Assembly (NCBI GenBank): GCA_965655095.1
Contig: OZ296653.1
Span: 76,508,001-76,572,000 of the forward strand
Reading direction: 5' to 3'
DNA from: Haplodiscus bocki
Taxonomy: Eukaryota
DNA: 64,000 nt
Shown: one piece after another, positions 1-64,000 of the stretch
Layout of the letters: every line of letters starts with the position of its first letter
How positions within the stretch are numbered: the first letter of the stretch is position 1
Notes under the pieces: model-generated
What the model was told of the DNA's origin: nothing
The model's database searches: none
What the model saw: only the letters and a program-made list of their open reading frames with translations
Position numbers and translations under genes: made by a program

Positions 1-3000
1 CATTTGAAACTACAAGTCAAAAACTTCGCGTTGGAAGTATGGAAAGTGAAAACCCGGCTCCCTGACACATTCTCCATATTCTGGGCCTTTGCACTAGCAC
101 TGCATGACCGCAATGGAACCGGTAGTCTCCGAGAAAAACATCTTTGAACAATGAGTAGAAGCGGAGCTTCACAACTTTCTAACGTGTCAGTTGAGATCAC
201 GGATAAACCATTAACGTACGCGTCGTTGACACTCTTACGAAAAACTACACCAGTATCGACAAAATAGGATATTCAACTCGATTGTTTAATTTCCGCGTAA
301 AAATGATTTTCCTACTTAACGGCAGCTCCCACATTTCGTGTCCCGGTTCTAAGTCAAGTTTCATAACAACAAAGTGATTAAATTGAAAAAAACTGTTCAC
401 AGCATCGAACACCTGACAAACTGAAGATTCGAAGGACTGTAAACATCGATGTTTTTCCGCAGTATTCAAACTCAGCTTTCGCAACATCAACCATCTGAAC
501 AACATTCAGCAAGCTTTTGACCAACACTTTCCGCCTTGTAGAAGCCATTCGAATATAGCATCCTCGAATTTGTGTCTTGCATCGGAAACCTCACAGCCGG
601 AAAACACCGAAAAACGGTAATAATATCGACCTCTTGCGACAAATAAACTGAATTTATGCTACAACCACTAGCTGCGTTACAACCATCAAGCTCCCAATCA
701 ATTTGAAGAAGCAGTTGCGATAAAGCCATCACCGTTTTTTTCGTCCGGCATCAGAATCTTGACCGAAAAATCCCAATGGTAAAGATTTTCCGCGAAATTT
801 CAAGTCAACTTTCAACACAGCTACAGCATGGAGTAGATCCAACAAGATCCAAATCAGGAGTCTTCTTTTTCTAGATGCGTTCTCATTTAGGCGGTCAATT
901 ATTTTCCGTCAAAATCATTCATGTTTTTCCACCTAAAACAGCGTCTTGATTAGATCCCTCAAAGAACAAATCAGCAATTTTCCGCTTGTTGGATAATTTT
1001 CAATGGAACAATCGACTTTAGGCTTGCATCTGAAAGGTCGAAAAAGACAAAATCGCTATTCGCATTGATTTTCGGTCATACCCAGAACCATTTCCAGCAA
1101 TAACTAACGGCTGGAGTACACAAATCAACAATGTTCCTTTTCCAAGAAATCCATTGAACTTATCAAGGCGCTTGCGTCTTCCATCAGCAGCCCCATGGGT
1201 CCAAAACGCCATAATTAGCTGTCAGTATTGATCTTCCTTGTTGTTCAAACTCACTTTTCTCCAAAAAACTGGCTTGAATGCATCTACCAAGGTCCCAATT
1301 AGCAGTTTTCCCCTTAATGGAGCATTTACAATTGGGCCAGCGTCAAATTTAGTTTTGCATTTGAAAATTGAAAGGCCGATTCAAACTCCATTTTCGACAT
1401 AACTACCAGATGGATTACAGCCATCAAAATCCCAACAAACCATTTCTCATCAGAAGAAATTTGAATTATGCTACCTTCAATTTTTCGTCATGGATTGGAC
1501 TACGGATAAGGCAAACGTGCCGAAAGGTGCTATTAGCGTGGAAAAACTCATGCACTGAAAATCACTTTCACAAAAAACCACTTGCTTGTTTTTTTAATCG
1601 AGATCTCAATGAACAGCATTTTAGTTTTAAAAAATATTGGAACGCAAGAGTCTTCCTTAAACTGATTTCTTGATAGGTCCAGAATGCAAAAACTGTAGTC
1701 ATGGTTGTTCCACCGTATTCAATTCTATTTTTCGCAATAAAAAGCGGATTAAGAGTTTATTCCATCAAGGTCTTCAGGGACACCTCTTTGTAAAGGCTAT
1801 TTATTTGATAAAAAATAGATTGGAATCGTGATGACCCCGAACGGACAAAAAGTGCCATTTCTGTTATTTTCTCTTGAACTGCGTTCCATCCAAGGTGCTA
1901 CTCCTTAGTCAAAAAAATCTGACGTATTTCCAATCACTCCCTTGGCCGCCTGTTTTTTTATATACTCCTCAAAACGTGCAACAAATGCGAATTGCAAAAG
2001 CATTTGTTCTGCTTCAAATTGGAAATAAAAATTTCAATTCGCGGAGTGTAATAGCTCAGCGCGAGAGCGTTTAACTGCTGCGCCAAGGGTCATACGTTCG
2101 AAGTTGACGACAAATCTTTTCTTTGTCAAGATAATGAAACTTTCATGAGTTTGGAACGGATCGGAAGTAAAATGGCAGAACCCTTCAATAAATACTGGTT
2201 TGCGCAAGTCCAACACAGAGACAGAGCTGGCAACCAGCTTTTTATTAACCCGAAACGATAAACTATCACAGCAGGTCACGCAGAAGCCAAAAATGTCTTT
2301 CAAAATCGGAGAAAGTTATCGAGAAGTTATAACTAAACCCAGACTCAGCATCTGAAGTTCTAGAAATTTTCAGACAGGAGACTTCAGAAAACCAGCAAAA
2401 TTGTCCAAAAAAATGAAGGTGTTTCGATGATTTCGTCACTTGTTTTTATCGATGACATTTCCATTTCATTTCCCGACATTTTCTCGAGAAGTCAAAATAA
2501 TAATTTCTCGGAAAAATATCGCACTGCGTCCATGATTCCAACGCACGCGCGATCAAAATCTGGAAACACGTGATTAAACTACCACACTGCAACTAATACG
2601 AGAAGCACCGCAACTGGCACAGCAGATGCGAGTTCTGCGTGTAACAGAAAACGCATGGGTGTGCCAGCTCAAAAGGTAGAACGTTGACTTTTAGAACCAG
2701 GAAAGCAAAATTCAAGTCATTTGGAGACACGAGCGCCAAAAAAAGCGTTTCCAAACGGTGAATTATCGACAATTTAGGGAATAACTTCATTTATGAGTTT
2801 TCGGCATAAGAACCACAGAAAAAAAATTGTGACGGAAGCCAAAACTTATCGTGGATGGGCGTCTTTATGATGCCTACACACGAACTTTATGTGATTCCAA
2901 GACCGGCACGCGAAGACAAAGCATTTCGAATCTGATGAATAATCGTCCAAAAAGTCGGATTAATTCGAACTCCAAGATGTATTCGAAGGGTTATAAAACA

Positions 3001-4679
3001 AGACAGCATATTTTGCGCCTTCCCATTTTGGTAAAAATGCTTTTTTGAAAGAAAGCGTTTCTTTTTTCAAAATACTGTTTCTTCATTATAATTTCTAATT
3101 TTTCCACCTTTAAAAATCTTCTGATTTTCGGCCAGAAAAAACCTCGCAAATAACATGGAAAGACATTTTTAAGTAATAATACCATTTGATACGCATTCTA
3201 CGAAAAATTGGCCAAATTTAGGAAATTTGAAAAAATTCAAGGTTTTTTCGAAAAAAAACCCACCTATTTTTCCGAAAAAGACCCAAATTTTGAACGTTTT
3301 GAGAAATCTCATTGTTTCAGTCGTATTCTACGGCAAATTTGCTACAATTTGGGAAAAACAAACTTTCACGTTCAGAAATGTGAACATTTTGGCCAACATC
3401 GAAATAAGCAAAATGATCAGCAAAAAAATACGGCAACAAATTTTCGTATGCGGTGAATTAAATTGGTACCATGAGGTTTCTGCTTATTTCACAACCCCCC
3501 CCCCCCCCGAAAAAAAGGAGATCCCTATTGAAAAATTACCGGGAATTACGTTAAAAAACTCCCCCGCAGGGGATCGTCTGGCCTCTACGACGAATGGCAC
3601 CCAAACGTAGGAATAACTGGCACGGCAATGACAAATCAACACAGCATAACTGACGAATACAGCGTCTACGTAACCTCGATATCAGTTGATTTACATCATA
3701 TCCACAAAACTAGAGGTCTGAAAGACGGACACGGCCACGTTTTAATATTGTCTTCAACTACAGCTTCGATATTGAAAACAGAGTTTTCACTATCGTCTAA
3801 CGCTGCGGAAAAGACTCGTATGTGGGTCTTTTGTGTTTTCAAAATTTGTCTTTTTTTCATGTACGCACTTTCAAGTCACACGGAATCACTCTTCATTTTC
3901 CTCGACAAGCCGAAGTGGTTTGAAACTTTTGGTTCTTCGGAAAATTTTGCTCCATCCAACGTTTTCACACAAAAAGTTGAATCGGAGCTCCAATAAATGT
4001 TGATAGGAGGGTATCACCAATTTTTTGGTATTTCTGCTGAAAAATTTGGGGACGACCCACCAGCAGGTATCACGAAAACTTCAGGAATAGGCTTCACTGA
4101 ATTTCAAATAGAACAAAAAAGTTTTCAAGTCTGCCTTTTCAATTTTCAAATATGCTTTCTTGAAGGTCTTTGGGATATTCTGATTAACAAATGAAACGTA
4201 TTGATTTTGCGGGTAGAGTTGACAACGTCGGCTACTAAACGTCGCATCCAAGAGAAGTAGGTCCTTCAAGAACACTAAGCATCTTTAGTCGGGCTTTTTA
4301 GGAATAACTAAAGCGCCGGGAAAGCATAAAAAATTTGTTATCAGTTGCCAACCTTTATTTTCAAAGCTTTATTTTCAAAGAACGATTGTGACACTTCAGA
4401 AAAATAAGGAAAACTTCTTTTGCGGAGCAGTCCTACTACACAATCTAGTACTGTAGAGTCATTTACAGTCATGAGACTAACAAGTCGGCCCATTAGTACA
4501 CAATTTGCGAATAAAAAGCAACAGACATTGCAGAAAACGTCCTATTTCGAGAGGAAAAATATAGCAGCACAAAATGATCGAAAGCAGACTAAAATTTGAT
4601 CCTTATTATAAAGTGGTTATCGAGATATTGTTTGAGAAGTTAGGAACAGTGATCTACAGTTAAAAGAATAGTAATAATA

Positions 4680-5775
4680 CCTCAGTCGTAAAAGTTTGAG
4701 GGTTCAAATTCCACAGGGCTCTCCAAGCTCACTTGGTGAGTCGTCAAATTTTTCCCCGTGTGATGCGATTCCACAGAAGTAAAGTTTTGTACAGGTACAC
4801 GGTTTGAATTGTTCCTCGTGATAGAGGAAACAGTTCTAGTATAGTTGCGATATAGTATCTTTCTTGAGTACTGTGTCTAATTTTGTTTTCAAGGGTAGTA
4901 GATTGTGTAGTATGACTGCTCTCCAAATGAAGGTTTCCTTGGTTGTATGCAGTATCGATTCAGGTATTTTTAGTTCATTTCTTGTCATTCGTTTGTTCTT
5001 TCCTGTGACAACTGGCTCAATCAGTTCATAGATTGCTCAATAATTGGATCCAAGTTAGAGATTGTGCATTTCCAAATAGAGTGATAAATGTAGTTTAAGC
5101 TATGACAATCATTTTTTTCGAGGTCAGGTGCTATGTCATCCATTTTGCGGCAGGAGTCAGTTTTTCTTTGCTGGGATAAAAAGATTGTGAGGCGTACGTT
5201 AGGATTGGGAGCACAAATCCTGTATATGCGTCGAATTTGATGCCATGTATCAATTTTGGTGCAATATTACTTTGATGGCAAATAAGACTCCAAGTGCTTT
5301 TTCGACTTTTGATGTTTTCGATCTATCCAAGGTCATTTGCTGAATATGGGCTGGGGACTGATCGACTGTTGCTTTTAACAGCTGCAGAACCTTTAATGTT
5401 TAAGAGATTGTCAGTTAAGGTCATTCTATTCGAATCACACCAGTTGTCGAGGCTTTGCGTACATTGATTCGCTGTAACATGACTGGTTAATATTGGTTTC
5501 AAGTCGTCAGAGAAAAGAAATCTTTCATTTTTGAATGCACAAGGTAAGCCGTTTATGTAAACTGGAAATAATAGATATCCCAGAATGGAACCTTGCGGAA
5601 CTCCGCTTGTTACTTCCGGCAAGTTCCATTTAGTTGTTTTATCTCAAAGTGTTTTCAATTTTTCAGATACGGAACTAGAAGACCGTAGTTGACCACAGAT
5701 TCCAAATTTGTCTGCAACTAAGCTGTAATAGGCGACCTTGTCGAAAGCCTTGCGAAAAATCATTTAGTTATACAC
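4680..5775 (-). mobile_element. Degenerate 3' fragment of a CR1/L2-group LINE (RT C-terminal half)
   Basis: Minus strand gives DFRKAFDKV near 5735-5760 and ORF 5323-5622 EVTSGVPQGSILGYLLFPVYINGLP...FLFSDDLK (RT domains 4-5); C-terminal ...LLWNRI near 4770; many stops and frameshifts. Confidence 0.8.
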
Positions 5776-8700
5776 CAGGGTGCCTGCGGCACTTTTCAGG
5801 AAGTTGTGTCCGATTTCATCCGGAGAAAGCAAAAATATCAGACAGAATGCAAGATAGCATTTCAGAACGCGAAATAAAATAAGCGGCTCAATGTTTGATT
5901 CTTATATGCAATATACTATAAAGATAAGGATGAGTCAAAGCTGAAAAGAAAAAACTCGAGTAGCAAATTGCGACTATGGTGAATGAGAGAAAATCAAAAA
6001 AATGATTGTTGAAAACTAGCATCTAGTTTAAGATGGGCCGATTACTATCCAAGGGAAAAAAACCTTCAGTAAAGGTGAGTCAACGTTACCTATACATAGC
6101 AGAACACCAATTTCTACTAGTCCGCTATGAAGTCACAATTTATCAATCAAAAATACTCAGTTTATCAAAACCGAATTTTTCAACAGAGTTTCAGCAAAAT
6201 GCAAGAGGAGTTAACGAGTCTCAAATGCCTTTTGTCTGAGTTAAACACCGCATCCGACACCATATTATTGAAATCAGGAGTCAATAGGGAAAGAGCCTCA
6301 CCTGTCTGAAGAAAATATCAGCATCACGGGAATCGTCGTTAGGCGTTGGCGTGTATGTAGCACTGTTGTTTATTTCGTTCTCCACCAACGCCCTCGTGGA
6401 GACACTTGTTTTCCCCATTTGATATTATAATTCGAGAAAAATGAAATGGAGCGTTTGCTTTGTTGTGACGGATCTCATCGAAACGATCTGAAACAATCAT
6501 GTGGTGCGTTACACAATAAGATCAGTCAAGTCAACTCTATTCGGTCATTGGTCGATAATTCCAACGATAGCCACGAAGCAAGATGCAAACACTGCAGCGT
6601 AAGTAAAACAGCGATCCAAGTAAACCTCGAGATAGCCATGGGAAAAGGACAATGCTTCATATATACGAGGCTCTTTTCATAAAGCAATTCAAAAACATCA
6701 ACCGATTATTTATTTTACTAACGATGCTTTTCTTTCACTCATTAACAACAGACTTTAAAGAACATTAAATTGTTGATTAAAAATCCATAAATTAAAAACG
6801 CGGTAATGATACATTAGCATCAGGTGTAAAAAGACTATTCCGGTTGAGGAATTAGGATGCGAACATCAAGTTCACAGAAAAATTTACATTGAGCAAACTA
6901 GGATTAGAACTAGGCCCGACAAAATGAAGGGAAGTATTTAGCAAATTAAGTACAGCTAGTACTCACATCAAAAGGGAGAATCTTTTTAAGGAAGGAAACG
7001 ACTTCGTGAAAACCCGAGGGAGAACTAGAAATCAACTCACTCGCAATTCTGAATGAAGGCGTAACGAAACTACTTTTGAGCAGCTGTGAAGCATTTTGTG
7101 CAATAATTTTGATCTTCTGCGTTTGTCATTACTCGGTATATCTAGAAACGACGTGACGTTTGCCTTCAAGAAAAAAAGCCGTTAGTTCCTGTTCGAAAAA
7201 TTTGGCCGATAGCCAACAACTAAATTAGCAAATACTGAAGACGTATACCTTGCAGTCCCGTGAAAAAACTTTCATTTCTTTGGGAAAACTACCAGAACAG
7301 TTAACTGACTGTAAAAGACGATTAAGCAACGAGTTCATTATAGACCTTCGAATTATCAGAGAATGCAGAATAAAAGCAGTTTTCGCTGTAAGAGTAAGAC
7401 TCGTTTGAACGTCGAAGACCATGCGCAAGGGTATATAAACTTTTTGGGAAATTCTTTACATATGAAGTTGGCTGTTTCGGAAAGAGGCGATGCGTTCCTC
7501 GATGCTTCCTCATGTTAGACTCGCTCATCAAGAAAACCACGCCTAGTTTTTTCGCTCGAAACCTTTGATGGTGCCTGACCTGAATAAATGCATTTGATAA
7601 TTGTAAAGGAGCGAAAAAAGATATGGTTCATTAACGATTCTGTAACCGCACGGCTTTGGACAAGCCTTCGGCAACATGTGGAAATCAATACAATTGCTGA
7701 TACAATTCAACAAAATTATTGCTGCTACACTGACCACCAGCCAAAATTCGATATCCTTTCAACTCCGCTCTTCCGTGACACTGACGGTTCTCCATATTGA
7801 TAAAAGTATTTATTGACTTGTAATGGCGATTCCCTCCATTAACAAAAGTGCCACAGCTGAAAGTATCCAAAAATGCAAAAAATCACCTTTTTCATAAACT
7901 TGTCGGGCAAAAATTGATTGCAATGTGACCATGACCTCAAGGGGTCGAGTAATTTCGGTCATGTAACGCACGAACCTAACCGACCACCTTAAGGCTCAAA
8001 CTGTCGATTGCCAATGTCGATTGATTCCATCGATAGAAGTTTCAGACTGGTGACCTTTCAAAACAGCCACATCTGAACTAGCTGTGTTGGGGTAAAGTTA
8101 TTTCGCTGTTTGCCAATTGAATTGATGAATGATTTTGGTCACGTGATCCATGACAAAAATATTTATCGTTCAGAAGAGTCAACTTGTAATAGCGACTCTC
8201 TCATTCACCAAAAGCATAGCATTTGAAAAACTTGCCCTACAATAGGTTTCTCGTCTGATATAATATATTAAATCTGATGGTACCATGGTTGCCACCGGCG
8301 AAAACCTATGATATCTGCCTATACCCTAAACCTTCTAAGTGTTTACAACAGTCAAAATGACCAACTTGTAAAGAGACCTTCCGGAAGGTCACATAAATTC
8401 GATTGCCCGCTATAATTTTTTGCCTGATGAAAGACTAGGCAATCTGTTTTGGGCCTTGGTGCGATAGGGTTCCAAAGTTTTTCAAAGTTATCTAATCTTC
8501 CGAAATGAGCTCTAGAAATCCGAAAACCTACCTTCTCTTGGAAACGAAAACAAAGTTCCGGTCAAATGTCCTGGATATATTCTTAAATCGGCAAGATTTC
8601 TTCAAAAGCATTTTTTCAACAAAATCGTTTTACTCATTCGCGAATTAGTTGTTTCAGTCGTGGTTTACTGATAAAAGGCTACCGTATTCGGTCGTACGTT

Positions 8701-9024
8701 TTCGCTGTGCAGTACTTTTCCCACAGCTCGTGGGAGCGTGCACGATTAAACTCGTCTAACCAAGCTGTCAGAAGTCATTCCTTGGTACCAGAGGGGCAAT
8801 TTTCGATGACAGGAACCAGTAGTCTTCTGACACGCATCGCAGTAAATCGTTTAACGACAGCAAAGTGATAACGCACATAATTTGGTTTGAAAATTTTGTA
8901 ACGGTATCAAATTCTCGTTGATTTTTCCAACGCACCCTCAGCAACTGTAAACGAGGTATATCGTGACAGTTGTTCACTTTTTAATCTCCAGGACTTTTTT
9001 TCTGTGGCAATCACACTCCTATCA

Positions 9025-9039
9025 TTGTTGTTGTTGTTG
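9025..9039 (-). repeat. (CAA)5 microsatellite 3' tail of the LINE
   Basis: ttgttgttgttgttg on the plus strand, ~45 nt beyond the ORF2 stop at 9083; short-repeat tails are typical of CR1/L2 elements. Confidence 0.85.
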
Positions 9040-9082
9040 AGGCTTTACAGTAAACTGAGGGGAGTTTGATCCCGAGTTGAGT

Positions 9083-11923
9083 TTAGAAAATTGTCCACTT
9101 TTCCCTGCAGTTCTGGCAGTCGCACGCAATCAGCCAGGTGCAGGAGTTGAGTTCGTCGTAGGTAGCTTCCACGACTCTCCAAAATAGCTTGATCAGGCGT
9201 CTTTTCAGTCCAACAGGTTCCTCGAAGTTTGCGTGTTGATTTACTCTGTTTGCCAGACGGGAAGTTCTGAACACGAATTCGTTCCTCGCTTTTTCAGTCC
9301 TAGTTTTGGGAAGCTTGAAGACTTCTTTGCTTGTTGAGGGCGCAGTTTGACTCTGTAAAAGAGTCACAGTTGTGGGCTTGCTGGTACAAAAATTGGTACG
9401 AAAGTTTGACAAGGTAAGCAGGTTCAAAATTTGGATGTGCATAGGCAACGGCAGAATGTTCAGAAAGCGAAGTTGTTGTCCATATTTTCCTGTTCCGCAT
9501 ATCCACTTAACGGCTCTTTTCTGGAGTTTTTCTGGAATGATCATTGACGCTTTTGACAGGTGAATGCACTGGATACCAAAGAGAAGAATGGGTAAGACTA
9601 GGGATTTATAGAGTCCGAGTTTGATTCGAGCACCTACAGATTGAGAGACATTTCTTCTTAGTAAGTAGAGAACACCGTTTGCTTTCGCTACTTTTTTGAT
9701 ATGTGCATGTTCCACGTGAGATCGCTGGTCAACGTAATGCCTAGATCTCTTACGTTGGCTTCGGTTTTCAGGGGTTCTCCGAAGAGTTTGAAAATTGTGT
9801 CCTTCCCTCGGAATGTCAGTTTAGCACATTTGTCTGTTGCTAGGGCCATTCGATTCTTTTTTACCCATTTTTCAAGTGATTGAAGATCGGTTTGCACTTG
9901 GAGTTCTGTTAGGTTTACGGAAAGAAATTTGAGGTCATCTGCAAAAAGGTATGAGTCGCTGAAAGCTAGGGCTTCTGGAAGGTCATTTATAAAAATACAG
10001 AACAGAAGTGGACCCAAGAGGGACCCTTGGGGGACACCGCTAGTTACGTCCTTTGGCCGAGAGCTGACGTTGTCAACGCGCACAATTTGCTTTCGGTCGG
10101 AAAGATAATCATGGAGAAGTTCGAGCAAACAACCATTTACGCCTAGACTTGCTACTTTGCACAACAGAAGGTAATGGGATACTTTGTCGAAAGCCTTACT
10201 GAAATCTGTGTAAAAAGCTACGACATCACTGTGTAGATCCTTATCGAGGGCTTTGTAGACAGCTTGGAGGAAAGCGAGCATGTTCGTTTTTGTCGATTTC
10301 TGGCGAACGAAACCATGTTGGTGTGAGCTCAGGGAGGTAACAAAGTGCTCGTAGAGTGGCGAATACATGCATTTTTCTAGAATTTTGCTGTCAATATCTA
10401 GAAGTGATATTGGTCTATCGTTTTCCACGAGGAATTGTTCGCCTTTCTTATGAATGGGCGAAACAACAGCGCGCTTCCAGCATTTGGGAATCTTTCGCAA
10501 TCTTTTTGTTTTTGAGCAAGAGATGAAGAGCATGAATCATACCTTCGCCAGAATTAACAAAGAAGGAAGGCGGATAGCCATTTGGGCCTCGCGTTTTGCT
10601 TGCGTCAAGATCAGAGATAATGCTCCGTAATTTGGCTTTTGAAATGCTGAAATTTGTTAGGGAAACATTGCTCACTGGGATGTTGTTGAAGTTGTAGTCC
10701 ACCTTTGGAGCGAAGACAGAATGGAAGTATTCATTGAACATTTCCGCTTTTCTGAAGGCACTTTGAGTACTTTCATTTCTGAATTGCATTGATAACGGAA
10801 GACTGGCTGTCTTTTTGAGACACTTTAAATGCTTGAAAATTCTACCAGTGTCGCGCGTGTTGAACAGTTTCTCCTGGTAATGAACTCTGTCTTCTTCACA
10901 TGACTTGGAAACTAGGTTCTCTAGTTCGACTATTTTGTTCCGCTTGTAGCTGGTAGGTTTAGCTGCTAGTAACCTTTTCTGGGTTTGCATTTTCTTCAAC
11001 AGATGAGAAGATTCGGAGGTTATCCAGGGGGGCAAATTCTGGCGATGTCTCGTCCGGGTTGGGACGAACATGTCAATGGCTCGATCAAAATGTTGGTATA
11101 GTTCAAGGCACGTGTTGTCGATGTTGGAAAAACATGTGGGGGAAAATGGGTTCCGGCAGAGGTGGTCACGCAGGCTGCTGAAGTCGGCTGACCCGAAGCT
11201 TCTGAAGTTTTCTATGAAGATCTTTTCAGAACAAGTCAGTCTCTCAATTGTCAGTCTGATGGCAAGGTAATCTGAGCAGTTGTAAATCTCATTGAAGTTC
11301 TCGTCTACCGCAGCTGTTACGGTGCAGTTGGAGAAAAAGGCAACATCAAGAGTTCGCGAGCCACAGGTGGGAAAATTGATCGATTGATCATACATTAGGT
11401 CATCGAGTAAGTCAGTCACAGCTTGTTCGAATGAGTCAGTGCTGGTCCGAGTTTCCCAGTTAGTGTCGGGGAAATTGATGTCACCACAGATTATGACTGG
11501 TTTCCCTTTTGGGGTTCCCCTGATCAGATTTACGAAATCGTCTATGGAGTATCTGTATGGGCTACCATGTGGGGGCGAGTAGAAGACCCTTATCACAATG
11601 TCTTCTCCTGAAATCCTTATTGTGCATTGAAGGCAACATTTGGGGAGATTGGCAAAAGTGACTTCAGAATAGTAAGTGTTCCTGATGGCGATGAGCACAC
11701 CACCATGAGGAGAGGGTTTGCCGGATGTAGAGGGTCTGTCTGCCCGATAGATGGTGAAGTCACTCATGAGGAGCTCCGCCGAGTTACTGTCTGAAGTGAG
11801 CCAGCTTTCAGTGATACAGATTATGTTATACTTTTGAACAAGAATGGCGTTTCTGAGTTTGAGTCTACGTTCGTAGTTTAGGAGACTTCGAGCGTTTAAG
11901 AGTAGTACACTTACATTGTCTAG
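9083..11923 (-). pseudogene. LINE ORF2: APE endonuclease + reverse transcriptase, two frameshifts (~10510, ~9700)
   Basis: APE motifs LLNARSL, IICITESWL, YRADR...HGGVLIAI, ICGDINFP, TLDVAF, CSDY; RT motifs RPISLL, QHGF, DFSKAFDKV, SGVPQGSLLGPLLF, LFADDLK; C-terminal CDCQNC; split over track ORFs 10448-11767, 9688-10533, 9083-9715, with the open frame extending upstream to 11923. Confidence 0.93.
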
Positions 11924-12835
11924 TCAAAATGAACTTTGCTCCTTGCGGAGGAGCTCGGTAGCATCCATCGCTACCTTTTTACCATCATTGAATAATTCAA
12001 AGTTGCGAATTTTTAGTTTCTCACGAGGAACGCCTTCATCTAGAAGTTCTCTTCTCTCTTTCAGCACTTGATTCTCTTTGATGACGTCAGCCTTTGATAA
12101 TGCAGGAAGGAAGTAGATGGACTCCTCCGTTAAGACTTCGCGGTTTTCCACGCTTTTCGCCATGATTAGCTTCTTATCGTACTCATTCCGGACCGTAACA
12201 AGAAGGGTCCTTGGTTTGATTCTTGTTTTGTCAAATTTTCCAAGTCGCTTCATTGAAGTGATTTCGGTATTGACATTGAAGGATTGTAGGATATTTTTGA
12301 CTTTTTCGGTGGTTGGGACAAGATTCTCATCGACAGTTTTCTCGGGATCTTCAGCGATCCCTTGTATTCTGAAGCTTGCTGAGATGTTGAGATCTTCAGA
12401 TTTCACTTTTGTTTTGGAGTTTGAGGAAGTTACCACGGAGGCAGCTTTCTCGAGCGTTTTGGCTGTCACTTAAGCATAGTTTTGTTGAATTTTGTCACAT
12501 GACTCCGAAATTAGATTTGCAAGTTTCGAGTCGACAAGTTCGGAGAACTTGTTTTCCAGATTGGAGAGCTTTTCATCGATTTTCAAGTCTGAGATTACGG
12601 ACTCAACCTTCGTTTGTGCTCTGCATCTAATGAACACGTCTCGTTCTCCATTGTCAAGACAAGTGTTGCACATGAGCATGCAATTGTTACCGAGTTCCTT
12701 GATTCCGTTGATGGCAACGTTTGAGAGAGCTGTGCATTCGGTGGTAAGATGCATGTGCTGGTTGCAGCCCACGCAACAATAGGTTTTTTCCGAGGCAGCA
12801 ATGTTGTTTTTACACGTCTTGCATTTTCTCACCAT
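11924..12835 (-). pseudogene. LINE ORF1: PHD finger + coiled coil + RRM/Tnp22-like domain, one in-frame TAA at 12470-12472
   Basis: ATG at 12835; CKTC...CVGCNQHMHLTTEC...CNTC PHD pattern; heptad region; FRIQGIAE...KRLGK...KPRTLLV...IYFLPALS; the two track ORFs are in one frame (NYA*VT). Confidence 0.85.
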
Positions 12836-12931
12836 GATTGTAGTTTCTTTTACCTTAGCCCGGGAAATTAATCCTAGACACCAGTAAAAGAAGGCTGGGA
12901 GAAACAAGGAAGGAAACTATTTACCTTAGCC

Positions 12932-13507
12932 TCACTTGAGTCCTTTGTCTCTTCTGGTTTTGGAGAGTCGCTGTCTCTTGCTTCTGATCAGACGGATATC
13001 ACCACCGTAACTTCTCAGGAACGTAAGGGATTTTATTTCAAGTCTGTAGTCTAGATGGAATTCCTGGTATTTCGCGAGTAGCTTCTGGTCTTTCTGCTTC
13101 CGCTTCGAAAGGAGATCTTTCAGAAGATTGAGGACTGGGATACCGGTTACTGCCAGGTAGCTGTAGATATTTTTGGTACCCGACCGCTGACAGTAGACGA
13201 TGCCGCACAGACCTTTAAGGTTTTTGAGTTCTGATACCAGTTCTTCAGGGGACAGGGGGGGGGACGTGGGTCGACTGGGTGCTTCCCGATGGAGTTTATT
13301 TATGGCGTCGTGCCACAAAATAAAACCTTCGTCTGCTGAGACTTCGTTTTGGATTACCTGGACGAGTTTGTTCTGGGCTCTGCTCTGTCGATTTAAATGC
13401 AGTCCAGGGATTGCAATAAGGTTCGAATCGAATAGATGTCGTCGTTTACACCGTTTCCAGGCTTCGATCGCGTGATGAAGACTGCTTGCTCCGAGAATAT
13501 AAACCAT
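12932..13507 (-). CDS. LINE-associated ORF0, putative SGNH/GDSL esterase-like protein (191 aa) with basic C-terminal tail
   Basis: VYILGASS (block I-like, GDS variant), IPG (block II), ILWHDAIN (block III-like), EFHL (block V-like); same strand and similar base composition as the adjoining LINE; first ATG 13507. Confidence 0.55.
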   Translation of the reverse strand: MVYILGASSLHHAIEAWKRCKRRHLFDSNLIAIPGLHLNRQSRAQNKLVQVIQNEVSADEGFILWHDAINKLHREAPSRPTSPPLSPEELVSELKNLKGLCGIVYCQRSGTKNIYSYLAVTGIPVLNLLKDLLSKRKQKDQKLLAKYQEFHLDYRLEIKSLTFLRSYGGDIRLIRSKRQRLSKTRRDKGLK

Positions 13508-14596
13508 TAAGAGGCCACAACTGCTGCCTCTGACATGCAATAAACTGAAAAACTATTTAATAAAAAAACTGATGTGATTTGACTGAACGAAATCGCATAA
13601 AAAACGTTGACTAAATTATCAGCATCAGAATGCTTGCGTTGGGCTTCTGAGCTGCGAAGAACTAAAATTTCTAAGCAGGCACTGTGAAATAGTGCAGAAA
13701 CATATAATTCAACTCGTTTTATCATGTATAAAAGTTTCCGAAAACATTCTTTGAGGAAACTTGCTGGCGGAACTTCTGAGATGGCCTCTGCCACAGAGCT
13801 TACAAAATTATTAGTTTCAAACAAAATGTGTGTCCAACTAGACACGATCTGGGAACCGGCAAAAAAACATTCATCAAAGTCGAAGACAGATATTAATAAC
13901 AACAGAGGGTCATTGGGCACTTTGGCAGTTCAGCACATCAAAAATAAGTCTCTCAAAAGTATCTAGTTTTTTATACATAGAACTGCTAGGAAATTCGAGG
14001 CAGTGAATAAGGAGTGAGGTAGTGATGTGGCTCTTCAAAAATTCATGTTGATCAGGTGAAAATATTTTGTGATTCAAGATAAAGGAAGTCGAAAAACTGT
14101 TTTTCAGAAATGAAGAACACTTTTGAAGAAATGCTTCTTAGTCTATAAAATTTAACATTTGTAAAAGAGCTAGATTAAAGGATAGCAGTTGGTATAGAGC
14201 TTTTCCACTCGTAGCACCACCGAGTAGTTAACACGATCCGATGAAAAACGTACTAGATGGCCCAAGCACTGATGACGGAAAAAGTATTTGAAAATCCTTG
14301 GCAGAGCCATTAGAGAAGTGTTTCATTACTAATCGTTAATTTCAATTTATGAACTTGTATACGTTAATCTGTATCGCTTGTCATAATGTTATAAAATATT
14401 GTTCTCTCATTTGAATAGCAACTTTGTCTACAACGAAAAATTGGTAAAAATCTGAATATCTTGATTTTAGACCATGACATTACCTGCAATTTAGAGAATT
14501 TCTGCATGAAAGTCTTCGCAAAGAGTATTTGTATCTGCACCTGAATGGATGTTGCATAAAGCATGGTAAGGTTGTTTGTTTGTTTTCACCTTGAAA

Positions 14597-14907
14597 ATGA
14601 GCCAGAAAATGGCAGCGGAGAAGAGAAGGAAAAGTGCTGGAGGCAGTGGGTGGGGAGATCATGCAGTGGATGGGAGAGAGACGAAGAGGTCTGCCAGTGA
14701 CGGTGAGTCAGGTGTCTGAGTTCACTCTCACCTCGTTGGAGGTCAATGCTTTTGAGGAGCCCTTGATAAATTATTCAGCTTCCAGTCTTGAAGTGACGGC
14801 ATCGATAAATGACACACGTGCAAGTGACAAGGAACGGGACACGGAGTTGTCAATTTAGGAAGTTACAGACAGGGCCAGCGTAAGGCAGCAGTTGTGATGA
14901 ACCAGCC
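14597..14907 (+). pseudogene. Probable 5' part of ORF1 of an older L2/Crack-like LINE, cut by the Gypsy insertion
   Basis: Purine-rich coding-like segment starting MSQKMAAEKRRKS; continuous with 19189 onward once the Gypsy and one CAGCC copy are removed. Confidence 0.4.
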
Positions 14908-15077
14908 TGTGGTGATTTCATATTTTATTAAACTCTGCTCTTATAGCCTTTTCACCACTTTATTATGTTACATTTATTACATACTTCATAACCTGCTTTG
15001 TTTCAGTTGCTTGAAATGATGTACAATACAAACTCGATCTATTGTCTGTTTTGCTCAGTTTAAGCTAGGTCACGACA
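14908..15077 (+). repeat. 5' LTR (170 bp)
   Basis: tgtggtg...cacgaca; same as 19014-19183 except tattacatac vs tattagatac. Confidence 0.97.
15003..15008 (+). promoter_or_regulatory. Initiator-like TCAGTT; predicted transcription start at A15005
   Basis: Matches the metazoan Inr consensus TCA(+1)GTT; AT-rich tttatta about 30 nt upstream; complementarity to the primer site stops exactly at this A. Confidence 0.6.
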
Positions 15078-15079
15078 AT

Positions 15080-15091
15080 TTTCAAGCAACT
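15080..15091 (+). promoter_or_regulatory. Non-tRNA primer-binding site complementary to LTR 15005-15016 (self-priming type)
   Basis: tttcaagcaact is the exact reverse complement of agttgcttgaaa; 2 nt downstream of the LTR end; no TGG start as expected for a tRNA PBS. Confidence 0.8.
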
Positions 15092-15251
15092 ATACATTTT
15101 GCTGTTGCTTGTCCAAGGAATCTTCCTGCACTGTTGACAAAGCGTTTTCCTCATTCAAAGGATAATGTATTGCCTGACGGACTTTATAAGGTATAGTGCT
15201 CGAACGCGGTTATAAAAAAGATACATATTTGGGTGGCACAACTGAATCACT

Positions 15252-18200
15252 ATGGCAGACCCTGCCCCTTCCGCCAAATTCAATTTACATGCTCCAGTAT
15301 TCGATGGCGGCGATGCTGAAAGCTTTAATCTATGGTTGTCTCAGTTTCAGAGATATATACGCGTTACAAAGCCAGCCGAAGACGACAAACTCGATCTGTT
15401 TCTTCTCTGTGCTGGTAATAAGGCTGCTCAGTATTACAATGAAGTAACTTGGCCAGAACTTACCCAAGCCGAAAAAGATGCTGGTGTAACAGAGTTTTCA
15501 CGTGCTGTTACCTTCATCACCAACAAATTTGTGTCTGGCAAAAATATTCTGTCTGAAAGAATAAAATTGTATTCGGCCAAACAACGACCGAACCAATCGC
15601 TAACGGATTTTTTATCTGAACTGCGTCAGATTGCTAGTTATTGCAATTTCCCTACTGCCTTTGCTGGCGAAGCTTTGCGTGATGCATTTTGCCAAGGACT
15701 TGCGTCTGATGGCTTGAAAAGGGCTGTATGCCGTGCTTTTGCTACTGCGACAGCAAACAACGTCGCATTTACACTAACAAATGCAGTCAGTGCCGCAGAA
15801 GTTGAAGAATCTGCTTTACAAAGTTCTAGCCAGGCTGAGACATCTATATCCGTTGCAGCACAAAAGGCAAACTCACGAAAGAATCGTGGAAACACTGGAA
15901 ATGAATCCAGCAGGACTAACAATCCCTTACACAAAAATGGTAAAACCGTCCGTTGTCACTGGTGTGGATCTGCTGAATTACACGGTAAAAAAGAATGTCC
16001 CGCCAAAGACAAAAAATGCACTATATGTGGCCGTACTGGACACTTTGCTAAGGTTTGTCTATCAAAGTCCAAGGTATCTGCAAATAAAGTCGACTCTGAC
16101 AGTGATTTTGATTTTGTGGCGGGCGCTTATGGCTCTAAATATAGCGTACGCCGATTTACAGACGTCAGAATTAACGGACGCAACCAAAGCTTCCTTATTG
16201 ACTCTGGTAGTGACATCACGGTAATCACTGAGAAGGTCGCACATGACTTAAATTTACACTACACGCCGATACAAGCCACTGCTAAATGTATTTCTTCCAA
16301 TAAAATATCCCTGAAGGGTATTACAGACGTTACACTTTCTTTTTCGGGCGTGAAACTAAAGGAAACTGTTCATATTGCCGAACAACTGTGCGATCCGGCT
16401 ATAATGGGCACAAACGTTTTTTCAAAATTCAGATGAGTTACGATCAATTACGGCGGTAGCAATCCTAAAATCACAATTGCGTGTCAGAAAGTTGCCACTG
16501 ACAATTTACATTTTGGTTTTATTGACGTAGAACCTTTTGCTATTATTGTCTTGGAGCCAAACGCTACGCCAATTCGATGCCCATCAAGAATCAGATCCAG
16601 AGAGGATAATGAATTTATTCGCAAAGAAGTTACCAAATTGCTTAAACAAGGAATTATCGAACCCTCCAGCTCGCCCTGGCGTTCTCAAGTTGTTGTTGCT
16701 AAAAATAAGGATAAGAAACGAATGTGTATCGATTTTGCTTCCACAATCAACAGATATACAGTTCCAGATGCGTATCCTATTCCAGTTATTGAAAATTTGC
16801 TCCAGAAAGTCAGTAAATGGAAATTTTACTCCTATATTGACCTCCAGTCTGCGTATCATCAGCTCCGTCTGAAAGATGACGAGAAACACCTCACTGCCTT
16901 CGAAGCTAACGGTCGTTTATACCAGTTTCGCAGATTACCATTTGGTGTGACCAATGGTGTTGCTGCATTTCAAAGAGCTATTGATATGTTGATTGAAGAC
17001 TTGGAGGGCGTTGCTGCCAATATCGACGACGTCGTGGTCGGCGGCGAAACTCAAAAGGAGCATGATGAAGCTCTAGATAAATTTATGAGAGTCGCCGAGA
17101 AACGTGGATTGATAATCAACCGAAAAAAAAGCAAATTCAATACAACTGAATTGCATTTTTTAGGCCACGTCTTTAAATCAGGTAAAATGTACCCTGAAAA
17201 GGAACGTATGGCACCATTGCTTGATTATCCTATTCCGAAGACCAAAAAGGAATTGGATCGATTCGTTGGCCTAGCTGTATACTACTCAAAATGGATACCC
17301 TCCTTTGCTTCGGTAACAGAACCCTTATTTGCAGCTAAATTAAAGCCTACCTTTCCTCTAAATGCTAAAGCTTGTGAATCAATTAGAAATATCAAACAAT
17401 TGGTGTCTGAATCAGCTCTATGGATTCCCGACCGCCATAAACCGTTTCGGTTAGAAATTGATGCTTCTGGCACTGCTATTGGTGGTGTTTTGTCGCAAGA
17501 CGACCGCCCTGTCGCTTTTGTTTCTCACAAATTGAGTGAACAAGAAATAAACTGGCCAGCAGTTGAGAAAGAAGCTTTTGCGATTGTTTGGTGCATTGAC
17601 AGGCTCAAACACTTTTTAGTTGGTTCAAATTTTACGATTATAACGGACCAGAAAGGTGTTGCATACCTCCTTGATGGCAGACCGAAATCAGCTATCAAAA
17701 ATAATAAGTTATCACGATGGCGACTTTCTCTTGCAGAATACAAATTCGACGTGCAATATCGTCCTGGAAGTCAAAATTCCGTTGCCGACGCGATGAGCAG
17801 AATTGCCAACTTGTCTACCGACGATTTAGATAAACCATATATCTGTACAGAAATTGACACTGTTCTGGAACAAGCACACGACAAAATCGGACACCCCGGA
17901 ATTGCACGCACGTGTGAATATTTACAGCGTCACTGTTACATTCCAAAGCTCAAAGACAAAGTAACGAAATATGTTTCAAATTGTCGGATTTGTCTCGCGT
18001 TGAAACCAAAATTTTATTCCCCTCCGAAAGTGCCTTTGATAACATCAAAGACTCCATGGGAAAGATTATCGATAGATTTTGTAGGCCCCAAGCCTACAAC
18101 AAGATCTGGTTATACTTGTTTCCTAACTGTTGTTGACGAATTCAGCAGATTCCCTTTTGCTATTCCTATGAAAGATGCCAAAACAAGCAACGTTATCACT

Positions 18201-19037
18201 GCGTTAACCAATATTTTTACGTTATTTGGCCCTCCTTTATCTATTCACAGTGATCGAGGTGCTCAGTTTGAAAGCCACGAGTCTAACCTGTTTCTTGGTC
18301 GCTGGAACGTGAGAAAGTCACGCACCACTCCGTACAACCCCGCGGGTAACGGACAATGCGAGCGAACCAATGGAACAATTTGGAGAACTGTAAAACTCCG
18401 ACTGAAACAGCTGAACAAGAGCTTAGATCAATGGGATGAAGAATTGAATATGGCTCTAATGAATATCCGTACGTTAGCATGTCGTACAATTAATAATGAA
18501 AGCCCTCATAATCGCTTGTTTGCCTTTACGAGACGAACAGCTCTCAAAAACGGCGATTTACAAGATCATTATCTTGCTGACGTACCTGAATGGATGAGCC
18601 CTGCCTCGCCTGTTTACGTTAAGAACTTTGTCCGCAATCGTAAAGACGACCCACTGGTCCAAGAAGCTCGGATAGTGAAAGTAATTAGCCCACAACATGC
18701 CCTGGTTTCATACCCTCAAACAAATCGGGTTGATACGGTTGCTACAAAATATATCGCCAAATCGGTGGACCAGCCAGTAACGAGTCAGGAACCTCAGGCG
18801 GATGTCCCTTTAAACGATGAATACGACGAGGGTACATCGGAATTACCTCTCGTTGATCCCGGCCATATATCTGATACCAATACGGTCGAACATGACCAGC
18901 ATGCTGCTTCACCGCCGTCCTTTGTACAAGAAACAACTGACTCCAAACAATCGGCGACCGCTGGTTGCGCACTACGAAGAAGCACCCGCAGAAGAACTCA
19001 AAAACGGGGAGAATGTGGTGATTTCATATTTTATTAA
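15252..19037 (+). pseudogene. Gypsy gag-pol polyprotein in a single frame, one in-frame TGA at 16434-16436
   Basis: Gag with two Zn knuckles (CHWCGSAELHGKKEC, CTICGRTGHFAKVC); protease FLIDSGS; RT SPWRSQVV, LPFGV, NIDD; RNase H IDASG...EKEA...TDQ...VADAMSR; integrase HHCC plus SIDF...SDRG...GQCER; 16437-16550 is open in the same frame; stop lies inside the 3' LTR. Confidence 0.95.
19000..19013 (+). promoter_or_regulatory. Polypurine tract
   Basis: aaaaacggggagaa directly before the 3' LTR. Confidence 0.85.
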
Positions 19038-19183
19038 ACTCTGCTCTTATAGCCTTTTCACCACTTTATTATGTTACATTTATTAGATACTTCATAACCT
19101 GCTTTGTTTCAGTTGCTTGAAATGATGTACAATACAAACTCGATCTATTGTCTGTTTTGCTCAGTTTAAGCTAGGTCACGACA
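19014..19183 (+). repeat. 3' LTR (170 bp)
   Basis: Direct repeat of 14908-15077 followed by TSD CAGCC. Confidence 0.97.
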
Positions 19184-19188
19184 CAGCC

Positions 19189-19800
19189 TAATTGTTGTGA
19201 TAAATTTGATAGTTTCATATGATTTATGAAATGGGCCTACCAAAGCACGGCGAAATTCTGTGACAGACAATGAGATCAAAAATGACGGGTCAATGCATCT
19301 CCTTCAATTCACTGGCACTGGACCCGATGGCAAAGATTGGGTTGCGTGGACATCTATAAGATTGCCAAAGTGCATACCGAGGAACTTCATCGATCGCCCA
19401 TCTTTATGTGGTTTCTGCGGTGCATCGGGGTTCGAAGAGTGCAAAACATTTCCATCATCAAAAAACGCCGATATTACGAGATTTTGTGTACATTCGAAAG
19501 AACAGTATGGTCGACGTAACAACATTCTCATTTTTGGGGTTGAAGAGAATAATGGTTAGGATGTATATGAGCGTGCGGTAGAGGTGGCAAACGACATTGG
19601 AGTGACTTAATCCAAACAAGATATCAGTGTGTGTCATAGCCTGCCCCCCAGGAAACCAGGATCACGGCCGTTAATTGCAAGGTTTGTCCGACGTGAAACC
19701 ACTTTCCGCATTATGATACTTAAAGAAAAATTGAAAAAATCATCCGAAAAACTTTAAAATAATGATGATGTAACACTATTGCGGCAAAGTTGGCAAGAGC
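19189..19800 (+). pseudogene. Degenerate ORF1 (3' part) of an L2/Crack/Daphne-like LINE
   Basis: EQYGRRNNILIFGVEE...DISVCHSLP...SRPLIARFVRR...NDDVT, the typical RRM/Tnp22-like ORF1 signature, with stops; Cys/His remnants upstream suggest a PHD finger. Confidence 0.75.
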
Positions 19801-20059
19801 CCTTTGCCAGCGCCCCTACGCTGGTTTAATTGAAAACTGTGCTATTGTCGTGGCATTGCCAATCTTTCGTAAGAAATACGATGATACTGGAACTACAATT
19901 AAAGAATTTCTTTTTATTTATACTGAGAATAGAAGACAAGTTTGTTTGGAATTACCTTCAATTCAACTGAAAATGTCCAGTTTCTATGTTGACCTTCATG
20001 ATCAATTTGAAATTTTTTCATTTTCCCTAGATAAGGGTATTGTAATATGCAGTACTGTT

Positions 20060-23000
20060 AAGAGTGCAAAAAGGAAAATGGAAACCTCCCTGGTTTCTTA
20101 AACAAGTAAAAAAGCTATAAGTAAAAACAGAAAAGCGCTTTAGAGAAGTACCAGCTGCCTCGAATAAGACAAGACTCCAAAATTTTAGTCAAGAAACAAG
20201 TTTAACTGTTAAGGCAGCCAAATGTAATCAATTTTCAAATGTCTCTTCGAATAGTATGGTTGAATCAAAAACGTTCTATATGATGCCTAATGAAATGACC
20301 GGTAAAAGAAACGTGAAAACAAACTTCAATATTTTTAGTAAAAAATGAGACACCATAAACTCCACACAGCTAATGCCGTTTTCTTGGAAAAAAAACTTAT
20401 TCGACTTTGCAATTACTGTTGAAAGTCCAACCACAGAGGGCAATACAGAAAGTCTTTAAATTATTGATAATTTTGATGACGATTTGTTTGCAATCCCCAC
20501 TATTATGGTTGAGGTGTTTAATGCGGTAGGTATAATGAAATACCATAAAGCTGTTGGAAATGATGGAGTCTCAGCTGAAGTGCTCGAAAAATTGATTCCT
20601 GTGATTGTTTTCACTTTAATGAAACTTCTAATTCCATCTTTGCCACGCGGTTAGTTGCCGAAGTGTCGAAAGGATGCCAAAGTATATCCATCAGAAAAAT
20701 CGGGTGACATTGAGTTTGAATAACTATAGGTCGACTTCGATATTACCAGCTAATAATAAAGTGTTCAAGAAAATCATGTATAAAAATTTCCATTTCTTTT
20801 TGATTACAAGAATATGTTTTATCCAAAGCAGTTTGTTTTTTTTAGTAAACGAAGTACTATCGAAGCTGTTGCTGGAAATACAGAACAATTTAGCTAAGGG
20901 AGTACTGATATATTTACTTGTTTTTCGTTTAGGTTCCATAAAGCAAATGATTCCATCAATCATGAATTTTTGATATCTAAACTGGAGAAGCATAGTGTCG
21001 GAAGAAAATGTTTCAAATAGGTTGAATCCGTTTCAAAAGAAAGTCATCAGTGTGTTCAGGTAAATGTTGTACTTCCGGATTTCTTATACTTGCTAGTAGG
21101 AGCACAGCAGTGGTAAATTCTCTGGCTTCAAATGTTTTTAATTTACGTCAAGGATCTACCAGGTGCTTGTGATTTTCCTAACTCAAATTCTTTTGTTGAC
21201 GACAGGAATTTTATTTATCGTTTATCGTAAAGTATCTGATGTTCAATCCAAAAAAAGTCAATTTAACATATTCTCTATTCCGACAAATCCTGCTCCACTA
21301 GTCGCAATTCACTGCGCTACACAGGTGCGAAGCTGATTATTTGCCTATTACATGATTGGGTACAGTTATTCTTCCCCAAGAAAAAAGCGTAAAACACAGA
21401 AACACATACAACATGCACGAGTAGATGATCCAATTTAAAATACAATTCATCGTCGAGCATGCTCATCATGTGCTGTTAGTTTAATCGGTCCCCATTTCAT
21501 GCTTTGCAGTGTCCTTTCTGATCGTGCTATTTATATTATATATCTACATGTATTTTTTATTATTTTTATATATGTATAATTCTATATCTGTGTGTTTTTA
21601 AGGAAGCTCCTCATCGGAAAAATTGAATTGCTATTCTCATCCTTCTTACTTTTAGTTCAACTGGACACCCATGGCAAAAAATCGTCCCGAAACAAACCCA
21701 ATTTTGCACGGCTCATTAGTAACTGAGGGTTTGTTTCGGCAGACATGAAAGTGCAACGATGCAAAAAGAAAAAACGGAAACCACCCAGGTTTAACAACAA
21801 AGTTTAATATCGTATCAGTAAAAAAAGATTTGTATTGAATCACTTTACACAAACACCAACAGCTTCAAATAAAACCAGACACCTGAAAATTAGTCAAAAA
21901 GCAAATCTTTTTGTTGGGGGAACCAAATGTGATCAATTTTCAAAAAATTTTCCAGATTGAATGATATAACCAAAAATGTTCTATTAGACGCCTGTTGAAA
22001 TGACAGGTAAAAGAAGCGTGAAAACGAACTTGAATATGAATAATGAAAAAAGGACACCATAATTTCCCCTATAGTTCTTGCGGATATGTTGAACAAAATT
22101 TGTCGAGTTCGCAACTATTGTTGAAGTTCCAACCACACAGGACCTTATAGAATGTTTTGAAAAAATTGACATTATTGATTATAATTTGATTGCCTTCCAA
22201 AATATTATGATTGAGGTTTTTTTTGCGGTACGTACTGCGAAAAACCATAAAGCTGTTGGAAATGATGGTGTCTCAGTTGAGGTGCTTAAAGTATCGCTTC
22301 CTGTGATTGGTTTTATTCTAAAGGAACTTCTAAGTCTATCTTTGCCACGCGGTTAGTTGCCGAAGTGTCGAAAGTATGCAAAAGTTTATCCATCAAAAAA
22401 ATCGGGTGACATATTGAATATCAATGACTATAGGTCGACTTCGATATTACCAGCTATTAATAAAGTGTTCAAGAGAATCATATATGAAAGTTTATAATCA
22501 TTTTTTGATTACAAGAATATGTTTTTTGCAATGCACTTTGGTTTTCTTAAAAAACGAAGTACTATCGACGCTGTTGCTGAAATTACAGAACAAATTAGGC
22601 AAGGGAGTATTGACACTTTAAATGTGTTTTGTTTGAGTTGCATAAAGCAACTGATTGCATCAATCATGCAATTTTGTTATCTACATGTTAGAACTATAGT
22701 GTCAGAGGAAAATGTGTAACTTAGTTTGAATCTCTTTCAAAAGAACGACGTCACTGTGTTCAGGTAAATGATGTACTTCCGGATTTCTTGTACTTGCTTG
22801 TAGGAGTACAGCAGGGGTAAATTCTTTGGCTTCAACTGTTTTTAATTTACAAAAACTGATCTAGCAGGTGCTTGTGAGTTCCCTCACCCAATATCGTGTG
22901 CTGACGACACAGTCTTATTTTTAGTATATCTTAAAAATCAAGATGATTTGCAATTGTTGATCAAATTTTAGGAAATTTTTCCAAAATGGTTATCCATCAT

Positions 23001-26000
23001 TAAACTTGTATCAAATATAGGTGAATTTCAAGCAAAAACAGTTTTAAATATTTACGGCGAAAAGATTAGTCTTTCAGATTCCAGTTTTGATTGGAAATAC
23101 TTCTGTAAGTTATCTTGTCAATTAATTCGACATTTTCTTAAACTTTGGTTTTCACATTGGTGAGGCACTTACAAATACTTTCAAAACCTTGTTCGGTTAT
23201 ATCTTGATTGAGAGACTATGTTAAAAAGCCTCTGCTTCTCCAGTAATATAATACCTATTTTCAAGCGGTTTTTGGATATGGTCTTTTATTTAATAGCTCT
23301 ACTTCAAAAAAACAGGTTGAAACCTTTGCTACTTTACAAAAAAAAACAAACTAAGAAACTTTTGCACTAAAGAACGATTTAATTCATCTGCAAATCTTTT
23401 CGATGAGCGAGATGTGTTAGATATGATTGACTATTCTACTGTTGAGCTTCCTATTTGTTTCTTAGGTCAATTCATAGTGTTATGCTAACTGAATGTCTTA
23501 ACTCGTTGTTTGAGCGCAAAGTATCTGACATTCAATCCAGAAAAGTTCAATTCAACATATTCTCTATTCCGAACAAATCCTGCTATACTAATCGCAATTC
23601 TCTGCGTTACTCAGGTATGAATTTGATGTTTTGCGTATTGGAAACTTGTTTAAGTACAGTTGTTTTTCGAGAAGAAAGAAGCGTAAAAGGTTAAAGCACA
23701 TGCAACATGTACGAGTAAAGGATCAATTTTTAAATACAATTTTCCGTCGAGACAGCAGATATTATGCTGTTAGTTTAATCGGGTCCCATTTCATACAATG
23801 GGGTGTCCCCTATGACGGTGCACTTTATAATATATATCTACATGTTTTGCTGCTTTTTTTTTCTAAATATGTATAATTCCATAACTGTGTTCTTATAAAA
23901 ATGCACCTCATCGGAGAAATTGAAGTACTATTCTTATCCTTCTTACTCCTAGTTCAACTTGAAACTCATTGCAAAAAATAGGCCCAAAACGAACCTACTT
24001 TTGCCCGGCTAACTAGTAACTGAGCGTTTGTTTCGGCAGACATGAGAGAGCAACAATGCAAAAAGAAAAAAAACGGAAACCACCCAGGTTTAAGAACAAA
24101 GTCTAATTTTCTATCAGTAAGAAAAGAAAAGTATTGAATAACTTTACACAAAAACCAACAGCTTCGAACAAAATCAGACTCCTGAAATTGAGTCAAAAAG
24201 CGAATCCTATTGTTAGGGGAACCAAATGTGATCAATTTTCAAATAACTTTCCAAAATATATTATAAAACCAAAAATGTTCTATGAGACGACTATTGAAAT
24301 GACATGTAAAAGAAGCGTGAAAACAAACTTGAATATGAATAATGAAAACGGACACCATAACTTTCCCTACAATTCTTGCGGATATGTTGAACAGAACTTG
24401 TCGAATTTGCAACTGTTGTTGAAGTTCCAATCACCACAGGACCTTATAGAATGTTTTGAAAAAATTGACAAAACTGATGACAATTTGATTGCCTTCCAAA
24501 AATAATATGATTGAGGTTTTATTGCAGTAGGTACTTTGAAAAACCGTAAAGCTGTTGGAAATGATGGTGTCTGAGTTGAGGTGCTTAAAATATCGCTTCC
24601 TCTGATTGTTTTTATTTTAATGGGACTTCTAAGTCCATCTTTAACACGCGGTTAGTTGCGGAAGTGTCGAAAGGATGCAAAAGTATATCCATCATAAAAA
24701 TCGGGTGACATATTGAAAATCAAGAACTATAGGTCGACTTCGATATTACCAGCTAATAATAAAGTAATCAAGAGAATCATTTATGAAAATTTCCATTCCA
24801 TTTTTGATAACAAGAATATGTTTTTTGCAATGCACTTTGGTTTTCTTAAAAAACGAAGTACTATCGACGATGTTGCTGGAATTACAGAACAAATTAGGCA
24901 AGGAAGTATTGACACTTTAAATGTGTTTTGTTTGAGTTGCATAAAGCAACTGATTGCATCAATCATGAAATTTTGTTATCTAAATGGTAGAACTATAGTG
25001 TCACAGGAAAATCTGTAACTTAGTTTGAATCTCTTTCAAAAGAACGACGTCACTGTGTTCAGGTAAATGATGTACTTCCGGATTTCTTGTAGTTGCTTGT
25101 AGGAGTACAGCAGGGGTAAATTCTTTGGCTTCAACTGTTTTTAATTTACAAAAAATGATCTAGCAGGTGCTTGTGAGTTTCCTAACTCAATATCGTGTGC
25201 TGACGACACAGTTTTTTTTTATATATCTTAAAAATCAAGATGATTTGCAATTGTTGAACAAATTTTAGGAATTTTTTCCAAAATGGTTATCCATCAATAA
25301 ACTTGTATCAAATATAGATGAATTTCAAGCAAAAATAGTTTTAAATATTTACGGCGAAAAGATTAGTCTTTCAGATTCCAGTTTTGATTGGAAAAAATTC
25401 TGTAAGTTATATTGTCATTTAATTCGACAATTTCTTTAACTTTGGTTTTCACATTGGTGAGGCACTTACAAAAATTTTCAAAACCTCGTTCGGTTATATC
25501 TTGATTGAGGGACCATGTTAAAAAACCTCTGCTTCCCCAGTACTATAATACCTATTTTAGAGCGGTTATTGGATATGGTCCCTTAATAAATAGCTCTACT
25601 TCAAAACACAGGTTGAAACCTTTGTTACTTTACAAATAAAACAAATTAATAAACTTTTGCACTAAAGAACGTTTTTATCCATCTGCAAATCTTTTTGATG
25701 AGCGAGATGTGTTAGATATGATTGACTATTCTACTGTTGAGCTTCCTATTTGTTTCTTAGGTCAATTCGTAGTGCTCTGCTAACTGAATGTTTTAACTCG
25801 TTGTTTGAGCGCAAAGTATCTGACATTCAATCCAGAAAAGTTCAATTCAACATATTCTCTATTCCGAACAAATCCTGCTATACTAATCGCAAATTTTTGC
25901 GTTACACAGGTATGAATTTGATGTTTTGCTGATTGGAAACATGTTTAAGTACAGTTGTTTTTCGACTAGAAACAAGCGTAAAATATTAAAGCACATGCAA

Positions 26001-29000
26001 CATGTACGAGTAAAGGATCATTTTTTAAATACATTTTTTTGTCGAGAAAGCTGATCATATTCTGTTAGTTTAATCGAGTCCCCATTTCATGTATTGGGGT
26101 GTCCCCTATGATGGTGCTATTTATAATATATATCTACATGTTTTTGTTGTTATTTTTATATATATATGTAAAATTCTATAACTGTGTTCTTATAAAAATG
26201 CACCTCATCGGAGAAATTAAATTGCTATTCTTATCCTTTCTACTCTTAGTTCAACTGGACACTCATGGCAAAAAATTGGTCCGAAATCAACCTACTTTTG
26301 CCCGGCTCAATAGTAACTGAGGGTTTGTTTCGGCAGAAATGAAAGAGCAACAATGCGAAAAGGAAAAACGGAAACCACCCAGGTTTAATAACAAAGTTTA
26401 ATATGCTATCAACAAGCAGCGAAAATTATTGAATCCTTTTAAACAAATACCAACAGCTTCGAATAAAATCACACTCCTGAAAGTTAGTCAAAAATCAAAT
26501 TTTATTGTTAAGGGAACCAAATGTGATCAGTTTTCAAATAAATTTCCAAAATGTATGATAAACCGAAAATGTTCTATGAGACGTTTAATGAGGTGACAGG
26601 TAAAGGAAGCGTGAAAAGAAACCTGAATATGAATATTGAAAAAAGACACCGTAATTTCCCCTAGAGTTCTTGCGGATATGTTGATCGAAAACTTTGTCGA
26701 CTTTGCAACTACTGTTGAAGGTCGAATCACACAGGACCTTTTTGAATGTTTGAAAACATTGAAAATAACGATGACAGTTTGTTTGCCATCCCAATTATTT
26801 TGAATGAGGTTTTTATTGCGGTAGGTACTTCGAAAACCCATGAAGCTGTTCGAAACGATGGTGTCTGAGCTGAATTGCCTAAAATAATGTTTCCTGTGAT
26901 TGTTTTTATTTTAAAGGATCTTCTTAGTTTATCTTTGTCACGCGGTTTTTTGCTGAAGTGTCGAAAGGGTGCCAATGTATGTCCATCATAAGAATCGGGT
27001 GACATGTTGACTATCAATAACAATAGGTCGACTCTATTACTACCAGCTATTAATAGAGTGTTCAAGAAAGTCATGTTTGAAATTTTATGTTCATTTCATG
27101 ATTAGATTATGTTTTATCCAATGCAGTTTGGTTTTCTTTGTAAACGAAGTACTATCGACGCTCTTGCTGGAATTACAGAACGAATTAGGCAAAGGAGTAC
27201 TGATACATTTACATGTTTTTTTGTTTGGGTTGCGTAAAGTTATTGATTCCAAGAATCATTAAAATCTGTTAGCTAAACTAGGGAACTATAGTGCCGGACA
27301 AAAATGTTCAAATTGGTTTGACATCTTTTCAAAAGATCAGGCAAAAGGATGTACCTCGGGATTTCTTGTAATTGCTGGTAGGAATATCGCAGGGCTCAAT
27401 TCTTTGGCTTCAACTGTTTTTAATTTACATCAATGATCTACCAGGTGCATGTGAATTTCCCAAATCAACTTCGTGTGCTGACGACACATTTTTATTTATC
27501 AATTATCGTAAAAGTCAAGATGAGTTGCATTTGTTGAACAAATTTTGGAAAAGTTTCCAAAATGGTTATCCGTCGAAAAAACTTGTTTTAAATATTGATG
27601 AAACTCAAGCAATAACCGTTTTGAAAAAATACGGCAAAAAGAAGAATTTTTCAGCTTCCAGTTTTGATTGAAGTAACCTCTGTAAGTTATCTTGGCATTT
27701 GTTTGACAATTTCTTCAACTTTTGTTTTCATATTGCTGAGGCTTTTATAGAAAACTTCAAAACCTTGTTCAGTTATTTCTTGATTGAGAGACTGTGTTAA
27801 AAAGCCTGTGCTTTTCCAGTACTATAAAACCTATTTTAAAGCAGTTATTGGATATGGTTTCTTAATTTATAGGTCAATTTCAGAAAACAGATTGAAACCT
27901 TCGTTATTTTACAGAAAAGGATACTATGGCAAATTTGGCCGAAAGATCGTTATTATTCGTCTGCAGAACTTTTTGATGAACGAAATGTGTTAGAAATGAT
28001 TAACTTCTTATTGTTGAGCTTCATATTTTTTCCTAAGTCGAATCGTAGTGTTCTACTTACTGAATATCTCAGGTCGTTGTTTGAGCGCAAAGTATCTGAT
28101 GTTCGATCCAGAAAAACCCAACTTAACATATTCTCAATTCCGAACGAATCCTGCTTTACTAGTCGTGATTCTCTGCGTTACACAGGTGCCAAGCTGATGA
28201 TTGGCCTATTAGAAACATATTTCGGCACAGTTGTTCTCTGATAAGAAAGAAGCGTAAAACACTAAAACGCATACAACATGCACGAGTAAAGGATCAAATT
28301 TAAAATACAAGTCTTCATCGAGAATGCTCATCATATGTTTTTAGTTTAATCGGGTCCCCAATTCAAACTTTGGAGTGTCCCTTCTGATGGTGCTATTTTT
28401 TCATATATCTACTTGTAATTACTGTTTTTTGTATATATGTATATTTCAACAGCTGTGCATTTTTACATATGCCCTTCATCGGAAAAAAAACCCTTTTTTT
28501 CGTTCTTATTCTTAGTTGAACTGGAAACTCGTGGCAAAAGAGGAACTCTACACCAACCAACTTTTGCCCGGCTCATAAATAACTAAGGATTTGTTTCGGC
28601 AGACTTGAGAGAGCAACAATGCAAAAAGATAAAACGGAAACCACCCAGGTTTAGTAAAAAGATTATTATGATATCAGTAAGAAAAGAAAAGTTTTGAATC
28701 TTTTTACGCAAATACCAACAGCTTCGAATAGAACCAGAGTCCTGAAAATTAGCCAAAAAGCAAGCTTTATTGTTAAGGGAACCAAATGTGATCAATTTTC
28801 AAATTACTTTCCAAAATGTATGATAAAACCAAAAAAATTCTATGAGAAGCCTATTGAAATGACAGGTAAAAGAAGCGTGAAAACAAACTTGATTACGAAT
28901 AATGAAAAAAGACACCATAACTGCCATTACAGTTCCTGCGGATATGTTGAACAAAACTTGTCGAATTTGCAACTGTTGTTGAAGTTCCAACCACATCGGA

Positions 29001-32000
29001 CCTTATATAATGTTTTGAAAAACTTGACAATAATGATGACAATTTATTTGCTTTCCCAATTAATATGATTGAGGTTTATATTGCAGTAGGTTTTTCAAAA
29101 AACGATGAAGCTGTTGGAAACGATGGTGTCTCAGCTGAAGTGCTTAAAATATCGCTTCATGTGGTTGATTTTATTTTAAAATATCTTCTAAGTCTATCTT
29201 TGCCACGCGGTTAGTTGCCGAAGTGTAGAAACGGTGCCAAAGTATGTCCATCAAAAAAATCGTTTGACATAGAGACTATCAATAACAATAGGTTGACTTT
29301 AATAATACCAGCTATTAAGAAAGTGTTTAAGAAAGTTATGCTTGAAATTTCATGTTCATTTCATGATTACAAGATAATGTTTTATCCAATGCAGTTTGGT
29401 TTCCTTAGTAAACGAAGTACTATCGACGCTCTTGCTGGAATCACAGAACGAATTAGGCAAAGGAGTACTGATACATTTACATGTTTTTTGTTTGGGTTGC
29501 GTAAAGCTATTGATTCCATGACTCATGAAAATCTGTTAGCTAAACTACTGAAAGATAGTGTTGGAGAAAAATGTTTAAATTGGTCTGAATTCTTTTCAAA
29601 AAAACAACGTCAGTGTGATCAGGTAAAGGATTTACTTCCGGAATTTTTGTATTTGCTGGCAGGAGTACAGCAGGGTTAAATTCTTTGGCGTCAACGATTT
29701 TGTAATTTACATCAACGATCTAGCAGATGCTTGTGAGTTTCCTAATTGAATATCGTGTGCTGACAACACAATGTGATTTATCAATTATCGTAAAAGTCAA
29801 AATGAGTTGCATTTAGTGAACAAATTTTGAAAATGTTTCCAAAATGGTTATCCCCTAAAAAATTGTTCTAAATATTGATGAAACTCAAGCAATAACCGTT
29901 ATATTAAATAATGGCAGAAAGATTAATTTTTCAGCTTCCAATTTTGACTGAAGTAACTTCTGTAAATTGTCTTGGCATTTTATTTGACAATTGCTTCAAC
30001 TTTAGTTTTCATATCGCTGAGGCACTTATAAAAACCTTCAAAAGCTTGTTCAGTTATATCTTGATTGAGAGACTGTTAAAAAGCTTCCGCTTCTCCACTA
30101 CTATAATACTTTTTTAAAAGCAGTTATTGAATGTTGTTTCTTAATTCATAGCTCAACTTCAGAAAACAGATTCAATTCTTCGTTTTTTTTTACAGAAAAA
30201 GCTACTATGACAAATTTGCCCGAAAGATCGTTATTATTCATCTGCAGAACCTTTTGCTGAAGGTAATGTGTAAAAGATGAATAACTTCGGTATTGTTGAG
30301 CTTCAAATTTTTTGCTAAGTCGATTCGTAGTGTTCTACTTACTGAAAACCTTAACTCGTTGTTTGAGCTCAAAGTATCTGATGTTCAATCCAGAAAAACT
30401 CAATTAACATATTCTCATTTCCGAACGAATCCTGCTTTACTAGTCGTGATTCTCTGCGTTACACAGGTGCGAAGCTGATGATTTGCCTCTTGCAAATATT
30501 TTTGGGTACAGATGTTCTTCGATAAGAAAGAAGCGTAAAACACTAAAACACATACAACATGCACGAGTAAAGGATCAAATATAAAATACAATTTTTCATC
30601 GAGAAGGCTCATCATATGCTGTTAGTTTAATCGGGTCCCCATTTCTTGCTTTGGAATGTGCCTTCTGATGGTGCTAATTGTATTATATATAAACATGTGT
30701 TTTTTGTTACTTTTATATAAGTATAATTCTGTAGCTGTGTAATTTTATAGAAGCTCCTCATCGGAAAAAAAAATCCTTTTTTTCCTTCCTTTTTTTAGAT
30801 GAACTGGAAACTCGTGGCAAAAGAAGAGCCCTACACCGACCCATTTTTGCCCGGCTCACTAGTAACTGAGGGTTTGTTTCGGCACCTATGAGGGAGCAAC
30901 AATGCAAAAAGAAAAGTCGAAAACCACCCAGGTTTAATAACAAAGTTTAAAATGCTATCAGTTGGAAAAGAAAAGTATTGAATCTTTTTACACAAATACC
31001 AACAGTTGCGAATAAAACGAGACTCCGGAAAAAGAGTCAAAAAGCAAATTTTATTGTAAAGGGAACCAAATGTGATCAATTTTCAAATAACTTTCCAAAA
31101 AGTATGATAAAACCAAGAATATTCTATGAGACGCCTAATGAAATGACAGGTAAAAGGAGCGTGAAAAACTTGATCAATGAAAAAAGGACACCATAAATTC
31201 CCTCACAGTTCATGCGGATTTGTTGAACAAAACTTGTCGTGTTTGCAATTGTTGTTAACAATCCAACCACACCGGAACCTATAGAATGTCTTGAAAAAGT
31301 TGACAATAATGATGACAATTTGTTTGCTTTCCAAATTAATATGATTGAGGTTTTTGTTGCAGTAGGTACTTTGAAAAACTATAAAGCTGTTGGAAATGAT
31401 GGTGTCTCAGTTGAAGTGCTTAAAATATCGCTTCCTGTGATTGGTTTTGTTCTAAAGGAATTTCTAAGTCTATCTTTGCCACGCGGTTAGTTGCCAAAGT
31501 GTCGAAAGAATGCAAAAGTATATCCATCAAAAAATTGGGTGGCATATTGAACATCAATAACTATAGGTCGACTTCGATAATACCAGCTATTAATAAAGTG
31601 TTCAAGAGAATCATATATGAAAGTTTATAATCATTTTTTGATTACAAGAATATGCTTTATGCAATGCAGTTTGGTTTTCTTGGTAAACGAAGTACTATCG
31701 ACGCTGTTGCTGGAATTACGGAACAAATTAGGCAAGGAAGTATTGACACATTTACATGTATTTTGTTTGAGTTGCATAAAGCAATTGATTCCATCAATCA
31801 TGAAAATTTGTTAGTTAAACTAGAAAACGAAAGTGTCGCAGGAAAATGTTTAAATAGGTTTGGATCGTTTTCAAAAGAACGACGTCAGTGTGTTCAGGTT
31901 AATGATGTACTACCGGAATTCTTGTACTTGCTGGTAGGGGTACCGCAAAGGTCAATTCTTTGGCTTCAACTGTTTCTCATTTACATCAATGATCTACCAG

Positions 32001-35000
32001 GTTCTCGTAAATTTCCTAACTCAGTTTCGTGTGCTGACGACACGAATTTTTTTTATCGATTATCGTAAAAATCAAGATGAGTTGCATTTGCTGAATAATT
32101 TTTAGGAAAGGTTTCCAAAATGGCTATCCGTCAAAAAAACTTGTTCTAAAAATTGATGAAACTCAAGCAATAACCGTTATATTAAATAATGGCAGAAAGA
32201 TTAATTTTTCAGCTTCCAGTTCTGACTGAAGTAACTTCTGAAAGTTATCTTGGCATTTTATTTGACACTTGCTTCAACTTTGGTTTTCATATCGCTGAGG
32301 CACTTATAAAAACCTTCAAAATCTTGTTCAGTTATATCTTGATTGAGAGACTGTTAAAAAGCCTCTGCTTCTCCAGTACTATAATACCTATTTTAAAGCA
32401 GTTATTGGATATTGTTTCCTACCTTAGAGCTCAACTTCAGAAAACAGATTGAACTTTTCGCTTTTTTACAGAGAAAGCTGCTATGACAAATTTGCCCGAA
32501 AGATCGTTATTATTCATCTGCAGAACCTTTTGCTGAACGTAATGTGTAAGAGATGAACAACTTCTGTATTGTTGAGCTTCATATTTTTTGTTAAGTCGAT
32601 TCGTAGTGTTCTACTTACTGAATACCTTAACTCGTTGTTTGAGCTCAAAGTATCTGATGTTCAACCCAGAAAACTCAATTTAACATATTCTCATTTCCAA
32701 ACGAATCCTGCTTTACTAGTCGTGATTCTCTGCGTTACAGAGGTGCCAAGCTGATGATTTGCCTCTTGGAAATATGTTCGGGTACAGTTGTTCTGCGATA
32801 ACAAAGAAGCGTTAAACACTAAAACACATACAACATGCACGAGTAAAAGATCAAAAATAAAATACAATTCTTCATCGAGAATGCTCATCATATGCTGTTA
32901 GTTTAATCGGGTCCCCAATTCATGCTTTGGAGTGTGCCTTCTGACGGTGCTAATTATATTGTATATCTACAGGTATTTAGGTTTATTTATATTTATGTAT
33001 GTTTCTCTAGCTGTGTTTTTTTATAGAAGCTCCTCATCGGAAAGTATAAATTCCTTTTTTTCCTTCATTTTTTTAGATGAACTGGAAACTCGTGGCAAAA
33101 GAAGAGCCCTACACCGACCCACTTTTGCCCGGCTCACTAGTAATTGAGGGTTTGTTTCAGCACCCATGAGAGAGCAACAATGCAAAAAGAAAAAACGGAA
33201 ACCAGCCAGGTTTAATAACAAAGTTCATTGTGCCTTCAATAGGAAAAGAAAAGTATTGAATCACTTTACACAAATACCAAAAGCTTCGAAAAACACCAGA
33301 CTCCGGAAAAATAGTCAAAAACTAAATTCTATTGTTAGGGGAACCAAATGTGTTCAATTTTCAAATATCTTTCCAAAATGTATGGTAAAACCAAGAATGT
33401 TCTATGAGACGCCTAATGAAATGACAGGCAAAAGAAGCGTGAAAACAAACTTGAGTATGACTAATGAAAAAAAGACACCATAATTTCCCTTACAGTTCAT
33501 GCGGATATGTTGAACAAAAATTGTCGAATTTGCAACTGTTGTTGAAGTTCCAACCACAATGGACCTTATATAATGTTTTGAAAAAATTGACAATAATAAT
33601 GACAATCTGATTGCCTTCCAAAATATTATGATTGAGGTTTTTTGCGGTAGGTACTTTGAAAAACCATAAAGCTGTTGGAAATGATGGTGTATCAGTTGAG
33701 GTGCTTAAAATATCGCTTCCTCTGGTTTGTTTTATTTTGACGGAAATTCTAAGTCCATCTGTGCCACGCGGTTAGTTGCCGAAGTGTCGAAAGGATGCAA
33801 AAGTTTATCCATCATAAGAATCGGGTGACATATTGAATATCAATAACTATAGGTCGACTTCGATAGTACCAGCTATTAATAAAGTGTTCAAGAGATTCAT
33901 GTATGAAGATTTCTTTTCATTTTTTGATTACAAGAATATGTTTTTTGCTATGCAGTTTGGTTTTCTTAGTAAACGACGTACTATGGACGCTGTTGCTGGA
34001 ATTGCAGAACATATTAGGCAAGGGAGTATTGACACATTTACATGTTTTTTGTTTGAGTTGCATAAAGCAATTGATTTTATGAATCATGAAAATCTGTAAG
34101 GTAAATTATTGAAATATAGTGCCGGAGAAAAATGTTCAAAATGGTTTGAATTCTTTTCAAAAGAACAACGTCAGTGTGATCAGGTAAAGGATTTACTTCC
34201 GTAATTTTTGTACTTGCTGGTTGGAGTACAGCAGGGTTAAATTCTTTGGCTTCAACTGTTTTTAATATACATCAAGGATCTAGCAGATCCTTGTGAGTTT
34301 CCTAACTCAATATCGTGTGCTGACAACAAACTTTTGTTTATCATTTATCGTAAAAGTCAAGATGAGTTGCATTTGTTGAACAAATTTTTGGAAATGTTTC
34401 CAAAATGGTTATCCGTCATAAAAGCTTGTCCTAATTATTGCTAAAACTCAAGCAAAAACCGTTTTAAAAAACTACGGCAAAAAGATAAATTTTTCAGCTT
34501 CCAGGTTTGATTGAAGTAACTTCTGTAAGTTAACTTGGCATTTTCTTCGACAATTTCTTCAACTTTAGTTTTCATATTGCTGAGGCACTTAATAAAACCT
34601 TCAAAAGCTTGTTCAGTTATGTCTTGATTGAGAGACTATGTTNNNNNNNNNNNNNNNNNNNNNNNNNNNNNNNNNNNNNNNNNNNNNNNNNNNNNNNNNN
34701 NNNNNNNNNNNNNNNNNNNNNNNNNNNNNNNNNNNNNNNNNNNNNNNNNNNNNNNNNNNNNNNNNNNNNNNNNNNNNNNNNNNNNNNNNNNNNNNNNNNN
34801 NNNNNNNNNNNNNNNNNNNNNNNNNNNNNNNNNNNNNNNNNNCAGTTGTGTATTTTTATAGATGATCCTCTTAAAAAAATCTCCAATTCTCATCCTTCCT
34901 ATTCATACTTCAACTATAAACTCGTGGCAAAAGATAAACCCTACACCGACCCATTTTTGCCCGGCTCACTAGTAACTAAGTGTTTGTTTGATTAGACATG

Positions 35001-38000
35001 AAATGGCAACAATGCCAAAAGAAAAAACGGAAACCATCTGGTTTCAATAACAAAGTTAAAAATGCTATCGGTAAAAAAATGTAAAGAAGCGCTTTACACA
35101 AATACCAACCGCTTCGAAGCAAACAAGACTCCTGAAAGTTAATGAGAAAACAATTCTTAATGCTAAGGAAACCAAATGTTATCAGTTTTCAAACAAAATT
35201 TGCAAAATGTATGGTGAAGCCGAAAATGTTCTTGGAAACGGCTAATGAATTGACAGGTGAAAGAAGCCTGAAATTAACTTGAACATGAATAATGAAAAAA
35301 CACCATAGTTTCATCAACAGTTTTCGCGAATATGTTGAACAAAAACTTTGTTGACTTTTGAACTACCAACCACACAGGACCTTATAGGATATTTTAAAAA
35401 TATTGATAAAATTGATGACGACTTTTATGACTCTCAATTAATATGATTGAGGTTTTTATAGCGGGAAGTACTTTGAAAGACCATAAAGCTGCTGGAAATG
35501 ATGGTGTCTCAGCAGAGGTGCTCTAAATATCGATTCCTGTGATTGTTTTCATTTTAGTTGAACTTCTAAATCTTTCTTTGCCAGGAAACTGATTCCCGAA
35601 TTGTCAAAAGGATGCAAAAGTATATCCATCATACAAATTGGGTGACATTTTGAATATCAATAACTTTCGGTCAATTTCGATTCTACCAACTGTTAGCAAA
35701 GTAATCAAGAAAATCATGTTTGAAACAGTATATTCATTTTTCGATTACAAGAAATTGTTTTATCAAAAGCAGTTTGGTTTTCATAGTAAACGAAGTACTA
35801 TTGACGCTCTTGCTGAGATTACAGAACAAATTAGGCAAGAGAGTACTGATACATTTACGTGTATTTTGTGTGATTTGTATAAAGCTATTGATTCTATCAA
35901 TCATGAAACGTTATCTTAACTAGAGAAATATAGTGTCGGAGAAAAATGTTTAAAAAGGTTTGAATTTGTTTCAAAAGAACGAAATTAGTGTGTTCAGGTG
36001 AATGATGTACTTCCGGATTTCTTGTACCTGCTGGCAGGAGTACCTCAAAGGTCAATTCTCTGGCTACAATAGTTTTTAATTTACAATAATGATCTACCAA
36101 GTTTTTAAGATTTTCCTAACTCAATTTCTTCTGCTGACGACAGGCATTTTGATTATCGTTTATCGTGAAATTAAGCAAGTGTTAATTTTGCTAAGTAAAT
36201 TTCAAGAAATGTTTTCAAAAGGTTTTTCTGTCAATAAGCTTGTTCCAATTATTGATGAAATTCAGGCAGTAGCTGTTTTAAAAATTACGACGAAGAGATA
36301 ACTTTTTTCACATTCCAGATTTGAACGAAGTTACTTCTGTAAGTTATCTTGGCATTCCATTCGACAATGTCTTAGACTTAAGTTTTCATGTTGCTGAGGC
36401 ACTTATAAAAGCTTTCATAACCTTGTTCAGTATTATCTTGATTGAGAGACTATGGTAAAAAGCCTCTGCTTCTCCAGTACTATAATACCTTTTTTAACGC
36501 AGTTATTGAATAAGTTCTCTTAGTTTATAGGTCAACTTCGGAAAACAGATTGAAATCTTCGTTATTCTACTAAAAAGTTCTTATGATAAATTTGCCCGAA
36601 AGATCGTTATTGTTCAACTGCAAAACATTTTGAAAACGAAATTTGTTAGATATGATTAACTTCTATATTGTTGAGCTTCATATTTTTTCTTAAGGTAATT
36701 CGTAGTGTTCTGCTAACTGAATATCTTAACTCGGTGCTTGAGCGCAAAGTATCTGATGTTCAAGCCAGAAAAACTGAACCTCACATATTCTCTTTTCGGA
36801 ACCAATCCTGCTTTACTAGTTGTCATTCCCTGCGTTACACAGGTGCGAAGCTGATGATTTGCCTATTAGAAAAATGTTTGGGTAGAGTTGTTCTTCGATA
36901 AGGAAGAAGCGTAAAACACTAAGACACATACAACATGCACGATTAAAGGATCAAATATGAAATACAATTCTTCATCGAGAATGCTCATCATATGTTGTTA
37001 GTTTATTCGGGTCCCCATTTCAAACTTTGGAGTATCCCTTCTGATGGTGCTATTGATTTTATATATCTACTTAAATTTAAGGTTATTTATATATATGTAT
37101 AATTCTATAGCTGTGTATTTTTATAAAAGCTCCTCATCGGAAAAAACAAATTCCTTTTTTTCTTTCCTATTCTTAGTTCAAATGAAAACTCGTGGCAGAA
37201 GTGGCGCCCTACGCCAACTCACACTTGCCCGGCTCACTAGTAACTGAGGGTTTGTTTCGGCAGACATGAGACAACAACAATGCAAAAAGAAAAAACGGAA
37301 ACCTCCCAGGTTTAATAACAAAGTTTAATTTGCTATCAGTAAGAGAAGAAAAGTATTGAATCACTTTACACAAGTACCAACAGCTTCGAATAAAACCATA
37401 CTCCTGAAAAATAGTCAAAAAGCAAATTGTTCTGTTAAGGGAACCAAATGTGATCAATTTTCAAATAACTTTCCAAAGTGCGTGATATATCCAAAAATGT
37501 TCTATGGGACGCCTATTGAAATGACAGGTAAGAGAAGCGTGAAAACAAACTTGAACATGACTAATGAAAAAAGGACACCATAAACTCTCCTACAGTTTTT
37601 GCGGATATGTTGAACAAAAAATTTGTCGACTTTACAACTACTGCGGAAGGTCCAGCCACACAGGACCCTTTAGAATGTTTTGAAATTTTTGAAAATAATG
37701 ATGATAATTTGTTTGCTTTCCTAATTTTTATGATTGAGGTTTTTATTGCGGTAGGTACTTTGAAAAACCATGAATTTGTTGGAAATGATGGTGTCTCAGC
37801 CGAAGTGCTTAAAATGTCGCTTCTTGTGATTGTTTCCATTTTCAAACGAACTTCTAAGTCTATCTTTGCCACGCGGATATTTCTCGAAGTGTCAACAAGA
37901 TGAAAAGTATATCCATCATGCAAATAGGGAGACATATTGGATATCAGTAACTATTGGTCGATTACGATATTACCAGCTATTAGTAAAGTGTTCGAAATAA

Positions 38001-39545
38001 TCATGTATGAAAGGCTATGTTTGATTTTCGATAACAAGAAGTTGTTTTATCCGAAGCAGTTTGATTGTCAAAGTGAAGGAAGATATATTGACGCTCTGGC
38101 TGAAACTACAGAACATATTAGGCAAAGCAGTTTTAATAACCTTTAAATGTCTATTGTTTGATTTGCTTAAAGCACTTGATTGCATCAAGCATGAAGCTTT
38201 TGTTAGCTATACTAGAAAAAATGGGTTGACAGGAATATATTTAAAGTGGCTTAAGGCATACCAAACAACAACGTCAGTTTGTTCAAATAACTGATGTACT
38301 TTTGCATTTCTTGTGCCTGTCGTTAGGAGTCCCGCAAGGGTTAATTTTCTGACCTTTAGTGTTTTTAATATCCTTCAATGATCTTCCGAGTGCTTGTTAA
38401 TTTCTTAACTCAGTTTTATTTGCTGACGACACGAATCTTCGTCATGATGAGTTGTTTTTGGTAAAGAAATATTAGGAAAACTTTCCAAAATGGGTTTCTC
38501 TCAATAAACTTGCTCTAAATTGTGATGAAACTCCAGTTATAAATTTTTTAAATTATCAGGGCAGGAGATTATTTTATCAGAATGCGTCATTGAGTGGAGT
38601 ACTAGTGTTTATTATCCTGGCATTCTAGCCGATAAACTTTTAAATTTTAGTTTTCAAAAACCTGACGTAGTTGAAAAACTATCAGAACAGTATTCAGTAA
38701 CATCACGATTAAGACACTATGTTGAAACTCTCTGCTTCTTCTGTACTATATTACTCACATTACACCGCTTATTGGATAAGGTCTCCTAATTTAAATTTTT
38801 ACTTCAAAAAACAGATTGGAACCTCTTATTCTTTTACATAAGTTTATAATAGGACAAACTTGCTTTAAAGCTTGCTTTTATCCATCTGCAGAACATTTTG
38901 ATGAACTGAATGTGTTAAAATTTTCTGATTTTTATACTGTTGAGCTTCACAATTTTCTTTTTAAATCGGTTCGTAGTCTTTTTTCACTAAACGTATTACC
39001 TCGTTATATGAGCGCATTGTATCTAATGTTCAAACCAGAAATTCTCAGATTAACATATTTTCTTTGCGGAACAACTCCTGCTCTGTTAGTCGTGGTTGCT
39101 TGCGCTACAGAGGTGCGAAGCTGATCAATTGCCTTTTAGAAACAGGTTTGGGTACAGTTGATTTTTCGATAAGAATAAGGCGTTAAAATTAAAATTACAT
39201 GCAACATGTAAGAGTGAAGGATCAAATATAAAAATTAAATTTTCAATGAGATTGCTCATCATGTCCTGTTACTTCAATCGGGTCATCATTTCAGACTTTG
39301 GAAGTTTCTTTTTGATGGTGCCATTTAGATTACATATCTTAATATGTTTATTGTTGTTTGTATAATTGTAATATTCTATAATTTTGTTTTTATACTTACT
39401 CCTCATCAGGAAGATCAAAGTCTTATTCTTTTTCTTCTCATCCTTAATGCAGCTGTAAACTGCCGACAAAAAAGGAAGCCTACACCGACGCAGCTCTCCC
39501 CGGCTCACTAGCAACTAAGAGTGTGTTTTGGGAGACAGAAGAGAG
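20060..39545 (+). repeat. Tandem array of ~2.28-kb units derived from LINE ORF2 (linker + RT + C-terminus + 3' UTR), at least 9 copies
   Basis: Unit starts near 20064, 21759, 24056, 26353, 28619, 30902, 33180, 35012, 37280; each has decayed NYRSTSILP, QFGF..KRSTIDA, KAIDSINH, GVPQ, IYINDLP, ADDT and the junction cggctcactagtaactgagggtttgtttcggcagac. Confidence 0.95.
34643..34842. other. Assembly gap (200 N) inside the tandem array
   Basis: Run of N; the unit spanning it measures 1832 bp instead of ~2280. Confidence 0.99.
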
Positions 39546-40639
39546 TAACCTACGAGCAATTTTTGTCACTCGGACGGCAATGGTTTTATGAACAAGACGG
39601 TTTTTCTGGATTTTACTCTACTCTCCAAAAAAAGGGCAAAAAAGAGTGTTTTTCTTAGGATAATCCAGATCACCACCGTGTGAAACAGAAAAAGGCCTGG
39701 TCTGGAGTCCCTCACCAAAAGGGCACCAAACGAACAAAGTTTTAAGAAAGTGGAAAAACATAGAAAACGATGTGTCTGTTTGTCAGTCTTTTAAGGGATT
39801 GTCCTAATCATTTTTCAGGGTCCGTTTTCATGGAACATTCCTTCTCATTTCACTGGATGCGTTCCGTTGGAGGTATGTTTGTTAAATCAGAGTTTTGGAC
39901 TCAAAATTGGAGCTTCCAAAAACAATTCAATTGCAAAATATCGTGAAGCCTTTCCTTTTTGGTGCGTTTGCGAGACAAATGCAGTGAACGACTTGGAAAA
40001 TTTTGGTAAGGGAATGTTTTGAATGTTTTGAGGGCAGATAAAAACAGTCTTCAACTCGATGGATTGGTTGGTGGGTCAGGCACTCACAGGTTTTCGGGGG
40101 TGAAGTTTTTATTTTGGTCAGAATTTTAGGAGAGACTGGAAATACGAACGGGAGATGAATAAGAGCCGAAATCACGGAAACTGTACTGAAATTCAGTTGG
40201 AGAGTTGAAGATAGTGAGATTGAGGAGGCCCATGGAAAAACTAAGGAAACAAACTTGTAGTTTGGGCAGGCGCTAACATTCAAAAAAGCTTCAAGGGTTC
40301 CGGTGTTCAGCAAAAAATCGGCTGATTCAAGAATCGGAAATGGTGGAAATCCCATTTTGATAGTTTTTCACTAAGGTGTTCTGTACTCTGTGATGAAAGT
40401 AAAGGGCTTCTGACTGCCGGCATACTACGGCATGCCTAAGGAAAACATTATGTTTGCAAGAAACCGTTTCAGTTTTTAGGGTTTTGAATTTCTTTGGCCC
40501 CAAAGGTACCATTGGTATAGAAACTGAACATCGACGGTAAAACACAGCCTGATAAAAAAATTCACAAACTTTCACTGCAATGACGTGCATGCGTGAAAGT
40601 GAGTAGGTAGGTTTACGGTGCTTTGTGTTGCCATGTGCG

Positions 40640-42650
40640 GCGAAAAGGTGCGCAAGGATTTCAGCATTTGCTTTGGAAAGGAAGAGAAAGGAGCAGGTTG
40701 ATAGTTGTAAATATTATGTTGATGTACTTTTACACTGGTAGTCAGTCTGTTCCATCTGATTTAAAATATGTGAAAAACAGAAGTTGCGCAACAGGCAAAA
40801 GGACGCTCGTTGTCCAGAGCTGACGCGCAAAGGCTCTATTAAAAGTCAACCGGGCAGTTGCAGCGGAAGTGGAACTAAAATTCTCAAAAGAAGTCACAGA
40901 AGGAAGCGGGAGGTTAAAAATTGGCCACGAGGTCCTTTTTGGGGTCTAGTTTTAATCATCATTGTGGCACTAAGTACTCTTGCTATAAGGCAGAACAACT
41001 CATCCGGACGATAAAAGACGGCGAATGGTCCTACAGTTCAATTTTCTGGTACCTGGATTTTGTTACTTGAATTTGAAGGCTAAAACTTCATTGAACTTTG
41101 AAAAAACACGTGTATTGTTTGGTAGTTTGTCAGGCCTATCGCAGTTTGTTTGTTTTGCATAAGGACTTAATTTGCATAAGTTTTGTTTCGATTGAAGATG
41201 GTTTGTCGAGGCATGTCAAGTATCTTTATGTCTTTTCAGGTGGATCTATATTGAAAGTTTTCCACAGGAAGTGGTGGTTGTTTGCCGAAGTCGCAATCAC
41301 TTGAGTTGACTCAAATGCAACGAACAGAAAAGTTTCAAAAGGCTTACCTACGTTCTCACAAACGAACTGCCACGTTTTTTTAACGCACTCTCGGATAAAG
41401 AGTAAACGTGAACACTCATTATTTTTGGCGTTAGAGGAGTGACAGGGAGTGTTGTTTTTTGACAAACAACACGCGTTGTGCCAAACCAAACGGAAAACGC
41501 CTTTGGAGTTTTGATACTACGCAAACAGACAAGGAATAAGAAGTTGAATGACAAACGAGAACAAGAGAGAGACAATTGCGCATATCCTGTAAGTTCTTCA
41601 TCTATCTGTTGCGTCTAATGGAGAGTAGAGTTGCGAGCAAAATGTTCATTGGGTGAATTGATAGGAATCGCGATTGTGCTTTCTCCCACCAGTTTCGTTA
41701 GTTTTTTTTGGGAGAGCTGAATAAGTACCATTTAATATTTTGTCAAACTTCTAGTTTCGCTGATTTCCTGCTGAATACTCCATGGAGATTGTGAAGTGGC
41801 AGTAGTACTGAGAGTAATGAATTCAGCGGAGTTGTTGGAGCAAAATCCAGAAAGTTGAATAGTTTTGTTGCGCAATTGATGAGCCTGGAGGGCAGATGTT
41901 TGCTCCCTATAAATCACTGCTGTTTGACAGAGAAACAAAGCACACCTTGCAGTTTAGGACTTCGAGTGATAATCGGTACCCCGTGCTGGCATCTTTGTCT
42001 GTTTGAGAGATAATATAGCGTTCTGATGCATATGTGATGAGCCAGTTTCGTTGTCCATGAAAAAAAGCTTCCTCCTTCAGGGGAGTTTAGAACACTTGAT
42101 GTTGAACGATTGAAATGCCGCCGTCGAATCTTTATCATACAAAGCAGAAAAACAAAACTCTGTATCTCCGTAGGTAAACCCAAGCAGACTTAGCTTGCTA
42201 TCGAACCAATGCACTGAAAATGATCACGGGCCATCCGACAAGTTGATTCTGAGCCTATCAGAAGTAATGCTCTATGATTACTTTCAACGTCTCAGAAGAA
42301 ACTTTTAGCCTTGTTTTTGTCAGGCACAGGAACTTTCAATGTAAGGTAAACATGCAGAAGTGTTGTTGTGGAAGTAACGGAACAGCCCTGGTGAACAGAA
42401 GCCCAATATTACAGACAACAACCTGGCGCATAAGTTTAATTTCGTTCTTCGACATCAAATTGACATTTGGTGCGGCAAATTTATGGCGTGAGCATTCTCA
42501 TTTTTTTTGTGAGACAACTTCTTGCAAATGTCACGAACAAAAACTTTTAGGTGGTTCTATAGGAGTTGAAAAAACTCCAGAGCAACCAATACCAAGAAAT
42601 TCCAATGACAACAAATTGCAAAGAAAACGATCAATCAACTTCAACTTTTT
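40640..42650 (-). pseudogene. Putative highly decayed envelope/fusion glycoprotein gene of the Gypsy element at 59015-64000
   Basis: Piecewise minus-strand reading: hydrophobic N-terminal stretch (~42560-42630), GLLF...LHVYLTLKVP, scattered Cys, and a C-terminal hydrophobic run YINIIFTTINLLLSLPF followed by basic residues; same strand as, and downstream of, pol if the Polinton is removed. Confidence 0.35.
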
Positions 42651-42732
42651 CAGGAAAGTGGCGGTATCCACTTAATGCGAAACAGTGGTCAAGAAGCATA
42701 TAAAGCGGAAGGGAAATGAATCACATTATTGC

Positions 42733-43400
42733 AGTTTCAGGTTGCTAAGCCTTTTGATTTTCTTCAACCTTGAAAAGCTTCCGAGCGTCTACCATTATCT
42801 CTGGCTTTCAAATTTTTCACTGACGTTGGGCCATTTTATGGTTTTTTGACGCTCTCCGTTATTCGCTAATGAGTGGTAAGAGAAAGCGTCAATCAGGTGC
42901 GGTAGTTGGAAAAACTTACATGGTTCAAGATAGATTATAATCACTGGAGCTCGAATTAGATTTTCCACTCGAAACAAAGGAGGAGTTATTCTTTGGTGAG
43001 CTTTTAAAATGAGACACAAATTTGGCAATGTATTTAGACAAGCTATAAATCGGCAATGTATTAAGATAGTGTTTCCACGTCAAAGTATTACACTACGTAA
43101 AATATTACGATAGGGTTTCCGAGTCAGGGTAATACGCTGGGTAATGTAATGAGACAGTTGGTTCGAGTCAACATGTTATGATACGAGTCCATGTTGGTTA
43201 ACGTTTTAAGATAGTCAGACGGATCAATATGTAGGGATAGGGGAACTTCGGCACTGTGTGACTTTTTCAAGTATTCCTCCTGAACTTCTCGATGAGGCCC
43301 TTGATATGTTTTACAAGCGGACTGTTTTTGACGCCTGTGGTTAGCTGAATAGGATAAGTACTGCGGCTGTGGTCAAATCTCACGCCTGCGATTACTAGTT
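42733..43400 (+). repeat. Left terminal inverted repeat of the Polinton
   Basis: Reverse complement aligns collinearly with ~58385-59014 (shared blocks aaaaagtc.cacagtgcc, aaacgtta.ccaac.tggac.cgtatc, tgactcgga..ccctatc, agcgtcaaaaaaccat, tttcaa.gttgaaga). Confidence 0.8.
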
Positions 43401-43512
43401 TGAGTTAATGCTATTTAGAAAGATTGATTTAAGATTTAAAATAGCCTACACAGATTTTAAGAAAACAGAAACATTGTAAAACATGCAAGTTTACATTGAA
43501 GACAATTGAATA

Positions 43513-43884
43513 TTAAATGCATTTACTTGTAAATAAAAGTATACCAACTTCGCAAACTCCAAGAAATTTTTCTTGCCGGAACTTGAAGAGATGTAGAGCT
43601 GCATATATTGTGTAGAAGCTGCAGACACTGAGATGGGGTTTTAATGGATCTGGCATCACCTGCTTGAAGTGTTGCTTGATGAAACTTCACTTTTTTCCTC
43701 CGAGAGTGTCTACCAAATGCAATTTTTGACCAGTTTGTGCAACAATTAGCCAATCCTGCAAATTATTGGATGGAGTATCTGAAAAAACAAAAGTAAAAAC
43801 AGCGTTTGGAGGGAATCAACTGAAACACCGATACTTGACTGGGAGTATCCGTTTGAATATTCGATGGAGAGCAACGTTGTCCAT
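43513..43884 (-). pseudogene. Polinton adenain-like cysteine protease remnant
   Basis: MDNVALHRIFKRI...FPP...DWLIVA...LHLVDTLG...SVCSFYTIYAALHLF, matching the (H)W...F.DS.G...C.FY layout of Polinton PRO. Confidence 0.7.
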
Positions 43885-44520
43885 CTTAGTTAGTCTTTCT
43901 AACAGCATCAAACTTGTCAACCGTAACCGAAAACATTAGTTTTCCCAAAACAAAAGTCCAAAAACGTGTTCTAGAGGCTTAGCGAAGTATAGTTCCAGTC
44001 TCAGAGCCCCGGGTGAATACAGTTTTCATTGGCGTCTTGCCTTGAAGTGAAGTCAGACACCAGTACAAAGTAACGTTTGGAATTGTCAATAGGAATTGAG
44101 GGGATGTAACCTTGGAATTTCAGTGCCCTCTTTGTCGTAACATGCAAGCGACAGTCACCAGTCGCCTCAAAGTCTTTAATTGGCTAACTCCCGTAAAAAA
44201 TCTTGTTTGCCATAAATTGACCTACTGTTATCAAAATGGATTTTTAATGTACAATCCAGTGAAAGCAGAGTTTGCATTTATTGCAAAATCAAGCCGATGA
44301 ACTGGAGCCGTGTTGAAAAAGTTTCATTGAATGATCTGGTTTATCTATAAGGAATAATAAAAATTCATGCTAGAGTGTAGCAATTGTGGAACTTCACAGC
44401 AATGTATGCCAGCATGTCGTTTGTTTTTTTTTGTGATAATCTTCCTTGACAGCAGTACGACTGGTGTAAGGCAAACAGTCATCAACTCCAGGTTTAACCT
44501 TGGGGTTTTCGATAATCTTG
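43885..44520 (-). pseudogene. Polinton major capsid protein (PY), C-terminal part
   Basis: NQIIQ.NFFNTAPVHRL.FA.NANSAFTG....NPF, YFVLVSDFT, LRLELYFAKPLE; the N-terminal half appears deleted. Confidence 0.7.
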
Positions 44521-44576
44521 GAAAATTTGGATCTGGCTACGGCTAGTCGTAACTTTAATTTCATTTTTGGATATAT

Positions 44577-44819
44577 CTAATTACAAGTGGAAGAAGTGAG
44601 CCTCCAGTTTACCATATAACATGGGTCGCGGGGTCCACTGAGCAATTTATTTCTGCTAGTGAAAAAAGGGTTTTGGAATTGTTTGGCTTTACTTTGGATC
44701 ATCATAAAAAATGGAATAGCGCTTCTTCCGTTAATTAGTGCAAGTGCACTAACTTCCCTTTCGCGCTGTCGACCAAATCTTCTATAGAATGAAAGCTCTA
44801 CTTGTTTTGAGGCAACCAT
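44577..44819 (-). pseudogene. Polinton small basic core-like protein (PW-like) remnant
   Basis: MVASKQVELSFYRRFGRQRERE...GRSAIPF resembles the QRGxG-type small ORF found between capsid genes. Confidence 0.45.
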
Positions 44820-44849
44820 CGTGAATTATCACTTTTGATGGAGGTGAAA

Positions 44850-45640
44850 GTTCGAAGCTTTTTAAACATCAAAACGAAGGAAGAGTACCTACGAATACAG
44901 AAGTTATCTTTTACCGCTCGAGTTTCTCACGTTATTGTGAATATTATGATAAGAACTTTTGAGCAGCGGTCTGAGTTGTACAATATCAAAAGTCTGGTAG
45001 TTTATGTGCTGTCTAGTTGTTATAGTGATCCCAGCTTTTAGCTTCCAAATCAAAGGAAAACGAGGCAAAAAACAACTTTTATTTTGCCATCAGTATTATA
45101 CTCAATCAGATCTGTTTATATTACGAGAGAGTAGACGCGGACGAGGTCGTGAGCAAAATCTTGTTTGCGAGGTTGTTTTTTTTCACCAATACGCCAAAAT
45201 TTTTGTCAACAAAACTTCCTGAAATCTGACCCAAATCCATGCTAAAGAAAACAAGACCGGGTCTTTCCTTTGGAAAGTAAATGCCACTTTGTTGCGTTCT
45301 TCAAGAAATTCTTACCGTTATAAAGTTTCCGCTGTGATTGCATCCTTCTTGAACGAATGTGTTCATAGCTACAACAAAATCCGTAATGTTAGTGTACAGA
45401 CAAATTTCCTTATAGTAAAATGCTAACGTTTTTGAAGGTTTTTTCATAAACATGAACTTCTTACCTCTAATTGTTTGGTACATTGACAGGTAGGATGTTT
45501 CCGAAAATGCAACGTCCCATTAACTTTCGAGATGCTACGGCAAAGAAGAGTGAAGGAGCCGAATGTATTGTCTGGAACTAGGTGTCCGGATGCCTAAGAA
45601 ACCAACTCTTTTGTCAACAAATCCCCTGCTAATTGACTCT
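44850..45640 (-). pseudogene. Polinton minor capsid (penton-like) remnant
   Basis: ELVS.AS..LVPDNTFGSFT...WDVAFSETSYLSMYQ at the N-terminus; RPLLKSSYHNIH...SSGK...FVLMFK at the C-terminus. Confidence 0.65.
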
Positions 45641-46560
45641 ATATCTATTGTGCGATAAAAATTACCACGTACAAAATCATCCTGTTCTTTTCTTTATGTA
45701 AGTTGCAGGTTGTTGGGAAAAAAGTGCAACAATTTCAAAAACATCCCACTTAGACTATTTTTATAGGCCCTCTTGAAGGGTCAGTTGAACTTCGGATTGC
45801 AAACTCTGTCTCCAAATTAAAAACCAGGTTTTTTGTTTCCTCGTAGTGGCCTGCTGTACAGAATGGACAAAAAGTCGGAAATCTTGACATTCTTTAGCAT
45901 CGAATCAATCAACCAAGTTTCTCTGGAATTCAGGGCTGTCACAAATTGATACGAGTTTTGAATGTACTTTTATCCATATTATGCCATGTAAGTTTAAAGT
46001 AAATTTTCCAAAACTCGTATTGTACGTTTAGCAAAACAGCCCTAGTGTCACCTATTGTGGAGTAACTTCGTAGTCCTTCTTTTGTGCAAATTTTTGCGCA
46101 CCCTCTAGCATATTCTGTTCCTTGTTGGACCAAATTTTTTCAATTTGATTTTTTTGTTATCGTTTTTAAATTGTTCGAACTCTTTTCTTGCAATTCTTTG
46201 TTTTCATTCTTTCTGCATCTACGGTTCTTTCAAACAAGTATTGACGAACTAGTTAAAACTTCACAACCAATTCATCTCTGGCTATTTTATCAACATATGC
46301 CAGTCCTAATCAACAAATTCTTCCCTTTCAAATCTAGCAAATGCTTTCGTACTCTTGATTTTACTTGTAACTAGAGTAAAGATTGTTTAGAAAACTTTTC
46401 ATTGCAAATTTTTTCTCACTTTTGATACTGGTAGCCTGCTAGCATTCACTAAGTTTTGTAGAGACCCATAAGCAGCCCCACTTTGTGTGTACAACCTTTG
46501 CAGCTTCTGATGTTCATTTTTTGAAAGGCACCCAGCTTCATCATTCTTTGGTTTTGGCAT
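45640..46560 (-). pseudogene. Polinton retroviral-like integrase remnant
   Basis: LQRLYTQSGAAYGSLQNL...KVRK, QQGTEY, YST, RTIR, FGDRV...PFKRAYK...DVFEIV...PATY...VRGNFY. Confidence 0.8.
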
Positions 46561-47190
46561 TTTGATTCGAAACCGGAGTCGGAGATATGCCAGCAGTGTC
46601 AAGTAAAGTGAGATATATGTTTGAAGACTGCGTTTTTGTGACGCAATTGTTGAACAAAATCTGACAGTGAAACAACAGTTTTTACACCATCCAAAAATGA
46701 AGAGTGCGAATTGGAGAGCTTGATACAAGGACAAGACAGAATTTGTCTACTAAGGAGTCTGCTTTGGCAAACTTTTTCGTTATCTCCTTCCAAAGTGAAC
46801 CAATTGAGATTTAGTAAAGCTTTATATTTTGTAAGTTCCTGCTTCGTCACTGACTGGGGATTCACGGTTATGTTTTTCACAAAAGCAGGGTTTAGAGCAA
46901 ATTGTTCCCTCTCAAAACAGATGGCCAAAGACTTGAAGAGTATTGAGTTTTATGAGTTGTAGCTTTCTTTCATATGCCAGAAGAACTTTTATTAGCTTCC
47001 AAGGTTTTTTTTTATAAAAAATGCAATTTGAATTGCGTTTTGAGAGTATTTCACATGATATTTTTTTATGCTTTGCAGGTTTTTTAGGCCAGATTTACTA
47101 TGGATTCGCTGAAAAAATTGATGAAGTTTTCCTGGGATAGTTTGAGGGAAAAGACATTTGCCTTTGCGGCAAAACACTTTGAACACATGA
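46560..47190 (-). pseudogene. Polinton PZ-like ORF remnant
   Basis: ILSCPCIKLSNS...LDGV...SDFVQQLRHKNA located between ATPase and integrase; assignment mainly positional. Confidence 0.4.
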
Positions 47191-47249
47191 AAAGTAGAAA
47201 AACTTTGTGGTTTCGACCTGTCGGTTGCGACCTGTCGGTGATTTAATTT

Positions 47250-47925
47250 TTTGAGGGAATGGATGCAGTATTTCTACATCAAATTAATCGATTGCCTGTG
47301 CATGGCGACAAGTCAATTTCAATCAAAAACTGACCGTAGGGAACAGATATTGCGTCTCGATACCAGTCAACTAGCTCAGCTCAGAGTTCCAATTGAGCAC
47401 TAAGCGTACGGACATGCATCATATGACTCCAAGACTTGAAGAGAAGAAAATGTGTTGTTTGTAGCTCAGAATTTCCCCCAAATTTGCTTTGAAGGAATAA
47501 GTTGTGTTTATTGTAAATGGTAGCCAATCCACAAAGTCTTCCTGCGGTAGCAGTATGAAAAAAGATTTTCGAACTGCAAATCTCGTCACACGAAACGTCA
47601 AAGATGAACCAGTACCTTTTACTTTTGTTTTTTAACGAATCGATAAATTCAGTTTTGACACATTGAACAAACTCGGTAGGTTCAAGATCTTTTTCCGTAG
47701 CCTAGTTAAGTAGCTGAGAGTTGTGTCGAAAAAAAAAGTTTTGAAAAAATTTGGCTGAAAAAAAGCAAATTTGAGCAGGTTCAAACTGAATTTGAATTAA
47801 ATTAACTCCAAATTGAAAAACTTAGCTATGAAGTCTTCCTATGTTGTATTTAGCTCGAGAATTGCCCGTCTCAGAAAGACCGACCGTTGAAATCAAGACG
47901 CGTTTTCCGTAGAAATGAATTCGTT
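47250..47925 (-). pseudogene. Polinton packaging ATPase remnant
   Basis: Walker A remnant VGLSETGNS, Walker B LIFDV, then TAGR..GL..IY.KHNLF.QSK, LLFKS, WYRDA.SVPYG.FLI..DLSP. Confidence 0.8.
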
Positions 47926-48299
47926 TAAAGACTTGGTGAGATCAAATTGTCTGTTGCTGCTCTACTCAAAATCCCCCCTAAACAGGTGTTTTAGCGCAGG
48001 TCTGGGAAAGATGGTTTCTCCAAAAGCAACTAAAGATAATCAGGGAAATGATGAAAGTTGGGAGAAAACAATCCAATATCTGGAACAGTTTTGGCTCGAA
48101 AAAGTCACGATGATGTTTCTTGATTGTTGTCATATATGATCAATTTGCCCAGATTGATTTATCTTCTTCATCAGTCGTTTGGTTTTAACGCTTTTTGATT
48201 CAGTGATGAGTCGCAGAGAAAGATTGATTCAATTCAATTTATTTGATTCATAGATAAGGAGAAAACAATTCACAATACATGTTTTACAACTTCAAACGC

Positions 48300-48760
48300 T
48301 CCACTGTCCAGTTAATAGGAACTTTTGCTTTGCGTTCTTCACAGTGACCTGTGGTCTTGTATCTGATTGGGTAATGCGATCGAATCTACATTTGTTCATA
48401 TGATTCAGGCTCAACAAGGTCTCAACTTTTGTATCAACCATGATCAGACAAGTTCCTACAAATTTACCCAGAAAAATTCCAAGACTCTTGCATTTTTCTG
48501 TGCTTTTTGCAAAGAAATTAGCTTTTATGTCTTTACGAAGATTGTTTCAAATGTCACTGTATTCCAAACAACTACTGTTCTGCACAATTCCGTGCAGTTT
48601 TTTTCAACCCAAAGTGCTGGCTTTTTTGGTTTGAACTTTTCATGGAGTACCAAAATGGTATTCGTGAACATGTCCATCAAAACTAGTTTCCTAAATCGAT
48701 AAAAAAGTTTTGCTTGCTTTCTCAATATACAAATAAAAACATATCAAGGCATAATTTTTC
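48300..48760 (-). pseudogene. Polinton accessory ORF remnant, possibly DEDD/DnaQ exonuclease-like
   Basis: KFKPKKPALW...LHGIV.NS..LEY...FFAKSTEKCK pattern across frames; weak. Confidence 0.3.
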
Positions 48761-49599
48761 AAAAGTTGACAAAAATCAATATAGAAGATGGAAAGAGCTT
48801 TACGTGAAGGCAAATGAGTAGTCCAGTCACGTGACCAAGCATACAAGATTTTCGTCCACGTCTAATCATGTAACAGTAGCCAGGACTTTTACCACAATGT
48901 GATTGCACTGTTCCAGCAGCATCATCTAGTATTGCTTGTAGTCTAATTACGTTTAAGTGACAAAACAAGAACTTCAAGTATGAGTGCCCGTAGCCAATGT
49001 GTCCCACCATTTTATGTTTTTAATCCGTCTCACGTAAAAAAGCAAGCCGACAGCGACATGCATTTAGAAACAGATTTTTGCGAGTGCTGTTATGTTCAAA
49101 TGACAATTTTTAACCGCGAGTACAAGCGAAAATCCTATTAGAAAGAGAACATCTCTTCTTGTTTGATTTGCTTATGGACAACTAATTCTTCCAGCAAAAT
49201 GCATCGCCTGAAAAATGTGCAAATTGAACTCATCAGAACTACTTGTTTTAGAGGGAGCGTTTGGTGTTCTCTCTCTTTCATATCAACTCCATTATCTTTG
49301 AGGTACAAATTGTTTCGGTAGAGGTACAAATTCAACTTGTTTGTGTCATTTTTGAAATGTACACAAACTTTCTACTACCATTGAATACTGTCCAACTTTG
49401 GCAAAAAGTTGTTCCATGAGATCGGTCGTTTGATAGTCTGGTGTTTGTTGCCTTTCCACTACCGTTTGCTTAGGTTTTTTCGAAGTAAAGTTTGGAGTTG
49501 TTTGTACAACATGATGAAGCCCACCCTTGATTTCAAATTGAGATAGAGGTTTTCATCATCTCCGAGTTTTCAATTCAATCTCATTCGAAATAAAAAGAA

Positions 49600-50215
49600 T
49601 AATTAAAAGTAAAAAGTTTCATTTTCCTTTAGAGAAATCTTAAAAATGGATTGATTAGCAAACTTTTTATCGTATACAGAATTTACTACTTCGAGTAGTT
49701 GACTGTTTTCATCAACTTTATAGTTCAATTGAACAAAGTGTGGAAATTTTTCTTCCTCCTTCTCTGTCGCAAGTAATCGGACTTGAGAATTTGAACTCTC
49801 CGGCTTGTCCACAAGGTACTGCTACATACTCACGCAACATACCTTTTGGTTTGGGCGATCCACAACGTCAACCATCCCATGAGTCAGTTCGAATTGTTTA
49901 TCCTCGTTTTTGGACATCGTTGGTATCTCTAAAGGGGACAATGTTTGCTCTTTACCAAAGTTGTTTTTGCAACAAGGACTAGCTTGTTCCTCAATTGCAA
50001 TAACCGGTTGAAATTTGCTTCTCCCATTCTAAGTTTTTTACCAGCCCGAAATTTTTCTTGTTTTTCCTATTGAAGACGTTGATTTTCACATTCAAGCAGT
50101 TGGAGTTGTTTTTGGACCAAGATAGTTGTTCAAATCCGTCTTGGCGTTTTCCATAGTTTACATAATTGGTGCAAGATAGCTTGTCCATGGAAGCAGTAGT
50201 GTTGTAAGCCATGTG
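49600..50215 (-). pseudogene. Polinton accessory ORF remnant, possibly PC4-like ssDNA-binding
   Basis: MAYNTTASMDKLSCTNYVNYGK...SWSKNNSNCLNVKINVF and DKPESSNSQVRL...VQLNYK read as one decayed coding unit; fold assignment is tentative. Confidence 0.3.
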
Positions 50216-51309
50216 AAACACTTGTTGAGATAGTCCTTTAGTAGCTGATAAAACTGATGGAAGAAAAAGGACGCTGCAGCTGCAAAAAGTTGTTTATAAA
50301 CGTTTCTTGTTGCTCCTTGTCTCATGATTTTGCCATAAAGAAAGGTTGTTTCCCTAAATCAGCCTTGTCATGTTACGTACCCATTTTAGAAGTTTTTTCT
50401 TTTTTGATCTTTCAAACGACTTCTTGCCAGAAATGGAGGCTCCTTCCTTCCTCTGTAGGTTTGTCGAAATTTACTTTTAATTTGTTTATCAAGTTTAGTT
50501 CTTCAGCAAACGTCTCAACAACCAGATCTCAGCTGTAATGTTACAATTGATAACCAGTTTTTGCACAAAATGTTCAAAAATCTGTCTTTAATTCTGCAAC
50601 TTATATGAAAAGTATATTGTGCGTACAGAAAACTGTATTGCAAACCGAAATTACAAGAGGTGCATCCTACCTAATTAGTGTTGTCACATCTTACTGGTGG
50701 TTTATGTTGAAAATTTGTTGAAAAAATGGACTTTTTCGTTTTTGCCTACCAACACATTTGCTCTCTATAACCAATCTTCAAGTGTTCAGTGACAAAATTG
50801 TTTTCAAGAGTGAACAACTGTTTGAGAATGTGCAACGAGTGGTAAATATGAATCAAAAAACCAAAGCAATGAACAAAATTCTCGGCATCGCAAAGAAAGG
50901 TCCCTTAAGTAAAAAGTATCAAAAGCAGTCGCTGAGGTCTTTCCAAAAGACAAAGTCAAAGCAAACTAGTGGATCAGTCTCCGGAGAAAAATTCAACAAA
51001 TTGAAACGACTAAACATGAGTTAGAGCCGATGAACTTTCCAGATTGCTTTCCAGATGGTTATGGTAGTAATACTGGTGTTTTTGTAAGATTTAAAAAAAT
51101 CTTCAATAACTAACCATTTTTTCATCCGCAAAGAGGTTGAATAAAATGTTACTGTGTAGTGTAACCAACACAGCGATCATCAGTCCAGTGACAAAAGAAA
51201 AGCCTACAAATGAACAGACTTCACCAATTATCAGCGAAATAAAAAATTTACACTCCTTGCATTCTTCTATCAAATTGGACATTTTTATCCTAAAACCGAA
51301 AAAACATTT

Positions 51310-51720
51310 AAAAAGTCAGTTTTGAATTTAAAAAGTTACAACAGCTCAGATTTTCAACTAAAAACTTCAAAAATTGTCTGAATGTGAATGATAAATATTT
51401 CAACATGTCGGACTTTGACAGCAAATTCCAAATCCGAAAAATCAAGTTTTGAGTCTTTTTGCTCCGTGAAACGACAAATTTTGCATCTTTCCGGCTTTTT
51501 CGAAAACAAGATTTTGAATTGAACATTTTGAAGAATCAGACCATGAAGTGATGATTCATTAGATTCCAAAAATTTATACTGGAAGTAAATTGAGTTCAGA
51601 AACTTGAACTCAATTTTGAATTCAGATTTTGGATTTTGGAGCTTTCAGGTTTCGAATTTGAATTTGAATTTAATTTTTTGAAGTTCAAACTACAAGTTCA
51701 GAAATATGAATTCAAACTTA
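51310..51720. repeat. AT-rich TTTGAA/TTCAAA-rich palindromic insert (MITE/foldback-like) within the Polinton
   Basis: Repeated tttgaa and ttcaaa motifs; perfect 12-bp stem aaattgagttca (51587-51598) / tgaactcaattt (51605-51616); similar short patch at ~47730-47830. Confidence 0.45.
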
Positions 51721-54700
51721 AAAATGCGCCCAAAAGTCCCCAAATTTGTTCAAACAAGTTTTGAACAAGATTTGAGGAGATCTGATTTAATGCTGAAATA
51801 TTATCTAGTTCCACCAGATGTTACTTTCACAGCGTTTTCTTTCATACCCACGATCACTTACACCCAGAAAAAACTTCGTCAGCTAGGTAATAGCGTTTGC
51901 CGTTCAAACGGTAGTCACTGTACTCTTTTTCAAAAGGACTTTGACATTAGTTTTTGTTCTGTTCTGGTGTCTCACATTTTCTCCGTATGAATTTGATATA
52001 TGCAGAAACCAGCTCCTACTAGTAAAAATAATGACAGAGAAAATAGAACTGTTTTCGTCTCACGCATGCCTGACTGGCCTGTGAAAAAGGTTAGGATTAT
52101 ATGAAACACTTTGATTACCTTCAAAATTGAAGTACTTACACAGTAGTACTTATCGAAACAAAGTTTTGCAAACATAATCGGGAACTTGTTAAATTTTCAT
52201 TCCAAATGGGTGACTTTGCAGCAAGACAGAGGGTTGGTTGAGTGTATCAGATACAAAAACTCATAGTGGTGAAAACTTTCTGTCTTCCTCACCGTCGATT
52301 GGAATGGGGTTTTCCACTGATCTTCCTTTTTTCAAGTTGTCAAACGCTTTTGGCGAAAAAAGGATATCAATCTCTTGTCTAAAAACAGCATCTACCTCCA
52401 ACTGAGGTTTTTCGAAGAAAAAGTCATACTCATCTAACTCTGATAACACTTAGCCACTGGTTTCCACTCAGCTCATGCTGCAGCGCCAGAGAAAACTCCC
52501 TGCCTCCCTTTGTGCGTATCTTGCTGGTTGGGATTGATTGAGATTCGTGCGAAAAGATTTCTAGAAAACTTTTTTTTCTGAGTCGATACCAAAATCCGGG
52601 CTGGCAGCAGAATTTGTTTGGAGCTCATTGTCATTTCTCGGACCAAACCATTTGCAGTCAGAAAAATGGAACCTGATCCAAAATCGCGAAACCACTGGAC
52701 TCTTTCGCTGGAAACTGTGAAAGTCACACTACTAAACTGTAGAAGGAAGATGCATGAAATGCGGCTCGAAAAAATTGATTATTTGTTGCAACTAACAGAA
52801 GCTCGGCACCTTCAGGCAATGCATAAAATTACTTTGGTCCTTTGTTTTCTTGTTCAGGATCAAGTGTGGTTGATTGTGATTGGCGGAGATACTTTTGTAG
52901 CAAGTGGGACGTTATTTCGACTGCGTAGTAACAATTCATCTATCTGGTAAAGAAATATGTAGCATCTCCACCGAAAAACGTTTTTAATGGTTTTGTTCCG
53001 CAAATGGAACACTACGCAGTTGACTACTGTTTTCGCAGTTTTTTCAGTTCTAGAAACTATGTTCAAATTTTTGATCGGTTGAGTTTTTCAAACACTTATT
53101 TATTCCATTTTTTCTATTTTTTGGGCAAAACACTTCGCTAATAACATCTTGGAATGATTTTCGAGTTTCTTCAAAAAAGTAAAAACCTTAAATACACATC
53201 AGAAACAGCGTGTTCATTTGTCCACCAACTAAAATTTTACGGACCTGACATATCGACGCACATTGAGAACATCGACTTTCACTTCTGTCAAGAGATTTAA
53301 AGGGCTTTTTGTGCACGTAATTTTTCTTAGAACACAATATTTTCACACAACACACGGTGCCAACAAAACTAAGAGTGCTACTCTTTTGCCGATAATCCAG
53401 CTTGAATTTGCTACACATCATAAGTTTTCTCAACTATATCACACTCCTTTGCACGGTAATATCAGTTCTTAGAGAAACGGTATGTTTCCCGATGGTTAAG
53501 GTGCACAGTTTCTGTAAGTATTAACTGATTACCGTGTAGTTCCCACTTTTTGCCTGGAAAGACGCTGGATTTGTTCTTTTCAAAACGGAACGATATTCAA
53601 ATTTGTCTATTTGAATGTCAGAGACATCCTTCTAGTTTTGAGTGAGGAGATTGTCTAGTGATTTTACGGATCCAATCTCGTTTTTGGCTTGCAGCATTAA
53701 AATACGGAAACCCATGCTAGCTTAGTCGTAAATTTTGAGAAAATCATGCAAACTGTTCACTAAAGAATCAAGTTTTCGTTCGGAAATTTTCACCTTTTCT
53801 CAGAGGATTCGATGCTGCTTTGTCTTTAAATCCCGAAACTGGAACAAACTGATTGCGGGAAACTTTCTGTTGGAACCTTTGCTAACTCGTTCTTTTCGAT
53901 GATGCGATGGGGAAATGTCAAAAGTGAGGTTGTAAAAAGGAACATCTATGGCTGTTTTGTCTACAAATTAATGAGGTATGTCGCTGTCAAAAGAATAGGC
54001 TTTGCGCAAACTGGCAACTTGCTTTTCAACAAACATTAACTGACTATAGTCAGCAAATTTTGCAACAATATTTTCCCGGTGATGTAGCAGTAAAAGCGAT
54101 GCCGATTGAATAATTTGTGCAACGGCACCACTGGTATCTCTTTTATTCCAACCAAACAGATGTAAGTATTTTTGTTCACATTTTCAAAAATAAACCTGTG
54201 AATTCTTGGTTGAAACTTTCGAGTTACGTGGTGTAATTGATGGTAAAGACGGAATGTTGTTCCGATGCTTCTAAACTCTACGCTACAGCCAATGTAAAGT
54301 TTAGTTTTTGTTTTTTTAAATGTATATCTTCCTGATTCACAGTTGAGTTGAAGTTAAATTTTAGAAACGAATCAACATTCGCAGATAAGCTGTCTCCTTA
54401 TCACTGGATTATGTTCCACCTGCGTAATCTCTCCAGAGAAGCTGTAGCCTTTTTGAGAGAATTAGTTTCAGTTGATTGATGTTCTCAGACTCGATGTCTG
54501 GAGAAGTTAACGCAGTTGATTGGTTTTCTCAGAGAGTCTGTCAACAAAATAGTGGAACTTGTAACTCTTGGAAGGTTTTCACAGACAAACTGTTCTATCT
54601 GTATTTCCTTTATGTTTGTTCATTTCTTTTATGGTCTTTACATATGAAGTATTTTGTATTACGTAGCACCTGCCAGATTGTCTACCATTATTTCTCTTGC

Positions 54701-54770
54701 ATTGCTCTAGTGAAGTTCCTGCAATTTTAACGCCTACTTTAGATTTTTCTAGAAAATCAATATAACTCAA

Positions 54771-57700
54771 ATGCCTTTCCTCATTCGAAACGGAAGAAGA
54801 AACTGTGGAAATTGTTGTCCCCAAACAACAGGAATTGACCGGACGCGTCACAAAAAGAGATGCTCTACTTGATCCCTTACAAGTCCTTCTTGTACCAAAA
54901 TCTCATCAAATTCCCGCGCAGAAATGATTTGTTTTATTGCCAAAAAACACTGTGCAAGAACTCCTACAACTGTTCATGTTCGCGAAAAATGTGATGAAGC
55001 ATTCCACAGTTTTGACATACAGCGGAGGCAAAGACGGAGGCGACATGGAGCACCGAGGGCAACAAGGGCTGAAAATGTTGATGTTACGAACGTGTTGGGA
55101 GACAATGATACAATGATGACAATAACCTGACAGAAGGACTACAAACATACAGGCCATTTTGGTGGACAGTGAGATGAAGAACGGGAGACACAGAGTTTTT
55201 AACACCACTATGGACAATCTGGATCTCATATTTTGGTTGAAAACTTTTGATGTTGTTTTTAACAGCTTCAACTGTGCAGCAGAGTTGAATGTAGTTTTCG
55301 GGTGTGTGCTCGAAAACATAGAAGATGGGAGTTGTGGGTATCATTGTCTACGAGGAAATATTAAACTTTTGGAGCGATGTCAACTTGTTGCCAGCAAAGA
55401 AGATTTGACAAAGAATGTGTATCAACTGCGCAAAATAATGTTTGACAAAAACAAGACTCGTTCCGTAACCCATACACTGGCAATCAAAAGTTCTTCAAGA
55501 TTATGGAATTGATTGATTTTGAATAAATTAGTGCTCAAGAGGACAAGTTAGATAATACCGATACTACAACTTGGACGTTCTAATGTCTTTGTCAATTTCC
55601 TCGAACATGTTTGGCGAACCACTAATTTAAAACATCTCCAATCCAGTAGATTTAGTGTAGTCATTTTTTGATTCTGTGGATGGGTTAGCAACACAGAACA
55701 AAACTCAGATGAAATCGAAGTTTTTGGGGATTGAGACGTGTAAAAAGCAAACTCAATCAATTTTGTTCCATCTTAATTAACGTCGTCGTCGCCATGGACC
55801 AGTAATGGAAACTGAAAATGGGTGTATCCAAGAAAAAAAAGATTTTTCAACACCCTTTTTCCACAAACACAAAGGAGTCAAGTTCTTGGTTGGCAGAGTC
55901 ACTTGGAAAAATATTCCAACGTTCTTCTTTTTTATGGCTTCAACAGCACAAAATAGGGCATGAGCTTGATAAAGATTTTCTTAGTGCCTTTTTTGGTTAA
56001 GGAAAAATGGGATTGAGACAACAGGGATCAAGAAAATTAATCAGTTTAATTCTTTAGTGTTTCGATTTGTTCCATTACCAGATACCTTTGAGCATTCCTC
56101 GAGGAGCTACGAGCCTAGATTTTTGCCTGAAAGCTTAAAGCACTTCAAAGAAGAAAGCTATTTGTCGTATGAATGGTTTTATAATCGAAAAAAATTCGAC
56201 AAAATCTCTTTTTCTCAAGTCAAAACCTTCTTTAGGGAACAGCAAAACAATAATTCCTTTGAAAAAGACCATACAGACTTTCAAAATTAATAAGATGGGA
56301 GAATGAGATTCAAAGAAACATTATAAAAACCGAAGTTGAGTCAGCCACCTCCAATTGGTTAAGAAAGCTATCAATCTTTGATGAGAGTCTGGAAACAGGA
56401 AAATATGTTTACCTCCAAGCTTTTCTTCGCTGTTATATTAGGAAGGGCGTAGTTCCACCGTTGAAAACTATGCAGAAGGTGGCTAATTTATACCACAATA
56501 ATGAAATCGACAGGGCAAAGCTTGGATTTGATTTGACAAATCTTGCAAAAGTTTGTCTTCACCAGTCAACTACCGCAAAGTTTTAACCCTTCCTAAAGAG
56601 CGACAAAGATTTCTTGGAAAAAATTATGCGAGCACAATGTTGGTGGACCGTCCATTGACTCTACAAGGAAAGCTGTTGTGAACGTGACTCTTATTCGTGA
56701 TCACACAGAAGGGTGCAAAAACCGTTGTTGAAAATGATGCTAGTTCGTTTATCGTTTTTCTTCGTGTCAAGTGATGCGTATGTGTCTGCACACAAGATGG
56801 GGGCTAGATTCTCAATGTAGTAACTTCGAACCGCATGGAAACAAGACGAGTTGTTTTCAAAACATGGTCTTATCATGGTTTCAGAGAATCACACCACAGT
56901 ATAGTGGATAGATTCTACACTACAAGCACACAAAAAAAGTTGGTGCTTATGGTGTTGATGGTTTTTTTGTACACTGCAACACTGTGTTTGAAAATATGGG
57001 CTGTTTTCAAAGAGACGGGTTATATCGTTACGAAGACGTACCAATGTGATTGACGGAAGCTTTACATGACAGATATCTTTTTTGAGCAGTATCTGTGTGA
57101 ATCATTCCACTACAAACTGCCTCACAGATAAGTAAGTACGATTTCTGTAAAAATTAAAGAGGCAAGTCGATTCGGATATGTTCAATTTGACATTGAAGTA
57201 CTCGAGAAACTGCAAGAAAAACTTTCCAAAATTCCAATCTTCCTCAAGATTAGTTTTGCTTAAAACGATGACATCGGTCCGCTAATGAAAGCATACGCTG
57301 ACTAAGAAGGACTTTTAATTCAACGTAGGACAATGCAAATATCAAGATTTTCATTGGGAAACGGAACAATCAATACACCGTTGCTAATCTTTTATTTGGA
57401 TTTAGGGCTCTTTGGCAAAAAAAAACTCATAACCTCGTGCAGTACACTCATCTCAAGTGCTTGAACAAACTTGTTCAGTCTGCAGTGATTCCCAGTAGAG
57501 AGGTAGATTATAATCCAGATTGTGTAGTTGCGGCGGAGACAATCAATTTACTAGCAAATATTTCTGATGGACACTAGATTCAGGACACTAGATTTTTATA
57601 CCTGCAACATGCAAAACTGAAAATGCTTGAGGTTTACTAGAACATTTGTGACAACTACTGCTATTTTGCAACATTTGATGAGCTAAAGATGAATACAGAC

Positions 57701-58255
57701 TCGCTGTAGCTAATATTATCCGAGCGCGACTTGTATGATAGTCTCCGACCAACAATGAAACAGGAGTGGAACCCTTTGCAAAGTGGACACTGTACCGACA
57801 TTTCTTTTAGCCTGTTCACCAACAGGTGTCTTTCCTCAAAGTCCCTGCACTAAGCATGAAAAACACGGCAAATAAGAACCTGGTCTCATCAGCGAAGAAA
57901 TCCGCTGCACGGAAATGATTTGTTTGTTTAGGAAAACTTACTGTTTATATGACTCTAAATCAAACAAACTCAAACTTAAAAATAATAACAGAGGCTTCAT
58001 CAAAAAAATGTTTGATTACCGTGTTGATGGTCCCGTGTCCAAGTAGCAGAAAGCAATCGAAGAAATTGTTAGAATTAAAAATCGAAGAAAATGTTAAACT
58101 AACAATTTAGCCAAAAATGTTAAAACACCTCAAAGGGGATTTTGCACAATATAACACGCTGTTATCACATATGAGCAAACCAAAAAAATTTTCAAGCTTT
58201 CGTCTCAAAAATAAAGTTCAGCAAGATAAAATACACACTCACCCCGTAATTTATA
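54771..58255 (+). pseudogene. Polinton protein-primed DNA polymerase B remnant with N-terminal Zn-finger-like region
   Basis: FGCVLENIEDG, YGFNS, YEWF, VGGPSI, GYVQFDIEV, TPLLIFYLDLGL, ETINLLAN, MNTDSL (DTDS motif), PGL..EE.RC.EMICL..KTY; many stops and frameshifts. Confidence 0.88.
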
Positions 58256-58384
58256 CAAAACGTTCCATTTAGTGTAAAGTTTGAATAATTCTGAATAACA
58301 GAAAAATGTTATTTCGGTACCAGTTATACTCTCTAAGCGACTTTTCTGGAATTTTTGGAAAATTTTCACATAACACTAACCCAC

Positions 58385-59014
58385 AACAGTAATCACAAGC
58401 GTCATAAATTATCCCAGGTGTCATAAATATGCAGCGCCGTGTTGATTTTCCGCGGGCCCGTGGTTAAAGTTCAGAAATTTTTCTCAAAAAAGTCTCACAG
58501 TGCCAAAATTCCCTAACTTTAAACAGCGATTCGGTTTCCTATCTTTAAACGTTACCCAACTTGGACGCGTATCGGAACGCGGTGACTCGGACCCACTTTC
58601 TTATTACAATACCTAGCGTAAAACATTGACTCGGACTCCCTATCTTGAAACAATTCCTACCGTTGTACTTTGATCCGGAATCTTTTCCTTAGTAAATTGC
58701 CGACCTAAAGTTTATCTTACAACTTTGCCGAAACCATACCCTATCCTATTGCAATATCGAAGTGAAGCTCAGCTGAATACTTAGTTAGACTCCCAAACCA
58801 GGATCCAAGGCCCTTACCCTATGCCAAAACATGGAGGGTTGTTCACCTACCCCGCCCTAACTACGCCCTCTCTCAATACTGACTTGCGAACAACCGAAAG
58901 CGTCAAAAAACCATGACTAAAAGGCGCGACGGCAGTGAAAAGGTTCAAGCGAAATGCGAACAGAGAGGCCTGAAAACTTTTCAAAGTTGAAGAGAGGCAA
59001 CACAAACAGAAACT
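58385..59014 (-). repeat. Right terminal inverted repeat of the Polinton
   Basis: Inverted homolog of 42733-43400, ending ...cagaaact. Confidence 0.8.
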
Positions 59015-62000
59015 TAGATGTTTTCTGTCTGAAATTTTTTGTAAAAAATCCCTAGAAATTTTACCGTAAAATCTTCAAAATTGTAATACCACGAGTCCAA
59101 ATTGTCCATCGGTGGATTTGGAACGGCAAAACAGATTGGTGTTGTGACCAGCAATTCGTTTGCAATACTTTTGTTTTCAGTGCAAGACCCGAAACTGAAA
59201 TTTTTCCCGGCTGGAAATCGAAGTCTTGCAACGGTGGAGGCTAAAAATTGTTCGAAAGTGGATTGATTCTGCATACCGTCGGTCCTCAGGTTCTTTTCGC
59301 GGAGGAATTAGAAAACGAGTTCTGATTTTTGGCAACTTCACTGTGTTCATTTTGAGTCGGATGGACGAAACTATGTGACTTAGCGGAAATGAATTTTTGA
59401 GGCGGAGGAACCTCAGTTTGAGGTTCCTCTTTCGGAGAACGATTAGTTAGAATCATTTCCTGTGGGTTCTTTTCACAGGGATTCCACTGCTGGTTGACTC
59501 GCTTGTCTCATTTCCATCACTTGGGTTAGCTGGAGATTTTTGATCTAGTTGAAATGCTTAAGCTGAAGATCCATCTTGGCGATTCAAACATTTAGAAAAT
59601 TTCAGGGTATCTGGATATGCACTAGATTCAGGCGGAGTCTTACTTATAGGCGGGAGCAGAAATTGTTCTGAAGTTCGATCACAAAAATGTAGAGTCGGGG
59701 TGATCAGATGTCATCAAATCGGGCGTAAAGTTTTTTAGATTAACAACTTCAGCATCCTGGAACACAGTTTTTGGGTCAATCGAGCGTAATTGTATCCGAT
59801 GGGCACACTGGGCTTAAGTCGTGACAACTTTTTGAACAAAATATATAAACTTAATCAAAACTTGTTTTCGTTGGTGGAGCAGCAATCACATTCGAGCAAT
59901 GTTGGGTTTTGCATCATTGTCTTCTACGAGTTTCGGATTCAAAACTAAACAAAATTTGTTTTCGCTTCAACGGATGAGTGGCTGCTTTCTGGTGAAAACA
60001 ATGTCGATACTGGTGGTATGCTTTCAGTGTCAAGTCTCTGATGTAGAAAAACGTTCAATCAAATCATGTTGGACTTGCGTGGTAAACTCATACATAGTGT
60101 TTATTTCAAAATCTTGGTTTTGTAATCTCAAGTCTAGAGCTCTTCTGTGCTGTCATCCAAGGAAAAGGAACGTTGGAAAACAAACTATAGTTTAATGACG
60201 GTTTGTGTTAAAAGGAAGGCAAGAATGGAAATGAATCTGCCATCTCCTTGTTACGTTACGGCCATTAAGTTTCAGATAACTCTTTTGGCCAGAAGGGCTG
60301 CGTTCATTAATACCCATTTTTGGGCTTGTTTAATTGCGTCAGAAGTTAGCTTGATTTGTAAACATTTGGAGAGATCTCTCAAAAAAGTTTATTTAAAAAG
60401 GGTGCCCTGGTCCAACTAAACTGAACACCACAGGTCAAAGTGTTGCATGAATTATTCAAAAAGTGCTTTGGCAACATTTTTTGCGGAAGCAGAGTACAAA
60501 AGTACAGCGAACAACCATTTGACAAGACCTCCTTGGCATTCAAATGAACTTGTTACCTAACGATATGGGTAAATTACCGACAATATCAACTTGGAGCACA
60601 TCTTTTGGCATTGACTGCTGTGCTGCTACAGATTGGAACGGTGGTTGCAACAAAGAGTTTTTTTACCCGGTTTAACTTGCAGAAAAGTACAGTTTCCATT
60701 GCAAAAAAATGAACGACTCAGCAGATTTCGGAAAAGAAGCTCAGTGTAAATTATCTTTAGCATTTGTGATGCTGGTAAAACCAGCAAACTTATTGTTGTA
60801 AAGTCGATGAATCATTTTTTCACTTCAGTGATTGGGCACTACATAATGATGTATGTAGTCTTGTTCATAACGACCACAATGTTTTCTGTGTGAAACACCA
60901 TCATGTAATTCCAAACGTTTGAATTGTTTTTGGTATTTTTGGAGGTCAAGATTCCTAACCAGCGTGGTAAAGAGTTTTTTGTGGAACCCATTGCAGTACT
61001 TCATGGATATGAACACCTTTCTATTGTTCAACTTTCGAAGTTTTTGGTCGAGTTTTACAAGACCAATCAAATTCGTCCGAGAAACTTCTAAGGTCGAGTG
61101 CGTGAATGGCAAAGAATTCCCCATAGAGGCTCGATGAAGTCTACTGTCCTCCTGGACAAAATTTAGAAAATTGTTAGGGAATCTTTTTTTGAATCTGGAC
61201 AATTAACCAGCTGGTAAATTGGCATTCCTTAGGATAGGTGCCCAGATGAAATTGAAGTTCAAGACGTGGTCAACACATGACCATTAATTCGACGGAATTG
61301 TTTGAGCTTGAAACATTTTCGTACGTCTACGAAAATCAGTTTAAACAAGTGATGAGTTGGTGTTCTCCCAAAAAATATGGGTGAAGGAGTGGAACAAAGA
61401 ATGATATGCTTGGAATTCTTTAGCAAAAAATCATTTTTGCAAACGAGTTGAACAGAAAATTAGGAGCCAAAAGAAAGTGGAACTCAAGTTTTCTTTCACT
61501 TTTCCGCTGGCTACTCAAGATTGGTTTTTATCAAGACAATGCAGCAGCATAAAAGCAAGCGTCGGCCACGATTGAAAATTGAACGCCGAGTTTAGGCAAG
61601 CGAAACGCAAAGTAGCATACTTTTGCCAAGTCGTTTTTCAGAGAGTCTATTGCATTATGCTGTTATTGCTTAGAAATTATCTGTTGATTGTTCCGTTTAA
61701 GATTGTAAATTGAGAGCAACCAGTCACTGATTTTTGAAAAAAAGGCTCGGAAGTACTGGAGAAAAAACGATGAATTGTCAACTTTGTTCTTTGACATTTT
61801 CGGTATCTTGAAACTATTCCATGTCAACTTTCCCACGATTTGGTTACTTTCTTTCGATCGTTCTCGAACTTCACAGGAACGGGAATTCAGATGAACAAAA
61901 CTCACCTTTATGAGTCGTGACTGTCAGTCCTGACTTGCGAATGCAAAAGAAATAAAGAAAAAACGTCTAGGTTTGGTCACAAATTCGTCGAAATTGAGGA

Positions 62001-64000
62001 CTGCTGTACCCTCAGGTCGTTTAAGTCTTGGAAGCATTTATCTTCTGCAATACATGTTTCCAAATATTTTCGCATAATCAAAGTAAATCTGATAACAGCT
62101 GTAACCAGGCCTTGGGCCAAGTGAGTGAAACCGAAGAATCTTGAGAACTAATATGGTGTTCCGACAAAGGATCGGCCAAACGCAATGCAAAACATGCTTG
62201 ACTGCAGTCAAGTTTGGCAGAAAAGTTTTTTTCCTGGCAACTGTATGTTTGGTCCAGCTGAAACTGTCATTAGAAAGATATGGTAATCATTGTCACGTCT
62301 GGTCAATTGACTTACTGGGCGGAGATCAATCAAGAAGACAGAGCAACTGACGGTTTTCTTTGTGCGAACAGGGTGCTAGAATGTTTTAAATACGTTAACG
62401 TTGTTACTATCTCATAGTTTTGCACTAATGCCAGTTTGAAAGGAGTGGAAAGGGGTCGGTGGACCCTGAATGTACATTGGCCTGTCGTGCTCATGTGTCA
62501 GTTTGATTTTGTGTTTTGTGTTACCGTCAATAATTTAGCGAGAAAATACAACAGATGTCGAGAAAAACTGTTTTGAAATTACACCAAACACTTCTCTACC
62601 TCGGTTTTCTCCAGTTGGGACAGAATTTATTTCTCCCACTGGAACTGGCTAAAGATATTTTGTTTTGACTCTGAATTTTTGGTGGGTTTCAGTCGTTCTT
62701 CACTTTTCATATGTAAAAGTTCGTCATATACACGTTTTACAATTCCAGTCGGATCATGACATTTTTCGTACCGTTCTGTTGTGGAGAACCAGAAACCATC
62801 CTGAATAGATAGGTTGTCGTAAAAGTGGTGGAAGTCAGAATCAATTCAATGATGATTCCCTTCATGTTCTCCGTCAACAGCTCGTGAAAAACTGATTGTA
62901 AAAAATGTGCTTGTTGTGGTGACAAAGAGGTAGCTTTTACCACCAGCGATCTCCTACGAACAGTGACTACATTGGACTGAACAGTCCATCGTCTATAGGT
63001 GTTTGGTGTTCATTGTCGAAATAACTAATGGTCCCGGTGAAATAGAGACTGGTTTTGCGTTCAAAAGGCTCAAAGTGTTCAACTAGTGCGTTAGTTTCAA
63101 GTGATGTGTCGTGAATTGCTAGTTCACACTTTTGTTCTTCTCGACCTTTCAGCCGAATAACCTTTTTCTCTCTTGTTTTCAACAAAATTGGGTTTGGAAA
63201 AGGTTTTTTCGACTTTGCCCGTGGGCGAAAAGTTTCATTTACTTGCAATGTCTTGTCAAGTAACCACAGAATTCGCGTACTGGGAGGACTGGTAAAGTAA
63301 ATGAGCTCAAATAACGAAAGATCCAAAATAGGAAAATTCATTTTTGTCGGAATTAAAAAATTGCGCGGTGAAACTTTGACCACCGAAGGGGGAAAATTTC
63401 TGCACTTCACAGAGTAGACTAAATTTATAAAGGCCTTTTCAACTTCTGAGGTCCCGGAGGAAGTGGAAACTATGGTTTTGGAGTTTATCAATTGAATGAC
63501 TGAAAAAAACTGAGAACTGACAGCACGTGAAAAAATGCCTAAATCAACAAACGCAGTGGACTTAGATTTAGGGGAGAAAAAATGGACACAGGAAAAAAAA
63601 GAAGAAGAAGTAATCATTTAGAGGTGTGCTGGTGTGGTGCACCTAGTTTTTCAGCGGCATTTGAAGTAGTAGCTGCTATCAAAGGCTTTGAGGTGACAAC
63701 AATCTCGTTGATTGGAGCATGTCGCAGAATTCGGCTCCATTGCTGTGGTTATACATGAAGATTGTTGCACTGATTGCTTCACCAGCCTCAATGATTGCCT
63801 CGCCAGTTCTGGTGGTTGCAACACCAAACTTGGAAATTGCCCTCCGTTAACGCTGAGGATTCCAGTGTCAAGTTTTTTATTCGGTCGCCAAGCCCTTCAG
63901 AGGGATGTTAAAGCTGGTTGGACATGTTTTCCACTTGCTAATGAAAGATAGATTTTTTTTCTATTGAGGTTGTTCAGCACTGTTGTCACTGATTGTAGTT
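59015..64000 (-). mobile_element. Old degenerate Ty3/Gypsy pol region (PR/RT/RNase H/integrase), running off the window
   Basis: RT LIDLR...PGKKLFC.KLDCSQA (~62190-62330); RNase H AKEF region (~61410); integrase LQVDIVGNLP...LDQGT.F...MGINER (~60300-60600); C-terminal QCAHRIQLR (~59790). Confidence 0.8.

What the first reader, a model, noticed from the sequence alone, without database searches (positions are those of the whole stretch)
11767..11930. LINE ORF1 and ORF2 joined in frame by a single UGA-CUAG stop: candidate programmed readthrough
Seen: on the minus strand ORF1 ends TTT TGA (11926-11924) and is followed at once by CTA GAC AAT..., an open frame of 52 codons (LDNVSVLLLNARSLLNYERRLKLRNAILVQKYNIICITESWLTSDSNSAELL) that holds the first two APE endonuclease motifs and has no in-frame AUG until 11767. 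Starting at that AUG would give a crippled endonuclease. Known: UGA-CUAG is the strongest characterised metazoan readthrough context (AQP4, OPRK1, MDH1, LDHB) and UGA-CUA is used by Sindbis virus; the well-studied LINEs use reinitiation (L1) or UAAUG coupling (SART1). Inference: this family makes an ORF1-ORF2 fusion by readthrough, setting chaperone:RT stoichiometry as retroviruses do for gag-pol. An out-of-frame AUG-UAA and a GTAAGT donor-like site also lie just 3' of the stop.
Basis: partly seen in the sequence, partly recalled or inferred. Interest (0 to 1): 0.85.

Follow-up and report, generated by a model that had tools for sequence, protein, structure and literature searches.

The report
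LINE retrotransposon with conserved leaky stop
In a group of invertebrate jumping genes, the two protein-coding frames are joined by one "leaky" stop signal that related families have kept, which suggests that ribosomes sometimes read through it to make the copying enzyme, a retrovirus-like trick I did not find described for this kind of element.

Summary
ORF1 of an APE-type LINE ends at TGA 11926-11924 (minus strand), followed in frame by CTA G and 52 codons that hold endonuclease residues N10 and E39 before the first AUG. This copy is decayed, so I tested the stop against relatives. In its own family, 38 of 40 proteins that reach the junction fit a stop there and none has another residue; the other in-frame stop (12470) is Lys in 38 of 39. 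Across 23 of 103 ORF1 clusters (median identity 39%), 33 proteins cross into the endonuclease in frame: 21 with W (inferred TGA read as Trp), 10 with R or C (one base from TGA); Leu follows in 31. Frameshifted relatives fix the DNA as TGA-YTA; G follows in 13 of 23 clusters. That is the profile of programmed UGA-CUA(G) readthrough, not of a nonsense mutation, CpG decay or a splice acceptor. Readthrough itself was not measured, and no relative's junction DNA was available. AUG-independent reinitiation is the main rival; three clusters have a Met four codons after the stop. My paper searches found no LINE ORF1-ORF2 readthrough; Repbase was not searchable.

The parts
12932..13507 (-). ORF0, an extra 191-codon frame upstream of ORF1; probably part of the element; function not identified
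   Evidence: 40% identical over 112 aa (E 4e-20, pairwise) to the N-terminus of P0029, a protein of another family in which it is joined to the ORF1 C-half. No Pfam match at E 0.01; Atlas gave no lead; single-sequence model unusable, pLDDT 37.
11927..12835 (-). ORF1, 303 codons: N-terminal Cys-rich PHD-like finger, then a probable coiled coil and RNA-binding region (the last two inferred)
   Evidence: P0007 and P0008, 96% identical, 303 and 302 aa; Atlas neighbours carry PHD families on 12-42% of members; relative P0122 matches PF00628 at E 6e-5, just under the cut-off.
12470..12472 (-). TAA inside ORF1: a lesion of this copy only, and the internal control
   Evidence: Lys in 38 of 39 family proteins, Thr in 1.
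11920..11926 (-). TGA CTA G: ORF1 stop plus readthrough-type context, the proposed recoding site
   Evidence: window DNA; kept in relatives, inferred from protein records.
11768..11923 (-). AUG-less first 52 codons of ORF2 with endonuclease motifs I (N10) and II (E39)
   Evidence: the model has strands 4-10 and 34-38 and helix 17-30, pLDDT 79-94 by blocks of ten over residues 1-60.
9083..11923 (-). ORF2: APE endonuclease, reverse transcriptase and a Cys-rich C-terminus; broken here by two frame changes
   Evidence: PF03372, PF14529, PF00078; Foldseek best hit is human L1 endonuclease 1vyb, TM 0.74, E 5e-14.
11909..11916 (-). Out-of-frame ATG TAA overlapping GTAAGT; no role supported
   Evidence: Seen. 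The residues these bases encode vary between families, so the bases are not kept; a donor 3' of the stop could not remove the stop.
9025..9082 (-). Short 3' UTR ending in five CAA repeats: the element's 3' end

Best explanation
This is a decayed copy of an APE-type LINE whose lineage expresses ORF2 by programmed stop-codon readthrough. Ribosomes translate ORF1 and most stop at UGA, giving plenty of ORF1p. A few insert an amino acid at UGA, helped by the 3' CUA(G), and go on to make an ORF1p-endonuclease-RT fusion. SHOWN here: the in-frame layout; the need for the AUG-less 52 codons to build the endonuclease; retention of the stop position, of UGA and of CUA across diverged families, with G preferred next. 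INFERRED: that W in the database proteins is TGA read under a UGA=Trp code; that ribosomes read through; a rate of a few per cent (borrowed from mammalian reporters); that this sets the ORF1p:ORF2p ratio; that the fusion stays uncut (no protease domain found) and may tether ORF2p to the ORF1p particle on its own RNA.
For: (1) Own family, 40 proteins: 19 end at the stop, 7 cross it as W-L-D, 7 have the -1 tail HFD-stop, 5 the +1 tail LTRQ, 2 end two codons early; none has another residue. Both tails are the window's own other frames. (2) Control: the 12470 site is Lys in 38 of 39. (3) 33 in-frame crossers in 23 clusters: W 21, R 8, C 2, E 1, Q 1; Leu next in 31 of 33 and 21 of 23 clusters (one offset corrected by hand). 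R and C are one base from TGA but not from TAA or TAG, and do not depend on the code used. (4) In 9 clusters siblings end exactly where the crosser has W, R, C or E. (5) The ORF1 tail varies from 15 to 30 codons (59 in one outlier) while the stop sits 10 codons before the motif I Asn in most crossers, 11 in two, 12 and 7 in two distant ones. (6) Frameshifted tails: 9 of 39 tested place the motif at p<=0.05; all 9 allow TGA, 8 allow CTA, and P0182 and P0098 force NGA-YTA; CTA+TTA are only 37 of 141 Leu codons in the element. (7) The next codon is D, G or A (all G-start) in 13 of 23 clusters against 26% background. (8) Distant LINE ORF2s have no W at -10 and Leu at -9 in 1 of 14. (9) Same profile as the mammalian cases: UGA-CUA universal, G in over 90% (PMC4132726 passages); CU at +1/+2 essential (bioRxiv 10.64898/2026.07.14.738498, section 7). 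(10) Sister family: crosser P0354 reads W-L-G, and the named RefSeq model XP_063717659.1 starts at the same late Met.
Against: No translation was measured. No junction DNA of any relative was obtained; nucleotide claims outside the window are decoded from proteins. The tools do not state the gene-calling code. Ascertainment: W-crossers show only where ORF2 is in frame and the stop is TGA; 80 of 103 clusters gave no in-frame crosser. Records are not independent (four share one contig length) and most crossers lie in one clade, so this is one origin kept, not many. In clusters 79, 65 and 84 a Met lies four codons after the stop, upstream of motif I. No stable structure around the stop (z -0.07). 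Tca2 shows that an in-frame UGA between ORFs need not be read through by local context (PMC2194720 passages). Odon et al. argue that ORF1 functions need a product separate from ORF2 (PMC3708506 passage), and a rat L1 study saw no fusion (PMC2241872 passage).
Confidence: 0.78

Rival explanations
1. Termination followed by reinitiation, as in L1: the ribosome ends ORF1 at UGA and restarts just downstream without needing AUG (or at the nearby AUG where a family has one), making a separate ORF2p.
For: It is the known route for L1 and SART1 (PMC2881922, PMC5972666, PMC5009743 passages). A fixed stop-to-endonuclease distance fits it too. Clusters 79, 65 and 84 have Met four codons after the stop, and P0240, P0245 and P0248 are called from there.
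Against: It does not need ORF2 in frame with ORF1, nor UGA, nor CUA; all three are kept. A leaky stop context would work against termination. No AUG or near-cognate codon lies before N10 in the window. The Met site is a hydrophobic position (V, L, I, F or M), and cluster 79 still keeps TGA-YTA.
Confidence: 0.13
2. The CTAG is a 3' splice acceptor (or the GTAAGT a donor), and ORF2 is made from a spliced RNA that drops the stop.
For: TTTTGACTAG resembles a pyrimidine run plus YAG; a G-start codon at +2 in 13 of 23 clusters fits AG; two donor-like AAGGTAAA copies lie upstream of ORF1.
Against: AG is not kept: the base after CUA is T or C in cluster 79 and P0098, and L-S, L-N, L-F and L-I follow in others, while UGA is kept. 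A donor 3' of the stop cannot remove it. LINE cis-preference (recalled) would copy the spliced RNA and lose ORF1.
Confidence: 0.03
3. The ancestor has one fused ORF with a sense codon (for example CGA), and TGA is a nonsense change or recurrent CpG decay in dead copies.
For: This copy has three other lesions; 8 crossers carry R.
Against: 0 of 40 in the own family carry R or Q. CpG decay would give CAA (Gln) about as often as TGA; Q was seen once in 33. No close full-length fused relative among the 8 hits of 742-2115 aa (weak, as the tool warns), and the long crossers P0199 (871 aa) and P0354 (1055 aa) carry W.
Confidence: 0.02
4. UGA is redefined by other means: host-wide reassignment, or selenocysteine insertion.
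For: A second in-frame TGA lies in the neighbouring Ty3/gypsy element (16434-16436).
Against: Trp is TGG 9 times in the LINE frames and 15 times in the gypsy frame, with one TGA each. No Rfam family reaches its gathering score in the window, and the 3' UTR is under 50 nt. The gypsy TGA is followed by G, not CUA.
Confidence: 0.02

Closest known systems
Mammalian UGA-CUAG readthrough (AQP4, OPRK1, OPRL1, MAPK10, MDH1) and alphavirus UGA-CUA
   Same: UGA then CUA kept, G preferred next; no 3' structure needed (PMC4132726 passages).
   Different: The mammalian cases add short tails. Here the extension is a whole endonuclease-RT of about 950 codons in a retrotransposon. Rate not measured here.
Gag-pol joined by an in-frame stop: MuLV (UAG plus pseudoknot), Candida Tca2 (UGA), S. 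japonicus Tj1
   Same: Structural protein and enzyme frame in line, one stop between them, a way to set their ratio (PMC2194720, PMC5911963 passages).
   Different: Those are LTR elements with a protease that cuts the fusion. This is a non-LTR element with no protease found and no stable hairpin. Tca2's local context failed to give readthrough.
L1 termination-reinitiation and SART1 UAAUG coupling
   Same: Bicistronic LINE RNA with ORF2 made at low level after ORF1.
   Different: L1 has a 60-63 nt spacer and an ORF2 AUG (rat L1: two in-frame stops); SART1 has an overlapping stop-start. Here: no spacer, one stop, no AUG before motifs I and II.
2A-bearing CR1, L2 and Crack LINEs; Dictyostelium TRE5-A and TRE3-A
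   Same: Translational recoding at the start of a LINE ORF2 (PMC3708506, PMC13405545, PMC5911963 passages).
   Different: 2A splits one ORF into two products; TREs are described as -1 frameshifts. No NPGP motif in the window's ORFs, and both shifted frames close soon after the junction.
CR1 and L2 lineage elements with PHD-type ORF1 (Metcalfe and Casane types IIC and III)
   Same: PHD-like N-terminus in ORF1, APE-RT ORF2 (PMC4120745 passages).
   Different: Clade not assigned here; an extra ORF0; the words 'stop codon' do not occur in that paper's main text.

Membership tests
APE-type non-LTR retrotransposon (LINE) | APE endonuclease at the start of ORF2 | tested here: met
APE-type non-LTR retrotransposon (LINE) | Non-LTR reverse transcriptase after the endonuclease | tested here: met
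   PF00078 E 9e-30; profile best matches L1 ORF2p, E 5e-71.
APE-type non-LTR retrotransposon (LINE) | No LTRs; simple-repeat or poly(A) 3' tail | tested here: met
   No repeat flanks it in the self-comparison; five CAA at 9039-9025.
APE-type non-LTR retrotransposon (LINE) | Target-site duplication and defined 5' end | not tested
   Only one copy in the window; 5' end not mapped.
CR1/L2 lineage with PHD ORF1 | PHD finger in ORF1 | tested here: inconclusive
   No Pfam PHD for the window family; P0122 E 6e-5, under the cut-off; Atlas lead.
CR1/L2 lineage with PHD ORF1 | RT phylogeny with reference clades | not testable with these tools
   No Repbase or RTclass1 references.
Programmed UGA-CUA(G) readthrough | Stop is UGA and is kept in relatives | tested here: met
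   from protein records, DNA only for the window.
Programmed UGA-CUA(G) readthrough | CUA kept at nucleotide level after the stop | tested here: met
   Leu in 31 of 33; YTA forced in P0182 and P0098, CNA in P0286; exception P0014.
Programmed UGA-CUA(G) readthrough | G as fourth base | tested here: inconclusive
   Met in the window family; 13 of 23 clusters.
Programmed UGA-CUA(G) readthrough | Conserved coding frame continues in frame | tested here: met
Programmed UGA-CUA(G) readthrough | Measured readthrough that depends on the context | not testable with these tools
   Needs reporter, ribosome profiling or mass spectrometry.
MuLV-type readthrough | UAG plus 3' pseudoknot | tested here: not met
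   Stop is UGA; 201-nt fold z -0.07. The folding tool does not model pseudoknots, and longer-range pairing was not tested.
SART1-type coupling | Overlapping stop-start that opens ORF2 | tested here: not met
   The only nearby ATG (11916) is out of frame and followed by TAA.
L1-type reinitiation | Spacer and in-frame AUG before endonuclease motif I | tested here: not met
   Absent in the window family; Met four codons after the stop in clusters 79, 65, 84.
L1-type reinitiation | AUG-independent restart | not testable with these tools
   Needs mutagenesis.
2A StopGo LINEs | DxExNPGP motif upstream of the endonuclease | tested here: not met
   Not in the translations (read by eye).
Selenocysteine UGA | SECIS element in the 3' UTR | tested here: not met
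   0 Rfam matches at gathering score; 3' UTR under 50 nt.

The most novel reading that the evidence does not exclude
A whole radiation of invertebrate LINEs, and perhaps more distant ones (P0191 and P0039 lie outside the main clade and also read W-L), has no free ORF2p: endonuclease and RT exist only as a readthrough fusion to ORF1p, set by a UGA-CUA(G) signal. That would add stop-codon readthrough to the routes described for LINE ORF2 (reinitiation, stop-start coupling, frameshifting, 2A) and show that an uncut ORF1p-ORF2p fusion can retrotranspose.
Probability: 0.65. Interest if true: 0.87.

Novelty: new variant of a known kind. Interest (0 to 1): 0.8.

Why it matters
How a LINE makes ORF2p from its bicistronic RNA is called unclear in the papers read (PMC3708506, PMC5009743 passages). 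A 7-base signal kept across diverged families makes one answer directly testable with a short reporter. It predicts a fusion protein that studies of L1 did not see, with consequences for particle assembly and cis-preference. It also means that annotation starting at the first AUG, as in XP_063717659.1, cuts off the first two endonuclease motifs, and that young elements of this lineage may be mis-scored as broken.

Tried and rejected
Other copies in the window: none. Junction DNA of relatives: the ORF1 profile found none in genome contigs (0 of 183 pattern matches confirmed). The RT query returned 23 distant LINE-like loci (32-46% identity). I examined the 9 with over 2 kb upstream; none matched the ORF1 profile, and the 4 with an endonuclease start (L004, L005, L006, L010) have their last stop 27 or more codons upstream and no CUA after it. 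They serve only as a distant control. Viral and metagenome contig collections stayed unchecked. Direct phmmer of the endonuclease to PDB: 0 hits; the profile search worked. ORF1 profile to PDB: nothing meaningful. ORF0: Pfam, Atlas and fold gave nothing; its GASS start recalls an SGNH esterase motif (recalled, untested). RNA structure near the stop: none. Frameshift routes into ORF2: the shifted frames close 1 and about 18 codons after the stop. Dropped from counts: P0330 (false placement); four sister proteins P0059, P0074, P0297, P0312 left out of the own-family tally; P0023 and P0140 (decode not significant); 5 of 19 control proteins with no usable motif placement. The binomial figure printed is not used, because the lineages are related.
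Full report
OBSERVATION. On the minus strand ORF1 starts at ATG 12835 and ends TTT TGA (11926-11924). CTA GAC AAT follows directly and opens a frame of 491 codons. The first in-frame ATG is codon 53 (11767), and no near-cognate start lies in frame before codon 27. ORF2 holds an APE endonuclease and an RT and the element ends in five CAA repeats. The copy is dead: TAA at 12470 and two frame changes in ORF2. TGACTAG occurs once in the window against 5.4 expected, so the motif alone proves nothing. There is no second copy in the window.

THE 52 CODONS ARE NEEDED. In a 20-sequence alignment E39 is invariant and N10 nearly so; they align with motifs I and II of human L1 endonuclease. A model of the 241 residues after the stop has mean pLDDT 88.4, with two core strands and a helix before the Met; its best structural match is L1 endonuclease 1vyb (TM 0.74). 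Starting at 11767 would lose these parts.

IS THE STOP NATIVE? I searched protein collections with the junction read through X and with the ORF1 C-half (453 hits, 150 listed), and listed members of 30 clusters, up to 15 each. In the window's own family, 40 proteins reach the junction: 19 end there, 7 cross it as W-L-D, 7 end in the -1 frame as HFD-stop, 5 continue in the +1 frame as LTRQ, 2 end two codons early. The shifted tails are the window's own other frames, so together they spell TGA CTA G. W is best read as TGA translated under a UGA=Trp table by the gene caller; this is inferred from siblings that end at that place, since the tools do not state the code. The control is clean: the 12470 site is Lys in 38 of 39 proteins. 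Some records may repeat one locus.

HOW WIDELY IS IT KEPT? 297 of 444 proteins could be anchored on the ORF1 end and fell into 103 clusters at about 70% identity. In 23 clusters, 33 proteins cross in frame. The residue at the stop place is W 21, R 8, C 2, E 1, Q 1 (P0091 was entered two places off and is corrected by hand to R-L-G; it, P0295 and P0313 end before the motif Asn and were placed by eye or by sibling). R and C are single-base neighbours of TGA only. Leu follows in 31 of 33. In 9 clusters siblings end exactly there. The ORF1 tail varies from 15 to 30 codons (59 in P0039) while the stop stays 10 codons before the motif I Asn, 11 in P0054 and P0354, 12 in P0191, 7 in P0039. Median ORF1 identity among crossers is 39%, partly lowered by decay, and 21 of the 23 crossers placed on the tree lie in one clade with support 100/99 (bootstrap not fully settled). 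So this is one origin kept over long divergence. Among 14 usable distant ORF2s none has W at -10 and one has Leu at -9. The other 80 clusters say nothing in frame, and the method cannot see out-of-frame or non-TGA junctions except through mutated copies.

NUCLEOTIDE OR PROTEIN CONSTRAINT? Frameshifted tails were decoded with the endonuclease motif as anchor. Of 39 tested, 9 reached p<=0.05; all allow TGA, 8 allow CTA, P0182 and P0098 force NGA-YTA, P0286 gives TNA-CNA, and P0014 gives CNT. CTA is 25 and TTA 12 of 141 Leu codons in the element. The next residue varies, but is D, G or A, all G-start codons, in 13 of 23 clusters against 26% background; T, C or A occurs elsewhere. UGA-CUA fixed with G preferred is what Loughran et al. 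report for four mammalian genes, with 1.5% from UGA-CUA alone and 3.5-31% in CUAG genes (PMC4132726, passages); a mutational scan found CU at +1/+2 in all active variants (bioRxiv 10.64898/2026.07.14.738498, abstract and section 7). A splice acceptor would fix AG instead. No stable structure was found in 201 nt around the stop.

HOST. Not established for the window. A sister family (about 52% ORF1 identity) holds a named Symsagittifera roscoffensis RefSeq protein, XP_063717659.1, which starts at the same late Met; an unnamed member of that cluster, P0354, crosses as W-L-G. An acoel host is therefore likely (inference).

MECHANISM. Most likely programmed readthrough giving abundant ORF1p and a minor ORF1p-endonuclease-RT fusion (0.78). 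Layout and conservation are shown; translation, rate and function of the fusion are inferred. Reinitiation is the main rival (0.13): clusters 79, 65 and 84 have Met four codons after the stop, though that is a hydrophobic position and cluster 79 keeps TGA-YTA. Tca2 is a warning that an in-frame UGA can fail in reporters (PMC2194720, passages). Nonsense or CpG decay, splicing and UGA reassignment are each disfavoured.

WHAT IS KNOWN. Passages read describe LINE ORF2 expression by reinitiation in L1 and stop-start coupling in SART1 (PMC5972666, PMC2881922, PMC5009743), by -1 frameshift in TRE5-A and TRE3-A (PMC5911963) and by 2A (PMC3708506, PMC13405545); in-frame stops are described for MuLV, Tca2, SIRE1 and Tj1, all LTR-type. 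Eight searches aimed at LINE readthrough, seen as listings with passage checks in 14 papers and one section read in a fifteenth, gave no report of ORF1-ORF2 stop readthrough in a non-LTR element. Kojima 2005 and Alisch 2006 were not held and are known to me only through citing papers; Repbase reports and subscription journals were not searchable, and no supplements were read, so prior notice is possible. LINE cis-preference and the SGNH likeness of ORF0 are recalled, not tested.

VERDICT. A real, conserved feature. Known signal, new setting: new variant of a known kind, interest 0.8.

Noticed in passing
window 14908-19183 (+): Ty3/gypsy-type LTR element with 170-bp LTRs 99.4% alike, CAGCC on both flanks, gag-protease then RT-RNase H-integrase. 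One in-frame TGA at 16434-16436 after the protease, followed by G; probably a lesion of this copy, but not checked against relatives.
   Followed up: partly
window 20065-39549: Tandem array of about 2.3-kb units, 71-85% alike, with an N gap at 34643-34842. Open frames in it look by eye like decayed LINE RT pieces.
   Followed up: partly
window 12932-13507 (-): ORF0 upstream of ORF1, also present in another family (P0029), so these LINEs may have three ORFs. How ribosomes pass from ORF0 (ends TGA 12934-12932) to ORF1 about 95 nt later is unexplained.
   Followed up: partly
window 12930-12850 (-): GGCTAAGGTAAA occurs twice between ORF0 and ORF1, with a pyrimidine run and CAG between the copies; may be splice-site-like or a promoter element.
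   Followed up: no
ORF1 tail near window 11955-11945 (-): A C-run in the family's ORF1 tail is an indel hot spot: 12 of 40 family proteins shift frame in this region.
   Followed up: partly
P0095: W followed by Q-S at the junction could be UGA-CAR, a CARYYA-like context (motif named in PMC4132726); single protein, DNA unseen.
   Followed up: no
P0036, P0038, P0041, P0042, P0043: Distant ORF2 proteins with 2A-like NPGP or NPGL motifs upstream of the endonuclease, as described for other LINEs.
   Followed up: no
L001-L023: LINE-like RT sequences inside bacterial and archaeal genome bins, most likely host contamination.
   Followed up: partly
window 42761-43267 and 58487-58993; 4390-4451 and 4895-4956: Two pairs of inverted similar stretches (66% and 81% alike).
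   Followed up: no
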